64,000 bases of DNA, taken from Flavobacteriales bacterium. Lineage in GTDB: Bacteria > Bacteroidota > Bacteroidia > Flavobacteriales_F > PHOS-HE28. Positions 1 to 64,000 of this stretch are shown here, piece after piece. Numbering within the stretch: position 1 is the stretch's first letter; the number at the start of each line of letters is the position of its first letter. Location of the stretch: positions 573,728 to 637,727 of the forward strand of contig JADKAN010000001.1 in the NCBI GenBank assembly GCA_016719225.1, in the 5' to 3' direction. The notes below the pieces were generated by a model. That model did no database searches. It had not been told where the DNA came from and was given only the letters and a program-made list of their open reading frames with translations. Both the position numbers and the translations under genes were made by a program.

Positions 1-51
1 CCTAAGTAGGTTACAGTAATTCAGTTATCCGCTCCGGCCATGTATCCAAAA

Positions 52-88
52 GAAGAAGGTCCCGTATCCCGGGACCTTCTTCTTTTTG
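52..88 (-). terminator. Rho-independent terminator downstream of clpC
   Basis: GC-rich inverted repeat agaagaaggtcccg/cgggaccttcttct with flanking T/A runs, located just 3' of the clpC stop (minus strand). Confidence 0.5.
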
Positions 89-153
89 CGTGATGCTGTG
101 CCGATGTGGTCCGCAGCCATATCGGAAATCGCCTGACAACCGATAACCGACAA

Positions 154-2742
<2,589 letters not shown>

Positions 2743-3000
2743 GCTCTACTGTTCGTTCTTTGCGCCTTGCGGCGGGTTGTTCATTGCTAACGCGGAAGAC
2801 TTGCGGAAGTTACACGACCTCCCGGGGGGCAAGCTATTCCTGCCGGAAGTCCAGCCCCTTTCCAAAGGTTGCGGATTTTTCCACAAAGTTGTCCCGGTTG
2901 TGGAAAAACCGGTCTTTTCGAAACCATCATAAAGGGTACCTTCGGGGCCGCTTTCGTAGGGGCAGTCCAAGAACCGTGCGAGACCTGACAACCGAACATA

Positions 3001-5579
<2,579 letters not shown>

Positions 5580-5583
<4 letters not shown>

Positions 5584-6773
5584 CCCAAGGACCTATCAAA
5601 ATGAAGCAATTTTTCATCTTGGCCTCACTGGCCATCCCTTTCGCCCTTCACGCCCAGAACAGCTCCGTGGTGAGCGCTTACAACTACATGGGTGATGGTG
5701 ACTACGCGAAGGCGGCGGAGTACATTGAACCGGCCACCAGTAATGACGCCACCGCCGGTAAGGAAAAGACTTGGCGGTACAGAGGCGCTATTTACGCTCA
5801 CATCGCCATGGGCACGGACGAAGCGCTGAAGGCAAAATACCCTGACGCCGCGGGTAAAGCCGTCGAGAGCTACATCAAGGCCAAGGAGCTTGACACCAAG
5901 GACAGCTATAAGGAAGAGAACGACCGTGCCCTGCTCAACCTTCAGATCACCGCGCTCAACGGTGGGAACGATGCTTTCAATAAGAAGGACTACGATAAGG
6001 CCATCGCTGGTTACATGCAGAGCGAGAAGATCGCAAAGGCCTTCGGACAAGTGGACAGCAACGCCGTATTCAACAGCGCGCTGGCCTACGAAGCAAAGGG
6101 CGACACGGCCATGGCGATGGAGCAGTACCAAAAGTGCATCCAGATCGGCTATGACAAACCCGAGGTGTTCCGCTACCTCGCAACAATGAAGAAACGTACC
6201 GGCGACCTGGATGGGGCCATTACCACGACGAAGGCCGGCTTGGCCAAGTATGGAGAGAATAAGGAGATGATGTTGGACCTCGTCGCCTTCCTGCTGGATG
6301 CCAACCGAATGGATGAAGCTGAGACCAGCGTAAAGGCCGCCATTGAAAAGGACCCGAAGAACCCCGTGCTGTATTCCGTGCTCGGTAGCCTGTATGATGG
6401 AAAGGCCAATCCTCAACAGGGTACTGTGGCCGAGGCCGACATGGTCAAGTGGTACGACCTCGCTGAGGCAGCGTACAAAAAAAGCATCGAAGTGGATCCC
6501 ACCTTCTTCGACAGCTACTACAACATCGGAGTGTTATACAACAACCGCGCGGCTTTCGAATACGAAAAGTGCAACGCGATCAAGGATGACGCGAAGTACA
6601 ACGCGTGCAAGAAGACCGCCGATGCGATCTACTTAAAGACCGTCCCATACTTCGAAAAGGCGCATGAATTGAAGCCCGACGACCGCGCCAGCATGGAGCA
6701 GCTGAAAAAGCTCTATGCCAAGACCGGCGATACGGTTAAATACAACGCGATCAAAAAGGAACTGGGCGAATAG
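5580..6773 (+). CDS. Secreted tetratricopeptide-repeat protein (the conserved TPR gene downstream of gyrA in Bacteroidota)
   Basis: Signal peptide [19 protein letters not shown]. Multiple TPR-like helical repeats (AxxYxxA/ALxxxP patterns). Its ATGA start overlaps the gyrA stop. Confidence 0.75.
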
Positions 6774-6983
6774 GCTCGATCCTTCAACATTGAAGAGCCC
6801 GGTCACAAGCCGGGCTTTTCGTTTGAAGTCAGCCTCGTTGTGTGCATCCGTGCACCGGTTCCGTGCTTTGTGGAACGGGCTTCGGCGGAGGGTGTATTTC
6901 GCAACTTTTCATTTCCAAACTTTCGTCAGCTTCCGTGGTTAATACCTTTGCGCCCCCGCTTGCAAGCAGGAATACCGAAGCCC

Positions 6984-7976
6984 ATGACTTTCAACCCCAT
7001 TGACGCTTGGCTGCAGATGAAAGCTCAGTTGCCTCCATTGGCGATAGAGGGCATAGGCATCAAGTACATCTATCCCATTTTCCTCGGCCTTCTTTTGTTG
7101 GAGTTCTACAATGCCAAGCACCTCTACAACATCAAGGAAACTTGGGCCAGCTTCGTGATCCTCGTCGGCGCCACGGTGATCAGAGTGCTTACGAACGTCT
7201 TCGAGATCACGCTCTACTTCTACCTTTTCCATTTGGCGGAGCCGTTGCGCGAGCAGTACTTGGGCTACAGCTCGTTCGGATTTGCTTGGTACGTCTGGAT
7301 CCTGTGCCTGTTCGCGGACGACCACAACTTCTACTGGCACCATCGTCTCAGCCACAATATCCGGGTGCTTTGGGCGGCACACTTGCCGCACCACTCCGCG
7401 AAGACCTTTAACCTGACGGTGAGCATCCGCAACGGTTGGTTCATTACCTTCTTCAAACCGATCTATTGGCTCTGGTTGCCGCTTTTGGGCTTCGAACCGA
7501 TCATGATCGCCACCGTGCTGATCGTGAATTCCTTCTACCAGTTCTTTTTGCATTCGCAATTGGTCCCGTCACTGCCACTTTACGAGCGGATCTTTAATAC
7601 TCCTTACCTCCACACTGTGCACCACAGCAGTAACACGGAATATTTGGATAAGAACCATGGTGGGATCTTCAGTTTCTGGGACCGCATTTATGGCACTTGG
7701 CAAGCACCGATCCAAGGTTTGAAGCCCAAGTACGGCATCAGCCACGACCCGGGTACGAACAATCCCATCACCCACAACCTCTTCGAGTTCCAAGAGATCT
7801 GGAAGGACGTGAAAAAGGCCCCTGGACTGAAGAACAAGCTCATGTACATCTTCGGGCCTCCGGGATGGAGCCACGATGGCAGCAGCATGACCAGCAAGCA
7901 ACTGCAGAACGAGTTGAAAGTGGCCAAGGCTGAAGGCAGGTCAGTTCCGGAACATGAGTTCATCCGGTCGAACTGA
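6984..7976 (+). CDS. Fatty acid hydroxylase / sterol desaturase superfamily membrane protein
   Basis: Hydrophobic N-terminal half. Histidine boxes HHRLSH, HLPHH and HTVHHS typical of the di-iron FA hydroxylase superfamily. Start chosen at MTFNPIDAW. Confidence 0.7.
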   Translation: MTFNPIDAWLQMKAQLPPLAIEGIGIKYIYPIFLGLLLLEFYNAKHLYNIKETWASFVILVGATVIRVLTNVFEITLYFYLFHLAEPLREQYLGYSSFGFAWYVWILCLFADDHNFYWHHRLSHNIRVLWAAHLPHHSAKTFNLTVSIRNGWFITFFKPIYWLWLPLLGFEPIMIATVLIVNSFYQFFLHSQLVPSLPLYERIFNTPYLHTVHHSSNTEYLDKNHGGIFSFWDRIYGTWQAPIQGLKPKYGISHDPGTNNPITHNLFEFQEIWKDVKKAPGLKNKLMYIFGPPGWSHDGSSMTSKQLQNELKVAKAEGRSVPEHEFIRSN

Positions 7977-8136
7977 AGGAGCTAATATTAGCTTTTTGAG
8001 CAGGATATTCGATTAAGTCGGCTGCTTCCTGCAAGAGTTGGAGGGCATCCCAAGGATCGTGAAATGATACCATATCTTCCGTGTTGATGGCCTTGCATGG
8101 ATCGGGCGCTATCGATCACTGCCTACCTTTGCACCC

Positions 8137-9183
8137 ATGTCAACCACAAAAGCCTACGCCGCTCAGAGCGCGACTGCTCCGCTTGCTCCTTTGAGCATTG
8201 AACGCCGCGTTGCCGGCCCACATGATGTCGTCATTGACATTGCTTTTTGTGGGGTTTGCCATTCGGACGTTCACTCCGCCCGCAACGAATGGGGTGGTAC
8301 ACGATACCCTATCGTACCCGGACATGAGATCGTGGGCACTGTAGCCTCAGTGGGCAGCGACGTTACCCGCTGGAAAGTGGGTCAACATGTTGGCGTGGGC
8401 TGCATGGTCAACAGTTGCGGCACCTGCGCTTCCTGCAAGGAACATGAGGAGCAGTTCTGCGAAACAGGGATGACCGGCACCTACAATAGCATCGACAAGT
8501 ACGGGGACGGCACCGTGACCAGTGGCGGTTATTCCACTGGGATCGTGGTGAACGAGGATTTCGTGTTGCGGATCCCGGAAGGAATGCCCTTGGACCGTAC
8601 CGCACCCCTCCTATGCGCCGGTATCACCACTTATTCGCCCTTGCACCGATACGGGGTGAAGGCTGGTGACAAAGTGGGTATTGTCGGGCTCGGCGGCTTA
8701 GGCCACATGGGCGTGAAGATCGCCAAAGCCATGGGAGCGCACGTTACCATGATCAGCCATTCCGCCAGTAAGCAGGCCGATGCCGAACGTTTGGGTGCCG
8801 ACGATTTCCTGCTGACGAAGGAAGCCGATGCATTCAAGAACAACGCGAAGCGCTTCGACTTCATTCTGGATACCGTCTCCGCACCGCACGATTACAACGC
8901 CTACCTCGGCATGTTGCGCCGGGGAGGTACCATGGTGCTAGTGGGCATGCCCGACGCATCGCCGATACATGCAGGTTCCTTGGTGCTCCAACGCCGCCAA
9001 TTGGCCGGGTCCCTCATCGGAGGGATCAAGGAAACGCAGGAAATGCTCGACTTCTGCGCCAAGCACAAAGTGCTCAGTGACATTGAACTGATCCCCATGG
9101 ATCAGATCAACACGGCTTACGAGCGCATGCTGAAAAGCGATGTGCGCTACCGCTTTGTGATCGATATGAAGTCCTTGGGGTAG
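8137..9183 (+). CDS. Zn-dependent NAD(P)-dependent alcohol dehydrogenase (YahK/cinnamyl-ADH type)
   Basis: GVCHSDVHSARNEWGG zinc-binding signature. GxGxxG Rossmann motif (GIVGLGGLGHMG). 348 aa. Confidence 0.85.
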   Translation: MSTTKAYAAQSATAPLAPLSIERRVAGPHDVVIDIAFCGVCHSDVHSARNEWGGTRYPIVPGHEIVGTVASVGSDVTRWKVGQHVGVGCMVNSCGTCASCKEHEEQFCETGMTGTYNSIDKYGDGTVTSGGYSTGIVVNEDFVLRIPEGMPLDRTAPLLCAGITTYSPLHRYGVKAGDKVGIVGLGGLGHMGVKIAKAMGAHVTMISHSASKQADAERLGADDFLLTKEADAFKNNAKRFDFILDTVSAPHDYNAYLGMLRRGGTMVLVGMPDASPIHAGSLVLQRRQLAGSLIGGIKETQEMLDFCAKHKVLSDIELIPMDQINTAYERMLKSDVRYRFVIDMKSLG

Positions 9184-9210
9184 ACTGCTAGGTCAGCTTT
9201 ATCCGGACTG

Positions 9211-11673
9211 TCAATTCGCGCTAGCCTTTGCCGTAGCGTTCTTCGTCGCCAACGTCTTCTCCACTTCCGCGATAGCGCGCTTCGTTTTCAGTAACGAATC
9301 CGGTGTGACGCTGATGGAATCAATCCCTAATTCCACCAAGAACTGTGCGAAATCCGGGAAGTCGCTCGGGCCTTGGCCGCAGATACCCACTTTGGTGCCA
9401 GTGCGCTTAGCGGTCTCGATCAGCATTTTCAGCATGCGCTTCACCGCTGGATCCCGTTCGTCGTAGAGGTGGCTTACTAGCGCACTATCCCGGTCCAGGC
9501 CCAGTGTAAGTTGGGTAAGGTCGTTGCTCCCGATGGAGAAGCCGTCGATGTGTTCGCTGAACTCCTCAGCCATGATGATGTTGCTGGGGATCTCGGCCAT
9601 GAGGAACAGCTCCAAGCCTTCCTTGCCACGCTCCAAACCGTATTCCTTCATCACCGCGGTCACGCTTTGAAGCTCTTCCACCGTGCGGCAGAAGGGCACC
9701 ATCACCACCACGTTCTTCAAGCCCATCTTTTCACGCACACGGCGGATAGCCTTGCATTCCAAGCCGAACGCTTCCTTGTACACTTCGCTATAATAGCGAC
9801 TGGCACCGCGCCAGCCGATCATGGGGTTCTCTTCGTCCGGTTCGAAATGCTCCCCGCCTAAGAGATTCTTGTATTCGTTGCTCTTAAAATCGCTGAAGCG
9901 CACAATAACCTTGTTGGGATAGAAGGCACTGGCGATCTTGGCGATGCCATAGCTGAGCTTTTTCACGAAGAACGTTTCTTCGTCCTCATACCCGTTGATG
10001 AGGTAGCTGATCTTGCCGCTGAGGGCGACATCCCCGAGTTCCTTGTGTTGGAGAAGCGCAAGCGGGTGTGCTTGGATGTAGTTGTTGATAATGAACTCCT
10101 CACGCGCCAGACCCACGCCGGCATTGGGAAGGCCGCTGAATTTGAAGGCCAGGTCCGGGCTGGCCACGTTGAGCATGATCGGCGTTTTCGTCTCCGGGAT
10201 GTCGGCGAGCATCGTTTCTTCCACCGTACTCGGGATGAGGCCATGATAGATGATGCCCGTGTCACCTTCACAGCAACTGGCCGTTACTTCCATACCGGTG
10301 TCCAGCAGATCGGTAGCATTGCCGCAGCCAACGATGGCCGGGACGCCCATTTCGCGGGCCACGATCGCAGCGTGGCAGGTGCGACCGCCTTTATTGGTGA
10401 TGATAGCACTGGCCTTCTTCATGATCGGTTCCCAATCGGGATCCGTCATGTCCGTGACGAGTACATCACCTTTTTGGAAATCCTTGCCATCGCCGTCGCC
10501 TCCGCGACCGTCCAAGCTGAAGAGGATGCGCACTTTGCCCGACCCCACCCGATCGCCAATGGCGATACCCCGCGTGACCTCCTTGACGCCCTCGGGCTTG
10601 TCGATCTTGTATTCCACCACACGATCGGTGGCCTTGTTACTGTGGATGGTTTCCGGCCGGGCCTGTACGATGAAGAGTTCCTTGGTTAGTCCGTCCACTG
10701 CCCATTCCACGTCCATGGGACACCAGTGACCTTTGAGATCACTGTAATATTTTTCTATGGCGGTCACACTTCGCGCCACTTCCAGCGCCTGCTCATCATT
10801 GATGCAGAACCGGTTGCGTTGTGCGCGTTCCACAGGGATCGTGAGCGTGGGCTTGCCGGGCTCCACTCCGTAGACCATTTTACGATCCTTGTTGCCCAGC
10901 TTTTTCTCGATGATGCTGGAGTAACCCTCTGCCAGTGTGGGTTTGAAGATGATCCATTCGTCCGGGTTCACGGCACCCTGTACGACCATCTCGCCCAAAC
11001 CGTAGCTGCCGTTGATCAGTACCACATCCTTGAAGCCGCTTTCGGTATCGAGGCTGAACGCCACGCCACTGCTGCCCACATCGGAGCGCACCATCTTTTG
11101 GACGCCAACGGAAAGCCCCACTTGGAAGTGGTCGTATCCCAGACTTTCGCGATACACGATTGCACGATCGGTGAACAAGGAAGCGAAGCAATTGCGCACG
11201 GCGGCGATCAGGTCCTGGTGTCCGCGGATGTTGAGGAAGGTCTCCTGTTGCCCAGCGAAGGATGCGTCAGGAAGATCTTCCGCGGTGGCGCTGGAGCGCA
11301 CGGCCACGTCAGTTGCTTCCTGCCCGTACTTCTGGGACATTTCATCATACCGCGCCATGATACCCTTCCAGATCTCCTCCGGGAATTTCCCGTTCTTGAT
11401 CAGCGTACGCACGGCCAATCCCGTGCGGCGTATGTTCTCCACATCATCCACGTCCAAGCCCGAGACGATGTCGCGGATCTTCTGGTCCAGGACGTTGTGG
11501 GCAATGAACGCCTCATAGCTGGCGACCGTCACCACGAATCCGCCGGGAACCTGCACGCCCAGCTTACCGAGGTTCTGGATCATTTCCCCGAGGCTTGCAT
11601 TTTTGCCGCCCACGGTCGGGATGTCGCTGAGTTCCACTTCGTGGAGCCATTTGAGGTAAGGTGCCTGTGCCAT
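9211..11673 (-). CDS. ppsA: Phosphoenolpyruvate synthase (pyruvate, water dikinase)
   Basis: 820 aa. PEP-utilising-enzyme blocks, including the mobile His domain (GGRTCHAAIVAREMGVPAIVG) and a C-terminal TIM-barrel PEP-binding domain. Confidence 0.9.
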   Translation of the reverse strand: MAQAPYLKWLHEVELSDIPTVGGKNASLGEMIQNLGKLGVQVPGGFVVTVASYEAFIAHNVLDQKIRDIVSGLDVDDVENIRRTGLAVRTLIKNGKFPEEIWKGIMARYDEMSQKYGQEATDVAVRSSATAEDLPDASFAGQQETFLNIRGHQDLIAAVRNCFASLFTDRAIVYRESLGYDHFQVGLSVGVQKMVRSDVGSSGVAFSLDTESGFKDVVLINGSYGLGEMVVQGAVNPDEWIIFKPTLAEGYSSIIEKKLGNKDRKMVYGVEPGKPTLTIPVERAQRNRFCINDEQALEVARSVTAIEKYYSDLKGHWCPMDVEWAVDGLTKELFIVQARPETIHSNKATDRVVEYKIDKPEGVKEVTRGIAIGDRVGSGKVRILFSLDGRGGDGDGKDFQKGDVLVTDMTDPDWEPIMKKASAIITNKGGRTCHAAIVAREMGVPAIVGCGNATDLLDTGMEVTASCCEGDTGIIYHGLIPSTVEETMLADIPETKTPIMLNVASPDLAFKFSGLPNAGVGLAREEFIINNYIQAHPLALLQHKELGDVALSGKISYLINGYEDEETFFVKKLSYGIAKIASAFYPNKVIVRFSDFKSNEYKNLLGGEHFEPDEENPMIGWRGASRYYSEVYKEAFGLECKAIRRVREKMGLKNVVVMVPFCRTVEELQSVTAVMKEYGLERGKEGLELFLMAEIPSNIIMAEEFSEHIDGFSIGSNDLTQLTLGLDRDSALVSHLYDERDPAVKRMLKMLIETAKRTGTKVGICGQGPSDFPDFAQFLVELGIDSISVTPDSLLKTKRAIAEVEKTLATKNATAKASAN

Positions 11674-11899
11674 GTGCGCGTAAAGGTGATCTGGGAAGGA
11701 AGGTTAGAACGGTGCGTCCGTGGTAAAGGTTGGTATTTTACCGCGAAGGATCGAGTTTTTCCGATGCGGTCCTTGGTATAGTTAGCGCGCGCGGTCAAGC
11801 CAAAGTCATGCCAAGGACCGGTGGCGGGCCCGGGCGATGGATACAGATGAAAAGGGCACGACTTGCGCCGTGCCCTTTGGTAAGATCCGTGAGCCGCGT

Positions 11900-12304
11900 T
11901 CAATTGCGGATGAAGCGCGAGCGTTGGGACAGGCCCATGCGGTCCAGGACGTCAACGATGTAGGTACCGGGCCGGCCGATGTCGAACGTGAACCGCTTGA
12001 TGCCATTGAGTTGATTATCGCGCATGACCAATCTGCCGTTCAAGTCGCGCACTTCAATGGTGAGCATACCGTCCGGGCAATCCGCTGTTACTGATCCATT
12101 CGTGGGCACGGGGTACATCCGCAGGTGGGAGGTGGCGGTCATGGCGGAAGTAAGCGTGGCCATTTCCGAAGCGCTGGGAACAGCATCAGCGGAAGGTACC
12201 GCTGCGCTGCGTTCCAATGTGGCAGGCTCAGTTGCCGTTACTTGTTGTGCATGTGCCGATGCCGCAAAGCACAAGGCAGTTGCGAAGAGTAGGGTTGCTT
12301 TCAT
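11900..12304 (-). CDS. Small secreted hypothetical protein with a T9SS-type C-terminal sorting domain
   Basis: Signal peptide MKATLLFATALCFAASAHAQ. C-terminal ~70 aa beta-rich region (TIEVRDLNGRLVMRDNQLNGIKRFTFDIGRPGTYIVDV) resembling the Por-secretion CTD. Confidence 0.5.
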   Translation of the reverse strand: MKATLLFATALCFAASAHAQQVTATEPATLERSAAVPSADAVPSASEMATLTSAMTATSHLRMYPVPTNGSVTADCPDGMLTIEVRDLNGRLVMRDNQLNGIKRFTFDIGRPGTYIVDVLDRMGLSQRSRFIRN

Positions 12305-12562
12305 GGGGATCTGCGTTGATGACCATTTGATACGCACCTGTAGTTGGAAGGTTTCGATCACGGGCATAGCTGTTATATCGCGCTTTCGGCACACAGATCC
12401 CGGGTAGGAATTTCGTTCAACTGAAGGCGCTCATTGGATGGCTCCAAGGTGCTCAGTCCGTGGTGGCCTTAATAGTAGGTGGTCGTTTTTCGCCAGCTTC
12501 TTCCTGTGATCAACCGAAAGGCCTTGACCAGCTATGCCTACCTTTCACGAAATTCAAGAAAA

Positions 12563-12781
12563 ATGACGACCAAAAGGGCACGCCTCCGGAAGGGTAACAA
12601 GAAACCCTCCACCAAGGCAAGTGCCACTGCCAGCACCCGGGCCAAGCGCAAAGCCACAACAGCTGCCCGCATGCAGGCCGAAGCCAAAAAGGCAGCTGAA
12701 TTGGTGAAAGCGGCTGCCAAACCTTCAACCTCCAACAAGACCGCCAAGAAAAAGACCGTGGCCAAGGTCGCTGGCAAGTAG
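12563..12781 (+). CDS. Histone H1-like Lys/Ala-rich DNA-binding protein
   Basis: 72 aa. Extremely basic low-complexity K/A/T-rich sequence (KRARLRKGNKKPSTKASATASTRAKRKATTAAR...KKKTVAKVAGK), typical of bacterial H1-like nucleoid proteins. Start set at MTTKRARL. Confidence 0.55.
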   Translation: MTTKRARLRKGNKKPSTKASATASTRAKRKATTAARMQAEAKKAAELVKAAAKPSTSNKTAKKKTVAKVAGK

Positions 12782-12826
12782 CTGTAGTTGACCAATTGTC
12801 AACGGTGCAGCTCGGTGGTCGATGTT

Positions 12827-13186
12827 CTATCTGCTGGGCGTGAACAACCCCGGAACAGGGTTCTTCAAAACGACATAAGCCCGCTTCCATGGCGCATCGC
12901 CCAGCATGCGCCATTTGTGCGCTGTTCCCGTAGTGTCCAACGCCAGCAGTACATCGCCGGTGTTGAGGATGAACGTGCTTCCGTCCCGCATGGTGAATTC
13001 CAGCGTGCCGGAAAGCGTAAGAACGTATTGCGCCTCTGGTGCGGTGTGCCAATCAAGCACTCCATGTGGTTGTGTCTCCTTGAAATGGATGGAAACCACC
13101 GCATCCTCGTCCAGCTGCGCGATCATGCCTTCCTCGAAGTGTGAATCGCCGTCCGCTCCCGTGTAAAGCCTGATCGCCTTGATCAT
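12827..13186 (-). CDS. Cupin-domain protein
   Basis: ~120 aa. Small beta-barrel pattern HTAPEAQYVLTLSGTLEFTMRDGSTFILNTGDVLL typical of the cupin 2 fold. Start chosen at MIKAIRLY. Confidence 0.5.
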   Translation of the reverse strand: MIKAIRLYTGADGDSHFEEGMIAQLDEDAVVSIHFKETQPHGVLDWHTAPEAQYVLTLSGTLEFTMRDGSTFILNTGDVLLALDTTGTAHKWRMLGDAPWKRAYVVLKNPVPGLFTPSR

Positions 13187-13277
13187 GCTGCAAAGGTCGG
13201 CCATCCATTTCAGGATCTCGCTGAACCCGATAAGGCAACCAGGCGTATTACTAGCGGTATTCCCTATCCTGCCGACC

Positions 13278-14348
13278 ATGCGCTCCAGCGCCCATACCTT
13301 TCGCTCACCTTCAGTGGAAACCCGCAGTGATAACCATATCGCGTTCAAAAAACCGAACTTCCGGGTAGGGGACGGGCTTGCGCGATATCTGGTAAAGCAC
13401 GGTCGGAATACACCGATCCCCGTCGCCTACGAGGACTTGCTAAGGCACGATGGGTTGATGGCGCAGACGGGCCCGGACGGCAAGGAAACGTTGTGGACAA
13501 CGGTGATGCTGCGGCCTTCAGAAATGGAGGACATGCACGATCGTTTAGTGGAACTCTATCAGGTGTTGATCGGCTATGGCCGCGCATTGCCGTACCTGCG
13601 CGTGGCCAGCATCGATTTCTGCGGATATGGGAACAGCCAACCGTTCCGCATTAAGATCTTGAACCAACTTAACGACAACCACGACTACTACTACATCAAG
13701 AAAGCCGATGCCAGCCGGGTGTACGGCTTGGAGTTGGAGCATCTGCTCAGCCCCAATAAGATCAACTACATCTGCACCGGTACCACTTTGGTGGAGGAGC
13801 ACATCATCGGCGTGCCGGGCGATGATTTCATGAAGGACCCGTTGAAATATGGCGGCAATTTCAACCCGGTACGACTCTGCAAGGAATTCGTGAAATTCAA
13901 CGAGCGCTGCTTCGTGCGGCTGCTGGGCGATATGCGCGCCTACAATTTCGTCGTGGACGTCACGCAGGATTTCGATCAGGCGCAGTACCGCCTCCGGAGC
14001 ATCGATTTCGATCAGCAAAGCTTCGAGGGAAGACATCGCATCTACTTGCCGCAGTTCTATAAGGAGAACTTGGGGTACGTGGAGTATGCCCGGCGGTTCA
14101 TCAGCCCTGAAACAGCTGAGCAGTATGCCCAAGAGGAGCGTTCCCTTTTACGGAAGCGTTATCAGGTAGCTGCGGAGCAGGTGGAGGATCTGTTGGATGT
14201 GATGTCGAATGCCGAAATAAGCCTGCCGGAACATGTTGCCTTATTGCGGAGCGAACTGGCGAAATACCATGCGCATCCACCTTTCAGGAAGTGCTCCACC
14301 ATGGGAGAGATACTCACCCTCCAACTGAAGGTGATGTTGAGCTTGTAA
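13278..14348 (+). CDS. Hypothetical protein with protein-kinase-like (phosphotransferase) motifs
   Basis: 356 aa, no recognised family. Contains a YYIKK strand (a VAIK-like Lys), ELEHLL, a catalytic-loop-like GDMRAYNFVVD (D-x4-N) and a DFG-like SIDFD about 30 aa later. The start is ambiguous (13179 or 13278). Confidence 0.45.
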   Translation: MRSSAHTFRSPSVETRSDNHIAFKKPNFRVGDGLARYLVKHGRNTPIPVAYEDLLRHDGLMAQTGPDGKETLWTTVMLRPSEMEDMHDRLVELYQVLIGYGRALPYLRVASIDFCGYGNSQPFRIKILNQLNDNHDYYYIKKADASRVYGLELEHLLSPNKINYICTGTTLVEEHIIGVPGDDFMKDPLKYGGNFNPVRLCKEFVKFNERCFVRLLGDMRAYNFVVDVTQDFDQAQYRLRSIDFDQQSFEGRHRIYLPQFYKENLGYVEYARRFISPETAEQYAQEERSLLRKRYQVAAEQVEDLLDVMSNAEISLPEHVALLRSELAKYHAHPPFRKCSTMGEILTLQLKVMLSL

Positions 14349-14363
14349 GGCACAACGCCGTTC

Positions 14364-15377
14364 TCAAAGGCTCACATAAGAGCGCCGGACACTGTTGCGC
14401 TTGAACTTATAGCTCACCTCGAAAGTGAAATAACTGAACGAGTCGGGCAGTGCCGGATTGCCCCGTCGGCTGGTATAAATTCCTGAGTTGCCGTTGGTCC
14501 CCCAACCCGTTGGGTCGCTGATGTAACGTGCCAGGAATTGCTGGGTGCTGTCCGAGTAGGTCTGCCCGATCTCGTTGTAGGTGGCGTAGCGGTCGCTCAC
14601 GCCATCCAGCAGGTCGCTGAAAAACATGTAATAGCTGAATTCGGCACCGATGGCTAATTCCCTCGTAACCATGTAGCGGATGCCGACGCCGACCGGTATG
14701 CCCACGTGCCAAGGACTGGGCTTGTCCAAGACCTTGGCCTCACGTCCCATGCCGTTCCCTTCAGTGGTCCAGCTATACAAGTCGGTCTCGTAGGTGCCAT
14801 CCTGCTCGATCACTTTACCGCTGGTCCCGCCGCGCGGTTGGTCCCGTATGGTGCCATCCGCCCAGTAGTAGTAGCGGTTGGAAAGGTCCTGCTCGCCCCG
14901 GAACAGGTCCGCTTTCGGCCTTCCGTAGAACAAGCCCACACCGATGAAGCTGAACGCGAAGAAGCGCTGCTCATACAAGGGTTGGAAAGGCTCGCGGTAC
15001 ATGTTCAGTACCAAATGCTGACTGATGCCGTAGAGGTCGTTCCTGAAGTTGAGCCCACGCTTGAAGTTGCGCAGTTCCACTCCGGACATGCCGCCGGTGG
15101 GTTCCACTTCATTGTACCCCAGCCTGTGCCAGCTGAAACGTGTTTCCGTCGTGAGGGCGCGAGTGATGTAACGCTTGGGATTGTTGAGGTAGTCCCGGAA
15201 AGTGAGGGACATCGCGGGCCGGATGCCGTTCCATTGCACTGCACCGTCCCAATTGCCCAGATCTCCCGAAAAATGATCGGCCCCCAAGGCAACGCCAACT
15301 TCCAAGTTGCGCTGGCCATGAACAGGGACCGTGCCGCATAAGGCTGCAAGGAACAGAAAGTGGAAAGGATGCCGCAT
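14364..15377 (-). CDS. Outer-membrane beta-barrel protein (hypothetical)
   Basis: Signal peptide MRHPFHFLFLAALCGTVPVHGQ. Alternating hydrophobic beta-strand pattern. Aromatic C-terminus ...SYKFKRNSVRRSYVSL, as in OMP barrels. Confidence 0.55.
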   Translation of the reverse strand: MRHPFHFLFLAALCGTVPVHGQRNLEVGVALGADHFSGDLGNWDGAVQWNGIRPAMSLTFRDYLNNPKRYITRALTTETRFSWHRLGYNEVEPTGGMSGVELRNFKRGLNFRNDLYGISQHLVLNMYREPFQPLYEQRFFAFSFIGVGLFYGRPKADLFRGEQDLSNRYYYWADGTIRDQPRGGTSGKVIEQDGTYETDLYSWTTEGNGMGREAKVLDKPSPWHVGIPVGVGIRYMVTRELAIGAEFSYYMFFSDLLDGVSDRYATYNEIGQTYSDSTQQFLARYISDPTGWGTNGNSGIYTSRRGNPALPDSFSYFTFEVSYKFKRNSVRRSYVSL

Positions 15378-15453
15378 GATGTCCAAGTTCTGCTGGTGAG
15401 AATCTAAAGATAGGACGTGGGTTTGCCACAACGGTTGCCAGCTGTTCAGATCT

Positions 15454-16125
15454 TCAACGGGCGCCAAAAATGGACGTACCTACACGGACCATCGTGGAAC
15501 CGGCCGCCAATGCTTGGTCCAGATCGCCGCTCATGCCCATCGAGAGTTCCGTGAACTGCGCCAAATAGGGCAAGTGAAGCGCGTTGATCTGCCGTTGCAG
15601 TGCCGCCAGCCCGTTGAATTCGGCCTCAACTTGCGCGTTGTCTTCCGTATTGGTGGCCATGCCCATCAATCCGCGGAAACACAAGTTCATCCAATGTTCT
15701 GTATGCGATTCCGACAATAATGGCAGCACTTCGTCATTGGAAAAGCCATGCTTGGTCTCCTCCTGTGCGATGTGGACCTGCAGGAGAATGTCGATCATGC
15801 GCCCAGCTTGTGCTGCGCGCTTATCCAACTCATCCAAAAGCGCACGGCTATCCACGCCGTGGACAAGATGCACGAAGGGTGCGAGGTATTTCACCTTGTT
15901 CGTCTGCAGGTGCCCTATGAAATGCCAACGGATGTCTTCGGGCAAAAGCGGCTGTTTTTCGCGCAGCTCCTGGGGGTAGTTCTCGCCGAAATCCCGGTGG
16001 CCCAGGTCGTAAAGTGCCTTGATCTCCTCAACGGTCCGCTTCTTGCTTACTGCCACTAGTAATACTCCGGATGGCAGGCCGTCCTTGACCTTGCGGAAGC
16101 GCTGCGCTAAGCCCTCCTTGTCCAT
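15454..16125 (-). CDS. yggS: YggS-family pyridoxal-phosphate homeostasis protein
   Basis: LVAVSKKRTVEEIKALYDLGHRDFGENYPQEL and HFIGHLQTNKVKY are canonical YggS/PROSC blocks. Its start overlaps the stop of the upstream DUF1015 gene. Confidence 0.85.
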   Translation of the reverse strand: MDKEGLAQRFRKVKDGLPSGVLLVAVSKKRTVEEIKALYDLGHRDFGENYPQELREKQPLLPEDIRWHFIGHLQTNKVKYLAPFVHLVHGVDSRALLDELDKRAAQAGRMIDILLQVHIAQEETKHGFSNDEVLPLLSESHTEHWMNLCFRGLMGMATNTEDNAQVEAEFNGLAALQRQINALHLPYLAQFTELSMGMSGDLDQALAAGSTMVRVGTSIFGAR

Positions 16126-17345
16126 CAATTGTCCTCCAAGGAGTAGATGGTGAGCCCGCTGCGCAACTTGGGTTCCACCCACGTGGTCTTGGGTGGCATC
16201 AGTCCAAGGTTGTCCGCAACAGCCGCAAGGCTTGCGAAGGGTATGGCGCAGAGGTTGAAGGCCACATCGGCTTTGCCGGTGTCCACCAGCTTGTCCAGTG
16301 CGGCCAACGGATCAGTGCCGGGAATGAAGCGGATACGCGGGTCGGTGCGTAGATCCATGACACCCAGTATCGGGCCCAACACCGCAGCGCTGAGTACGGA
16401 GGCATCCAACGCTTCGGTCACATCCGTACCCATGGGTTTGGGCAATTCAAGCCGGTACCAGCCGCTTTGCGTGCGTACCTGTACATGTCCTGCGGGAGCG
16501 CAACGTTCTGGACCGTCGGGGAGTACCGTCAATGTCCCTGTTCTGCCAAGTGCTTCCAAGAATGAAGCAGGGGAGTGACCGTTCAGGCCCGATACCGCGC
16601 GGTCGAAATTGAAGATGTGAAGCTGGTTGTGCGGTACCAAGTAGGCCAAGCACCACGCCTTTGGGTCTTCGCCTTTCGCACCAGAAGCCTTGGCCAGGCG
16701 GGCACTGCTGGCACTGCGGTGGTGACCGTCGGCGATGTAGAGTGCGTCCAACGCCCGGAAATGGTCGGCGAGCGCGTCGATCTCCGCGGGCTCATCGATC
16801 TTCCAGAAACGGTGGCGGATCCGATCGGTGGTGCAGAAGTCGTAGAGCACAGGCTTTACCGATAATCCGTGGAGGTGCTTTTCCAGAACAGGAGGGCCGG
16901 GTATCGCGAGCAATACCGGTTCGGCGTTGATCCCCGTGTGCTCGAGGTATTCGGTGAAGATCGCCTCCCGTGCCGTGAGCGTCTGCTCGTGGACCTTGAT
17001 CCGGCCTTCGACATAGTCGGCGACACTGACGGCACCGATCAAACCCATCGAAGTGAATGCTGCACAACTTTGCTCATAGAGATAGAAGGCCGGCCGTTCC
17101 TCACGCAGCAGGATACCTTCATGGGTGAACTCTTCGAATTTGTGCCGGACACCATCGAAATGCTCAGCACGCGTCAAGCCCACCCGATCGTGGTCCGCAT
17201 GGACGATGTGTAGGAAGGAGTAGGGATTGCCAGCCAATTTCTCGCGGAGCTCACCCGGTGTATACGTCAGGAAAGAACGTGATCCCACGAGGTGCGCCGT
17301 ATGGGGCGCGGGCCGCCATGCCCGAAAGGGCCGTACCCTGATCAT
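16125..17345 (-). CDS. DUF1015-family protein (conserved, function unknown)
   Basis: 406 aa. N-terminus MIRVRPFRAWRP and overall pattern match the DUF1015 family. Translationally coupled to serA upstream and yggS downstream. Confidence 0.6.
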   Translation of the reverse strand: MIRVRPFRAWRPAPHTAHLVGSRSFLTYTPGELREKLAGNPYSFLHIVHADHDRVGLTRAEHFDGVRHKFEEFTHEGILLREERPAFYLYEQSCAAFTSMGLIGAVSVADYVEGRIKVHEQTLTAREAIFTEYLEHTGINAEPVLLAIPGPPVLEKHLHGLSVKPVLYDFCTTDRIRHRFWKIDEPAEIDALADHFRALDALYIADGHHRSASSARLAKASGAKGEDPKAWCLAYLVPHNQLHIFNFDRAVSGLNGHSPASFLEALGRTGTLTVLPDGPERCAPAGHVQVRTQSGWYRLELPKPMGTDVTEALDASVLSAAVLGPILGVMDLRTDPRIRFIPGTDPLAALDKLVDTGKADVAFNLCAIPFASLAAVADNLGLMPPKTTWVEPKLRSGLTIYSLEDN

Positions 17346-18322
17346 CCGCGTCCCACGGTCACTTCATCGCGCCAAGCCGAAAGGATATCCACCAGCTCAT
17401 CGCCGATGCGCTCCTGGGCTTCCATGGTGGCCGCCCCGATGTGCGGGCTAAGGCTCACGTTGGGGTGCGCCAGCAGGTCCGCGCGGGGAGTAGGCTCGTT
17501 CTCGAAAACGTCCAATGCGGCCGCTTTCACCTTTCCGGAATTCAGCGCTTTCAGCAGCTCCTCTTCGTCCAAAGAATTGCCGCGGGCCGTGTTCACGATC
17601 AGCATGCCCTTTTTCATCTGCGCGAATTCCTTCGCACCCAACAAGGGGGTGCCGTCATCCGTTGCAGGTACGTGCAGGCTGATGGCATCGCAAGCATTCA
17701 ACAGTTCCTCCATGGGCACCATCTTGATCCCAACGCGGACCGTGTCCCCGTTCAATTGCACCTCGATGTGGTCCACTGTGGAGCTACGGTCATAGTAGAG
17801 CACTTTCATGCCGTTCCCGATGGCGTAGCGTGCCACCCATTTGCCGATGCGCCCGAAGCCAACGATACCCAGGGTCTTTCCGCGCAGCTCGGCGCCTTTG
17901 CCGTAGCTCTTCTTCATTTCCTTGAAGCAAGCGGCGTCGTGCCCTTCAACGCACATGCGGCGGTTCGCCTTGTAGAGGTCGCGGGTCATGCTGAAGAGAT
18001 GCGCCATCACCAGTTCCGCAACACTGATGCTGCTGCTTGCAGGCGTGTTCACCACCCGAAGACCTTTCTTCCGTGCATAAGCCACGTCGATGTTGTCCAT
18101 GCCAACGCCGCCGCGCGCGATCAACTTCAACCCGGGGCAGGTGTCAATGAGGTCCTTGCGCACTTTGGTGGCGCTGCGGACCAACAAGGCGTCCACCTTT
18201 TCGGTATTGATGTAAGCCGCCAATTCTTCCTGTGGCACAAAATCCACCGTGACGGTGAAGCCTTGTTCCTTCAGGGCTTCCTGTGCCGGTGCCGAAATTC
18301 CGTCGTTCGCGTGTACGCGCAT
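17342..18322 (-). CDS. serA: D-3-phosphoglycerate dehydrogenase (short form, D-isomer 2-hydroxyacid dehydrogenase family)
   Basis: GxGxxG NAD motif (GIVGFGRIGKWVARYA). Catalytic R/E/H pattern of 2-hydroxyacid dehydrogenases (NTARGNSLDEEEL...SPHIGAAT). Lies directly downstream of serC. Confidence 0.8.
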   Translation of the reverse strand: MRVHANDGISAPAQEALKEQGFTVTVDFVPQEELAAYINTEKVDALLVRSATKVRKDLIDTCPGLKLIARGGVGMDNIDVAYARKKGLRVVNTPASSSISVAELVMAHLFSMTRDLYKANRRMCVEGHDAACFKEMKKSYGKGAELRGKTLGIVGFGRIGKWVARYAIGNGMKVLYYDRSSTVDHIEVQLNGDTVRVGIKMVPMEELLNACDAISLHVPATDDGTPLLGAKEFAQMKKGMLIVNTARGNSLDEEELLKALNSGKVKAAALDVFENEPTPRADLLAHPNVSLSPHIGAATMEAQERIGDELVDILSAWRDEVTVGRG

Positions 18323-18324
18323 GT

Positions 18325-19395
18325 TCAACCGTTCTTTTTTGCGAATTCCTCCATCACTTCCGTCAAGGCTTTTACGCTTTCCAAAGGCAATGCGTTGTAC
18401 ATGCTTGCCCGGTAGCCGCCTACGCTGCGGTGCCCGCGAATGCCGTTGATACCGGCCTCTTTCCACATGGCATCGAAGGCGGGTTCCAAGGCCGCGTCGT
18501 TCAGCACGAAGGTGGGATTCATGTCACTGCGGTCCTCTTTGGCCGTGGTGCCATTGAAGAGGGGCAGGCGGTCGATCGTGCCGTACATCAGTTCGGCTTT
18601 CGCAGCATTGCGCTTGGCGATCTCCGCGATGCCGCCGATGCGCTTCATCCATTCCAGCGTGAGCATGATGACGTAGATCGGGAACACGGGCGGGGTATTG
18701 TACATGCTGTCCTTCGCCGCGTGGTTGGCCAGGTCCATCATGGGGCTCAGCTTCTTGCCCGTTTTGCCAAGGGTGGCCGGGTCGAAAAGGTACATGGTAG
18801 CGCCCGCAGGGCCCATGTTCTTCTGTGCACCGGCATAGATCAAGGCGAAGTCCTTCACGTTCACAGGACGGCTGAAGATGTCGCTGCTCATGTCGCAGAT
18901 CATCGGCACCGGGCTTTCCGGGAACTGCTTGAACTGCGTGCCGAAAATGGTGTTGTTGCTGGTAAAGTGGAAGTAATCCGCGTCACTCGGGATGGTGAAA
19001 CCCTTCGGGATGTAGCTGAAGTTCTTGTCCTCGCTGCTCGCCACCACCTCTGCGCCACCGGCCAGTTTGGCCTCCTTGATCGCCCGCGTGGACCATTCAC
19101 CGGTGTTGACGTAGGCCCCTTTGCCGCCGGGCTTCATGTAGTTCTGTGGTACCAAGTGGAAACCCATACTGGCTCCGCCGCCCAAGAACACGGTTTGATA
19201 GTGCGCCGGTGCTCCCAAAAGCTCTTTCACCAGTTCGCGGGACTTCAACATCACCGCCTCGAAAGGCTTGCTGCGGTGGCTTATTTCCAAAATACTGAGT
19301 CCGCTGCCCTCAAAATCCAGCACGGCATCCGCTGCCTTCTGGAACACCTCTTGCGGAAGAATGCATGGACCTGCACTGAAATTATGGACTTTCAT
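18325..19395 (-). CDS. serC: Phosphoserine aminotransferase
   Basis: MKVHNFSAGPCILPQEVFQKAA N-terminus is the SerC signature. Class-V aminotransferase PLP-Lys region follows. Confidence 0.9.
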   Translation of the reverse strand: MKVHNFSAGPCILPQEVFQKAADAVLDFEGSGLSILEISHRSKPFEAVMLKSRELVKELLGAPAHYQTVFLGGGASMGFHLVPQNYMKPGGKGAYVNTGEWSTRAIKEAKLAGGAEVVASSEDKNFSYIPKGFTIPSDADYFHFTSNNTIFGTQFKQFPESPVPMICDMSSDIFSRPVNVKDFALIYAGAQKNMGPAGATMYLFDPATLGKTGKKLSPMMDLANHAAKDSMYNTPPVFPIYVIMLTLEWMKRIGGIAEIAKRNAAKAELMYGTIDRLPLFNGTTAKEDRSDMNPTFVLNDAALEPAFDAMWKEAGINGIRGHRSVGGYRASMYNALPLESVKALTEVMEEFAKKNG

Positions 19396-19608
19396 CTTGG
19401 TGTCTGTAGGCATCGGGACGGGATTTTGTGGCCGCGAAGGTAATGGATCAGGTTGCGCGATGTTCGGAGCGCACGACCACTTGCGATCGCTGTCAGTCTT
19501 TATCGCGGTAAGGCATTGCTCAAGAACCAATGTGTGCTTGAGTGAAGGCTGGTAAGGGTCGGGCCGAAATGATCCGTCGATCCCATTCGTGACGGTACAA
19601 ACAGAGCT

Positions 19609-20433
19609 TTACGGTTTCGGCTTCGGGACCTTGAACGGCTTCTGCTTATCCGGACCGCGCACATCCACATCGCGCTGCATTTCCCAGTGATCCTTGTCCC
19701 AGAAATACGCGTCATAGGTCATGTCCGGGGCCATGAAGGCGGGGTTCCCTGCGAAGGCAGGGTCGGTGGGCGCGAGGTGGTCCGCGACGATGGAAAGGTG
19801 CGCAGCGTCCCATTTCAACGTCATTTTACCTTGGGCGCTGTAGGCGAAGAGTTTCCGCATACTGCGCTTGCGCCCATCGGGAAAAGCAGCTGCACCGAAC
19901 TTGGCGGTGGGGGCGAAGCTGAGCACTTCCACGACTTTTTGCGTCTCGATGTCGCTCACGCCTTTCCAGCCCAGCAGGGTGTACCACGTCTTCGCGCCAC
20001 GCGTTACGGGGATCACTTCGTAGTACAGTGCGCCGTACCAATTCTCCGGTGAAAGTTGCACGCTGGCCGGACTGGTAATGTGGTCCGTCATGTCGCGGAG
20101 TTCCACCAGGTCCTGGCCGTGCTTGTTCCTAACCAGCAGAAAACCTTCATATCGGAAGGAACCGTCGACTTGGCGCAAGTTCCATGTGAACAGCCGGAAA
20201 GCACCATCGGTCGGCTCCACATGACTGATCGGCACGCCTTTGAACGACGCTGTCCACGCTGAATCGCTTTCCAAGATCGTACCGAGCTGCTGCTTCACCA
20301 TTGCGGAAGCACTGTCGCGCGCATCATCGGAGCCGGCATCGCCGATGGCTTTCAAACTTCCTACAAGATCGGCATACCCCTGACCAAAGGCCGCGTAGGG
20401 TAACAGGAGCGAGAAGAGGATGGGCTTGATCAC
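19609..20433 (-). CDS. Secreted hypothetical protein
   Basis: Signal peptide MIKPILFSLLLPYAAFGQ. 274 aa. No recognised motifs. C-terminal Pro/Lys-rich tail KPFKVPKPKP. Confidence 0.5.
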   Translation of the reverse strand: MIKPILFSLLLPYAAFGQGYADLVGSLKAIGDAGSDDARDSASAMVKQQLGTILESDSAWTASFKGVPISHVEPTDGAFRLFTWNLRQVDGSFRYEGFLLVRNKHGQDLVELRDMTDHITSPASVQLSPENWYGALYYEVIPVTRGAKTWYTLLGWKGVSDIETQKVVEVLSFAPTAKFGAAAFPDGRKRSMRKLFAYSAQGKMTLKWDAAHLSIVADHLAPTDPAFAGNPAFMAPDMTYDAYFWDKDHWEMQRDVDVRGPDKQKPFKVPKPKP

Positions 20434-20584
20434 AACGCGGGAACGTGGAAGGACTGTGCCAAAGTACGCGTTATGACAAGGTGCCGTTGAACTTCACCAA
20501 CCGCCTATACAACCCTTGGTGTTCAAAACCGGTGTGCTCTTTGCCCATACCACGCCGCATGTGCTGATAGTTTTGGCCGGATAG

Positions 20585-23500
20585 ATGAAGCGCTCCCTCC
20601 TTATCCTACTTCTCGGTACGGCCATTTCCGTTTCCTTCGGCGGTGGTCCGCCCGCACGCAGTAACGGCACCATGCCACCCTTTTTGGACGTTCGCACGCC
20701 GTGGGCGGATTCCGTGATGCAAACACTGGACCTGGACCACCAGATCGCCCAGTTGATGATGGTGGCGGCCTACAGCAATAAGAACGAAGGACATGCCGCC
20801 GATATCGAAAAACTCGTCCGTGAACAGGGCATCGGTGGCCTGATCTTCTTTCAAGGAGGCCCCGTGCGCCAAGCGAAATTGACCAACCGTTACCAAGCTG
20901 CCGCCAGCACGCCGTTGTGGATCGGGATGGACCTTGAATGGGGGCTTTCCATGCGCTTGGACAGCACCGTGCAGTTTCCCCGGCAAATGACGTTGGGTGC
21001 CTTGCAGAACGTGGATAAGATCGAAGCCATGGGTGGTGAGATCGCACGCCAGATGAAGCGCCTCGGCGTGCAGGTGAGCTTTAGTCCGGATGTGGACGTG
21101 AACATCAACTCCGCCAACCCGGTGATCAGCGATCGCAGCTTCGGTGAAGATCCCGAACAGGTAGCCTTGAGGGGCATCGCCTACATGCGTGGGCTGCAGC
21201 GCGGCGGTGTGATCGCAACCGCCAAACACTTTCCCGGCCACGGTGATACCGATCAAGACAGCCACAAAACGCTTCCGAAAGTGACCGCATCGCGGGCGCG
21301 CCTCGATTCCGTGGAACTACGTCCTTTCCAGCAACTCATCGATGCCGGTGTGGGTGCTGTGATGGTGGCACACCTCGAAGTGCCCGCTTTGGATAGCACG
21401 CCCGGCTTGCCAAGCACCATGAGCCGCAAGATCGTCACCGAGTTGCTACAACGTGACATGGGTTTCGAAGGCTTGGTGTTCACCGATGCGCTCAACATGA
21501 AAGGCATCGCCGACGCTGATAAGCCGGGGGCCATCGAGTTGCGCGCCCTGCAAGCAGGTAACGATGTGCTGCTTTTTCCGCAGGATCCGGTGAAGGCCAT
21601 CGCCACTATCCGCAAGGCCGTGGAGAATGGCTTGATCGCGAAGGAGACCATTTCCTACAAGTGCCTGAAGGTGCTCCGCGCCAAGGAATGGGCAGGCTTG
21701 GACAAGTTGAAGCCGATCGAACTGAATGGTCTTACCGCTGACCTGAACAGACCCGATGCACTTGCCTTGCGCCGCAGCCTGTATGCCGACGCGCTTACCG
21801 TGGTGGCCAACAAGGGCCTGATCCCCATACGGGCGCTGGACAGTTTGAAGATAGCCTCCCTCGTGATCGGGGATGCAAAGCACAACGCTTTCCAAAAAGC
21901 CTTGGGCCGCTACGCTCCTGTGAAGGAATTTTCCTGTGGCAAGATCCTGAACGCCGCCCAGTCGCAGCAGGTGCTGGATTCGCTCAAAGGGTTCGATCTG
22001 GTCATCACCTCCGTACACCAAGTTTCCACCCGCGCTAACAAGGAATTCGGCGTGCCGCAGCTCACCTTGGATCTCCTGCGTCGCCTGAACGACCAGCAAA
22101 CTGCCATCAACGTGCTGTTCGCCAACCCGTACCGCTTGGGAACGGCCATCGGCGCGCAGCGTTGGAAGGGCGTGGTGGTCGCGTACGAGGAGAACGACGA
22201 TACCGAGGACCTTGCCGCTCAAATGCTATTCGGCGCCATCCAGGCAACCGGCACGTTGCCCGTTACGGCATCGCAATTCTTCAAGCTCGGGCAAGGCGAG
22301 GAGACGGCTTCGCTGCAACGATTGCGCTATGGGCTGCCTGAAGAGGATCGCATGCAAAGCAAGGACCTGGGCCGTGTGGACAGTATTGTGCTGGACGGGA
22401 TCAAAGCGGGTGCGTATCCGGGTTGCCAGGTATTGGTGGCCCATGACGGCATGGTGGTGCTGAACCGCTCCTACGGTTCGCCAACCTACGCCAACGCGCG
22501 ACCGGTTGAAACGGATGACATCTATGACCTAGCGAGCATCAGCAAGGTGATGGGCACCACGCTCGCCTTGATGAAATTGAGCGATGAGGGACAAGTGGAC
22601 GTGGAGAAAACACTCGGCGACTACCTGCCTTGGATCGTATCTTCACCTTACCATGCCAGCCTTAAGCTCAGTGAGATCCTGGCGCACCAATCCGGGTTGA
22701 AGCCCTTCGTGCCATTCTACCGCAACCTGATGGACGGTAACCAGCTGAAGGCGGGTATATCCGTATCGAAGCCGGACAATGATCACACGTTGAACGTGGC
22801 GGATGGCATCTACATCAATGCGGCGTACCAGGATTCGATCACGAAATGGATCCTTGCCACGACGCTGGGCAAGCGAGGCGATTATGTCTACAGTGACATG
22901 GGCATGTACCTGCTGAAGTTGGTGATCGAGAAAGTCGCCGGCTTGCCTATGGACCAATACCTCCGCAAGGAATTCTATGCGCCGTTGGGACTGGCCACTA
23001 TGGGCTACTCGCCGCTGGTGAACTTTCCCAAGGACCGCATCATGCCTACGGAGAACGATATGGTTTTCCGGAAGCAGCAGATCCAAGGTTATGTGCATGA
23101 CCCCGGTGCCGCGATGATGGGCGGCGTTGCCGGACACGCTGGCCTCTTCTCAGATGCGAACGACCTCGCCATTGTGTTGCAAATGCTGCTCGATGGAGGC
23201 ATCTATGGCGGAAAGCGCTACTTGAAACGGGCGACCGTGGACCATTTCACCAAATGCCGATTTTGCACAGGGGTGCAAGGCAAGGGTAATCGGCGGGCCT
23301 TGGGCTGGGACCGGCCCACCGAGCGCGGGCAGCCTGGCCCTGCATGTGCGGATGCCAGTTCCGCCAGCTTCGGCCACACGGGTTTTACCGGTACGGTGAT
23401 CTGGGCGGATCCGCGCGACCGCTCCATCTACGTTTTCCTCAGCAATCGCGTGTTCCCTGATGCTGGCAACAAGAAGCTGGCACACATGGACATCCGTACC

Positions 23501-23593
23501 AAGATCCAATGTGCCATCCATAACGCCATTGCAAAGGGTGGCCACGAAGGGCTGGTGCCATTGATGATCGATGAGCCGTTAGCTCAACCCTGA
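20585..23593 (+). CDS. Bifunctional glycoside hydrolase family 3 (NagZ-like beta-N-acetylhexosaminidase) / serine hydrolase (beta-lactamase-fold) fusion protein
   Basis: 1002 aa with a signal peptide. GH3 N-terminal catalytic blocks (KHFPGHGDTDQDSHKTLP, GFEGLVFTDALNMKG). A C-terminal domain carries the beta-lactamase/PBP SxxK motif (ASISKVMGTT) and a YSD-type element (YVYSDMGMY). Confidence 0.8.
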   Translation: MKRSLLILLLGTAISVSFGGGPPARSNGTMPPFLDVRTPWADSVMQTLDLDHQIAQLMMVAAYSNKNEGHAADIEKLVREQGIGGLIFFQGGPVRQAKLTNRYQAAASTPLWIGMDLEWGLSMRLDSTVQFPRQMTLGALQNVDKIEAMGGEIARQMKRLGVQVSFSPDVDVNINSANPVISDRSFGEDPEQVALRGIAYMRGLQRGGVIATAKHFPGHGDTDQDSHKTLPKVTASRARLDSVELRPFQQLIDAGVGAVMVAHLEVPALDSTPGLPSTMSRKIVTELLQRDMGFEGLVFTDALNMKGIADADKPGAIELRALQAGNDVLLFPQDPVKAIATIRKAVENGLIAKETISYKCLKVLRAKEWAGLDKLKPIELNGLTADLNRPDALALRRSLYADALTVVANKGLIPIRALDSLKIASLVIGDAKHNAFQKALGRYAPVKEFSCGKILNAAQSQQVLDSLKGFDLVITSVHQVSTRANKEFGVPQLTLDLLRRLNDQQTAINVLFANPYRLGTAIGAQRWKGVVVAYEENDDTEDLAAQMLFGAIQATGTLPVTASQFFKLGQGEETASLQRLRYGLPEEDRMQSKDLGRVDSIVLDGIKAGAYPGCQVLVAHDGMVVLNRSYGSPTYANARPVETDDIYDLASISKVMGTTLALMKLSDEGQVDVEKTLGDYLPWIVSSPYHASLKLSEILAHQSGLKPFVPFYRNLMDGNQLKAGISVSKPDNDHTLNVADGIYINAAYQDSITKWILATTLGKRGDYVYSDMGMYLLKLVIEKVAGLPMDQYLRKEFYAPLGLATMGYSPLVNFPKDRIMPTENDMVFRKQQIQGYVHDPGAAMMGGVAGHAGLFSDANDLAIVLQMLLDGGIYGGKRYLKRATVDHFTKCRFCTGVQGKGNRRALGWDRPTERGQPGPACADASSASFGHTGFTGTVIWADPRDRSIYVFLSNRVFPDAGNKKLAHMDIRTKIQCAIHNAIAKGGHEGLVPLMIDEPLAQP

Positions 23594-23785
23594 GCAGCCG
23601 AGCGTCGTTGCTGTTTTCCGCCAAGTAATGGTTCTTTATTTCATCCGCGACAACGTGATTCGGAACGATGTTCGGGTCTTGTATACCTGGATCGACGACG
23701 GCTGTAAGTGCTTGGGATAAGCCCCATTCCACGTTCCTTACCTTTGTGCGGCGCGGGAAGTACCCGGGCCAAATACCGAATTCAA

Positions 23786-25030
23786 ATGCCAACAACGACA
23801 TCCCAAGAAAGCCGCAGCCAGAAAGCCATCCGCGTCGAAGACAAGTTCGGCGCACACAACTACCACCCGCTTCCGGTGGTACTGGAAAAAGGCGAAGGCG
23901 TTTTCCTTTGGGATGTGGAGGGCAAGCGCTATTACGACTTCCTCAGTGCCTACAGCGCCGTGAACCAAGGTCACTGCCACCCGCGCATTATCGATGCCCT
24001 TATCGACCAGGCCAAGAAGCTCACGCTCACCAGCCGCGCGTTCCACAACGATGTGCTGGGCGAATACGAAGAGTACATCGCCAACTACTTCGGTTACGAC
24101 AAGGTGCTGCCCATGAACACCGGCGCCGAGGCCGTGGAGACCGCCATGAAGCTGGCCCGCAAATGGGGTTATGACAAGAAGGGCATCCCCGCGAATGAGG
24201 CCCGTATAATTGTTTGCCGGAATAATTTCCACGGGCGCACCATCGCCATTATCAGCGCCAGTACGGATACGGACAGCCGTGGCGGGTTCGGCCCGTTCAC
24301 GCCGGGGATCGACATCATACCCTACGACAACATCCCGGCACTGCAACGCGCTTTGGAACATCCGCATGTGGCCGCCTTTATGGTAGAGCCGATCCAAGGC
24401 GAAGCTGGCGTGATGGTGCCGCACGAAGGATACTTGAAGCAAGCGTTCGAGGCCTGCAAAGCGCGCAATGTCCTCTTCATGGCGGATGAAGTGCAGACCG
24501 GCATTGCCCGCACCGGCAAAATGCTCGCGTGCGACCATGAGGGTGTACGGCCCGATGTGCTCATCCTCGGCAAAGCCATCAGTGGTGGCGTGCTGCCCGT
24601 TAGCGCAGTCCTGGCGGACGACGAGATCATGCTGGTGATCAAGCCCGGCCAGCACGGAAGCACATTCGGCGGGAACCCGTTGGCGTGCCGGGTGGCCATG
24701 GTCGCCTTGGAGGTGGTGAAGGACGAGAAGCTCGCGGACAACGCACAGCGGTTGGGCGAACTGTTCCGTGCCGAAATGAACAAGCTGGTCAAGGAATTCG
24801 GCTTCGTGAAACTTGTGCGCGGCAAAGGCCTATTGAACGCTGTGATCATCGAGCCGCGTGCGGACGGTAGGACGGCTTGGGAACTTTGCTTGTTGTTGGC
24901 GCAGAACGGCCTGCTGGCCAAGCCAACGCATGGCGACATCATCCGCTTCGCACCTCCGCTCACCATTACCGAGGAGCAATTGATGGCATGCTGTGCCATC
25001 ATCCACAAGAGCGTGCAGGAATTCGCCTGA
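23786..25030 (+). CDS. rocD: Ornithine aminotransferase (ornithine--oxo-acid transaminase), class-III PLP aminotransferase
   Basis: [45 protein letters not shown] and [35 protein letters not shown] (the PLP-Lys) are OAT signature blocks. Confidence 0.85.
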
Positions 25031-25144
25031 TCCGCGCTTCCATTAAATACCGGACACCGCGAGGTTGTGATCTCAACTTGAACGGCTGGGTCCCATCGGA
25101 ACTACGGTGGCAGTTCAACACGTGCTCCTGAACAGGCCGTCGCT

Positions 25145-26239
25145 CTATTGAAAGCGGGCCTTCAGCTTGAGTATGGGTTTCTCGTAGAGCTCGTAAGAGG
25201 CAATAGCAAGGCCCATGAACAACAGGATGCTCAGCGGCGCGGACTTCACCGTGGCCCCGGCTGCACCGGTGCTCGTGGCCAATACGTGGTAGAGGTATAC
25301 GCCGTAGGAGATCTTGCCCAGGTAAGCGAGGGGGCGGAATTCCAACAACCGGGTCAGCGCACCCTCTTGTCGTTCCATGATCGCAAGCAGGAGGACCGCA
25401 ACGCCAGCGGCTTGTATCACGAAGGCCATCGGAAGCAGCGCAACCGGGAGGTACAGCGGTGATAGGAAAAGAGCAGCGCTTAGTGGAAAGGCAAGGCTTG
25501 ACAAAGCCAAGTGCCGACATGCCGCTGGCCGTTTGAACAAGAGCACAGCCATGAACGCACCTACCATGATGGGGCCTGCCGCTGGGAAGAACCACCGACT
25601 TACGAAGAAGGTATCTTGTAATGTGTAAACATGGCCGTTATGAGGAAAGCTCAACCCAGGCAGGACATACGCCGCTAAAACTGCTAGGGCGACGGCAGCT
25701 AGTGCTGCAAAGGCCAACCGACGGTGTGGCAGCAGCGTGATCAAGAACGGCCAAACGAGGTAGAATTGCTCCTCGACCGCCAACGACCAAGTATGCGAAA
25801 GTTGACCGTTCAAGAGAAAATGCGGTATGAAATTATAGAGGTAGGCGAAGGAGAGCAACAGGCCGATGGGATACACCGTGTATACCCCGAAAGCTGTGCC
25901 GATAAGCAACAGGACCAAAAAGAGAATGAAGGGAGGGGTGAGCCGCAAAAAGCGGCGAGCATAAAAGGAGCGCAAGTTGATCTTGCCTGTACGGGCCTGC
26001 TCGCGGATGAGGATCCGCGTGATCAAGAAGCCGCTCAAGGTGAAGAAAATGTTCACCCCGGTGACCCCGCTGACCAGCGGGTGGAAACGGCCCTGGAAGA
26101 ACGCCGTGTCCGGCAAGTAATCCAGCACGCTCATGTGGGTAAGGATCACCAAGATTATCGAGATCGCGCGCAGGCCATCAAAACCCTTGATATGACTGGA
26201 TGCCTTTCCGCTACCCACAAGCTCCGGAGCAGTGCCCAT
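25145..26239 (-). CDS. Acyltransferase family 3 (OafA/YrhL-like) integral membrane protein
   Basis: Start MGTAPELVGSGKASSHIKGFDGLRAISIILVILTHM, the acyltransferase-3 N-terminal signature, followed by about 10 TM segments. Confidence 0.75.
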   Translation of the reverse strand: MGTAPELVGSGKASSHIKGFDGLRAISIILVILTHMSVLDYLPDTAFFQGRFHPLVSGVTGVNIFFTLSGFLITRILIREQARTGKINLRSFYARRFLRLTPPFILFLVLLLIGTAFGVYTVYPIGLLLSFAYLYNFIPHFLLNGQLSHTWSLAVEEQFYLVWPFLITLLPHRRLAFAALAAVALAVLAAYVLPGLSFPHNGHVYTLQDTFFVSRWFFPAAGPIMVGAFMAVLLFKRPAACRHLALSSLAFPLSAALFLSPLYLPVALLPMAFVIQAAGVAVLLLAIMERQEGALTRLLEFRPLAYLGKISYGVYLYHVLATSTGAAGATVKSAPLSILLFMGLAIASYELYEKPILKLKARFQ

Positions 26240-26247
26240 CGGGTGTG

Positions 26248-26637
26248 CTACTCCACTTTCGAGCGGTCCACTGTGCGCACCAGCTTTCCCTTCTCGTAGT
26301 AAAGCTCGCGGTAGATCTGGCCATCCGGCGCGTAGTCGGTCTGCACTCCCTCTTCCAAGCCGTTCTCCCAATGCTCGGTGAATTTGCGGGTGCCGTTGTC
26401 GTAGAAATAATTCCACTCGCCGTTCTCCTTTCCATCCTTGAAACGCCCACGGTAATCCAACTTGCCGTTCGGGTGATAGACCTCCTCCATCACCTTCATG
26501 GCGCTGTCGCCTTTGCCATCGTAGTGGATCACTACTTCGGGTTTGCCATCGGGGAACCTGCTGGCCACGTAACGGTGCGTGGAGCAGCCGAAGGCGAACA
26601 GCAGGGTGGCAACAAGTGCGATGTGCAGCGGTTTCAT
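26248..26637 (-). CDS. MORN-repeat lipoprotein (YwqK-like)
   Basis: Lipoprotein signal with lipobox LLFAFGCS. Repeated Y/W-x-G-x-x-x-G MORN-like units (HPNGKLDYRGRFKDGKENGEWNYFYDNGTRKFTEHWENGLEEGVQTDYAPDGQ). Confidence 0.6.
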   Translation of the reverse strand: MKPLHIALVATLLFAFGCSTHRYVASRFPDGKPEVVIHYDGKGDSAMKVMEEVYHPNGKLDYRGRFKDGKENGEWNYFYDNGTRKFTEHWENGLEEGVQTDYAPDGQIYRELYYEKGKLVRTVDRSKVE

Positions 26638-26668
26638 CGTTGCGCAAGCTACCGGTTTTCCGTTCCCG

Positions 26669-29185
26669 TCAGAAGCGGGCGATCACCTTCAGGTTCAACC
26701 GGCGCGGGCTCAGGAATTCCGGAATGCCATAATAGCGCCCTTGCACGTCCTGTATCCAGGTGTAATCCACCGTGTTGTTCAGGTTTATCAGGTTGAACAC
26801 CTCCAAGGAGATCCACAGGTCCTTGATGTGCCGCAGGAAGTTCGTTTTCTCCTGCCCTGGTGCACCCAACAGTTGTTTGCTGAAGCCGATGTCCACCCGA
26901 CGGTACAGGCTGGTGCGCAACGTGTCGGCATACCGGTTGAAGTTCGGTGGCCCGTACGGCAGGCTGGAACCGAAGACGAGGTTCAGGTGGACCTTGAACG
27001 TGGGCCAGTTCGGCATTTCATCCTGGAAGAACAGCGCGAAGCTGACGCGCTGGTCCGTGGGCCGGGGGATGTAGCCCGCTTCCACACGCGTGCTGTCCAC
27101 CGGCGTGCGGTCGCGCGTGTCGATACCGTCCGTCCGTTGACCGGCCGCGTTGTAGTAGTGGTAGTAAAAGTCACCGTCGAGGTTCTCCTCCGTTTGCATC
27201 ACGCTGAGCGAGGCCCACGATTCAACGCCCTTGATGAATTCGCCGTTGAGCTTCATATCGATGCCAGCTGCATAACCCTTGGCGTTGTTGTTGGCGTAGT
27301 ACCGGATGCGCACGTTGTCCAGCTCGTAGGGGTTCAGGTCGCTCAGGATCTTGTAATACGCCTCCGTGGTGAACTTGAACGGGCGGTCCCAGATCTTGAA
27401 CTGCCGGTCCATGCCCACGATGAAGTGGATGCTCCGCTGCGCCATGACGTCGGGGTTCAGCATGCCGCTGAAGTTGCGCAGTTCGCGGTAGAACGGCGGT
27501 TGGTAGTAAAGTCCGGTAGCGAACCAGAAGCTGTAGTCGTTCGGCACGGTATCGCCCGCAGCGTTCAGCTTTTTCCAACCGGGATGGTAGGCCAGCCGCA
27601 CCCGCGGACTGATCACCGTCTGTCCGTTGTAGCTCCAGTTCTGTCCGCGCACGCCGGCCACCAACGCCCAAGAGCGGTCGCGTCCGCGCTTCCATTCCCA
27701 AGCGTTCTGCACATAGGCTGAAGTACGCAAGCTTTTCAGATCGATGTTGCTCTTCACACTGGTCTGCAGGTTGAGCGAATCACCGCTGCTCTGCGGAATG
27801 CTGTAGCCCGCGCTGTCCACCACGTACCATTCGTTCAGGCGGTCACTGATGGCCTCCGTGCGCGCTTCCACGCCCCATTGCAGGTTGGAATTACCACCGG
27901 TGCCGTAGGTCAAGGAGCCTTTGTGCCCGAAGCTGGCCACGGTCGCTTCGAGGTTGTTGCGTGCATGGTCCAAGTAGCCACCGACGCCGAGGTCGCGCAC
28001 CACTTGGCCGAACTGGTCACTGCCGAGGTTGCGGTCGAGTTCGCCCAAGCGGTATTCGCCCAGAATGTCCAAGTGCTCGGTCTCGTAAGTGTTGAACACG
28101 CTTCCCGTGAATTTCAAAAGCGTGTTCTTGTTGGGCCGGACGTTCAGGTTCAACGCGCCGGAAAAAGTCTCGTACGCCGTCTTCTCCTGCCCTTCGAAAT
28201 ACACGGTGTAGCGCAGGGCTTGGTTGAAGTTGCCCAACTCGGTCTCCCGGTCCTGTGGTACCACGTCGTAGCGGTTCTTGGAGTACAGGCCCAGGAAGCC
28301 GAGCTCCACTTTGTCGCTCAGGTCGTATGTCCAGTAGCTCTGCAGGTCGGTGTAGGTGGGCGTGTAATCACCTTTGGTATCCAGCCCCTGCAGCACGGTG
28401 TTCAACGTGCGATAGCGGAAGCCGGTGATCTGGCGCAAGCGTTGTTTCGCCATGGCACTGCCCACCGTTACCGAGCCGCCCAGCAGGCTGGCGCTCGCAA
28501 TGGCCTCGAACTCGCGCGGACGTTTGTATTGGATGTCCAGCACGCTGCTCATCTTGTCGCCGTAGCGCGCCTCCCAACCACCAGCGCTGAAGTGTATCCG
28601 CTCGATCATGTCCGGGTTGGGGAAGCTCAAGCCTTCCTGCTGGCCGCTGCGGACCAGGAACGGCCGGTACACTTCGATGTCGTTCACATAAACAAGGTTC
28701 TCGTCGAAGTTGCCGCCACGCACGTTGTATCCGCTGCTCAGCTCGTTGCGCGTCATCACTCCGAGGCTGCCCTGCAGCAGGCTGTTCACGTCGCCCAGCG
28801 ACGGCTGGAAATGCGACGTGCGTGCGTTCAGCTTATCGATGCCTGCGTCGCGCAGCCGCTCGTTCGTTACCGTTACCGTGTTGATCGTTGTGGAACGTAT
28901 TGTGACGTCCAGCGTGCGGTTCTCTCCGGCTTTCAGTTCCATGTTGCGCTCCACGGTCTCCGCACCGGGGTAGGCGTAGCGCACGGTAATGGGCCTGCCT
29001 GCGGGGACCGTCAAGGAATAGCTTCCGTTCGAGCCTGCCGATGTCGCGGATGCGCCTGCAACGGCAACGCTGACATCCGGCAAAGGGCGGTTCTCATCAT
29101 CGCGCACCACACCGCTCAGGATGGCGGTCTGGGCATGGACCAAAGAGGGCAGAAACAACCACAGGAACAGGAAAATACGACGCAT
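26669..29185 (-). CDS. TonB-dependent outer-membrane receptor with N-terminal carboxypeptidase-regulatory-like domain
   Basis: Signal peptide MRRIFLFLWLFLPSLVHAQ. CarbopepD_reg-like VRDDENRPLPDVSVAVAGAS...GSYSL. Plug domain and long beta-barrel. C-terminal aromatic residue (…KVIARF). Confidence 0.85.
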   Translation of the reverse strand: MRRIFLFLWLFLPSLVHAQTAILSGVVRDDENRPLPDVSVAVAGASATSAGSNGSYSLTVPAGRPITVRYAYPGAETVERNMELKAGENRTLDVTIRSTTINTVTVTNERLRDAGIDKLNARTSHFQPSLGDVNSLLQGSLGVMTRNELSSGYNVRGGNFDENLVYVNDIEVYRPFLVRSGQQEGLSFPNPDMIERIHFSAGGWEARYGDKMSSVLDIQYKRPREFEAIASASLLGGSVTVGSAMAKQRLRQITGFRYRTLNTVLQGLDTKGDYTPTYTDLQSYWTYDLSDKVELGFLGLYSKNRYDVVPQDRETELGNFNQALRYTVYFEGQEKTAYETFSGALNLNVRPNKNTLLKFTGSVFNTYETEHLDILGEYRLGELDRNLGSDQFGQVVRDLGVGGYLDHARNNLEATVASFGHKGSLTYGTGGNSNLQWGVEARTEAISDRLNEWYVVDSAGYSIPQSSGDSLNLQTSVKSNIDLKSLRTSAYVQNAWEWKRGRDRSWALVAGVRGQNWSYNGQTVISPRVRLAYHPGWKKLNAAGDTVPNDYSFWFATGLYYQPPFYRELRNFSGMLNPDVMAQRSIHFIVGMDRQFKIWDRPFKFTTEAYYKILSDLNPYELDNVRIRYYANNNAKGYAAGIDMKLNGEFIKGVESWASLSVMQTEENLDGDFYYHYYNAAGQRTDGIDTRDRTPVDSTRVEAGYIPRPTDQRVSFALFFQDEMPNWPTFKVHLNLVFGSSLPYGPPNFNRYADTLRTSLYRRVDIGFSKQLLGAPGQEKTNFLRHIKDLWISLEVFNLINLNNTVDYTWIQDVQGRYYGIPEFLSPRRLNLKVIARF

Positions 29186-29330
29186 GCAAGGGTTTCGGTG
29201 GAAGGGCAGGGGAACTCGCGCTGGCCAAAGTAACGGGGAAGGGCCGATCCAATTGCCTTTGAGCCTGTTTTGAGCGCGCTTGAGGTTTGCAGCTTCTCGC
29301 CGCAAGCCTCAAGCTTTCAAGCCACACGTG

Positions 29331-30590
29331 TCAAGCGGCCCAGGCCTTCCTCGCATGCCCTTTCAGGCCGTACCACAGAATGAAGAGGTAGCAGGGCACC
29401 ATCATCCAATACGCCTGTTGGTGCCCGATGGACGGCAGTTCGGCCAGCTTTCCGTAGACCAACGGCAGCACCGCTCCGCCAGCGATGGCCATGATCAGGA
29501 GCGCGCTGCCGGTCTTGGTATGCCGCCCAAGCCCGTTGATCGCCAAGGGCCAGATCGCCGGCCATACCAACGCGTTCGCGAAACCGAGCAGGGCGATGCA
29601 CATCACGGAATTGTAGCCCGATAGCTGCGTGGCGGCCACCGTGAGCACCACGCCCAGCACCGCTGAAACCGCCAAGGCCTTGCTCTGCGCAATGAATTTC
29701 GGAATGGCCGCGATACCCACGATGTAGCCCACCACCATCCCGATCAATGTGTAACTGGTGAGGTGTTTCGTGGCGCTGAGCGGCATGCCCAGCGAACTGC
29801 CATAGATGCCGATGGTGTCGCCAGCCATCACCTCCACACCCACATAAAGGAACAAGGCGATCACACCCAGCACCAGGTTCGGGAACGATAGGATGGAGCG
29901 GCCATCGGTGGAAACTCCGGGCGCGTCCACTTCAGGGTCCAGCTCCGGGAGAGGCGAGAAGTTCACGAAAAGGCCCAAGGCTACCAGCACAGCGGCCATC
30001 ACCGCATAAGGCATGATCACGCGGCCGGCCAGTTCATCCAAGCGCGCCGCGCGCAACGGGCCTTCCAATGCGGCCAGGTCGGTCTGCAAGGAATCCGCAT
30101 CCGCCAGCAGCAATGCGCCCAAGACGAACGGGGCCAGCACCCCGGCCATTTTGTTGCAAATGCCCATCACGCTGATCCGCGCGGCGGCACTCTCAATGGG
30201 ACCCACCACCGTGATGTACGGATTGCTTGCCGTTTGCAGCAGCGAAAGACCCGTACCGATGATGAAGAGCCCCGCGAGGAACAAGCCGTAGGAGCGGCCC
30301 TGTGCTGCGGGGATGAACAACAGCGCGCCCAAGGCCATGGTCCAAAGGCCGTACATCATGCCGCGCTTCATGCCGGTCTTCCCCAGCACCCACGCCATGG
30401 GTAGCGCCGTAACGAAGTAGGCGATGTAGAACGCGAACGTGACGTAGAACGGTTCCGCTCCGTTCTTCAGTTCGCACACGATCTTCAGGTAGCTGATCAG
30501 CGGCCCGTTGATCCACGTGACGAAGCCGAACAAAAAGAACAGCGCGCCAATAATGACGACCGCGGTGGTGGTGTGTGTGCGTTGGGCCAT
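29331..30590 (-). CDS. MFS sugar transporter (glucose/galactose or fucose permease, FucP/GluP family)
   Basis: 12 TM. N-terminal VVIIGALFFLFGFVTWINGPLISYLK is the FucP/GluP family signature. Confidence 0.8.
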   Translation of the reverse strand: MAQRTHTTTAVVIIGALFFLFGFVTWINGPLISYLKIVCELKNGAEPFYVTFAFYIAYFVTALPMAWVLGKTGMKRGMMYGLWTMALGALLFIPAAQGRSYGLFLAGLFIIGTGLSLLQTASNPYITVVGPIESAAARISVMGICNKMAGVLAPFVLGALLLADADSLQTDLAALEGPLRAARLDELAGRVIMPYAVMAAVLVALGLFVNFSPLPELDPEVDAPGVSTDGRSILSFPNLVLGVIALFLYVGVEVMAGDTIGIYGSSLGMPLSATKHLTSYTLIGMVVGYIVGIAAIPKFIAQSKALAVSAVLGVVLTVAATQLSGYNSVMCIALLGFANALVWPAIWPLAINGLGRHTKTGSALLIMAIAGGAVLPLVYGKLAELPSIGHQQAYWMMVPCYLFILWYGLKGHARKAWAA

Positions 30591-30707
30591 GCGGAATTGT
30601 TGCCGGTGAAAGTATCGGCGTGGTTCCTTGGCGACGGACGCGAAGCGATGCAGTTATCCGCAGCGCGCTGTGCGGAAAAAAGGAGAGCATCCCCGCTAAC
30701 GGGACAC

Positions 30708-30735
30708 TCAAAAGAAAACCCCGGACAGGCCGGGG
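30708..30735 (-). terminator. Rho-independent terminator (minus strand)
   Basis: On the minus strand, hairpin ccccggcctgtccgggg followed by ttttcttttg. Located just 3' of the small ORF 30763..30939. Confidence 0.5.
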
Positions 30736-30762
30736 TCATGGGTCAACGGGAAGGTATACCGG

Positions 30763-30939
30763 TCAATTCAACTGCTCCCACGCGCGGCTACCTTGTATGC
30801 GGCGGTAACGGGCCATCACCTCCTCGTAGCTCGCGGGCAGGTTCAGGTCCGCCAACGGATCGAACGTCAAGTGGTCACCACCGGCATAGGTGTCGGGGGC
30901 ACGCTCTTCAGCGGGCTTTTCAGGTGCGGTAAGTTTCAT
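30763..30939 (-). CDS. Small hypothetical protein (58 aa)
   Basis: ORF MKLTAPEKPAEERAPDTYAGGDHLTFDPLADLNLPASYEEVMARYRRIQGSRAWEQLN. It sits 80 nt downstream of the GNAT gene and is followed by its own intrinsic terminator. No recognised family. Confidence 0.35.
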   Translation of the reverse strand: MKLTAPEKPAEERAPDTYAGGDHLTFDPLADLNLPASYEEVMARYRRIQGSRAWEQLN

Positions 30940-31018
30940 GCTTAGGCAATAGCTCCTTGCAGGGGGCGAACACAAAGTTAGGTCGCGTTGGCACCGTTGG
31001 GCAATTTTCCTCCAACGA

Positions 31019-31876
31019 TCAAAGAATATCGAAGTCCATCGGGTCCCAGCGCACGGTGCGCGGATCCAGCGTTCGGCCTTGTCCGGTGAGGTCCTTGAAG
31101 ATGAGGTTGAGCGGGGAGGGGCGGAAGCGCATCGGGATGTTCACGTAAGCCTTGCCGCCCCAGTGCATCGCGGGATCCAACCCGATGAGCACTTTGCCGA
31201 ACACTATGCCCGGTTCTTGCGGTAGCACCGCCGCTGGCACCGGTGCATCCAATTCCCCCATCACGAACCGCGCGCCGTATTGACTGCGATGCGAAAGCAC
31301 CAGCGACCGTCCTTGTTCCGTGTACGCGGAGTAAGGGTAGGCCGGGTGCTGTACCCGCCAAGCGATCGCAGCCGCATCGCGCACAGGCGCAAAGGCAGGG
31401 ATGACCTCCGGGTCCCTGCGCGGCAACGTGCCCACGCCGATCATGGCGCGCAGCGGCGATACCAGTTCAAAGCCCAGCTTCCGCAGAAAGCCCGGCGTAC
31501 TGTTCAAGTTCGCCACTCCAGCCACGAAACCGTAGCCCGCATCCGCTGCCAGCGCATAGGTGGCATTCGCCAATTTCGTAAAGAGCCCTTTCCCTTGGTG
31601 TGCGGGGGCAGTGGCCGTATTCAACGATAACAGGCCCCGTTCCACTGTGCCGTTCACCCTGGCCAACATGGGAATGGTGGCATAATGCCCCACCAATTCG
31701 GTGCCGTGCCAAGCGTTGAACCCCAAGGCCGAGCCAGTAGGGTTCAGCCGGTACTGCCAGCGCAATACCTCCGCCGTGAAGTGCTTGGCATCGGGGAATA
31801 CCCCGGCCAACAACGCCACTACCGGCAGCAGACCAGCGTCCGTTGCATCCACCGGCCTCAGCTCGTAGTCCGCCAT
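31019..31876 (-). CDS. GNAT-family N-acetyltransferase with C-terminal extension
   Basis: Acetyl-CoA-binding motif-A-like segment HQGKGLFTKLANATYALAADAGYGFVAGVANLNSTPGFLRKLGFE. Start chosen at MADYELRPVD. Confidence 0.6.
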   Translation of the reverse strand: MADYELRPVDATDAGLLPVVALLAGVFPDAKHFTAEVLRWQYRLNPTGSALGFNAWHGTELVGHYATIPMLARVNGTVERGLLSLNTATAPAHQGKGLFTKLANATYALAADAGYGFVAGVANLNSTPGFLRKLGFELVSPLRAMIGVGTLPRRDPEVIPAFAPVRDAAAIAWRVQHPAYPYSAYTEQGRSLVLSHRSQYGARFVMGELDAPVPAAVLPQEPGIVFGKVLIGLDPAMHWGGKAYVNIPMRFRPSPLNLIFKDLTGQGRTLDPRTVRWDPMDFDIL

Positions 31877-32030
31877 TCGGCGAAGGTAGCGGCGGTCAGC
31901 CTCGGCTTGCGGTAACGGCCATGGGAAAGCTGCACATCGGAATGCGCATACCGGAAGAACGCCCTCCCGCACCGTGGCATGCAGCGGACGATTACATTTG
32001 CCGCCCCGGATCGGAACGGTCCGGGCAAAA

Positions 32031-32102
32031 GCCTCCTTAGCTCAGCGGTAGAGCAGCTCATTCGTAATGAGCAGGTCGTCAGTTCAATTCTGACAGGAGG
32101 CT
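32031..32102 (+). tRNA. tRNA-Thr (anticodon CGT)
   Basis: 72-nt cloverleaf. Acceptor stem GCCTCCT/AGGAGGC, D-stem GCTC/GAGC, anticodon stem GCTCA/TGAGC with loop TTCGTAA (anticodon CGT), T-stem GTCAG/CTGAC with loop TTCAATT. CCA is not encoded. Confidence 0.85.
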
Positions 32103-32114
32103 CCGCAACCCGCA

Positions 32115-32150
32115 ACACAGCCTCCGGTATTTCCGGGGGCTGTGTTTTTT
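32115..32150 (+). terminator. Rho-independent terminator after tRNA-Thr
   Basis: Hairpin acacagcctccgg-tatt-tccgggggctgtgt followed by tttttt. Confidence 0.6.
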
Positions 32151-32335
32151 GCAGCGATCGTGGCAAGGCTTGCCCGATCCCCCAATGGACGGGGAGCGAA
32201 TGTCCATCCGTTATCGTGGTGCTTTGCCGGAAACCCCACGGCAGGCAAGGGTTTGCGGCGGTCAGGGTATGTCGGGTATGATGTCTGCATCAGGAAGTGC
32301 GTTCACATACACTAACCCAAATACCCCAAGCAACA

Positions 32336-32557
32336 ATGAGTGCTACAACGGATAAGATCAAAGGGAACTGGAACGAAATGAAAGGCAAGCTGAAGCAGCA
32401 ATACGGCCAGCTCACCGACAATGACCTCACCTATGTGGAGGGGAAGGAAGATGAACTTTACGGTCGCCTGCAGCAGAAGCTCGGCAAGACCAAGGACCAA
32501 GTGAAGGAAATGTTCGACACGCATACCAAGGCAGCCGAAGAGAAGGCACCTCACTAA
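32336..32557 (+). CDS. CsbD-family general stress protein
   Basis: [58 protein letters not shown] is the CsbD-like signature (about 73 aa). Confidence 0.8.
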
Positions 32558-32580
32558 GGTCAGCGTTGATCAGTTTGAAG

Positions 32581-32609
32581 GCGGGGAGCGGAAGCTCCCC
32601 GCTTTTTTT
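32581..32609 (+). terminator. Rho-independent terminator after the csbD-like gene
   Basis: Hairpin gcggggagc-ggaa-gctccccgc followed by ttttttt. Confidence 0.65.
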
Positions 32610-32647
32610 GCTACATCCACCAGGGCCAACGGTCCGTACATAGCGTT

Positions 32648-33592
32648 ATGCGGGTCCTTTTTCTCTCGGCGATCATGGTGCACGCATTGTTGGCGGTGGG
32701 GCAGAAGCCGTCGGCCACGGGCACGGCTTCGCATACTGCCAGCTTTACCTACGCGAACGACTTCTTTACCGCGACGGACCGCTATTTCACCCAAGGTGTG
32801 GGCCTCCGCTACGGCTCGCTTTCCCTAGGAACATCCTGGCTGTCCAAGCCGATGTTGCGTCTGCACGCCGACCCTTCCCCATGGTTGACCGTCCGCCTAC
32901 AGCAGGACTGCTATACGCCCTCTAGCATCCGGACGGATACCATCCGCCCGTTGGACCAGCCCTTTGCCGCGGCCATCTACCTCGGACTGGAGGCCACCTC
33001 TTTGGTTGCGCTCACTGGTGTAAAGCTTTCCTCCAGCCTCATCGCCGGGGTGTTGGGCCCCTGCGCTTCCTGCATGGAGGAACAGCAATGGATCCACCAC
33101 GGCTTGGGCAACATCGAGCCGTTGGGCTGGCAGTATCAAGTGCATTCCGATGTGCTGCTCAACTACGGGGCCCTGCTCGAAAAGCGCCTCTTCAGCAGCA
33201 ATTGGGCCGAAGGGCGCGGCGGACTGGCCGTCCAAGTGGGTACCTACCGGGACGATGCCACGGCCTCCTTCACCTTGGCACTGGGCAAGGGCGCATCGGG
33301 CTTCACACCCCCACAACAGCGGCCCACAAAACCACAGTTCCGCGCCTTCGGGAATGCGGCACTCACCGTGGTGGGCTACGACGCTCCCCTGCAAGGCGGC
33401 ATGTTCCAACGGGACAACCCCCACGTGCTCCCTGCGGACCGTATCGAACGGGTGGTGGCGGGCTACGGCTGGGGCGCCCGCTTCAACTACAAGGCCGTGG
33501 ACCTCGAGTACCGGGAATGGTACATCGGCCGCACCTTCGAAGGTGGCCTCACCCACGGCTGGGGGACGGTGGTGTTGATGGGATGGTTTTAA
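32648..33592 (+). CDS. LpxR-family outer-membrane protein (candidate lipid A 3-O-deacylase)
   Basis: Signal peptide MRVLFLSAIMVHALLAVGQ. N-terminal YANDFFTATDRYFTQG and downstream CYTPSS resemble the LpxR family blocks (D-R-x-YT-x-G, YxP). Predicted beta-barrel, 314 aa. Confidence 0.5.
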   Translation: MRVLFLSAIMVHALLAVGQKPSATGTASHTASFTYANDFFTATDRYFTQGVGLRYGSLSLGTSWLSKPMLRLHADPSPWLTVRLQQDCYTPSSIRTDTIRPLDQPFAAAIYLGLEATSLVALTGVKLSSSLIAGVLGPCASCMEEQQWIHHGLGNIEPLGWQYQVHSDVLLNYGALLEKRLFSSNWAEGRGGLAVQVGTYRDDATASFTLALGKGASGFTPPQQRPTKPQFRAFGNAALTVVGYDAPLQGGMFQRDNPHVLPADRIERVVAGYGWGARFNYKAVDLEYREWYIGRTFEGGLTHGWGTVVLMGWF

Positions 33593-33759
33593 GCGTTGAA
33601 CAACACCGATGAGCTAGCCGTTGCATGTTGGAAATACGCCTAACAAGGACTAGATCCATGGCTTTCTATCCGCACCGAACTAAATGATCAGGTGAACCTC
33701 AACCGACCAGCATCGCCGCCTTCCGCGATATCCGTATCCCTACGGCCACGCCGAGCCGA

Positions 33760-34742
33760 TCAGCGTTTTCCTATCCATTCTGGAATGTGGAAGAGCCGCC
33801 CGCTAAGGACTGCTTGCTGCGCTCCCCACTTGGCATTATTCGCGAACCGATCCAACGCATCGGGGATCTTCTCGTATTGCTCCTTCCGCATCCGAAATGT
33901 ATCGTTCCATACCACCATTTTAGGCGGGATCAGGAAGTTGATCACCAACAGGGTTGCAACTATTCCACCGAACCTTTTCGGACCCCACCTTTGGTGCAGT
34001 TCCCAGCAACTCAGCAGCACTGCGGGAAAGGCAAGAACCATTAAGCGCGTAGTGTCATGCGCTATTAGTTCTTGGCTGCAGACCGGAAGTATGATCAACG
34101 GATAGATCATGCACCTGCGTAGCGCCTTTGATACATGCTCATTACGAACGCCGCCATTGGCAATAGCCACATCATTCTGAAGGACCAGAACAAGCCCCAA
34201 AGTGTGGGCCCTAATTCCCGGTAATTCACATTGACGTTGGCAGTGGTCAAGTAGTACGCTGGTCCGAGAACACTTGGGTCCATACTAGTGGCCCAAACGC
34301 GGTAAAGGAGATAAGGGACCAAGAAGAGCGCTAGCCAGCCGAAAAATCGGATCGGTCGTCCATTGCTTGTTCTGTCCAAGTACTGGGTGTAAAGCACAGC
34401 CGGTAACAAGACCAGCGCCGATTCGTGGTTGCAAACAGCCACGGCGAAGGCAAGGGCTTTCCAACGAAGCGGAAATCGGGGAAGCAAGCATAGGAGAATA
34501 AAAAAGTAAGTGATCGCATCCGTGTATCCAGGTGCGTAGAGCGTGACGAACGCAGTACACGTAAAGGTGATCGCGGCACTTGTCAAAAGCGCATTGATCG
34601 GCAAAAGCCCTTTTCTCCGGGCGCTGAAGTAGCAAAGAGCGATCAAGGCAATGAGGAAGGACCAAGGCAATAGGACGAAAACAGGGCCACGTAAGAAAGT
34701 GAGATAGCCTAACAGCGGCCCGAAGAGCCGCAACCGCAACAT
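33760..34742 (-). pseudogene. Integral membrane protein gene apparently disrupted by a frameshift near 34107-34200 and an in-frame stop upstream
   Basis: Two overlapping minus-strand ORFs (34107..34799 and 33760..34200) both encode polytopic hydrophobic sequence, and their 93-nt overlap implies a +/-1 frameshift. In addition, a 36-codon hydrophobic ORF MVRTEIRLGRIPVAMFIGLIFFLLVAVYIGPSYEPV (34808..34913) is in frame with the 5' part but separated by a TAA. Confidence 0.4.
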
Positions 34743-34985
34743 GATCGGTGTGCTGGTGTCGAACGGCGCATTGGACAGTCGGGCATATTCGAAGCCCAAT
34801 TATACTGGTTCGTACGATGGTCCTATGTAGACCGCCACAAGGAGAAAGAAGATCAGCCCGATGAACATAGCGACCGGGATCCGACCTAAACGGATCTCCG
34901 TGCGCACCATTGAGCGGTTCAGCCACATTCCATACGTTGTTGATGGTGTACTGCTTGGTCTGCTGTTGTGCTTTCGCCAACCCGC

Positions 34986-36116
34986 CTAAATGCCTCTCGC
35001 GACCAAACCTGCGGCCTCACGTCCCACCCGTATCCCTACGGCCACACCGATACCGCCCAAGCCCGCCGCCAGCACGGTGCGGGACGAGCGGCGTTCCACC
35101 AGCGGTGGGCCGCCTTGTTCGCGGAAACCCATTACGCCGCTCCAGCGCTGGGCGATGCGGAATTCCTTTTCCGGCAGGATCAGCGTGCGCAGCAGCTCCT
35201 CCAGTGCGTTCTGGATCTGCTGTGTAGTGCCGTCCAGATCGGTGGTTTCCCCGGCCATGTCCAAGTGGCGGCCGCCACCCAGCAGCACCCTGCCTTGGTA
35301 GTGCCGGAAGTAGTAGTAGCCTTCATCCACGTGGAAGGTGCCTGTCAGCGTCAACCCCGGTATTTCCTCCGTTAGCAGCACTTGCCCGCGCGCGGGCAGG
35401 ATGCCACATCCGGGCACCAGGTGCCTGCTGAAACCGTTGGTGGCGAACACCACCTGCTTGGCCGTGCATACCGCGCCACCATCCAACTTCAGCGACACGC
35501 CATGCGCGTCCTCCTCCCAAGAGACCACCTTCGCGTTGAAGCGGACCTCCGAACCGGCTTCCTGCACCTTGCGGAGCAGTGCGCGCATGAGCATGCCACT
35601 GTCCACCGCACCTTCCAGCGCATTCCATGTGAGGTGCTCCGCGCTCAGGCCTAGAGCGGGGATCCGGTCGTCGGCCCGAACGAACACGTCCTTGCCAACG
35701 ATGCCGCGCAACGCGGTGTTCAGCAGGTCGAACCGTTCCGCCACCCGCGTGTACAGCGGATCATCCTTCCGGAACACCTCATATCCGCCCACGGGCTCAA
35801 AACCAATGGCTTCGTCGCCCAGTTCCTGCCGCAGTTCCAACAGCCCGCGCCAGCGCTCCTCCACGCGTTGCATGGCCACCGTCTCGCCCAACGTGTCCAG
35901 ATCGTGCAGCAGCTCGCTCGGGCTGCCGAAGCAGGCGAAGCCCGCATTCTTGACGCTCGCCCCAACCGGGTGCGGGCCGCTTTCCAACACCACCACCCGG
36001 TGGTCGGCGTGTTCCCGCAGGTAGTGCAGGGCCGTGAAGAGGCCGGTGATGCCCGCGCCCACCACCACAAGCGCGGTTTCCCCGCTGAAGGAACGATCTT
36101 CCCAAATGCTTCCCAT
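34986..36116 (-). CDS. FAD-dependent oxidoreductase (DAO/glycine-oxidase-like)
   Basis: N-terminal dinucleotide-binding motif VVVGAGITGLFTALHYL followed by VVVLE. 376 aa. Confidence 0.75.
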   Translation of the reverse strand: MGSIWEDRSFSGETALVVVGAGITGLFTALHYLREHADHRVVVLESGPHPVGASVKNAGFACFGSPSELLHDLDTLGETVAMQRVEERWRGLLELRQELGDEAIGFEPVGGYEVFRKDDPLYTRVAERFDLLNTALRGIVGKDVFVRADDRIPALGLSAEHLTWNALEGAVDSGMLMRALLRKVQEAGSEVRFNAKVVSWEEDAHGVSLKLDGGAVCTAKQVVFATNGFSRHLVPGCGILPARGQVLLTEEIPGLTLTGTFHVDEGYYYFRHYQGRVLLGGGRHLDMAGETTDLDGTTQQIQNALEELLRTLILPEKEFRIAQRWSGVMGFREQGGPPLVERRSSRTVLAAGLGGIGVAVGIRVGREAAGLVARGI

Positions 36117-36261
36117 GATGTTCCTGTTCTTGCTTGCGCCTGCTAAATTCGGCTATCGAAACCCGCGAGGTGGACGTCCGTTGAACTTAACGGGCGTTAC
36201 CACGCGCCAAAGTTGTTGTAAATTGCCGCTTATCCAGACCCGACCCCGCACCCCGCCCTGC

Positions 36262-39200
36262 ATGGCCGCAACCGCCTTTCGTCCGCTCCATTGGCTTTTC
36301 CTTGCCTTTTTCCTTTTGTTCGGACTGGCGGCGAACGCGCAGATCGACAACGTGTATGTGTACGGCACGGTAAAGGACTACAATACCTCGAAGAAGTTGG
36401 ACGGCATCACCGTTTCCGTGCTGAAGGACGGTGCCAAATTCGCGCAGGTGGTCACCAGTGCCAACGGCAAATACGAGTTCAACCTGGATTATGGGCATGA
36501 CTACAAGCTCGTGTTCGAAAAGCCGGGCATGGTGGGCAAGAACGTGAGCATCAACACCACCAGTATTCCGGAGGGGGACCGTCAAGGGGGCTTGGCGATG
36601 AACGTGGAAATGACGCTGTTCCAAGAGTTGCCGGGCATCGATTTCAAGTTGCTGCAACAACCCATCGGGAAGTCGAAGTATGATCCGGAGACGAAGAACC
36701 TGGCGTGGGATCTCCAGTACACCGAGCAGATCCGCTCGGAGATGGAGCGCTTGCTGAAGGAATACGACGACAAGAAAAAGCGCGAGGCCGGTGCGGATGA
36801 ATCCTACGCGAAGGCCATGAAGGCCGGAACCGATGCCATGACAGCGGCCGGATACGACAAGGCTGTGAAATCCTTTACCGAAGCGCTGGGCTACAAACCC
36901 GCTGATCCCGTGGCTACCGCGAAGTTGAGCGATGCACAGATCAAGCTGAACGAACTGAGCGCTGCCAGCAAGAAAGAGGCACAATACTCGGACTTGATCA
37001 AAACAGCGGACGCCTTGTTCGGCAAAAAGCAATACGAGGACGCGAAGGCGAAGTACCAGGAAGCTACGCAGGTGAAGGACCAGGAAGCCTATCCCAAACA
37101 GAAGGTGAAGGAATGTGATGCCTTCATCGACGACCTCGCCAAGAAGGCCGAAGCCGATAAGAAGGCCAAGGAACTGGACGATAAGTTCAATGCCGCAATT
37201 GCCGCCGGGGATGCGGCTTTCAAGGCTGAGAAGTACGATCAGGCCAAGACGGGCTTCACCGAAGCGCAGGCCTTGAAGCCCGCTGAGAAATACCCGCCCG
37301 AACAGCTCGCTGCCATCGCCAAGAAATTGGATGAACAGGCCAAGAAGGCGGAAGAGGACGCTAAGAACAAAGAGATGGAGGCCAAGTACCAAGCCGCCAT
37401 TACCGCCGGCGATGCCTCGTTCAAAAAAAACGACTACGATGCCGCGAAAGGCAAGTACAACGAGGCGTTGGGCCTGAAGGCAAAAGAGAAATACCCCACG
37501 GACCAGCTCGTTGAGATCGATAAGAAGCTGAAGGAACTGGCCGATAAGGCCGATGCCGATGCCAAAGCCAAGGAGCTGGAAGGGCAGTACCAAGCCGCCG
37601 TCGCAGCAGGTGATGCCGCCTTCAAGAGCGCGGATTATGATGCAGCGAAGGGTAAATACAACGAAGCCCTCGGTTTGAAGGCGAAGGAGAAATACCCCAC
37701 GGACCAGCTTGCCGCGATTGAGAAAAAGTTGAAGGACATAGCCGATAAGGCCGACGCGGATGCCAAAGCCAAAGAGCAGGACGCCCAGTACCAAGCCGCT
37801 ATAGCCGCTGCTGACGCCTCCTTCCAAACGGCCGACTACGATGCCGCGAAAGGCAAGTACAGCGAGGCGTTGGGCATGAAGCCGAAGGAGAAATATCCCA
37901 CGGACCAACTCGCCGCCATCGCGAAAAAGGTGAAGGAACTGGCGGACAAGGCCGATGCGGATGCAAAAGCCAAGGCGCTAGACGAGCAGTACCAAAAGCT
38001 GGTGGACAATGCTGAAAAGCTCTTTGCCGATGCGTCCTTCACCGAAGCCAAGGCAAAATACCAAGAGGCCCTGGGGCTGAAACCCTCCGAGGCGAAGCCG
38101 AAGGAACGCATCGTGGAGATCGATGCCAAGCTCGCCGAACTCGCCCGCCAAGCGGATGAGAAGAAGAAGCAGGACGAACTGGATGCGAAATACGCCGGCC
38201 TGATCAGCAGCGCCGATAAGTTCTTCAAGGACAAGAAGAACAGCGATGCGCTGAATAATTACAAGGATGCGCTGGGACTGAAAGCAGGTGAACAGTACCC
38301 GAAGGACCAGATCGCGGCCATTGAACAGCTGATGGACGCCAATGCCAAGGAGCAGGCGGAAAAGGACCGACTAGCACGCGAGGCCAAGGACAAGGACGAC
38401 AAGTACAATGCCCTCATCAAGCAAGCGGACATCGAATTCAAGGCAAAGAGCTACGACGGTGCGTTGAGCGGTTATGAGCAAGCATTGGACATCAAGGCGG
38501 ATGAGAAATACCCCGCTGACCAGATCACGGCGATCCAGAAACTACAGGCCGAGCTGGCTTCCAAGAGCGCGGCGGATAGCCTGAAAGCCGCGCAGGACGC
38601 CGAGGAGCGCGCGCGACTGGATGCGGAGAAGCGTAGCAAGGAACAGTCTGCCGCCGAACTGCAAGGCCGCTACGATGCCGCGATCGCCAAGGCCGATGCC
38701 GCGTTCAAAACGAAGGATTACGAACCCGCGCGCGACGGCTACAACGAAGCACTGGGCATCAAGGCCGATGAGAAGTATCCCAAGGACCAATTGGCGGCCA
38801 TTGATGCTGCACTGGCACAATTGAGCGCGGCCGACAGCTTGGCCGCTGCTACTGCGGAAAAGGCCCGTCTGGAAGCGGAGGAGCGTGCGCGCTTGGATGC
38901 GGAGAAGCGCAGCAAGGAGCAGTCCGCCGCTGAACTGCAAGGCCGCTACGATGCCGCTATCGCCAAGGCCGATGCCGCGTTCAAAACGCAGGATTACGAC
39001 CCCGCTCGCGAAGGCTACAACGAAGCGCTCCGCATCAAGGCGGACGAGAAATATCCCAAAGGCCAATTGGCCGCCATTGATGCCGCACTGGCACAACTGA
39101 GCGCGGCGGACAGCTTAGCCGCTGCTGCTGCTGAAAAAGCAAGAATGGAAGCGGAGGCGGCCCGAAGCCAGGCCGATGCCGAAGCGGAAGGTAAGCGCCT

Positions 39201-40389
39201 GGCACTTGAGAAGGCCAAACAGGAGCGGGAAGGCCAGCAAGCCATTGATGATCGCTATGCCGAGGTGATCCGGAACGCGGACGCCAGCATGGCCTCGCAG
39301 GATTATTCCGCAGCTCGGGACCTGTATTCGCAAGCACTGGACATCAAGTCCACCGAGACCTACCCACAGGTGAAGATCGAACAGATCGACAAGTTGTTGG
39401 CGGAACAGGCCCGCTTGGAAGCGGAACGTGCCAAGGCCGAACAGGCGAAGGTGAAGACCCCCCCGCCGCCGGTGGCCACGGCTTCCATGGACAACCGCAA
39501 GGAGCTGGAAGCAGAGGATTTCATGCGCGAAGCACGCGAACGCGAGGACGCCGAGAAGTATGGCAAGATCAAGCGGTTGAAGGTGGCTGTGCAGGACCAA
39601 GCGGTCACAGGTCAGGAAGAGGCGAACAAGCGTCAGGAAGAAGACCTGAAAAGGAACCAGTCCGTAAGGGACGGATCCGCTTCACTTTACGAGGGAAGCG
39701 AGGAAATGCGCAAACGGAATGCGGAGGAACTGGAAGCCCTCCGACAAGCGTTGGCGGATCGTCAGGAATCGCTACGCGCGCAAGGGGTCGCCCAAAGCCA
39801 GCAGGCATTGATGGTTGCCAATGCACAAATTGAGGCCCATGCGGATATGGTAACCGCACACCAAAAAGGAAGTAGCACGGCCGGAACCATCGAACAGCGC
39901 ACCGCCGATGCCCAGAGCCACATGGAGGCAGTTGCTTCCGCCGCGCAGGAACGCACTGCCGCTGCCTATGCACAGGTAGAGGTTGCGCAGCAGCAAGCAG
40001 TCGAAATGCAAGAGAAGGGATCCGGACTGGCTAGCAAACAGCAACAGGCCTCGGAACAGTTCAAGGAACAGGAGAGCATGCACCAACAGGAGTTGGCGAA
40101 TGCCGGTAAGGACCGGAGTGCCGGGGAAAAGGAGCGCCTCAGCGGGATCAACGTCAATGCCCAGCGCTCCACCGCGGATTACGGTCGCAATAAGCTCGCC
40201 GAGGAATATCCACAAGGTGTTACCGAGGAAAGCTACACGGAAGGCAATAAGGTGATCATCCGTCGGGTGGTCGTGGAGGGCAACAAGGCCAATGCCTACA
40301 GCAAGGTGATCGCCAAGTGGGGGACGTTCTATTTCAAGGACGGGCAACCCATTTCCGAGCAGAACTGGTCGGTGAATACGGAACAGTAA
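36262..40389 (+). CDS. Large secreted repeat protein: N-terminal carboxypeptidase-regulatory-like beta-sandwich, about 15 TPR-like 'KYP-x-DQLAAI' repeats, and a Gln-rich coiled-coil C-terminal region
   Basis: Signal peptide MAATAFRPLHWLFLAFFLLFGLAANAQ. YGTVKDYNTSKKLDGITVSVLKDGAKFAQVVTSANGKYEFNL matches a CarbopepD_reg-like domain. A ~69-aa unit recurs (xKYxAAIxAGDAAFKxxDYDAAKGKYNEALGLKAKEKYPTDQLAAIxKKLKELADKADADAKAKE). The C-terminal ~300 aa is Q/A/E-rich. 1375 aa in total. Confidence 0.8.
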   Translation: MAATAFRPLHWLFLAFFLLFGLAANAQIDNVYVYGTVKDYNTSKKLDGITVSVLKDGAKFAQVVTSANGKYEFNLDYGHDYKLVFEKPGMVGKNVSINTTSIPEGDRQGGLAMNVEMTLFQELPGIDFKLLQQPIGKSKYDPETKNLAWDLQYTEQIRSEMERLLKEYDDKKKREAGADESYAKAMKAGTDAMTAAGYDKAVKSFTEALGYKPADPVATAKLSDAQIKLNELSAASKKEAQYSDLIKTADALFGKKQYEDAKAKYQEATQVKDQEAYPKQKVKECDAFIDDLAKKAEADKKAKELDDKFNAAIAAGDAAFKAEKYDQAKTGFTEAQALKPAEKYPPEQLAAIAKKLDEQAKKAEEDAKNKEMEAKYQAAITAGDASFKKNDYDAAKGKYNEALGLKAKEKYPTDQLVEIDKKLKELADKADADAKAKELEGQYQAAVAAGDAAFKSADYDAAKGKYNEALGLKAKEKYPTDQLAAIEKKLKDIADKADADAKAKEQDAQYQAAIAAADASFQTADYDAAKGKYSEALGMKPKEKYPTDQLAAIAKKVKELADKADADAKAKALDEQYQKLVDNAEKLFADASFTEAKAKYQEALGLKPSEAKPKERIVEIDAKLAELARQADEKKKQDELDAKYAGLISSADKFFKDKKNSDALNNYKDALGLKAGEQYPKDQIAAIEQLMDANAKEQAEKDRLAREAKDKDDKYNALIKQADIEFKAKSYDGALSGYEQALDIKADEKYPADQITAIQKLQAELASKSAADSLKAAQDAEERARLDAEKRSKEQSAAELQGRYDAAIAKADAAFKTKDYEPARDGYNEALGIKADEKYPKDQLAAIDAALAQLSAADSLAAATAEKARLEAEERARLDAEKRSKEQSAAELQGRYDAAIAKADAAFKTQDYDPAREGYNEALRIKADEKYPKGQLAAIDAALAQLSAADSLAAAAAEKARMEAEAARSQADAEAEGKRLALEKAKQEREGQQAIDDRYAEVIRNADASMASQDYSAARDLYSQALDIKSTETYPQVKIEQIDKLLAEQARLEAERAKAEQAKVKTPPPPVATASMDNRKELEAEDFMREAREREDAEKYGKIKRLKVAVQDQAVTGQEEANKRQEEDLKRNQSVRDGSASLYEGSEEMRKRNAEELEALRQALADRQESLRAQGVAQSQQALMVANAQIEAHADMVTAHQKGSSTAGTIEQRTADAQSHMEAVASAAQERTAAAYAQVEVAQQQAVEMQEKGSGLASKQQQASEQFKEQESMHQQELANAGKDRSAGEKERLSGINVNAQRSTADYGRNKLAEEYPQGVTEESYTEGNKVIIRRVVVEGNKANAYSKVIAKWGTFYFKDGQPISEQNWSVNTEQ
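37378..37998 (+). repeat. Three tandem ~207-bp (69-codon) coding repeats inside the repeat-protein gene
   Basis: The nucleotide-level repeat gccaagtaccaagccgcc...aaggagaaataccccacggaccagct...gccgataaggccgatgc(c/g)gatgccaaagccaa recurs three times with high identity. Confidence 0.7.
38593..39160 (+). repeat. Near-identical ~285-bp direct tandem duplication inside the repeat-protein gene
   Basis: gaggagcgcgcgcgactggatgcggagaagcgtagcaaggaacagtctgccgccgaactgcaaggccgctacgatgccgc... recurs at about 38878 with only scattered, mostly synonymous substitutions. The 95-aa units ERARLDAEKRSKEQSAAELQGRYDAAIAKADAAFKT(K/Q)DY(E/D)PAR(D/E)GYNEAL(G/R)IKADEKYPK(D/G)QLAAIDAALAQLSAADSLAAA are almost identical. 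Confidence 0.8.
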
Positions 40390-40599
40390 GTCACCTTTGT
40401 AGGGTGGGCTTTCACGTGCGGTTGACCAGGAACGCCTCCATGAGCAGCGCAATGTCATGTCTGCACAGACTCAGCACCTGTGTTTTTCCACCGCACGTAA
40501 AAAGGCTGGAACGGAACGCTTCTGTTTCGATCGCGTTCCCGACCACCTAAACTCTCAAGATCAAGTAGTGATCGGTAGTGCGAGCCGCTTTTTCGTAGT

Positions 40600-40633
40600 G
40601 AATGCCGATCAAAGTTCCCTTGGATCGGCATTC
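40600..40633. other. Perfect 11-bp inverted repeat (stem-loop) in a convergent intergenic region
   Basis: gaatgccgatc-[12 nt]-gatcggcattc, between the repeat-protein gene (+) and the tlpA-like gene (-). Likely a bidirectional terminator or structural element. Confidence 0.4.
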
Positions 40634-40696
40634 AGACGTGATAGCGTATTTCGAAATGCTTAGCGCCTGCAGGCCTCCGTGGCTAACCGCTCCCGA

Positions 40697-42175
40697 TCAC
40701 TTCGCCTTTCTCTTTTCCAGTGACTTGATCAGCTCGACCATCTGGTCCACGTCCAACTGCTTGCCTACGATCTTGTGATCCTTGTCCATCAGGAAGAACT
40801 TCGGCGTGCTGTAAACATCCCACGTGTCCGCATAGTTCATGCTTTCGATGGTGGTGTATTTGGGGATGTAATTGTAGGAAGCCTTCTTCGCACCTTCATA
40901 AACGTGCCACGTCAGGCCCACATTGATCCAGTCCAGGTCGTTGGCCTTGATGAAGGTTTTCCAGTCGTTGTACAACACGCTGTCCGTGGCCTTGGCGATG
41001 GCGAAAACGGCCACGTCCAATGGCTTCAACTTGGCTTTCCAGTCCTCGTGCAGCACCGGCAATACCTTTTTGCAGTGGCCGCAATGCGGATCCCAGAACA
41101 CCAACAACACGTATTTGTTGGGCAGACTGTAGTACCCCTGCCAGTTCGCTTCCGTGGTGTCCGTTAAGATGATGTCCTTGCCTGTGGCACCGATCACCAG
41201 GGGGGCCATCTTTTTGGCGCGCTCGCACAACTTGTCCAGCTTATCCTTTTCCATCCAAGTCGCTCTTCCCTTTCCCTCGGTGGGGCAGTAGTAGGTCTGC
41301 GCCATATGCACGAACACCGCATCCATGCCCATGATGTCGCTGGTCTCGTACTTGTACGTGATGCCGTTCACGGCGAATTTGAACAGTTCGCCATTGTCGT
41401 CCATGCGCCGGATCAGGTCGTCGGCGGCCATGTTGATGGTGTCCGGGATCTGCGGCACCACCTTGCTGATGTATTCATCGAACTTGTTCTGGAATACTGG
41501 CGTACGCAGGTTGCGCGGGTCCTTCAGGTCGGTGTTGTCCCAGAAGTGCTGGCGGAAAGCGTAATAGCTCGCCGTGCTGTCCAAGGTTCCATCAGCCTTA
41601 AGCACCTGCGTGTTGTCAGGCTCGATGCTCATCTTCACGATGCTGGCCATGTAGGTGCCCGGATGATCCTTCACCAACTGTTTCTGGTAGTCTTTCACTT
41701 CCTTATCCAAGGTAGCGAGCTGCTTCATGTAAGGACCCTTCGCGATGGGGTCCTCCAATCCGGCCATGGCCTTCTTCACGCTGTCCGCCGTTTGGCGCAG
41801 CGTAGCTAACTTCTTGATGTACCCCTGGAAGATCTGGTTCTCCTCGGACTTCACCACTTTCAAATGTTCATTCAGTGCGGTCGTGTCACTGGCCATTTCC
41901 ACCACGGGCTCATTCACGATGAACTCGAAGTATTTCGGGCCGGGTATCACCACGGCATACACTCCGCTTTTATAGCCAGAGACTCGGTTGAACACGGAAA
42001 CACCTTTCGCGTTCGCCACGGTGGTGTCCGTGTAATAGAGCTTGTTGCCGAAGTAATTCGCCAAGAAGATCGTGTCGCCTGCGGTGCCGTCAACAGTGAA
42101 CTGCAGCCGGCGTTTGTCCTGTGCGTGCAAGGAGGACAAGGCTAAGCTGACAAGCAGAAGTAAAGTGGTTCGCAT
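40697..42175 (-). CDS. TlpA-family thiol:disulfide oxidoreductase with N-terminal DUF4369-like domain
   Basis: Signal peptide MRTTLLLLVSLALSSLHAQ. C-terminal thioredoxin fold with a CGHC active site (LLVFWDPHCGHCKKVLPVL). 492 aa. Confidence 0.75.
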   Translation of the reverse strand: MRTTLLLLVSLALSSLHAQDKRRLQFTVDGTAGDTIFLANYFGNKLYYTDTTVANAKGVSVFNRVSGYKSGVYAVVIPGPKYFEFIVNEPVVEMASDTTALNEHLKVVKSEENQIFQGYIKKLATLRQTADSVKKAMAGLEDPIAKGPYMKQLATLDKEVKDYQKQLVKDHPGTYMASIVKMSIEPDNTQVLKADGTLDSTASYYAFRQHFWDNTDLKDPRNLRTPVFQNKFDEYISKVVPQIPDTINMAADDLIRRMDDNGELFKFAVNGITYKYETSDIMGMDAVFVHMAQTYYCPTEGKGRATWMEKDKLDKLCERAKKMAPLVIGATGKDIILTDTTEANWQGYYSLPNKYVLLVFWDPHCGHCKKVLPVLHEDWKAKLKPLDVAVFAIAKATDSVLYNDWKTFIKANDLDWINVGLTWHVYEGAKKASYNYIPKYTTIESMNYADTWDVYSTPKFFLMDKDHKIVGKQLDVDQMVELIKSLEKRKAK

Positions 42176-42425
42176 GTGGGCAAAATTAGAGGTGGGGGCA
42201 GGCGGGTAAGGACTGTTAACGATCCTTTGACGCTTTCGATGAGGAAGAGGTTATTCCGTTGAGCGATTTTAGCATTTCAAACGACGTGCCGCAAGGATAG
42301 GAGTGAAGAAGCCGGTGCGCCGAACAGTAAAAGAAAATGGGCTCGAATTGAAGGAGACCTCACGGGAGCTGGGGAATTGCGAATGGCAGCCGTGCTTGCG
42401 ACTTGCTCAGCCCCTGCAAACGCGA

Positions 42426-44024
42426 TCACGCGTGTTGCAAGGTCTTGAACTCGTTGGTGAAATGGAACTCGATCGCCGGGTTGTTGCGTCGCTCCAAATC
42501 CAACATGTAGGCCGAAGGAGCCATGAATACCGGGTTTTCGTCCTTGTCCTGTACCACCTGCATGGACTTTACCCGGATGAATTCCTGCAAAGCCGCGGGA
42601 TCGTTGCTGGTAAGCCAACACGCCTTGTAGGCTTGGATGGATTGGAACGCGCAATCCGCCCCGTACTCGTGCTCCAAGCGATAGCGGATCACATCGAACT
42701 GCAGTTCGCCCACGCAACCCACGATCTTCTTGTTGCCGGGTTGCTGCGTGAAGAGCTGCGCCACTCCTTCCTCGGTCAATTGCCGGATCCCTTTTTCGAG
42801 CTGTTTGCTGCGCATCGGGTCCTTGTTCACCAACTCGCGGAAAAGTTCCGGGCTAAAGGACGGGATCCCGCGGAAGTTGAGGTTGGCACCCGAGGTGAGC
42901 GTGTCTCCGATCTTGAAATTGCCCGTATCGAACAATCCGATAACGTCCCCGGGCCAGGATTCCTCCACCAACGTCTTTTGCGCAGCCATGAAGGCGGTGG
43001 GATTGGCGAAGCGCAGCTTTTTCCCGCTACGCACATGGTGGTAGAACGTGTTGCGCTTAAAACTGCCGGAACACACGCGCAGGAACGCCACCCGGTCCCG
43101 GTGGTTGGGGTCAAGGTTGGCGTGTATCTTGAATACGAAGCCGGTGAATGCAGGGTCTTCGGGCCGCACGGTGCCTTGGTCGGTCTCGCGCGGCCCGGGC
43201 GGCGGGGCGATGCGCACAAAGGTGTCAAGCACTTCGCGCACGCCGAAGTTGTTGAACGCACTGCCGAAGAAAACCGGTGCCAATTGCCCCGCGCGGTAAG
43301 CCGCCACATCCAGTGGGTCGTACACGCCGTTCACCAGGTCCACGTCCTGACGCAGTGTAGCGGCTGCTTCGGCACCGAGGATCTTATCCACCTGTGGATC
43401 GTTGAGGTCGCTGACCTGAACGGCTTCCGCCTCGCGCTTGGTCTTAATGGCCTCGAAGAGACGCAGGTCACCATCATACAGATCGTAAACGCCTTTGAAA
43501 GTGGCGCCAACGCCTATCGGCCAGCTGAGCGGCCGCACCTTGATGGAGAGCTTCTCCTCCAATTCGTCCAATAGGTCGAAGGGGTCGCGGCCTTCCAGGT
43601 CGAGCTTGTTGATGAACACGATCACCGGCGTGTTCCGCATGCGGCACACCTCCATGAGCCGCTCGGTCTGCGCTTCCACGCCCTTGGTGGAATCGATCAC
43701 CAATACCACGCTGTCCACTGCGGTGAGCGTGCGGTAAGTGTCTTCGGCAAAGTCACGGTGACCGGGCGTATCTAGCAGGTTCATCAGCGTACCCGCATAA
43801 TCGAAGGTCATCACCGAAGTGCTCACGGAGATACCGCGTTGCCGCTCGATCTCCATGAAGTCACTGGTGGCGCCTTTGCGGATCTTGTTGCTCTTAACAG
43901 CCCCTGCGGTCTGGATGGCACCACCGTACAGTAGGAATTTCTCCGTTAGCGTGGTCTTACCCGCGTCAGGGTGGCTGATGATGGCGAATGTGCGCCGCTT
44001 GGCTATCTCCTCGATCGGTCCCAT
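42426..44024 (-). CDS. prfC: Peptide chain release factor 3 (GTPase)
   Basis: [35 protein letters not shown] (G1), DTPGHRDF (G3), NKLD (G4). Overall RF3 blocks. Confidence 0.9.
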
Positions 44025-44115
44025 GTCAAAAATGGACGCGAAGGTAGCGGAAGCACGGGGCGGGACGAACCTTACTTTTGCTCCCTGTGGCCACCATGCC
44101 GCTACCCCCCTGTAC

Positions 44116-45741
44116 ATGAACCGTCTTTACATCGCTCTTGCATTGGCATTGCCTTTCGGGGTTTTCGCGCAGACCAATTCCCCACAGATCGCCTTGCACA
44201 CTTGGGCCACCGGGCTGACAAGGCCCGTCTATGTCACCAATGCCGGGGATGATCGCCTGTTCCTGGTGCAGCGCCAAGGGGTGATCAAGATCATTACCGA
44301 CAGTATGCAAGTGGCACCAACGCCATTCCTGAATATCACGACAGAGGTTACCAGCAGCGGAAGCGTTGGGGATGAGCAAGGCCTGCTCAGCATGGTCTTC
44401 GATCCGGGATATGCCACCAACGGTTTCTTCTACGTTTACTACATCAACGGCAGCGGCAGTGGTACCAGTCGCATTTCGCGTTTTCATGTAAGTGATGACC
44501 CGAACGTGGCCGATGCTGCAAGTGAAGTGGTATTGTACACCCGCGTTCAGCCTTATTCAAACCACAACGGGGGTTGCCTTCAGTTCGGACCGGACGGCTA
44601 CCTGTATTGCGGTTTCGGCGATGGGGGATCGTTCAACGACCCGCAAGGCAATGGTCAGAACCTGTCCACGGCCTTGGCTTCCATGATCCGCTTGGATGTT
44701 TCCGCGCACGACGCTACTTATGCGATACCGTCCACAAACCCGTTCGTGGGTGCACAGGACACGCTTCCGGAGATCTGGGCCAGCGGGCTGCGTAACCCAT
44801 GGAGGTATTCCTTCGACCGGCTAACAGGCGACCTGTGGATCGGTGACGTTGGCCAAGGGGCGTGGGAGGAGTTGGATTTTTGGCCTGCGGGCGACAACAG
44901 CGGCCCGAACTTCGGATGGCGTTGTCGTGAGGGATTGGTCGCTACACCGGGCGTTTCACAGACCGGCTGCGGCGCTGCTGCGGATTACGTTCCTCCTATC
45001 GCCGTGTTCAACCACACGAACCAGAACTGGTGTTCGATCATCGGCGGTTACGTGTACCGCGGCCCCAGCTTTCCGCACCTCTATGGCAAGTACATCTTCA
45101 CCGATTATTGCGCCGGTGATTTTCTCTCCAGTACCGCCGACGGCCAACTCGACACGCTGTTGATGACCACCACGGCCGGTTATTCCGCGTTTGGCGAGGA
45201 TGTGAACGGGGAGTTGTACGTGGTGGACGTGAGCGGAGGAACCGTGAAAAAGATCGTGGACGCTTGTCCCATGGACGATCCACAGATCACCTTCGATGGT
45301 ACCACGCTTTCCAGTACGGACGCGACCACATGGCAGTGGTACTTGGACGGGGCCATCATTACTGGTGCCACGGCACAGACCTTCGCTCCTCAGGCCAATG
45401 GTTCCTATACGGTGAAAGCCGGTTTCGGGGCGCCATGCGATCTATACTCCGAACCCTTGGTCGTGCTCGTTACAGGTATCCACAGTTCTGGTGATAACGC
45501 TCCGGCGATCTACCCCCAACCAGCTTTGGACCGCATGCATCTTCGTGCAGCAACAGCAAGCGCCATGGCATCGCAGATCGAGCTGTTCGATGCCATGGGT
45601 CGCATGGTGCGCACCTATCAATGGCCTGTTGGGACCTTGGAGGTGACCATCGACGTGGCTGGCTTGGCACCGGGCAATTATGTGGTGCGAGGCTCCAATG
45701 CTGCGGGAGCATGGCGCCAAGCGGTGGAAGTGGGGCGTTGA
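44116..45741 (+). CDS. PQQ-dependent (soluble glucose/sorbosone dehydrogenase-type) sugar dehydrogenase beta-propeller with T9SS C-terminal sorting domain, paralog 1
   Basis: Signal peptide [23 protein letters not shown]-family blocks ([58 protein letters not shown]). C-terminal ~80 aa Por-secretion CTD (…MHLRAATAS…[23 protein letters not shown]). Confidence 0.8.
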
Positions 45742-45928
45742 ACATTGGTTCTGGAGCCGGACATGTTGAGTGCAACTACCAAAGTGTAGCGCGTGCCCGT
45801 CATTCTATGGTTCCGGTATCCGAAGATCCGGATCGGAGCCATGGATATGTGCACGACAGCGGAATGAGGGCTGCAGTAGGCTGTTCCCTACCTTCGTGCC
45901 GCTCAGCCGATCCACTCGACCTTCTTCA

Positions 45929-47542
45929 ATGAAACGCATCCTGGCCGTTACCTCTTTGGCTTTTCCGCTCTTGCTCACCGCGCAGGAAAACCAAGCGAGG
46001 ATCGCACTTCATGATTGGGCAAGCGGGTTGAACCGTCCGGTTTATGCCACACATGCGGGTGATAGCAGGCTCTTCGTGTTGGAACAACCCGGTGTGATCA
46101 AGATCATTACCGACAGCAATACCGTACTGTCCACGCCTTTCTTGGACATAACCGATCAGGTGAACAGTAATGGTAACGAGCAAGGCCTGCTTGGTTTGGC
46201 CTTCGATCCCGGATACGCCACCAACGGTTACTTCTATGTGTATTTCATCCGTGGCTTCAGCTTTGGGTCCAGTAGGCTCTCTCGATTCCAAGTCAGCGCC
46301 GACCCGAACGTGGCGGACCCGTCCACTCAGGTAAACCTTTATGACCGGTTGCAGATCAACAGCAACCACAATGGTGGCTGCCTGCAATTCGGTCCGGATG
46401 GTTACCTCTATTGCGGCTTCGGGGACGGCGGAAGTGCGAATGACCCACCGAACAGCGGTCAAGACCTTTCCAGCGTGCTCGGCTCCATGATGCGCATCGA
46501 TGTATCTGAGCACAATTCCACCTATTTGATCCCGCCCACGAATCCTTTCGTGAACACCACGGACACCCTCCCGGAGATCTGGGCAAGCGGGTTGCGCAAC
46601 CCGTGGCGCTACAGTTTCGATCGCCTCACAGGAGACCTTTGGATCGGTGATGTAGGACAAAACCTTTCAGAAGAGCTGGATTTTTGGCCTGCTGGGGACA
46701 ACAGTGGTCCGAACTTCGGGTGGCGCTGCCGTGAAGGTCTATTGACCAACGCCAATGTGGACCAGACAAATTGTGGGACCGCGGAAGATTACGTTCCGCC
46801 CATCGCTGTTTTCAACCATGCGGACGAAGCATGGTGTGCCATTATAGGCGGATACGTTTATCGTGGACCGGCATTTCCGCATCTGTACGGTAAATACATC
46901 TTCACCGATTATTGCAACGGGGACTTTCTTACCAGCACGCCGGAAGGGCAGTTGGACACGTTGATGCAAAGCATCTATCCGGGCAATTCGGCCTTTGCAC
47001 AAGATACCGCCGGCGAGCTTTATGTGGTCAATGTGGAGTTCGGAACGGTGAAGAAGATCGTGGATGCATGTCCTATGGACCCTCCGGAGATCTCGTTCGA
47101 TGGTTTGACGCTTACGTCCACCGGTGCAGATACATGGCAATGGTACTTGGATGGCACAGCTATTACAGGAGCCACCGGGCAGACCTTTCTTCCGACGGCT
47201 GAAGGTAGTTACACCGTAAAGGCCAGCCATGGGCCGCCCTGCGACCTGTATTCTGCTCCTCTGATCGTTCTGTTTACATCCGTGGTGTCCGGGGTTTTAG
47301 AAGCACCGGCCGTGTTCCCGAGGCCGGCCAGTGATCAGGTTACCCTTCGTGGTTCCAATGCTGATGGGGCGGTACGGGTTGAAATGATCGATCCAATGGG
47401 CCGGATTGTGCGCACCGTGCAGTGGCCTAAGGGCACATCTGAGCTCACCATGGATGTGGCCGGCATTGCACCGGGCCGTTACTTGGTGCGAGGTACCGGT
47501 CCACAGGGAACTTGGCGGCTAGCCGTGGAAGTGTTCCATTGA
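45929..47542 (+). CDS. PQQ-dependent sugar dehydrogenase with T9SS C-terminal sorting domain, paralog 2
   Basis: Signal peptide MKRILAVTSLAFPLLLTAQ. About 70% identical to the upstream paralog through the propeller (the same [24 protein letters not shown] and [12 protein letters not shown] blocks) and the CTD. Confidence 0.8.
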   Translation: MKRILAVTSLAFPLLLTAQENQARIALHDWASGLNRPVYATHAGDSRLFVLEQPGVIKIITDSNTVLSTPFLDITDQVNSNGNEQGLLGLAFDPGYATNGYFYVYFIRGFSFGSSRLSRFQVSADPNVADPSTQVNLYDRLQINSNHNGGCLQFGPDGYLYCGFGDGGSANDPPNSGQDLSSVLGSMMRIDVSEHNSTYLIPPTNPFVNTTDTLPEIWASGLRNPWRYSFDRLTGDLWIGDVGQNLSEELDFWPAGDNSGPNFGWRCREGLLTNANVDQTNCGTAEDYVPPIAVFNHADEAWCAIIGGYVYRGPAFPHLYGKYIFTDYCNGDFLTSTPEGQLDTLMQSIYPGNSAFAQDTAGELYVVNVEFGTVKKIVDACPMDPPEISFDGLTLTSTGADTWQWYLDGTAITGATGQTFLPTAEGSYTVKASHGPPCDLYSAPLIVLFTSVVSGVLEAPAVFPRPASDQVTLRGSNADGAVRVEMIDPMGRIVRTVQWPKGTSELTMDVAGIAPGRYLVRGTGPQGTWRLAVEVFH

Positions 47543-47558
47543 TCTCCTCTGGAAGCGA

Positions 47559-48836
47559 ATGAACCCAATGCCCGAAAAGGCCACCACGGCCGAATGTCTC
47601 TGTATCGGTGATGAGCTGTTGATAGGCCAGACCGTGAACACGAATGCGGCCTGGATGGGCGAGCAGCTTAGCCTTGTCGGTATCCGCCCGGTATTGACCA
47701 GGGTAGTGGGGGATGACCGCGAACGCATCATGCAGGCGCTGCGCAACAGCACGGCTGATGTTGTGTTGATCACGGGTGGGCTTGGACCGACCAAGGACGA
47801 CATCACTAAGCACGTCCTCAGTGAATTCTTCGAAACTAAACTGGTCCATAACCCTGCGGTGGAAGCACATATCACGGCATTGTTCACGCGTATGGGGCAG
47901 GCACCCAAGCAAGTAAAACAGGCCGATCTGGCGCAAGCGATGCTTCCAGCGGATTGCACCGTACTGCCGAATGAATTGGGCACCGCGAGCGGCATGTGGT
48001 TCGAGCGTGAAGGGCGCGTTTTTGTTTCCATGCCCGGCGTTCCTTATGAAATGAAGGGCCTGATGAGCGTGTCCGTACTACCGAAGCTGAAGGAGCGGTT
48101 CCGGCCTTCCAGCATTATTCACCGCACCATCCGCACCACGGGAATGGGGGAGACCCAACTGGCACAGCGCATCGCGGATTGGGAGACGGGCCTTGCACTG
48201 GACGATGTGACCTTAGCTTACCTGCCTTCCCCGGGACTTGTGAAGCTCCGCCTTTCCACCTATGCAGGCAAAGACCCCGATGAAGCCCGGGAGCGCATAG
48301 ATCGGCAGGCCGAGGCCCTGTACAAATTAGTCCCGGAGCTGATCTATGGTGAAGGACATATGCGCTTGGAGGAAGCGATCGGCAAGCTGCTGAAGGGCCA
48401 GGGTAGCACACTGGCTCTGGCAGAAAGCTGCACCGGAGGTTATCTGAGTCATTTGGTGACATCCGTGCCCGGTAGCTCCGCCTATTTCATCGGTGGGGTG
48501 GTCAGCTATGCCAATGCGGTGAAAATGGAAGAACTCGGCATTCCCAGTGACATGCTGGAATTGAACGGTGCCGTGAGCCAACCTGTGGTGGAACGCATGG
48601 CTGAAGGTGTTAGGCAAGCCCTGCGCAGCGATTGGGCGGTGGCCACATCGGGAGTGGCCGGCCCCGATGGCGGTACTCCGGAAAAGCCCGTGGGTACCGT
48701 GTGGATCGCTGTGGCCGGTCCCCATGGCGTCAGTTCCAGCATGGGTGTATTCATGGGCACACGCGAGTTGGTGATACGGCGCTCGGCCATCGCGGCATTG
48801 AACATGCTGCGGAAGCGGCTTTTGCAGCTTGTTTAA
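47559..48836 (+). CDS. cinA: CinA-family competence/damage-inducible protein (NMN amidohydrolase PncC domain + MoCF-biosynthesis-like N-domain)
   Basis: N-terminal AECLCIGDELLIGQTVNTNAAW. C-terminal LALAESCTGGYLSHLVTSVPGSS...WAVATSGVAGPDGG, the CinA C-terminal signature. Confidence 0.85.
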   Translation: MNPMPEKATTAECLCIGDELLIGQTVNTNAAWMGEQLSLVGIRPVLTRVVGDDRERIMQALRNSTADVVLITGGLGPTKDDITKHVLSEFFETKLVHNPAVEAHITALFTRMGQAPKQVKQADLAQAMLPADCTVLPNELGTASGMWFEREGRVFVSMPGVPYEMKGLMSVSVLPKLKERFRPSSIIHRTIRTTGMGETQLAQRIADWETGLALDDVTLAYLPSPGLVKLRLSTYAGKDPDEARERIDRQAEALYKLVPELIYGEGHMRLEEAIGKLLKGQGSTLALAESCTGGYLSHLVTSVPGSSAYFIGGVVSYANAVKMEELGIPSDMLELNGAVSQPVVERMAEGVRQALRSDWAVATSGVAGPDGGTPEKPVGTVWIAVAGPHGVSSSMGVFMGTRELVIRRSAIAALNMLRKRLLQLV

Positions 48837-48855
48837 CGCATCGGACCAAGGCAGC

Positions 48856-48890
48856 ATTGCAAGTCCGGCTTTTTTACTACTTTCGCAGCC
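48856..48890 (+). promoter_or_regulatory. Candidate Bacteroidota sigma-A-type promoter for rpmB
   Basis: cattgcaagtccggcttttttactactttcg gives a TTG element and a TAnnTTTG-like -7 box (tactttcg, one mismatch) with about 18-nt spacing, roughly 15 nt upstream of the rpmB start. Confidence 0.25.
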
Positions 48891-48904
48891 CGAAAAACAG
48901 CGCC

Positions 48905-49144
48905 ATGTCACGCATTTGCCAGATCACCGGAAAACACGTCATCACCGGTAACGCCGTCAGCCACTCCAACCGCAAGACCCGCCGCACCTTCGCGCCGAAC
49001 TTGCAGGACCGCAAGTATTTCATCCCAGAGGAGAACCGCACGGTCAGCCTGCGTGTAAGTGCTGCAGGTATGCGCACCATCACCAAGATCGGCATCGTGG
49101 AAGCGTTGAAACGCGCCAAGGCAAAGGGTTTCCTGAACGCTTGA
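48905..49144 (+). CDS. rpmB: 50S ribosomal protein L28
   Basis: MSRICQITGKHVITGNAVSHSNRKTRRTFAPNLQDRKYFIPEENRTVSLRVSAAGMRTITKIGI is the canonical L28 sequence. Confidence 0.9.
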   Translation: MSRICQITGKHVITGNAVSHSNRKTRRTFAPNLQDRKYFIPEENRTVSLRVSAAGMRTITKIGIVEALKRAKAKGFLNA

Positions 49145-49163
49145 AAAGTCAACCACCATTGAA

Positions 49164-49195
49164 AAGCGCCGTGGCCACGCCCGGCGCTTTTTTAT
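49164..49195 (+). terminator. Rho-independent terminator after rpmB
   Basis: Hairpin agcgccg-tggccacgcc-cggcgct followed by ttttttatt. Confidence 0.65.
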
Positions 49196-49218
49196 TGCGT
49201 GCAGGGTAGCTTTGGCCC

Positions 49219-49872
49219 ATGCGGAACAAAGCCGTTCTCTTTTTCCTGGCAACGGCCATGGTGATCGCACTACCAGCGCTTTGGGCCATCGCAGCCACCT
49301 CCCACTTGGCCTTGCATCAAATTGTGAACCAGTGGCACACGGCTTGGGCGGACCAAGCCATGCCGTGGATCACCGAAGCAGCTAACGGATGGGTCCCTGT
49401 CGTATTGACGATCGCTCTCCTTTGGCATTCATGGCGTGCGTTCCTGATGATGGGGCTCAGCACGGCCTTAGGCTCCTTGGCCGTGCAGTCACTGAAGCAT
49501 TTCCTTTTCCCCGGCATGGACAGGCCAGCGGCTTTCTTGGCGGAGATGCCCGGATTGCATCTGGTTCCCGGCGTGGACCTCCATCACAGTTTCAGTTTCC
49601 CGAGCGGGCATTCTACAGCCGCCTTTGGGATGTGTCTCGCCTTGGCCGTTATCTGGGGCAAGCGCGCGCCTGCCGTAGGCTTGGCATTACTCGCGTGTAT
49701 CTTGTCCTACTCCAGGGTATACCTCTCGCAGCATTTCACCGAGGATGCGGTGGCCGGTGCAGCCTTGGGCACATTCATCGCTTGGCTGGTCTACCGTCGG
49801 TTGTACCACGGCCCACTTTCACTCCGCCCCGGTCTGGACCGCTCGCCCGTTCGGCGCTATTCCGGTGAATAG
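49219..49872 (+). CDS. PAP2-family (type 2 phosphatidic acid phosphatase) membrane phosphatase
   Basis: PAP2 motifs KHFLFPGMDRP (KxxxxxxRP), PSGHS and SRVYLSQHFTED (SRxxxxxHxxxD). Several TM helices. Confidence 0.75.
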   Translation: MRNKAVLFFLATAMVIALPALWAIAATSHLALHQIVNQWHTAWADQAMPWITEAANGWVPVVLTIALLWHSWRAFLMMGLSTALGSLAVQSLKHFLFPGMDRPAAFLAEMPGLHLVPGVDLHHSFSFPSGHSTAAFGMCLALAVIWGKRAPAVGLALLACILSYSRVYLSQHFTEDAVAGAALGTFIAWLVYRRLYHGPLSLRPGLDRSPVRRYSGE

Positions 49873-50987
49873 GTGATCCGGTAGATCAGGTCCGCGGAAT
49901 CATCGCTCAGCAACAAGGAGCCGTCCGGTAGTTCCTGTAACGCCACCGGCCTTCCCCACGCCGTATTGCCCTTCAGCCAGCCTTCCGCGAAGATGTCCGT
50001 AGTGGCGCTACCATCAGGCTGTGGCCAAGCGACCATTACCCGATAGCCCAAGGGAGTGGTACGGTTCCAACTGCCATGCTGGGCGATGAAAATGGCGTTA
50101 CGGTATTTTTCCGGGAACATGGATCCACGATAGAACTTCATGCCCAGCGCGGCCACGTGCGGACCCATCAAAGCTGCTGGTGGCACATAATCCGAGCAGT
50201 TTTTGCCTTTGCCAAATTCCGGGTCCGGAATATCCCCTTGATGGCAGAACGGAAAGCCGAAGTGGCTGCCTGGTCTTACCAAATGGTCCAGTTCATCATT
50301 GGGTACATCATCACCCATCATGTCACGCCCGTTGTCCGTGAACCACAGGCTACCATCCCTAGGGTCCCAATCGAACCCTACACTGTTGCGGACCCCCTTT
50401 GCAATGATCTCCAGTCCGGTGCCATCCGCGTTCATGCGGGTAATGGTCGCGAAAATGCTGTCCTCGCTGAGGCAGTTATTGCATGGTGCTCCTACGGGCA
50501 CGTAAAGTTTTCCGTCCGGACCGAAGGCGATGTATTTCCAGCCATGGTGCTCCTTATCCGGGAAGCAGGTGCATACCGTGACCGGTGCTGGCGGATCTGC
50601 GAGATGGCTGGCAATATCCGGTAGTTTCACAATACGGTCCACCGAACTCACATAGAGGTCACCGTCATGTATGGCTACACCGGCCGGCATATTCAGCTTG
50701 GTGGCGATGGTGAACAAGGTGTCGGCGTGTCCGTCGTTATCCAGGTCGCGAAGCGCATATACGTTGCCTGCATCCCGCGAACCAACGTATACGGTTCCAT
50801 CGGCGCCCAAACTCATGCCGCGGGCATTGGGGACGTTTTTCGCGTAGACAGCAATGTGGAAGCCAGGTGGCAGCGTGATGTCATGTAAGCGGGGATCACC
50901 GGCGAAAAGGGTGGGCTGGCAAACGCCACCCAATCCCAACACCGCTGCCCAGGGAGTAACAGAAAGCAAGCGCTGCGCAAGCTTCAT
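49857..50987 (-). CDS. Sorbosone/glucose dehydrogenase-family (PQQ-dependent-type) beta-propeller oxidoreductase
   Basis: Signal peptide MKLAQRLLSVTPWAAVLG. Blocks GKLYVPVGAPCN, WFTDNGRDMMGDDVPNDELDHLVRPGSHFGFPFCH and IFIAQHGSWNR are typical of L-sorbosone DH / Asd-family propellers. Confidence 0.7.
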   Translation of the reverse strand: MKLAQRLLSVTPWAAVLGLGGVCQPTLFAGDPRLHDITLPPGFHIAVYAKNVPNARGMSLGADGTVYVGSRDAGNVYALRDLDNDGHADTLFTIATKLNMPAGVAIHDGDLYVSSVDRIVKLPDIASHLADPPAPVTVCTCFPDKEHHGWKYIAFGPDGKLYVPVGAPCNNCLSEDSIFATITRMNADGTGLEIIAKGVRNSVGFDWDPRDGSLWFTDNGRDMMGDDVPNDELDHLVRPGSHFGFPFCHQGDIPDPEFGKGKNCSDYVPPAALMGPHVAALGMKFYRGSMFPEKYRNAIFIAQHGSWNRTTPLGYRVMVAWPQPDGSATTDIFAEGWLKGNTAWGRPVALQELPDGSLLLSDDSADLIYRITYSPE

Positions 50988-51427
50988 TCCTCCTTCGGAG
51001 TGGGAACGATCAGTACAGGTATCGCGTCCGCGTGAATTACCTCCTCACTAACGCTTCCAATAAAAGCCTTGGCCAACCCATGCCGTCCATGGTTGCCCAT
51101 TACGATAAGGTCAGCGTTCAAACGTTTTGCTTCTTTCAGGATCACTTCCACCGTAGGGCCCATTACCAAGATGGCTTGCGCAACAATGTCCTGGGCCTGG
51201 GTTTCAGCCGCGCACCGCTGCAGCCACGTGTGCTCCTCCCTTAGTTCATCGGCACGCACATCCCTGATATACTGTGGGCCAGCCTCATAGCCAACGAGAT
51301 CGGGCTGGGGGGCGGCGACATGGAGCAGCCAGAGTTTGGCACCTGTGGCTTTGGCCAAGCGGCATGCCATGGCCGAAACCTTATCCGTGCCGGGCTTCAA
51401 GTCCAAGGGTACCAGTATGTTCTTCAT
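50984..51427 (-). CDS. Universal stress protein (UspA family)
   Basis: MKNILVPLDLKPGTDKVSAMACRLAKATGAKLWLLHV ... ADLIVMGNHGRHGLAKAFIGSVSEEVIHADAIPVLIV is the canonical Usp fold, with the ATP-binding G-x2-G-x9-G-S motif. Its stop overlaps the start of the downstream sorbosone-DH gene. Confidence 0.85.
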   Translation of the reverse strand: MKNILVPLDLKPGTDKVSAMACRLAKATGAKLWLLHVAAPQPDLVGYEAGPQYIRDVRADELREEHTWLQRCAAETQAQDIVAQAILVMGPTVEVILKEAKRLNADLIVMGNHGRHGLAKAFIGSVSEEVIHADAIPVLIVPTPKEE

Positions 51428-51562
51428 AGTTGTTGTTCAGGGACCGAAAGGTAACCACATGTTAATTGCACGCGGCTAATGAGCGTGGGCATGTAAAAGA
51501 TGCTGCCGGTAAAATGGAATGGCGGCCTTGGCCGCCATTCCATTTGTTCAATATTTGGAGGT

Positions 51563-52165
51563 TCAAGCTAGCTCAGCTTCCTTTTCCGCGGTAAGGACCA
51601 AGCGGTCGAAGTGCTGCTTGCGAAGCTTACCACTGCTTTGGAAGAACCAGTCATTCAGGCCATAATGATAACCGCGACGAAGTCCGCTGTGGTGAGTTCC
51701 CAGCAAGTTCTTTTTGCCGCTGAGCTTCTGCAACGTCCGGGTCAGGAAAGCTTCCACTTCGGCAGAGCTGAGTGAAGGCTCGTTACTGCTAGCCCAGATC
51801 GTGGCCTGTTCCAACAATTCCTCTTTGGGCATTAACCGGCCCGAGGTCTTGATGGCATCCAGTACCATGTTGTCCCATGTATTCAACTCGCGCGGCTTAC
51901 GCTCACGCTTTCTTGGGCGGCCCACAGGACGTGCGGGCTTGGTGGCGCCAGGATTCTTAGGGGGCCTACCAGGCCCGCGCTTTGGAGTGCCATCAGCATT
52001 CACCTTAGCAACCGGTGCGCTTTTCGGGGCCTTTCCTTTGGACTCTTTCAAGTCAGTGATCAGGCCGCGCACATGATCCAATTGGAAGCTTAAACGCCTC
52101 CTTTCAGACCGGTAATGGCTGAGCAGGTGATCAATTTCTTTTTCACTCAGGCGTTTTTTCGCCAT
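51563..52165 (-). CDS. Hypothetical DNA-binding protein with AT-hook-like motifs
   Basis: Start MAKKRLSEKEIDHLL. Central basic low-complexity region with AT-hook-like GRP cores (KRGPGRPPKNPG, RPVGRPRKRERK). 200 aa. Confidence 0.5.
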   Translation of the reverse strand: MAKKRLSEKEIDHLLSHYRSERRRLSFQLDHVRGLITDLKESKGKAPKSAPVAKVNADGTPKRGPGRPPKNPGATKPARPVGRPRKRERKPRELNTWDNMVLDAIKTSGRLMPKEELLEQATIWASSNEPSLSSAEVEAFLTRTLQKLSGKKNLLGTHHSGLRRGYHYGLNDWFFQSSGKLRKQHFDRLVLTAEKEAELA

Positions 52166-52283
52166 GATGTCAGTTGTTGTATGGTTAATGGTTTGGAGCG
52201 GTACAAAATTAAGCCAACCGAAACCTTCATAAACCAATACCGTACGGACTTTTCATCATCTTATGCACCGTTGAAGTCATAAT

Positions 52284-53336
52284 TCATTGGACCACAACGC
52301 GCACGCTGCCACCCTCGAACCCCATCATTCCTATATCTGCCGACATAATTTGGTTATTCGTCATTAAAGTCTGTATTTCGGTCGAAAAGCGGGGATCGCA
52401 TGATACCAGCAGTCCGCCACTGGTCTGGGGGTCGCTTAATAGCATCATTCGTTCCAATGATGCCGCTCCTTCGATCTTGGAGGCATAGCTTTTCCAGTTG
52501 CGCAAAGCGCCATCCGCATAGCATCCGAGTGCCAAGTAGTGCAGGCTCTCAGGAATTAAAGGGATATCAGTATAGCTCAATGTCGCTTTTGTGCCACTTG
52601 CTTGGCACATTTCCAACAAATGGCCCAGCAGTCCGAATCCGGTTACGTCTGTGAGCGCATGTACGCCCGGTTGTTCGCCCAGCAATGCCCCGATGTGGTT
52701 AAGCCGTATCATTTGGTCGCGGGCGATATGGATATGCTCCGGCTGAAGCTGCCCACGTTTCATTGCCGTGGCCAATACCCCGACACCCAATGGCTTGGTA
52801 AGCAATAGCCGATCACCGGGCCTTGCAGAGCTATTCCGCTTAATGTTCTTCACCGCTACTTCACCAGTGACCGCTAAACCGAAAAAGGGTTCGGGGGCAT
52901 CGATACTGTGGCCACCGGCGAGCGGGATGCCCGCATCCTTGCAAGCTTGGCGACCGCCTGCAACCACTTGTGCAGCCAATTCAGCGCCCAATTTCTCCAA
53001 GGGCCAACCAAGCACCGCTACCGCCATCAGCGGGCGGCCGCCCATGGCATAAACGTCGCTCAGTGCATTAACTGCGGCGATGCGCCCAAAGTCGAACGCA
53101 TCATCCACGATAGGGGAAAAGAAGTCCGTTGTGCTGATGATAGCGCGCCCATCACCCAGGTCATAAACGGCTGCATCATCCCGGGTGTGATAGCCCACTA
53201 GGAGCCGGGCCTCAGGGATATCCATCGTCGAACCACTGAGGATCTTGTCCAATTCCGCCGGGGCGATCTTGCAACCACAACCAGCACCATGGCTGTACTG
53301 CGTGAGTCTGAGATCGGGCTGCGTCAATTCATTCAT
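52284..53336 (-). CDS. selD: Selenide, water dikinase (selenophosphate synthetase), Cys-type
   Basis: LTQYSHGAGCGCKIAP Gly-rich N-terminal motif, with Cys at the position that is Sec/Cys in SelD. AIR-synthase-related fold blocks (DAAV, GGHSID). Confidence 0.9.
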   Translation of the reverse strand: MNELTQPDLRLTQYSHGAGCGCKIAPAELDKILSGSTMDIPEARLLVGYHTRDDAAVYDLGDGRAIISTTDFFSPIVDDAFDFGRIAAVNALSDVYAMGGRPLMAVAVLGWPLEKLGAELAAQVVAGGRQACKDAGIPLAGGHSIDAPEPFFGLAVTGEVAVKNIKRNSSARPGDRLLLTKPLGVGVLATAMKRGQLQPEHIHIARDQMIRLNHIGALLGEQPGVHALTDVTGFGLLGHLLEMCQASGTKATLSYTDIPLIPESLHYLALGCYADGALRNWKSYASKIEGAASLERMMLLSDPQTSGGLLVSCDPRFSTEIQTLMTNNQIMSADIGMMGFEGGSVRVVVQ

Positions 53337-54342
53337 GTTGAGCAAGTTGTTCTGCAATATTTGAAATGGAGGTTTGATCTGCATTGATGGTGGTGATCAA
53401 TGCCGGATCGCGCTTGCCCAGGCCGTGTGCATAGGTTTTGTCGTAGTAACCCAGCACGGTGAGTGCTACCCCCTGAAGGTCCCCTTCTTCGAGCTGCTCC
53501 AATGCTTGTTTTGCGTGTTGGGGGCCAACGCGTTTGGCGATCCGTTGAATAGCTTGGGCCAATTCTTCCCTGGGTTGTTCACCATAGTCCAGCGCCAATC
53601 GGCCCGCCCGCTGCGAAGCTGGCATGTCCACGTAGTACACCCGCGCAGAACGCATTTGAGCGAACAATCCATCTGGGATCTTAACCCGACCGATGGTGCT
53701 GCTTTCATCCTCCAGCCAAATGGGTCGGTCAGGGTCCAGTGCTGATAATTCCGCCCACAGTTCATTTTCGAAATGTTCCGTACCGGGCTGTTCTTGTTGG
53801 CCAATGCCGCCAAAGGAGGAGCCTTTGTGGTTGGCCAATCCTTCAAGGTCCACCACTTGCTTTCCGCGTGCATGCAATAACGCAAGCAACGCCGTTTTGC
53901 CTGAGCCCGTGGCCCCACCCAATACTATCAGGGAACGGTTTTTTCCGAAGGATCCCAATACATGGGCGCGAAAGGCCTTGTAACCCTTCCGCAGCACGAC
54001 CACTTCCGTAAAACCTGCTTTATCCAATAACCAAGCTACGCTTGCGCTTCGTTCACCTCCCCGCCAGCAATGGACACCTATTCTTTTTCCCGGTGCGATC
54101 AAGGAGGCCTTCTCCACCAGATCGGCCATTTTCGGGCCTACGATCCGCAAGCCTTCCAATAGCGCCTCATCGCGACCTTTCTTTTTGTACAACGTGCCCA
54201 CAACAGCACGTTCGTCATTGCTGAATAGTGGCAGATTGTGCGCTCCGGGTATATGACCTTGTTTGAATTCACCGGGTGAACGAACATCGATCACCGGTAG
54301 TCCGGCGGCCAGAAAAGCTTCCACCGGTTCGTTCCGCAGCAT
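53329..54342 (-). CDS. selU: tRNA 2-selenouridine synthase (rhodanese + P-loop)
   Basis: N-terminal rhodanese domain with the catalytic Cys (IGVHCWRGGERS). P-loop GGATGSGKT. Overlaps the selD start by 8 nt (operon). Confidence 0.85.
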   Translation of the reverse strand: MLRNEPVEAFLAAGLPVIDVRSPGEFKQGHIPGAHNLPLFSNDERAVVGTLYKKKGRDEALLEGLRIVGPKMADLVEKASLIAPGKRIGVHCWRGGERSASVAWLLDKAGFTEVVVLRKGYKAFRAHVLGSFGKNRSLIVLGGATGSGKTALLALLHARGKQVVDLEGLANHKGSSFGGIGQQEQPGTEHFENELWAELSALDPDRPIWLEDESSTIGRVKIPDGLFAQMRSARVYYVDMPASQRAGRLALDYGEQPREELAQAIQRIAKRVGPQHAKQALEQLEEGDLQGVALTVLGYYDKTYAHGLGKRDPALITTINADQTSISNIAEQLAQHE

Positions 54343-54415
54343 GGCCCAAAGCTACGGCCGTTGCAAATCCGCTGGACAATGAAGGGAAGCGATCAGGAAT
54401 ACATTTGCGCCTGCT

Positions 54416-56275
54416 ATGGCTGGAAAAGTGAAGGCGAGGAAGGGGATGTTGGGGTTACCGGTCAATGCAGAGATGCATTCGGCTTCCCTGGAAGGACGAT
54501 CAGTAGGGACGAAGAAACGCTTGCTGTGGATAACGCTACTGGCTGTATTGGCAGCGGTCGTGATCGGCTTCATGGCAAAGGGGATGGTGTTGCTGATCGA
54601 CCTGATCACGAACATAGCCTTCCAAGGCAGCTTCAGTTTCGAGTATATACCCCCGGGCCAGAACAGTCTCGGCTTGTGGGTGATAGTGGTGCCCGCTATT
54701 GGAGGGGCGCTGGTGGGACTGATGGCACTTTACGGATCCAAGGCCATCCGTGGGCACGGGATCCCGGAGGCTATGGAAATGATCCTGACCAACCAGAGCA
54801 AGATCAAGCCTGCCATCACCTATCTCAAGCCTCTTTCCGCCGCCATAAGTATCGGTACGGGTGGCCCTTTCGGAGCCGAGGGGCCGATCATTTCCACCGG
54901 TGGGGCGCTGGGATCCATGGTGGGCCAGTTGCTCCGGATCTCGCCGAACGAACGCAAAGTGCTCTTGGCCGCAGGTGCCACAGCTGGCATGTCCGCGATC
55001 TTCGGCAGCCCCATCGCGGCGATATTTCTCGCCATAGAGCTGCTGTTGTTCGAGTTCGCACCACGCTCCCTACTGCCAGTTGCCATGGGGTGCATCACCG
55101 GTGCGGCCATGCACCACCTGCTATTCGGAGCGGAGCCGATGTTCGCCATGCCGCCTATTGACCTCCCGGGAAATTATGCGCTCTTCACCTACAGCGTTAT
55201 CGGCTTGGTGATCGGTCTGCTTTCGTTGGCGATCACCAAAGCGGTGTATTGGGTGGAAGATGCTTTTGAAAAACTGCCTGTCCACTGGATGTGGTGGCCG
55301 GCCATCGGTGGACTCGCTGTGGGTATCATCGGCTATTTCGCGCCGCGCACGTTGGGCGTTGGCTACGAGAACATCACGGACCTGTTGAGCGGAAAGGCCA
55401 CCATGGACTTGATCATTGGCTTGGCGGTACTGAAGTTGCTGTCGTGGGGCATCGCATTGGGCAGCGGTACTTCCGGTGGTACGCTGGCCCCCATGATGAC
55501 CATCGGTGGGGCGATCGGGTGCTTGTTGGGGATCTTGGCGCAGCGGTTCTTGCCGGATGTCGGTATCGTGCTTCCTCTGGCCGTGCTGGTGGGCATGGCC
55601 TCCATGTTCGCAGGGGCATCCAGGGCATTTCTTACCAGTGTGGTTTTCGCCTTGGAAACCACCGGCCGTATCGAAGCATTACTACCCTTGCTGGGTGGTT
55701 GTGCAGCAGCTTATCTCGTGTCGTATTTCCTGATGCCCAACACGATCATGACGGAGAAGATCGCGCGGCGCGGCATACGCACGCCGGATTCCTACGAGCC
55801 GGATATTCTGGAACAACTGTCCGTGGGTTCGGTGATGGAGCGCGACATTCCCGTCGTGGCTGGACATTCGACGGCAGGGGAGACGTTGTCAACGGTGCAG
55901 CCGGAGGTGGAGTTTCTGTTCGTGTCGGATTCCGATGAGACTTTTGCCGGCGTGGTGCGCGTCGTGGATATGCATGCTGCGGCCGCTGACACAGCGTTGC
56001 TCCAATTAGTTCGGGTCCCCTTGGTCGTGGGGCCGAATGACGACCTGCGCATGGCAGCACGAGAGCTTACGCGCAGCGCAACCAACGTGCCCGTGGTCGT
56101 AGTGGAGGACGGTGTTGTGATCGGCTTGCTGACCTCGGAAGCGCTGCTGCGTGCTTACGGACACCGCATGGACGAGCATGCGGAGAACGAGGCGAGCATA
56201 TTGCTACACCGCCGTCGGCTGAAAGTGGTGGCGCAGGGCAAGCAATTGTTCCGCTCAGTGATGCGTCGGGATTGA
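54416..56275 (+). CDS. ClC-family voltage-gated chloride channel / H+-Cl- antiporter with C-terminal CBS domain pair
   Basis: ClC selectivity motifs GSGIP-like (GHGIPEA), GKEGP-like (GAEGPII) and GxFxP (GGTLAPM). About 10-12 TM helices, then a CBS pair. 619 aa; the exact start is uncertain. Confidence 0.8.
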   Translation: MAGKVKARKGMLGLPVNAEMHSASLEGRSVGTKKRLLWITLLAVLAAVVIGFMAKGMVLLIDLITNIAFQGSFSFEYIPPGQNSLGLWVIVVPAIGGALVGLMALYGSKAIRGHGIPEAMEMILTNQSKIKPAITYLKPLSAAISIGTGGPFGAEGPIISTGGALGSMVGQLLRISPNERKVLLAAGATAGMSAIFGSPIAAIFLAIELLLFEFAPRSLLPVAMGCITGAAMHHLLFGAEPMFAMPPIDLPGNYALFTYSVIGLVIGLLSLAITKAVYWVEDAFEKLPVHWMWWPAIGGLAVGIIGYFAPRTLGVGYENITDLLSGKATMDLIIGLAVLKLLSWGIALGSGTSGGTLAPMMTIGGAIGCLLGILAQRFLPDVGIVLPLAVLVGMASMFAGASRAFLTSVVFALETTGRIEALLPLLGGCAAAYLVSYFLMPNTIMTEKIARRGIRTPDSYEPDILEQLSVGSVMERDIPVVAGHSTAGETLSTVQPEVEFLFVSDSDETFAGVVRVVDMHAAAADTALLQLVRVPLVVGPNDDLRMAARELTRSATNVPVVVVEDGVVIGLLTSEALLRAYGHRMDEHAENEASILLHRRRLKVVAQGKQLFRSVMRRD

Positions 56276-56376
56276 GGGATTGCCCGATACAAAGCATTAC
56301 GCTGAACAGCGATGGACCTGCCGACAAGGCTGATCCAGCTCACCTAGCCCAATAAGACCGCGTAGATTATTGCAGA

Positions 56377-57270
56377 TCACCGGCTCTCCAAAAGCAGTTT
56401 GATCCGTGCGAGATCATCATCGCTTTTGAAGGCGATCTCGATCTTACCCTTGCCCGCCTCGGTCTGCTTTACGGTGACGCGGCTGGCGAAAATGTTGCTC
56501 AGGTGCTTGCCAAGTTCCTTCTGGCGTGCACTGCCCATTTTTGCCTTGATGCCGGTTGGCTTTCCGGAAGACTTATCGTCGCGTGCGAACTGCTCCACTT
56601 GGCGCACGGAAAGCTGGCTTTCCAGGATACGCCGGTAAAGTTCGCCTTGCTTAGCGGGGTCTAGAATGCCGATCAATGCGCGGGCATGGCCCATTCCGAT
56701 CTGCCGCTGCCGCAGTCCGAGCTGGATCTCGGGGGGTAATTTCAGCAGGCGGAGGTAATTGGCCACAGTGGCGCGGTCCTTACCCACTTTATCGCTGAGG
56801 GCTTCTTGGGTAAGATCCACTTCGTCCAACAACCGTTGGAAGCTGATGGCGATCTCGATGGCATCCAGTTCTTCGCGCTGGATATTCTCCACCAGCGCCA
56901 TTTCCAGCATGCTCTCGTCGTTGGCGATGCGGATGTATGCCGGGATCTGCTCCAATCCCGCGGCTTGCGAGGCTCGGAAACGCCGTTCACCGCTGATCAA
57001 TTGATATCGGTCATAACCCAGCTTGCGCACGGTGATGGGCTGGATAATGCCCAATTCCTTGATGCTCTGTGCCAGTTCCAAAATGGCCTCCGGTGCGAAA
57101 GTGGTGCGGGGTTGGAACGGGTTGGGTTCGATCTGCGAAACCGGTATCGTGGCAACGCCACCGGCCACACGCGCCTGACCCACCTCCTGCGATTGCCGTG
57201 ATGTGATGTCCGTCCCGGGGTCTTCCAACAGGGCGCTCAAGCCGCGCCCCAATCCACGTTTTTTGGTCAT
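56377..57270 (-). CDS. parB: Chromosome partitioning protein ParB (Spo0J)
   Basis: MTKKRGLGRGLSALL. ParB box IQPITVRK and GERRFRAS. HTH region. Confidence 0.9.
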   Translation of the reverse strand: MTKKRGLGRGLSALLEDPGTDITSRQSQEVGQARVAGGVATIPVSQIEPNPFQPRTTFAPEAILELAQSIKELGIIQPITVRKLGYDRYQLISGERRFRASQAAGLEQIPAYIRIANDESMLEMALVENIQREELDAIEIAISFQRLLDEVDLTQEALSDKVGKDRATVANYLRLLKLPPEIQLGLRQRQIGMGHARALIGILDPAKQGELYRRILESQLSVRQVEQFARDDKSSGKPTGIKAKMGSARQKELGKHLSNIFASRVTVKQTEAGKGKIEIAFKSDDDLARIKLLLESR

Positions 57271-58091
57271 TGCTCCTGCTGGGCTATGGCCAAGGCCGCG
57301 CTGCGCGCTTCCGCCTTGATCCGGGTCATGTCGTTCTTCTGCAGGATCTCGCGCGCAAGGTTCAGGTAGTTCACCGCGCCTTTGCTACTGGCATCGTGCA
57401 TGATGATGGTCTGTCCATGGCTCGGTGCCTCACCTAGTGCTACGTTGCGGTGGATAACAGTGTCGAACACCAGTTGCTGGAAATGGGTTTTCACCTCTTC
57501 CACCACTTGGTTGGCCAAGCGTAGGCGGCTGTCGTACATGGTGAGCAGCATGCCTTCGATGATCAGTTCAGGGTTCAACCGCTGTTGGATGATCTTGATG
57601 GTGTTGAGCAGTTTGCCCAAACCCTCCAACGCGAAGTATTCACATTGCACCGGTACGATAACGCTGTCCGAGGCCACCAAGGCATTCACCGTTACCAAGC
57701 CCAGGGAAGGGGAGCAGTCGATAATAATGAAGTCGTAGTGCTCGCGCAAGGGATCGAGCATTTTCTTCATCTGGTGTTCACGCTCGGGCATGTCGATCAT
57801 CTCGATCTCTGCACCTACCAGATCGATGGAGCCGGGAAGGATGTCGAGGTTCGGGTTGTCGGTATGCTGCACCACGCTCAGCGCGGGTGTCCCGTTGATG
57901 ATGCTTTCATAAATGCTGGCCCCGTTATTCTTGGGATCCAGTCCGGTGCCACTGGTAGCGTTGGCCTGCGGGTCGGCGTCCACGATGAGCGTGCGGCGCT
58001 CCAGGATGCCCAGACATGCGGCCAGGTTGATGGCGGTGGTGGTCTTGCCCACACCACCTTTTTGGTTGACTATCGAAATGATCTTGGCCAT
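57267..58091 (-). CDS. parA: Chromosome partitioning ATPase ParA (Soj)
   Basis: MAKIISIVNQKGGVGKTTTAINLAACL deviant Walker A. 4-nt overlap with parB. Confidence 0.9.
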   Translation of the reverse strand: MAKIISIVNQKGGVGKTTTAINLAACLGILERRTLIVDADPQANATSGTGLDPKNNGASIYESIINGTPALSVVQHTDNPNLDILPGSIDLVGAEIEMIDMPEREHQMKKMLDPLREHYDFIIIDCSPSLGLVTVNALVASDSVIVPVQCEYFALEGLGKLLNTIKIIQQRLNPELIIEGMLLTMYDSRLRLANQVVEEVKTHFQQLVFDTVIHRNVALGEAPSHGQTIIMHDASSKGAVNYLNLAREILQKNDMTRIKAEARSAALAIAQQEQ

Positions 58092-58112
58092 GTAGCGTCT
58101 TGTTTTCCTTCG

Positions 58113-58802
58113 TTAGAGTTCAATGGTTTCCCCGATCATGGGCAGCACTAGCCTGATTTCCGCAGCGCGGAATGCGTCCTTCGCTTTCTCCACGTTGATG
58201 GTGACAGCAGGGAAGGTGTTGTAGTGCATGCCCACCACGGTGGTAACTCCCATGTATCGCGCGGCTTCCACCGCATCGTTATAGCCCATGGTATAGTTGT
58301 CGCCGATGGGCAGGCACGCATAGTTCAGCTTATACCTCTTTAGCAGCTGCATGTCCAACATCAGGCCGGTATCGCCAGCATGGTGGAAATTGCCTTCCGG
58401 GGTGAAGATGACGAAGCCGCCGGGATCGCCGCCGGAAGCGCCATCGGGCATGGTGCTGCTGTGCTGCGCAATGGTGAGACGCACTCGGCAGTCCCCTAGA
58501 TCCGTTTCACCCCCGATGTTCATTGGAGTAGTGCGCTTGATGCCTTTCGCCTCGTACCAACCGCAGATCTCTGCATTACCCACAAGCATAGCTCCCGTTC
58601 GCTTCAGGATGGCCTCAGCATCTGCCACATGGTCGCCGTGACCGTGGGTGAGGAGCACATGCGTAGCCGGTACTTCTTCCACCTTGATGCTCTTGGCCAT
58701 GGGATTGCCGCTGATGAACGGGTCAAAAAGCAGTTGCAGACCTGCAACCTCCATACCCATGCAACTATGACCGTACCACGTGAGTTTCATCTTGCTGTTC
58801 AC
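58113..58802 (-). CDS. Metallo-beta-lactamase-fold metal-dependent hydrolase (UPF0173/YtkL-like)
   Basis: HVLLTHGHGDHVAD (HxHxDH motif) in a 229-aa protein. Downstream of parAB, as commonly seen. Confidence 0.75.
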   Translation of the reverse strand: MNSKMKLTWYGHSCMGMEVAGLQLLFDPFISGNPMAKSIKVEEVPATHVLLTHGHGDHVADAEAILKRTGAMLVGNAEICGWYEAKGIKRTTPMNIGGETDLGDCRVRLTIAQHSSTMPDGASGGDPGGFVIFTPEGNFHHAGDTGLMLDMQLLKRYKLNYACLPIGDNYTMGYNDAVEAARYMGVTTVVGMHYNTFPAVTINVEKAKDAFRAAEIRLVLPMIGETIEL

Positions 58803-59077
58803 CTTGCTCGTTGAAGCCGTTGGCCCAACGATTCGGCGTGGCGAAGGTAGAGGGCTGTACAGGGTGGGTCCAGTGTAAAAGGCCCTATACTTTTGAACGA
58901 TCCGCTGTCCACGGTGAATGCCCTACGTGCGTGGCTTCCCGCCAAAGTTTCCCACAATTCAAACGCCCCTTTTCACGATGTTCCGTATTTTTGCATCAAC
59001 AAGCGTGGCTAAATGTGCCACTTTCTTCCATTCATCCGTGCCGCCAAGATCCTTAGCGGTACTCACCCCCCCGACCC

Positions 59078-59515
59078 ATGTTCGACCAGATCCTTTCCTC
59101 CCTTCAAAAAGAAGCCGCTCCGGCATTAATGGCCAAGCTCGGCTTGGACCAGAACCAGGCGGATAAGTCCGTGGGTGCAGCTGCAAATAGTGTGAAAGAA
59201 GTGCTTGGTGGTAACCATGGCTTCGGCATGGACGATGTATTGAGCCTTTTCAGCAACAACACGAACACTGCCGGTGCCAATGGCTTGATGAGCAAGTTGG
59301 GCACGGTGATGCAAGGAAAGCTGTCCACTGAGGCCGGTCTGCCTGCAGAAAAGGCCAGCATGGTGCAGAGCATGCTTTTGCCTTTGGTAACGGACTTCAT
59401 CGCGAAGCATGTTGGCGGTGACGCCTCGAAGTTGAAAGGCATGCTAGGAGGCCTCGGTGACCTCAGCGGAATGGCAGATACCGCAAAAGGCATGCTCGGA
59501 AAACTCTTTAAGTAG
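59078..59515 (+). CDS. Hypothetical protein (Gly/Ala/Met-rich, 145 aa)
   Basis: ORF with low-complexity G/A/L/M-rich segments and no recognised motif. Sits upstream of the dodecin gene on the same strand. Confidence 0.45.
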   Translation: MFDQILSSLQKEAAPALMAKLGLDQNQADKSVGAAANSVKEVLGGNHGFGMDDVLSLFSNNTNTAGANGLMSKLGTVMQGKLSTEAGLPAEKASMVQSMLLPLVTDFIAKHVGGDASKLKGMLGGLGDLSGMADTAKGMLGKLFK

Positions 59516-59542
59516 AACAACCTCCATTAAAACAAAAAACCT

Positions 59543-59746
59543 ATGGCGATCCTGAAAGTATTGGAGATCCTGGCCTCCGACAAAAGCAGCTGGGAAGGTG
59601 CCGCGCAGAATGCGGTGAAAGAGGCGCACAAGTCCGTGCGGGGCATCCGTTCTATTAACGTCACGAACCAAAGTGCCGTAGTTGAAAAGGGCAAGATCAC
59701 GGAGTATCGCGTTAACTGCAAGATCACCTTCGCCCTGGACAAGTAG
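59543..59746 (+). CDS. Dodecin-family flavin-binding protein
   Basis: 67 aa, MAILKVLEILASDKSSWEGAAQNAVKEAHKSVRGIRSINVTNQSAVVEKGKITEYRVNCKITFALDK. Length and beta-alpha-beta-beta pattern match the dodecin family (about 68 aa, conserved Trp, C-terminal K-x-x-F/V-x-L/V-E/D). Confidence 0.7.
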   Translation: MAILKVLEILASDKSSWEGAAQNAVKEAHKSVRGIRSINVTNQSAVVEKGKITEYRVNCKITFALDK

Positions 59747-59823
59747 GCTTGTGCAACCTTAAAAGGGAAGAGGGGCGTGGTGCCCCTTTTCCTTTTTCCT
59801 TCGTTCCCTGAACCCACCGACCG

Positions 59824-61350
59824 ATGCCCACGATAGAGGATTTTACTGCCGCAATGTCCGCCGGATACACCTTCCAAGGCGATACCATTATCCTTGGTGC
59901 GCCCATTTTCAAAGGTGATTGCGTTCCCGCATCCCCGGTAGGCATCCCGTTGCGCACGATGAACCGCCATGGCCTTATCGCCGGAGCTACCGGCACCGGC
60001 AAGACCAAGACCTTGCAAGTGCTCGCCGAGCAGTTGTCTTTGAAAGGCGTGCCCACCTTGCTCATGGACATGAAAGGGGACCTCAGCGGGATCGGGGCGC
60101 CCGCTGATCCCAACCCGAAGATCGACGCACGGCAGCAGAAGATCGGCGTGGCTTGGGAAGCCTTGAAGATCCCCGTCGAATTCCTCAGTCTCAGCAAGGA
60201 ACCCGGTGCACAGCTCCGGGCAACCACCAGTGAGTTCGGCCCCGTCCTGCTTAGCCGGATACTGGAACTGAACGATACGCAGGGAAGCGTGCTTTCACTG
60301 GTGTTCAAGTATTGCGATGACAACGGATTGCCACTTTTGGATGTGAAGGACCTGCGGCGTGTGTTGCAATTCACTACTGCTGAAGGGAAAGAGGAGATCC
60401 AGAAGCAATATGGCATGGTGAGTGGTGCCACGGTGAGCACCATAATGCGCAAGCTGATCGAGCTGGAGCAACAGGGGGCCGACACTTTTTTCGGTGAGCG
60501 CAGCTTCGATACGCAGGACCTGCTGCAACAGCGTGATGGGAAGGGCGTGGTGCACATCGTCCGGCTTACGGACATCCAGGACCGCCCGCGACTGTTCAGC
60601 ACCTTCATGCTTTGCCTCTTGGCGGAGATCTACGGCACCTTCCCCGAGGTGGGTGACTTGGAAAAACCGAAGCTGGTGATCTTTATTGATGAGGCGCACC
60701 TCATTTTCGATAATGCCACCAAGCCCTTACTGGATCAAGTGGAAAGCATCATCAAGCTGATCCGCTCCAAAGGAGTGGGCATCCACTTCTGCACCCAGGA
60801 CCCGAGCGACGTACCGGAAAGCGTATTGGGCCAATTGGGTTTGAAGGTGCAGCATTCCCTACGTGCATTCACCGCCAAGGACCGCACCACGATCAAGAAA
60901 ACAGCGCAGAACTACCCCTTGACGGACTTTTACGATACCGAGGAGGTGATCACATCCATGGGAATAGGGGAGGCACTGGTCTCGGCGCTGAACGAGAAGG
61001 GCGTGCCCACACCGCTGGCCCATACCATGGTGCGAGCGCCAGGTACCCGTATGGACATCCTAACCCCCGTGGAATTGCAAGCATTGGTTTCAGCATCTTC
61101 ATTATCCGCGAAGTACAACGAAGTGATCGACCGGGAAAGCGCCAGCGAAATATTGGACAAACGCCTGAAGGAACACCAAGGCATTGGGCAACCTGCCACG
61201 CCTTCGAAACCCGAAAAAACCAAAAAGGAGGAGCCGGGCATGTTCGAGAACCTGTCCAAGAACACCATGGTCAGGCAACTTGGCCGGACTGCTTTACGCG
61301 AGGTTACCCGTGGCTTGCTGGGCGTTCTGGGAGTGAAGCCGCGGCGTTAA
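59824..61350 (+). CDS. HerA-like helicase-domain ATPase (DUF853 / YjgR family)
   Basis: Walker A GATGTGKTKT, Walker B VIFIDEAHLIF. Overall DUF853 organisation. 508 aa. Confidence 0.75.
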   Translation: MPTIEDFTAAMSAGYTFQGDTIILGAPIFKGDCVPASPVGIPLRTMNRHGLIAGATGTGKTKTLQVLAEQLSLKGVPTLLMDMKGDLSGIGAPADPNPKIDARQQKIGVAWEALKIPVEFLSLSKEPGAQLRATTSEFGPVLLSRILELNDTQGSVLSLVFKYCDDNGLPLLDVKDLRRVLQFTTAEGKEEIQKQYGMVSGATVSTIMRKLIELEQQGADTFFGERSFDTQDLLQQRDGKGVVHIVRLTDIQDRPRLFSTFMLCLLAEIYGTFPEVGDLEKPKLVIFIDEAHLIFDNATKPLLDQVESIIKLIRSKGVGIHFCTQDPSDVPESVLGQLGLKVQHSLRAFTAKDRTTIKKTAQNYPLTDFYDTEEVITSMGIGEALVSALNEKGVPTPLAHTMVRAPGTRMDILTPVELQALVSASSLSAKYNEVIDRESASEILDKRLKEHQGIGQPATPSKPEKTKKEEPGMFENLSKNTMVRQLGRTALREVTRGLLGVLGVKPRR

Positions 61351-61436
61351 AAGCCTGCTTCTGGCCTTTTCCTCAATTTGAAATGCAGAGGGCTGTCCGT
61401 CAAAAGATCGACGATCGCGCCAATTGTGAACGATGC

Positions 61437-62657
61437 TCAACCCTCGATATCGAGGTGATGGCCCATCTTCAATTTCTTCGTAAGTAGGTAACTGCGGTTA
61501 TGCTTGTTCGGCACCACCTGGATAGGTAGGTTCTCCGTGATCTCCAAGCCGTATCCCACTAACCCCGTGCGTTTTTTCGGGTTGTTGGTGAGCAATCGCA
61601 TGCGGCGTACACCGAGGTCGTGCAGGATCTGGGCTCCTACGCCGTAGTCTCTCGGGTCCATATCGAAGCCCAGCATAAGGTTGGCTTCCACTGTGTCCGC
61701 TCCTTCCTGCTGCAGTTTGTAGGCGCGTAGCTTGTTCATCAGCCCGATGCCGCGTCCTTCCTGCTGCATGTAGACGATCACGCCTTTTCCTTCCTGCTCC
61801 ACCATCGCCATGGCCGCGTGCAATTGCGGACCGCAATCGCAGCGTTGGCTGCCGAAAATATCGCCGGTGAGGCAGCTGCTGTGCATGCGCACCAGCACGG
61901 ATTCATCCTTGTCCCAAGTGCCTTTCACCAGTGCCAAATGTTCTTCGCCGGTTTCCTTGTGCCGGTAGGCGATCAGTTTGAAATCGCCGTATTCCGTAGG
62001 CATATCCACTTCCACCTCGCGTACAACGGAACGTTCCGTTCGCATGCGGTAGGCCACGAGGTCTTCGATGGAGATGAGCTTCAGGTCGAAGCGCTTGGCC
62101 ACTTCACGCAGTTGCGGAAGCCGTGCCATGGTGCCGTCCTCGTTCATGATCTCCACCAGCACGCCGGCCGGTTCGAAACCCGCCATGCGTGCAAGGTCCA
62201 CAGTGGCTTCTGTATGACCGGTGCGACGGAGTACACCGCCGTCGCGGGCTTTTAATGGGAAGATGTGTCCCGGCCTGCCAAGGTCCGCTGGTTTGGTGGC
62301 AGGATCGATCAAAGCGAGGATGGTCTTGCTGCGGTCACTGGTACTGATGCCCGTGCTGGTGCCGTGGCCGCGCAGGTCGATGCTTACGGTGAAAGGTGTT
62401 TGGTGGACCGCGGTATTGTCGCGGACCATGGGGTCCAGCCCAAGTTCATCGCAACGCTGCTCGGTGAGCGGGGTACAGATCAAGCCGCGGCCGTGCGTGG
62501 CCATGAAATTCACCACGTCCGGTGTGGCGTTGCGTGCAGCGGTGATGAAGTCGCCTTCGTTCTCACGGTCTTCATCATCCACCACGATCACCATTTTCCC
62601 GTCCCGGATGTCCGCGATGGCACTTTCAATGCTGTCAAATTGCGATCCTTCGCTCAT
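61437..62657 (-). CDS. ribBA: Bifunctional 3,4-dihydroxy-2-butanone-4-phosphate synthase / GTP cyclohydrolase II
   Basis: N-terminal DHBP synthase blocks ([22 protein letters not shown]). C-terminal GCH-II blocks with the zinc-binding Cys cluster ([17 protein letters not shown]) and GRG motif. Confidence 0.9.
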
Positions 62658-63883
62658 GATACCGTGTTTTCCCGTTGGGGATGCGAAATTACGGAACTGT
62701 CCGGTGGAAGGTCATCCTCGGACATTAACCGGTGAAGGCGCTCCGCTGCTTGGTCCCAGTCGAACGTCCGCTTTACGAATTCCAAACCGTTACCGGCCAG
62801 CCGTTCCCGTTCCTCTGGATCGTCCAGCAGCCGAAGTATATGTTCCGCATATTCCACTGGCTCGTGCCCGATGAGGATCGATGTTCCGGGCTCGGCTCCT
62901 ACTGCATTGTTGGCCAGACCTGAAGTGACACAGGGCATTCGCATGGCCATGGCTTCCAGCAGTTTGTTCTGAAGCCCCGTGCCGATCTGCATGGGCGCCA
63001 CGAAGATCCGGGCCGCAGCATAGGAATCGCGGATGTCCTTCACCCAACCGCTCACCGTTACTTCCGGATGGCGCTGCGCCAGTTCGCGGACCCGTGCGTC
63101 CGGGTCCACGCCGGCGATCAGCAAGTTCACGTCGGGCCGCTGCGCATGCACCAGCGGTAACACCCGCTGCACCAGGAAAAGCACGCTATCGATGTTCGGC
63201 GGATAGTTCATGTTGCCGGTGAAGAGCAGGTCGTACCGCTTTTCAGCATCGCGCGGGGTGAAGTAGAGCGTGTCCACGCCGTTGGGGATCACTTCAACGG
63301 AATCGCGGCCGGGGTGGTACAACAGGTCACGGTCCTGGGCGCTGATGATGACGTGATGGTCGAACAGGTCCAACATCAGGTTCTCGTATCCGATCAATCG
63401 TCGGGTCTCCGCTTTCAGCAGAGGCCGCAGCCATGGTGAAGCATTTTCCGCCCGCCGCTCCATACCCTTGCTCAGCGTGTCCATATAGTCCAGTGTCTTC
63501 GGCAGTTCGTAGCGGTGCCTAACGTATTCCGTGGTGCGCACCAATTGGCATAGCACATGTTCCGGCTTGAAATCGGCGATCACTTCGTCGATCGCCCGTT
63601 GAGCATGCCGATGATGGAAGTAACCCACTTGGAAGGGGAGCCGTGAGAACACGGATGTCGCCATGCGCGATAAGATCCGCCACCTCGACAGGTGTACCAC
63701 GCGGATGTTGGCGCAGAACGTGCGCAGGTGTTCCAGATGCTCGTCCTTTATCCGCTGATCGCTAAGGCAGAAGAGGTAGATCCGGTGATGCTTGGCCAAC
63801 CGTTTCACCAAATGATATGCCCGCAATTTGTCGCCTTTCTCCAGCGGATAGGGCATGCGCGAGAGCACCACCAGCAACCTCAT
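62654..63883 (-). CDS. Glycosyltransferase family 4 (GT-B, group-1 glycosyltransferase)
   Basis: N-terminus [28 protein letters not shown]-terminal EX7E-like motif region ([28 protein letters not shown]). 4-nt overlap with ribBA. Confidence 0.7.
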
Positions 63884-64000
63884 GCCGCGATGATGCTTGT
63901 GTAGAACGCCACCAGGTCGTTGATGGCTTTTGCAGTGGAATGCCGTTCTGCGACCAGGAAACGGGCATTGTTACCTATCCGTGCCGCGGTCCCAGGCTCC
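63880..64000 (-). CDS. 3' end of an unidentified gene (partial, continues beyond the window)
   Basis: In-frame C-terminus ...[28 protein letters not shown], with its stop overlapping (ATGA) the start of the GT4 gene. Partial, so no family assignment. Confidence 0.4.
   Translation of the reverse strand, partial: EPGTAARIGNNARFLVAERHSTAKAINDLVAFYTSIIAA

Follow-up and report, generated by a model that had tools for sequence, protein, structure and literature searches.

The open reading frame studied here lies on the forward strand of a 64,000-nucleotide stretch of a Flavobacteriales metagenome-assembled genome (MAG), hereafter the window. It starts with an ATG at 13278 and comprises 356 codons plus a stop codon at 14346–14348. 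The mechanical reading frame extends upstream as far as a TTG at 13179; translation from the ATG yields a 356-aa product that matches the NCBI protein P0001 of a Flavobacteriales MAG with 100% identity and coverage and equal length. The surrounding genes encode PEP synthase, a small cupin on the opposite strand, a DUF6089 outer-membrane protein, YggS, DUF1015, SerA and SerC. The original prediction placed the gene in an island of non-housekeeping genes, a description that we could not support: the flanks are housekeeping genes, the GC content of the 12–14 kb region is 0.553 compared with 0.53–0.61 across the window, and neither 72,556 plasmid records nor 50,697 phage records contained a copy. 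A mobile-element origin was rejected on the grounds of composition, housekeeping flanks and absence from plasmids and phages. A search of the protein for a hydrophobic segment found none. The features of the gene and its product are collected in Table 1.

Table 1. Features of the gene and its product, with positions in the window.
Feature	Position	Strand	Basis
Coding sequence of a predicted 356-aa PI3K/PI4K-like atypical kinase, stop codon included	13278..14348	+	ORF listing, P0001 match, at least 8,000 homologues
Residues 1–22, N-terminal tail, predicted disordered, non-conserved	13278..13343	+	pLDDT <50 in both models
Residues 23–100, N-terminal sub-domain packed on the N-lobe	13344..13577	+	Modelled secondary structure and conservation
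C115–R124 (CGYGNSQPFR), loop between strands 107–115 and 123–129	13620..13649	+	Model and conservation
YYIKKADASR (138–147), beta3 strand with predicted ATP-binding Lys K141 and start of the alphaC-like helix	13689..13718	+	Invariance, model
GLELEHLL (150–157), alphaC-equivalent helix	13725..13748	+	Conservation and model
TLVEEHIIGVPGD (170–182), beta5 strand and inter-lobe hinge	13785..13823	+	Conservation and model
Residues 202–227, alphaE-like helix, then catalytic loop L-L-G-D218-M-R-x-x-N223	13881..13958	+	Invariance, hhalign register, SEAE1 D216/N221
Residues 237–264, strand, I-D243-F-D245-Q and activation loop	13986..14069	+	Conservation, alignment with Vps34
Residues 265–356, C-lobe extension, all-helical (five helices)	14070..14345	+	L323 invariant; L327 and M342 at least 90% conserved

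Five kinase-like elements had been picked out of the translated sequence, and all of them are present: YYIKK at residues 138–142, ELEHLL at 152–157, LVEEHIIG at 171–178, LLGDMRAYNFVVD at 215–227 and SIDFD at 241–245. Conservation was assessed in an alignment of 42 close members of the family, in which 96 columns are invariant, and in a diverse alignment of 28 homologues that are 26–77% identical to the window protein. Residues invariant in the diverse alignment include Y51 in the N-terminal sub-domain, P122 in the CGYGNSQPFR loop, K141 and D144 in the beta3 region, G150 in the alphaC-equivalent helix, and E173 and G178 in the hinge segment TLVEEHIIGVPGD. L215, G217, D218, M219 and N223 of the catalytic loop are likewise invariant, as are D243, F244, D245 and Q246 of the DFG-like motif and L323 in the C-lobe. 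A further group (R147, E152, E154, Q247, E250, G251, Y256, P258 and N264) is conserved in at least 90% of the 28 sequences, and K141, D144, D218, N223, D243 and D245 are also invariant among the 42 closer members. The Lys, Asp, Asn and DFG-like Asp proposed from the single sequence are therefore kept throughout the family, and the idea of a kinase survived this test. The protein carries, in that order, the ATP-binding Lys, catalytic-loop Asp and Asn, and Mg-binding Asp of a protein-kinase-like (PKL) enzyme.

Conservation extends beyond this catalytic set. Residues N119, F123 and R124 of the CGYGNSQPFR loop are at least 90% conserved, and the loop appears to sit where a glycine-rich or P-loop hairpin would be. 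The activation loop, Q-S-F-E-G-R-H-R-I-Y-L-P-Q-F-Y-K-E-N, is highly conserved within Bacteroidota. The sub-domain at residues 23–100, which contains Y51, is made up of helices at 32–40 and 80–97 and a hairpin at 59–77, and the preceding residues 1–22 are missing or variable in most aligned homologues.

The protein was described at the outset as an orphan that lacks any known family signature. The absence of a signature is correct: searches of Pfam, NCBIfam, PADLOC and PDB sequences gave nothing, and phmmer and hmmsearch runs with the protein and the family profiles returned noise alone (e.g. Spin-Ssty, ferritin and desmoglein). The term orphan is wrong. A word-indexed search over 5.8 billion proteins gave at least 8,000 matching clusters at 90% identity, and there are at least 600 loci in species-representative genomes. 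The best 120 matches of this search are 62–100% identical and none contains a Pfam domain. When 1.84 billion representatives at 50% identity were searched exhaustively with an HMMER profile, 811 sequences were recovered, mostly fragments and belonging to the family only, and no bridge to another family was found among the 150 matches listed of these 811. The family is large but compact. Its named members are all annotated as ‘hypothetical’ or ‘uncharacterized’, apart from a UniRef entry called ‘RNA ligase’, which is an automatic name with nothing behind it, and a JGI fragment called ‘predicted transcriptional regulator’.

We examined 80 of the loci, taking one genome per species, and found members that are 45–67% identical to the window protein, except for one relative at 85%. 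They include members from Flavobacteriales, Cytophagales (Hymenobacter, Pontibacter, Algoriphagus, Echinicola and Roseivirga), Chitinophagales and Saprospiraceae, and further searches added members from Ferruginibacter, other Chitinophagaceae, Polaribacter, Flavobacterium, Eudoraea and Allomuricauda. Five of the examined loci bear non-Bacteroidota labels. Those labelled ‘Limnohabitans’ and ‘Citrobacter’ were rejected as true non-Bacteroidota carriers and attributed to binning errors, because they are syntenic with Algoriphagus and Chitinophagaceae loci and most of the shared neighbours are 87–91% identical. Conservation is phylum-wide in Bacteroidota and the gene has been inherited vertically. 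Identity across classes of the phylum is 47–50% (about 47% to Chitinophagaceae-type members), which suggests an important and unchanging job.

Two AlphaFold2 models of the window protein were built, one of moderate quality from the close alignment (pLDDT 76.8, pTM 0.77) and one from the diverse alignment that is confident (pLDDT 90.2, pTM 0.87), with disorder in residues 1–22 only. The predicted N-lobe contains a sheet of strands 107–115, 123–129 and 134–142 followed by an alphaC-like helix at 145–157. Strands within 164–174 then lead into the hinge, and a long helix (197–214) ends at the catalytic loop. The C-terminal part consists of a hairpin at 224–241 ending in DFD, the activation loop and five helices. 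In the model, these secondary-structure elements follow one another as in a kinase, and the bilobal arrangement of a beta-rich N-lobe, hinge and helical C-lobe bears out the protein-kinase-like fold that had been proposed. Foldseek returned kinases only among the 50 matches listed, with weak E-values, none of which reached 0.001.

Structural comparison of the model identified PI3K/PI4K/PIKK-type catalytic domains as its nearest relatives, and the ranking was identical with the weaker AlphaFold2 model. The Z scores were 14.0 for PI3K-alpha, 13.6 for Vps34, 13.3 for PI4KIII-beta and 13.0 for PI4KA among lipid kinases, and 13.7 for Tel1, 13.2 for mTOR and 12.5 for SMG1 among PIKKs. Because the nearest structures are evenly split between lipid and protein kinases, the fold leaves the class of acceptor undecided. 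Lower scores were obtained for PI4KII-alpha (10.7), actin-fragmin kinase (10.1), CotH (10.1), MavQ (9.2), CtkA (9.0), HipA (8.6), Bud32 (8.5), WaaP (8.5) and the APHs (about 7.5). The earlier suggestion of an APH- or CotH-like enzyme consequently gave way to a PI3K/PI4K/PIKK-type one, since neither family is a profile match or the closest structural relative. A kinase acting on a small molecule or an envelope sugar, in the manner of WaaP, KdkA or the APH/choline kinases, with for instance an LPS-core sugar or another soluble metabolite as the substrate, is unlikely. The APH/choline kinase group does share with the window protein the general PKL fold and the logic of D-x4-N plus a Mg-binding Asp, but the families in question are 5–6 Z units more distant in structure than PI3K and PI4K, the loci show no linkage to LPS or sugar-metabolism genes, and looking in the literature for a Kdo kinase of Bacteroidota yielded nothing usable.

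The likeness to PI3K is faint at the level of sequence. An hmmscan of the window protein up to E = 10 gave no hit to PF00454 or any other family, and scans of the 28 members individually up to E = 1 found no kinase family. One of these 28 matched PI3Ka, the PIK helical domain, at E = 0.089, which is below significance. We then compared the family profile by hhalign with human Vps34 (634–887), a combined PI3K-gamma and Vps34 profile, and PI4K2A, whose sequences had been checked against PDB chains before comparison. None of the alignments was significant (E 0.14–0.23). Those to Vps34 and to Vps34 plus PI3K-gamma, at E of about 0.2, nonetheless fell in the expected register over 87–133 columns. 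With scores below significance throughout, LLGDMRAYN was placed with GxGDRHxDN, IDFDQQ with IDFGx, IS.PEHV..L..EL against LTSKEDIEYIRDAL of the PI3K family, and GRHRIYLPQFYKEN of the window protein against GRDPKPLPPPMKLN, the Vps34 activation loop. Residues 237–264 align as a whole with IDFG...GRDPKPLPPPMKLN of Vps34, such that LPQFYKEN falls at the end of the PI3K activation loop. For PI4K2A, the catalytic motifs were left unmatched and a C-lobe helix was picked instead.

When the sequences are read directly, the Lys, Asp and Arg of the conserved K141-x-x-D144-x-x-R147 correspond to those of the PI3K hallmark K-x-G-D-D-L-R-Q-D, which is present as FKHGDDLRQD in the verified Vps34 and PI3K-gamma sequences. 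Of the three PF00454 signatures only skeletons are left, in register but at a score short of significance: KxGDDLRQD as K141..D144..R147, GxGDRHxxN as G217-D-M-R-x-x-N223, and hIDFG as I-D243-F-D.

A structure-based survey posted on 24 September 2026, shortly before this analysis, describes a new kinase-like family, SEAE1, named after WP_147203046.1 of Segetibacter aerophilus, a member of the Chitinophagaceae (bioRxiv 10.64898/2026.09.18.752743). The authors report 7,867 homologues, of which 39% are from Bacteroidota and 0.4% from Archaea, and characterize the family as non-secreted and PI3K-like in structure with an HHpred E-value of 250 to PF00454 (bioRxiv 10.64898/2026.09.18.752743). In their AF3 model with ATP and two Mg2+, the active site consists of K140, R146, D216, N221, D241 and D243, and an R146–D243 salt bridge takes the place of the usual Lys–Glu pair (bioRxiv 10.64898/2026.09.18.752743). 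The equivalent residues here are K141, R147, D218, N223, D243 and D245, with equal spacing except that the Lys and the catalytic Asp are one residue further apart, and sixteen members of our family, one of them from Ferruginibacter, have the exact SEAE1 numbering. Based on residue pattern, taxonomy and neighbours, the window protein very probably belongs to SEAE1; its large, phylum-wide family would then already have a name. This also qualifies a part of the original prediction, which implied a pair of the Lys of YYIKK and a Glu in ELEHLL. The two residues are present, and the pairing itself is replaced in the SEAE1 model by the Arg–Asp pair, which corresponds to R147 and D245.

The preprint favours a lipid-kinase role within a PAP2-PIK module, proposed from a PAP2 neighbour found only in Segetibacter, in 4 of 20 genomes (bioRxiv 10.64898/2026.09.18.752743). 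A phosphoinositide kinase that has bacterial phosphatidylinositol or inositol-phosphoceramide as its substrate would be in keeping with Vps34, PI3K-alpha and PI4KIII being among the closest structures, with the alignment of the activation loop to that of Vps34, and with the PAP2 lipid phosphatase near SEAE1 in those genomes. We nevertheless regard it as improbable. The PAP2 linkage is confined to Segetibacter, and PAP2 was found neither among the window genes scanned nor among the 25 commonest of the 101 Pfam families in 126 flanking genes. Furthermore, inositol-lipid synthesis genes are reported mainly from the host-associated genera Bacteroides, Prevotella and Parabacteroides, in a patchy distribution that does not track phylogeny. 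Phosphatidylinositol therefore fits poorly with a family that pervades the environmental Flavobacteriales, Cytophagales and Chitinophagales.

Among full-length members of the family, P0263 diverges most; it is archaeal and 26% identical to the window protein. It keeps the Lys, GDMHSYN and IDFDQ but has neither the GNSQPF loop nor the activation-loop motif of Bacteroidota. The protein is encoded on four low-GC (33%) contigs, among genes for GyrB, archaeal ribosomal protein S3Ae and KEOPS Bud32, and immediately follows Bud32 on the same strand. Its closest relatives, at about 30% identity, are from Flavobacteriaceae. P0263 may represent a transfer. The PKL fold is known to have been repurposed, for AMPylation in SelO and for an ATPase role in Bud32. 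This precedent, the position of the only archaeal member next to Bud32, and the ‘RNA ligase’ label could all be taken to favour some other chemistry, such as SelO-like AMPylation or a Bud32-like ATPase, or else a non-catalytic scaffold. We consider such a role highly improbable for the window protein, given that the canonical set of Lys, catalytic Asp, Asn and DFG-like Asp is invariant, which speaks against a scaffold, and that the SEAE1 AF3 model has ATP in the canonical orientation (bioRxiv 10.64898/2026.09.18.752743).

Gene neighbourhoods were compared over 81 loci, and no neighbour cluster was common to more than six of them. Pfam counts on the 126 flanking genes gave the same picture: the commonest neighbour family occurred six times, as genus-level synteny, and context therefore offers no functional lead. 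A periplasmic binding protein and a class II fructose-bisphosphate aldolase are sporadic neighbours. PcrB was considered as a lead and set aside, as it lies upstream at one Chitinophagaceae locus only and is outside the commonest neighbour families. Apart from one rare Zn-ribbon fusion and one probable chimera, family members are single-domain proteins. The gene behaves as a stand-alone chromosomal one without a conserved gene partner.

This arrangement bears on whether the enzyme could be a Ser/Thr or Tyr protein kinase, a regulatory switch acting on one conserved Bacteroidota protein. The PIKKs, actin-fragmin kinase, CotH, HipA and CtkA would serve as models for such an activity. We hold this reading to be somewhat unlikely. 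Regulatory and docking domains are absent, and no conserved partner, substrate or phosphatase gene adjoins the gene in the 81 loci. In addition, the surroundings of the active site and the activation loop are near-invariant across classes, which would be more usual for an enzyme with a fixed small substrate.

Taken together, we favour a soluble, cytoplasmic and catalytically competent ATP-dependent PKL phosphotransferase of the PI3K/PI4K/PIKK type, with a probability of about 0.7. The catalytic machinery is intact, and the protein is therefore predicted to be an active ATP-dependent phosphotransferase. By homology and from the SEAE1 AF3 model, ATP would bind between the beta-sheet N-lobe and the helical C-lobe, with its alpha and beta phosphates held by K141 and R147, the latter also paired with D245. 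Two Mg2+ ions would be held by N223 and D243, and D218 is the predicted base that would deprotonate the hydroxyl of the acceptor. The highly conserved activation loop (residues 245–264) would position the acceptor.

The nature of this acceptor is the less supported part of our proposal. We suggest that it could be a single, invariable non-protein molecule, probably anionic or linked to the membrane, that is common to environmental Bacteroidota, such as the head group of a lipid or a precursor of the envelope, and a protein acceptor appears less likely. We lean toward a non-protein acceptor because the activation loop is near-invariant with conserved basic residues and because partner genes and regulatory domains are lacking, and this preference is a weak inference. 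A broader version, in which the family is a prokaryotic branch of the PI3K/PI4K/PIKK group, vertical in Bacteroidota and with at least one archaeal member, that phosphorylates an unrecognised membrane lipid or envelope precursor of Bacteroidota, is speculative and rather unlikely. Were it true, current pathway maps would lack a housekeeping lipid-kinase step of bacteria, and the family might be related to the ancestor from which the phosphoinositide kinases of eukaryotes descend.

Kinases of the PI3K/PI4K type are considered eukaryotic enzymes, and those known from bacteria are effectors that intracellular pathogens secrete. In the present case, the PI3K-type catalytic architecture is found in a non-secreted, chromosomal, single-domain protein. 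Identifying the acceptor would supply a missing piece of the physiology of Bacteroidota, be it in lipids, the envelope or regulation, and could shed light on how the lipid kinases of eukaryotes arose. The family also merits a curated profile, by which thousands of ‘hypothetical proteins’ would gain a name.

Compared with known systems, the window protein is predicted to work like a PI3K/PI4K-type kinase domain and yet fails the PF00454 sequence test. Unlike the PI3Ks, PI4Ks and PIKKs (Vps34, p110, PI4KIII, mTOR and ATM/Tel1), it is encoded on a prokaryotic chromosome, and it is not an effector. At about 340 aa, it is without the PIK, C2, FAT and FATC domains of these enzymes, and only about 100 residues precede the N-lobe, where the accessory PIK helical or FAT domain that goes with PF00454 is missing. 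The catalytic loop has Met and Arg/His in place of Arg-His, the DFG motif reads DFD, and 20 residues separate the Asn from the DFG-like Asp as opposed to 13 in PI3Ks. The type II PI4-kinases, actin-fragmin kinase, CotH, MavQ, CtkA and HipA are 3–5 Z units below PI3K, PI4KIII and PIKK in structural similarity, and PF08757, PF07804 and PF09192 had no matches in the window protein or the members scanned. In contrast to bacterial effectors and atypical kinases, the window protein has no toxin-antitoxin or secretion context. Relative to SEAE1, the differences are that the window locus belongs to a Flavobacteriales MAG instead of the Chitinophagaceae and that PAP2 phosphatase, SmpB and AccD are absent from its vicinity. 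Both families have PI3K-like structural neighbours and a non-secreted location, are found mostly in Bacteroidota with few archaeal homologues, and share the same sporadic gene neighbours.

As listed, the cupin ORF beside the window's predicted kinase gene runs into the 5' end of that gene. The true cupin start is likely the ATG at 13186 (MIKAIRLYTG...), which would leave a divergent intergenic region of 91 bp between the two genes. Farther upstream are two small proteins that the original prediction had labeled T9SS sorting domain-like and H1-like; neither matched a Pfam family at E-values up to 0.001, and both labels are retained here as putative. Downstream, the uncharacterized DUF1015 protein (406 aa, E = 1.4e-70) is encoded between serine-biosynthesis genes and YggS, and because its gene overlaps both adjacent genes, co-transcription with these neighbors is suggested.

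Features in the window and at loci carrying homologs of the predicted kinase
Feature	Location	Strand	Remarks
Small protein, C-terminal segment T9SS sorting domain-like (putative)	window 11900-12394	-	
Lys/Ala-rich 'H1-like' protein (putative)	window 12479-12781	+	100 aa
Cupin ORF as listed	window 12827-13348	-	TTG start
Same-strand gene run	window 15454-19530	-	SerC-like aminotransferase, SerA-like dehydrogenase, DUF1015, YggS-like PLP-binding protein
PcrB-type (geranylgeranylglyceryl-phosphate synthase-like) gene	L081:4961-5716	same as family member	directly upstream of family member
P0263/P0334 gene	L083:1844-2869, L084:1903-2928, L086:4987-6012, L087:804-1829		archaeal contigs

Among the homologs, a PcrB-type neighbor was found at a single locus in one Chitinophagaceae genome, and this gene is not among the commonest neighbor families. 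One metagenomic family member, P0122 (491 aa), carries an N-terminal Zn_ribbon_TFIIB fusion (E = 1.5e-10). The name 'RNA ligase', attached to one UniRef entry for the Lutibacter aestuarii member P0286, is an automatic and unsupported label.

Taxon labels also call for care. The family gene lies on MAG contigs tagged Limnohabitans and Citrobacter (loci L028 and L080) that are syntenic with Algoriphagus and Chitinophagaceae loci, most of the neighbors in common showing 87-91% protein identity; these tags look like binning errors. Such tags may exaggerate the reported multi-phylum spread of the family. Loci L010, L060 and L065 also bear non-Bacteroidota tags. A 'Henriciella pelagia' contig spans 489,077 bp, nearly matching the 489,083 bp of a contig from Flavobacteriales.

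P0263/P0334, which at 26% identity to the window protein diverges most within the family, is encoded on archaeal contigs with a GC content of 33%. Its gene immediately follows those of KEOPS Bud32, which scores 197.8 bits against TIGR03724, and of the archaeal ribosomal protein S3Ae; a GyrB gene also lies upstream. The protein retains the catalytic motifs and lacks the Bacteroidota activation loop, the conserved segment 245-264 of the window protein. Its closest relatives are Flavobacteriaceae proteins, at roughly 30% identity.

Follow-up and report, generated by a model that had tools for sequence, protein, structure and literature searches.

Two adjacent genes, here called A and B, in the 64,000-nucleotide stretch of Flavobacteriales DNA that we analysed (the window) encode secreted six-bladed beta-propeller proteins that, by sequence and structural model, belong to the HHIP-like branch of the GSDH superfamily. 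We judge the chances evenly balanced that the two are tandem T9SS cargo and that their propellers oxidize an aldose-like substrate outside the cell with PQQ or a related o-quinone. A and B are of an ordinary and widely annotated type: the family that joins a GSDH propeller to a T9SS C-terminal sorting domain (GSDH-CTD) is large, in Flavobacteriales MAGs its members routinely carry the name “PQQ-dependent sugar dehydrogenase”, and an identical copy of the A protein is annotated at NCBI on GCA_049290555.1. Thousands of GSDH-family proteins have received this name automatically, and many of those from Flavobacteriales carry a T9SS tail. The name calls for caution: it derives from a Pfam family whose members include the non-enzymatic HHIP, and the A/B subfamily is without roughly half of the canonical PQQ site. 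If PQQ dependence is true, A and B would represent a third way to hold PQQ in a six-bladed propeller, and a quinoprotein at work beyond the outer membrane without an obvious outlet for its electrons. Should it be refuted, a sizeable body of database annotations would have to be corrected.

Gene A (44116-45741; an ORF with its start, 541 amino acids) and gene B (45929-47542; an ORF of 537 amino acids) both lie on the plus strand with 187 nucleotides between them, and a scan of the sequence found no terminator in this gap. Their products are 67.3% identical over 539 columns (BLASTP, E = 0). A reading of the DNA made earlier from the sequence alone (the sequence-only reading) had described tandem paralogs about 70% identical at these positions, and our alignment agrees with it. 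It had also pointed to two blocks, of 24 and 11 residues, as identical in the two proteins; neither block shows any difference between A and B. We considered gene conversion as the origin of these blocks and rejected it, because they coincide with motifs that are invariant across the family.

A and B share a four-part architecture. The putative signal peptide of A (residues 1-18, ...VFA|Q; 44116-44169), read from the sequence by eye, has a basic N-terminus and a hydrophobic core, and Ala18-Gln19 is invariant in an alignment of 42 sequences. The propeller begins approximately 6 residues past it in the AF2 model of A and spans residues ~25-382 (44188-45261; AF2 model, Foldseek and hhalign); in B, the alignment to A places it at residues ~25-379 (46001-47065). 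The Pfam GSDH profile (PF07995; gathering cut-off 25 bits) gives 113.7 bits for A (E 1.5e-32) and 120.8 bits for B (E 1e-34), both matches spanning only profile positions 2-275 of 332. Each protein ends in a sorting domain (A: residues 463-541, 45502-45738, by Pfam, NCBIfam and a family HMM; B: residues 460-537, 47306-47539, by Pfam and the family HMM). The signal peptide, GSDH propeller and T9SS tail proposed in the sequence-only reading were all recovered, and a Pfam scan of A and B found no domain besides GSDH and Por_Secre_tail. Between propeller and tail lies a beta-sandwich spacer of approximately 75 amino acids that was absent from the architecture proposed earlier (A: residues 384-459, 45265-45492; B: residues 381-453, 47069-47287). 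Its strands are visible in the AF2 model of A, the spacer-domain family HMM scores 116 bits in A and approximately 102 bits (101.7) in B, and the match of A to Pfam PKD_3 is weak (18.3 bits, under the cut-off). Two spacer cysteines, Cys384 and Cys441, are invariant in the family.

The AF2 model of A (pLDDT 88.9) is a six-bladed beta-propeller, which Foldseek matches with probability 1.00 to HHIP, sGDH, Asd and AA12. By sequence, the nearest solved structure is human HHIP (E 2.2e-35), as against E 1e-10 for the bacterial sGDH and Asd. The Foldseek E-values are 4e-26 for HHIP (28% identity), approximately 1e-16 for sGDH/Asd and approximately 1e-10 for AA12, and hhalign aligns A to Asd with probability 99.8. 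On these sequence and model comparisons, the A/B propeller belongs to the HHIP-like branch of the GSDH superfamily. HHIP, whose propeller structures include PDB 2WFX, 3HO5 and 7PGM, shares with A and B the six-bladed GSDH fold, a conserved His in an xHxGG motif, a P-x-R that follows the RN position, a blade-5 YRG, and a blade-6 FGED where sGDH and Asd have Arg-x-Arg. In contrast, HHIP has H-D in place of the invariant R-N of A and B and no alignable match for A residues 242-306 (blade 4, with DVGQ..EE and GWRCxEG); the bacterial signal peptide, the PKD-like spacer and the T9SS CTD are features of A and B only. Besides the propeller, HHIP has a cysteine-rich region at its N-terminus as well as EGF repeats, and it sequesters Hedgehog ligands; it is not an enzyme. 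Flanking domains of this kind (cysteine-rich N-terminal, EGF repeats) are absent from A and B by Pfam.

We then asked which residues of the PQQ site are kept in a set of 118 homologs of A and B (50-94% identity). His150 (44563-44565 in A) and Arg226-Asn227 (44791-44796) are invariant in 118/118 members, as are E87, Q88, D244, G246, Q247, E251, E252 and W268. H150 aligns to H147 of the E. coli Asd protein YliI, and R226/N227 align to its R214/N215. In sGDH, His144 is the catalytic His, and the pair Arg228 and Asn229 acts on O5/O4 of the PQQ quinone (PMC6881810). Acinetobacter sGDH (1C9U) and E. coli Asd (2G8S) resemble A and B in fold (target-normalised TM-score 0.8 for Asd), in the catalytic His and Arg-Asn pair, in a Gly-containing segment, in A and B a putative metal loop, with (D/E)E after it, and in an N(F/Y)GW motif. 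In A, the segment D244-V-G246-Q247 with the following E251-E252 aligns to the EHGP..DE loop of YliI, where the metal ligands are backbone atoms. In sGDH, the active-site Ca2+ loop has the backbone carbonyls of Gly247 and Pro248 as ligands; its equivalent in YliI is EHGP.

The likeness does not extend to the whole site. sGDH and Asd are only 17-22% identical to A and B, they are periplasmic, and they have neither the CTD nor the spacer domain; A and B in turn are without the carboxylate-binding Arg-x-Arg and Lys/Arg. In A, a gap and S357 stand opposite the blade-6 Arg-x-Arg (YliI R341/R343), and family residues 355-362 read G-[YF]-[SA]-[AG]-[FI]-[GA]-[EQ]-D. The Lys/Arg position (YliI K314) aligns to C332, a Cys in 115/118 members that co-occurs with Cys306. 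No member among the 118 has an Arg or Lys in either the Arg-x-Arg or the Lys/Arg segment. Presumably, YliI R341/R343 correspond to sGDH Arg406/Arg408, which contact the PQQ carboxylates, and K314 to sGDH Lys377, which contacts the C7 carboxylate. For one of the blade-6 arginines, Arg621 of CcPDH, conservation in both sGDH and Asd has been reported (PMC6881789). YliI Gln217 aligns to Trp229 in A, and the scores of A and B against the sGDH subfamily model (NCBIfam TIGR03606; 29.8 and 44.6 bits) are far below its cut-off of 434.55. Arg36 was considered as a stand-in for Arg273 of CcPDH and rejected; family members have E, R, Q or K at this position.

The “PQQ-type” designation of the sequence-only reading therefore stands in part: the catalytic His and the Arg-Asn pair are kept in all 118 members, but three carboxylate-binding basic positions are missing and TIGR03606 falls far short of its cut-off. 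That reading had named loss of the PQQ-binding residues as evidence against itself, and the outcome is mixed, with the quinone-end residues kept and the Arg-x-Arg and Lys/Arg gone. Because of this combination, we regard PQQ use by A and B as plausible but unproven, and the label “PQQ-dependent sugar dehydrogenase” is likewise unproven because part of the usual PQQ-binding site is missing. Since the residues aligned to the carboxylate-binding Arg-x-Arg and Lys are absent, cofactor binding in A and B must differ from that in sGDH and Asd. PQQ-binding residues do differ among proven six-bladed quinoproteins; CcPDH is without several of the bacterial ones, yet it is PQQ-dependent (PMC4133262; PMC6881789).

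Conservation in the family extends well beyond the pocket. Of the 97 columns that are at least 97% conserved, A keeps all 97 and B keeps 94; constraint thus acts on both paralogs. One substitution in B, W250S, falls in the active-site loop DVGQ..EE and suggests that the specificity of B may have shifted. The Cys pairs 270/285, 306/332 and 384/441 each co-occur (two pairs in 118/118 members and one in 115/118); they look like disulfides, which would fit an extracytoplasmic protein.

The retention of His150 and Arg226-Asn227 leads us to consider oxidation of an aldose-type substrate with a quinone as the most likely activity of A and B. It is tempting to outline how this would proceed. A Sec signal peptide would direct both proteins, with cleavage before the invariant Gln; in the periplasm their six-bladed propeller, the small PKD-like beta-sandwich and the type A CTD would fold; and the CTD would steer them across the outer membrane, where they would be surface-anchored or released. 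The central pocket would combine the sGDH catalytic base (His150) with Arg226-Asn227, a pair that in sGDH polarises PQQ's quinone carbonyls. The substrate, an aldose or a related hydroxyl compound, would then be oxidized extracellularly by hydride transfer to C5, with the His as general base and with scavenged PQQ, or a closely related o-quinone, as the cofactor. PQQ use, substrate and electron acceptor are all inferred here, and no electron acceptor is evident. There is a precedent for scavenging: glucose oxidation by E. coli Gcd needs TonB-dependent uptake of external PQQ (bioRxiv 2022.06.07.495086). The statement in the sequence-only reading that pqq biosynthesis genes are not visible in the window is borne out by our scan of 45 ORFs in the 64 kb, which found none. 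The same scan found no TonB-dependent receptor adjacent to A and B; the sole one in the window lies 15 kb away (26669-29305). The neighborhoods of three homologs likewise contained neither pqq genes nor T9SS core genes.

It is possible, if somewhat unlikely, that A and B, as members of the HHIP-like branch, work as surface enzymes without PQQ. Their His/Arg/Asn/Glu pocket would then run a different, possibly metal-dependent, cofactor-free reaction on a sugar or similar compound, and the database name would be an over-annotation from the Pfam family. The family-wide absence of the three basic residues that bind the carboxylates in sGDH and Asd points this way, as does the nearest solved relative being a non-enzymatic ligand-binding protein. 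A redox partner has also not turned up where we looked: A and B contain no cytochrome or other redox domain, the loci of three homologs hold no conserved redox or cofactor gene nearby, and no cytochrome gene occurs among the 45 window ORFs or in the three homolog neighborhoods. Fused domains were followed as a functional clue and dropped; P0065 and P0067, the longer relatives, each consist of two propellers and are not redox fusions. In the literature we found nothing linking HHIP-like proteins to PQQ and nothing describing a T9SS-sorted GSDH enzyme, and a paper on PQQ in T. cruzi was set aside as it concerns an unrelated nine-bladed protein. However, the invariant Arg-Asn and His are exactly the residues that meet the PQQ quinone in sGDH and AA12, they have drifted in HHIP, and the PQQ-binding sets are known to vary between subfamilies. 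A wider proposal, which we consider unlikely, would see in the A/B type a sizeable HHIP-like clade of propellers secreted by bacteria (hallmarks RNPWR, DVGQ..EE, GWRCxEG and FGED) that has lost the canonical PQQ carboxylate clamps and kept the His/Arg/Asn pocket. It would be an uncharacterised class of surface enzymes if PQQ is bound in a new pose, or if another cofactor or none is used. If true, it would offer a tractable bacterial model for the biochemistry of eukaryotic HHIP-like proteins.

We find it decidedly improbable that A and B are non-catalytic surface binders, for example lectins or adhesins whose propeller face would serve as a ligand platform, as in HHIP. HHIP is indeed the best match by both sequence and structure, a propeller followed by an Ig/PKD-like spacer and a CTD is a layout typical of T9SS adhesins, and in the fused double propeller P0065 one of the two propellers has Asn for the catalytic His. 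Against these stand the 97 highly conserved columns, among them a group of polar residues in the pocket (E87, Q88, H150, R226, N227, D244, Q247, E251, E252) invariant at 50-94% identity, a pattern more typical of catalysis; moreover, HHIP itself is without the R-N, DVGQ..EE and GWRC motifs.

For the oxidation of a substrate outside the cell, A and B would have to cross the outer membrane, and from their domain content we infer that both proteins are exported via the T9SS. Both match Por_Secre_tail (PF18962; A 32.1 bits, B 28.0 bits, cut-off 27). The type A sorting-domain model, NCBIfam TIGR04183 (cut-off 23), gives 27.6 bits for A and 21.6 bits, marginally below the cut-off, for B, and neither protein has a type B sorting-domain match. 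Within the CTD, all family members keep P467, P469, D492 and G495, and nearly all keep G520 and Y522. In related genomes, many other CTD cargo genes adjoin the GSDH-CTD locus. That the C-terminal domain is instead a generic beta-sandwich and the proteins are periplasmic like E. coli YliI is highly improbable: the TIGR04183 score of B and the absence of T9SS machinery or core genes among the 45 window ORFs scanned with Pfam speak for it, but A exceeds both CTD cut-offs, B exceeds that of Pfam, the CTD motif residues are invariant, and the lineage is Flavobacteriales, with relatives that carry, besides the neighboring CTD cargo genes, a GBD_T9SS_assoc protein.

Upstream of A lies prfC (RF3; 42426-44024, minus strand; GTP_EFTU and RF3_C domains), which is transcribed divergently from it. 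A GSDH-CTD gene adjoins prfC in 11 of the 13 related genome loci that we retrieved; RF3 is upstream of the GSDH gene in loci L003-L013 by tblastn, and the arrangement is the same in L016-L019. In the loci of three homologs, the conserved side consists of prfC and DUF5106-thioredoxin only. The duplication that gave A and B is lineage-specific, being shared with one sister species and having a separate origin elsewhere, and B has diverged faster than A. It probably took place in situ beside prfC, before the split from that sister species. A scan for promoters used the sigma-70 consensus, which says little about Bacteroidota.

The window also holds a third family member, gene C (49857-50987, minus strand, 376 amino acids), which shares approximately 27% identity with A and B across some 200 residues. 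The sequence-only reading had called it a more divergent relative of the pair; the GSDH match holds (53.9 bits, above the gathering cut-off), but C is not simply more divergent. It also matches DUF7133 (48.7 bits), the TIGR02604 N-terminal domain (87 bits, below the cut-off) and, weakly, TrAA12 (20.9 bits, cut-off 30.9), and by sequence it is a member of an AA12/DUF7133-type subfamily of six-bladed propellers distinct from A/B. In an alignment with CcPDH (6JT5), C matches 8/9 of the PQQ-binding residues (R273, H363, R430, N431, H539, H560, W563, N564 and R621), R273 not being mapped. It keeps the PH, HGSWN, GVRN and GRP motifs, with NGRD at the metal site and HHGW at the catalytic-His position. 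Because of these eight matches, C is a better quinoprotein candidate than A and B, and its near-complete AA12 signature suggests that the organism may handle PQQ.

The AA12 PQQ pyranose dehydrogenases (CcPDH, 6JT5/6JWF, and TrAA12) and the bacterial “PQQ-6beta” proteins (bioRxiv 10.64898/2026.07.10.737718) are secreted six-bladed quinoproteins acting outside the cell, as we propose for A and B. They show that the residues binding PQQ need not be those of sGDH. A and B match the AA12 structures weakly and are without the HxxWN and C-terminal Arg residues; electrons leave the fungal AA12 enzymes through a cytochrome domain, which is absent from A and B. The start of C overlaps by 4 nucleotides the stop of a Usp gene on the same strand (50984-51427, minus; Pfam Usp E 2.4e-31), and the pairing of Usp with C recurs in one related locus (L007).

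Genes A (44116-45741, + strand; a 541 aa ORF) and B (45929-47542, + strand; an adjacent 537 aa ORF), whose starts we placed at the first ATG preceding a signal-peptide-like sequence, encode proteins that are 67.3% identical over their full length (BLASTP, E = 0), near the about 70% given by the sequence-only reading, and the two blocks said to be identical are found in both. Both match Pfam GSDH (A: E 1.5e-32; B: E 1e-34) and the type 9 secretion system (T9SS) sorting domain Por_Secre_tail (A: 32.1 bits; B: 28.0 bits; cut-off 27). The tandem pair, with its sugar-dehydrogenase-type propeller and C-terminal domain (CTD), is confirmed, far beyond chance. The CTD is of type A by NCBIfam TIGR04183: A clears the cut-off of 23 with 27.6 bits, and B, with 21.6 bits, falls slightly under it. 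Overlooked in the sequence-only reading was a spacer beta-sandwich of approximately 75 residues between propeller and CTD (residues 384-459, in the numbering of A), which is weakly PKD-like and has invariant Cys384 and Cys441. The finding is real but ordinary: a T9SS cargo protein common in Flavobacteriales occurs here, as A and B, in tandem copies specific to the lineage; beyond the spacer, what the analysis adds is the kind of propeller they carry and the different, CcPDH-matching subfamily of their neighbor, gene C.

At the level of the cargo, T9SS export of A and B is well supported as a prediction, because signal-peptide features, cysteine pairs and a conserved CTD motif all occur. Read from the sequence, the N-termini have a basic n-region followed by a hydrophobic core, and Ala18 and Gln19 are invariant across the family. 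Signal peptidase I cleavage before Gln is the Bacteroidetes “Q-rule,” and Ala18-Gln19 would be compatible with such a cut. Cysteines co-occur in pairs (270/285 and 384/441 in 118/118 sequences; 306/332 in 115/118), a pattern that fits the disulfides of an exported protein. Cys154 and Cys165 (44575-44577 and 44608-44610) flank the strand after the catalytic His; they are found in approximately 44 of 118 relatives, A and B included, and since their columns co-occur, they look like a clade-specific disulfide beside the active site. In the CTD motif, the family shows no variation at P467, P469, D492 or G495 and almost none at G520 and Y522. Elsewhere in the window, a 164-aa ORF (11900-12394, - strand) has a weak T9SS CTD (family CTD HMM: 25.6 bits; Por_Secre_tail: 19.7 bits, below the cut-off) and is possibly a third T9SS cargo gene.

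The AF2 model of A, made from a 42-sequence alignment (mean pLDDT 88.9; pTM 0.77), divides into a propeller (approximately residues 25-382), a small beta domain and a sandwich formed by the CTD. In a Foldseek search of the PDB, the top matches are sixteen chains of HHIP, the Hedgehog-interacting protein of humans (E 4e-26 to 3e-23; 27-29% identity). The Acinetobacter soluble PQQ glucose dehydrogenase (sGDH) and E. coli Asd (YliI) come second (E about 1e-16 to 1e-17; 16-22% identity; target-normalised TM-score to Asd about 0.8) and AA12 enzymes third (E about 1e-10). Sequence search is concordant (HHIP: E 2.2e-35; Asd-type: E 6e-11 to 2e-9). The propeller of A and B is HHIP-type, with an incomplete canonical PQQ site. 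Two homologs of A, P0065 and P0067 (844-850 aa), carry two tandem HHIP-like propellers per polypeptide and a Pro/Thr-rich tail, with no CTD; in P0065, Asn stands for the catalytic His in propeller 1 (HDNNNGG) and His is kept in propeller 2 (YTNHNGG).

The PQQ site was compared by aligning A, B and C with YliI, rebuilt from E. coli MG1655, and with 7CDY, 2ISM and 3A9G, rebuilt from alignments; family conservation was counted over 118 sequences. Profile-profile comparison of the A/B family with the YliI-type set gave an hhalign probability of 99.8. The sGDH sequence itself lay outside the alignments, and its numbers were carried to YliI and then to A by motif reading. The catalytic base, YliI H147 (sGDH His144), corresponds to H150 (118/118), and the residues polarising the PQQ quinone carbonyls, YliI R214/N215 (Arg228/Asn229), to R226/N227 (118/118); these roles have been described in sGDH (PMC6881810). 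YliI E232-H-G-P235, the Ca2+ loop in sGDH, becomes D244-V-G246-Q247 followed by E251-E252 (D244 in 117/118; V245, G246, Q247, E251 and E252 in 118/118), and YliI Q217 becomes W229 (W 86, F 26, Y 6 in the family). YliI K314 (Lys377, which in sGDH binds the C7 carboxylate) corresponds to C332 (Cys in 115/118). YliI R341/R343 (Arg406/Arg408) correspond to a gap and S357; none of the 118 members has Arg or Lys at this blade-6 Arg-x-Arg position, and the family has (S/A)-(A/G)-(F/I)-(G/A)-(E/Q)-D instead. Alignment of the PQQ-binding residues, the check proposed earlier, thus gives a divided answer: the His and Arg-Asn are kept, while the Lys and Arg-x-Arg positions lack basic residues. Lys377 and Arg408 are named among the PQQ-binding residues of sGDH, and Arg621 of the AA12 enzyme CcPDH, one of these blade-6 arginines, is conserved in sGDH and Asd (PMC6881789), which makes the missing arginine real evidence against canonical PQQ binding.

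HHIP, a non-enzyme, shares the FGED motif in blade 6. However, it has H-D where A and B keep the invariant Arg-Asn, and no alignable counterpart was found in it to the blade-4 segment with DVGQ..EE and GWRC that is invariant in A and B. The retention of these three elements points toward PQQ use, as does the precedent of CcPDH, where PQQ can be held by another set of residues (PMC4133262). We read the pocket as a putative conserved active site, with quinone-end chemistry that is probably sGDH-like; that A and B carry out PQQ-dependent oxidation is, in our judgment, an evenly balanced proposition.

The statement that the window lacks pqq biosynthesis genes holds for the 45 ORFs scanned. This says little alone, since the PQQ-dependent Gcd of E. 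coli, to oxidise glucose, needs external PQQ brought in by TonB-dependent uptake (bioRxiv 2022.06.07.495086). An electron acceptor for an enzyme beyond the outer membrane is a harder problem than PQQ supply: in contrast to fungal AA12 enzymes, A and B have no cytochrome domain, and no conserved partner gene was found at the loci. The surrounding region is housekeeping (clpB, gyrA, ppdK, parAB, ribBA, selD/selU). Its AIRS-family, SelD-like gene (52284-53384, - strand) and rhodanese/AAA_SelU gene (53329-54342, - strand; tRNA 2-selenouridine synthase-like) overlap as listed, by 8 nt in the gene calls of locus L001, and suggest selenium use by the organism.

Gene C (49857-50987, - strand; 376 aa; GSDH 53.9 bits plus DUF7133) is a third family member, as first read, and its start overlaps the stop of the universal stress protein (Usp) gene by 4 nt, a pairing seen again in the related locus L007. 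“More divergent” understates its position: C shares only approximately 27% identity with A and B, across about 200 residues, and belongs to a different subfamily. Aligned to CcPDH (6JT5), C keeps PH, HGSWN, GVRN and GRP (CcPDH His539, His560/Trp563/Asn564, Arg430/Asn431 and Arg621), so that it appears to match most of the PQQ-binding residues; the catalytic-His position reads HHGW. At the metal site, C has NGRD, followed by acidic residues (TDNGRDMMGDDVPNDELD), against the Ca-site NSLD of CcPDH. This matches NGRD...D, one signature of putatively lanthanide-binding bacterial six-bladed PQQ proteins; pairing with a cytochrome c551 is reported for Bacteroidetes (2026 preprint, bioRxiv 10.64898/2026.07.10.737718), whereas C is paired with Usp. 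The CcPDH-like motifs and NGRD make C the better quinoprotein candidate in the window, and its presence suggests PQQ is available to the organism.

The A/B family is large and routinely annotated, the names in use including “PQQ-dependent sugar dehydrogenase” and “glucose/arabinose dehydrogenase.” Of 8,000 candidates in a protein search, 7,887 were relatives at E <= 1e-5; among the matches listed, the length is mostly about 540 aa and the identity to A mostly 50-94%, and 105 of 120 have GSDH and Por_Secre_tail together. A contig of NCBI assembly GCA_049290555.1 has gene calls for two proteins identical to A and B. A propeller of 44% identity (L014 10001-11062) comes from a contig that bears the label Candidatus Saccharimonadales; T9SS cargo is not expected in this phylum, and either contamination during binning or horizontal transfer may be the reason.

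Most relatives have a single copy. L007 alone repeats the A+B pair (A ortholog 82% identical; B ortholog 70% identical and frameshifted, in this long-read sister MAG), and L011 has a separate pair, approximately 50% identical to each other, which indicates local, lineage-specific duplication and a faster evolution of B than of A. In L007, one frameshift near residue 137 splits the B ortholog (11840-13465), through either assembly error or pseudogene formation. Both copies remain under constraint: of the columns with 97% conservation or more among the other 116 sequences, A retains 97/97 and B 94/97.

The divergently transcribed prfC adjoins the GSDH-CTD gene in 11 of 13 related genome loci retrieved. 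Further along in the relatives examined are genes for a DUF5106/thioredoxin protein and a giant TPR protein, and no redox or cofactor genes were found on the variable downstream side. In the window, the repeat protein (36034-40389, + strand; approximately 1,360-1,450 aa) opens with a CarboxypepD_reg domain at its N-terminus, continues with many Ala/Lys/Asp-rich TPR-like repeats of about 70 residues and adjoins the DUF5106/thioredoxin-like gene (40697-42175, - strand); even in the distant relatives L018 and L019, both keep their synteny with prfC and with the gene for the GSDH-CTD protein. A single 1,002-aa ORF (20585-23593, + strand) fuses a GH3 N-terminal domain to a beta-lactamase-family domain.
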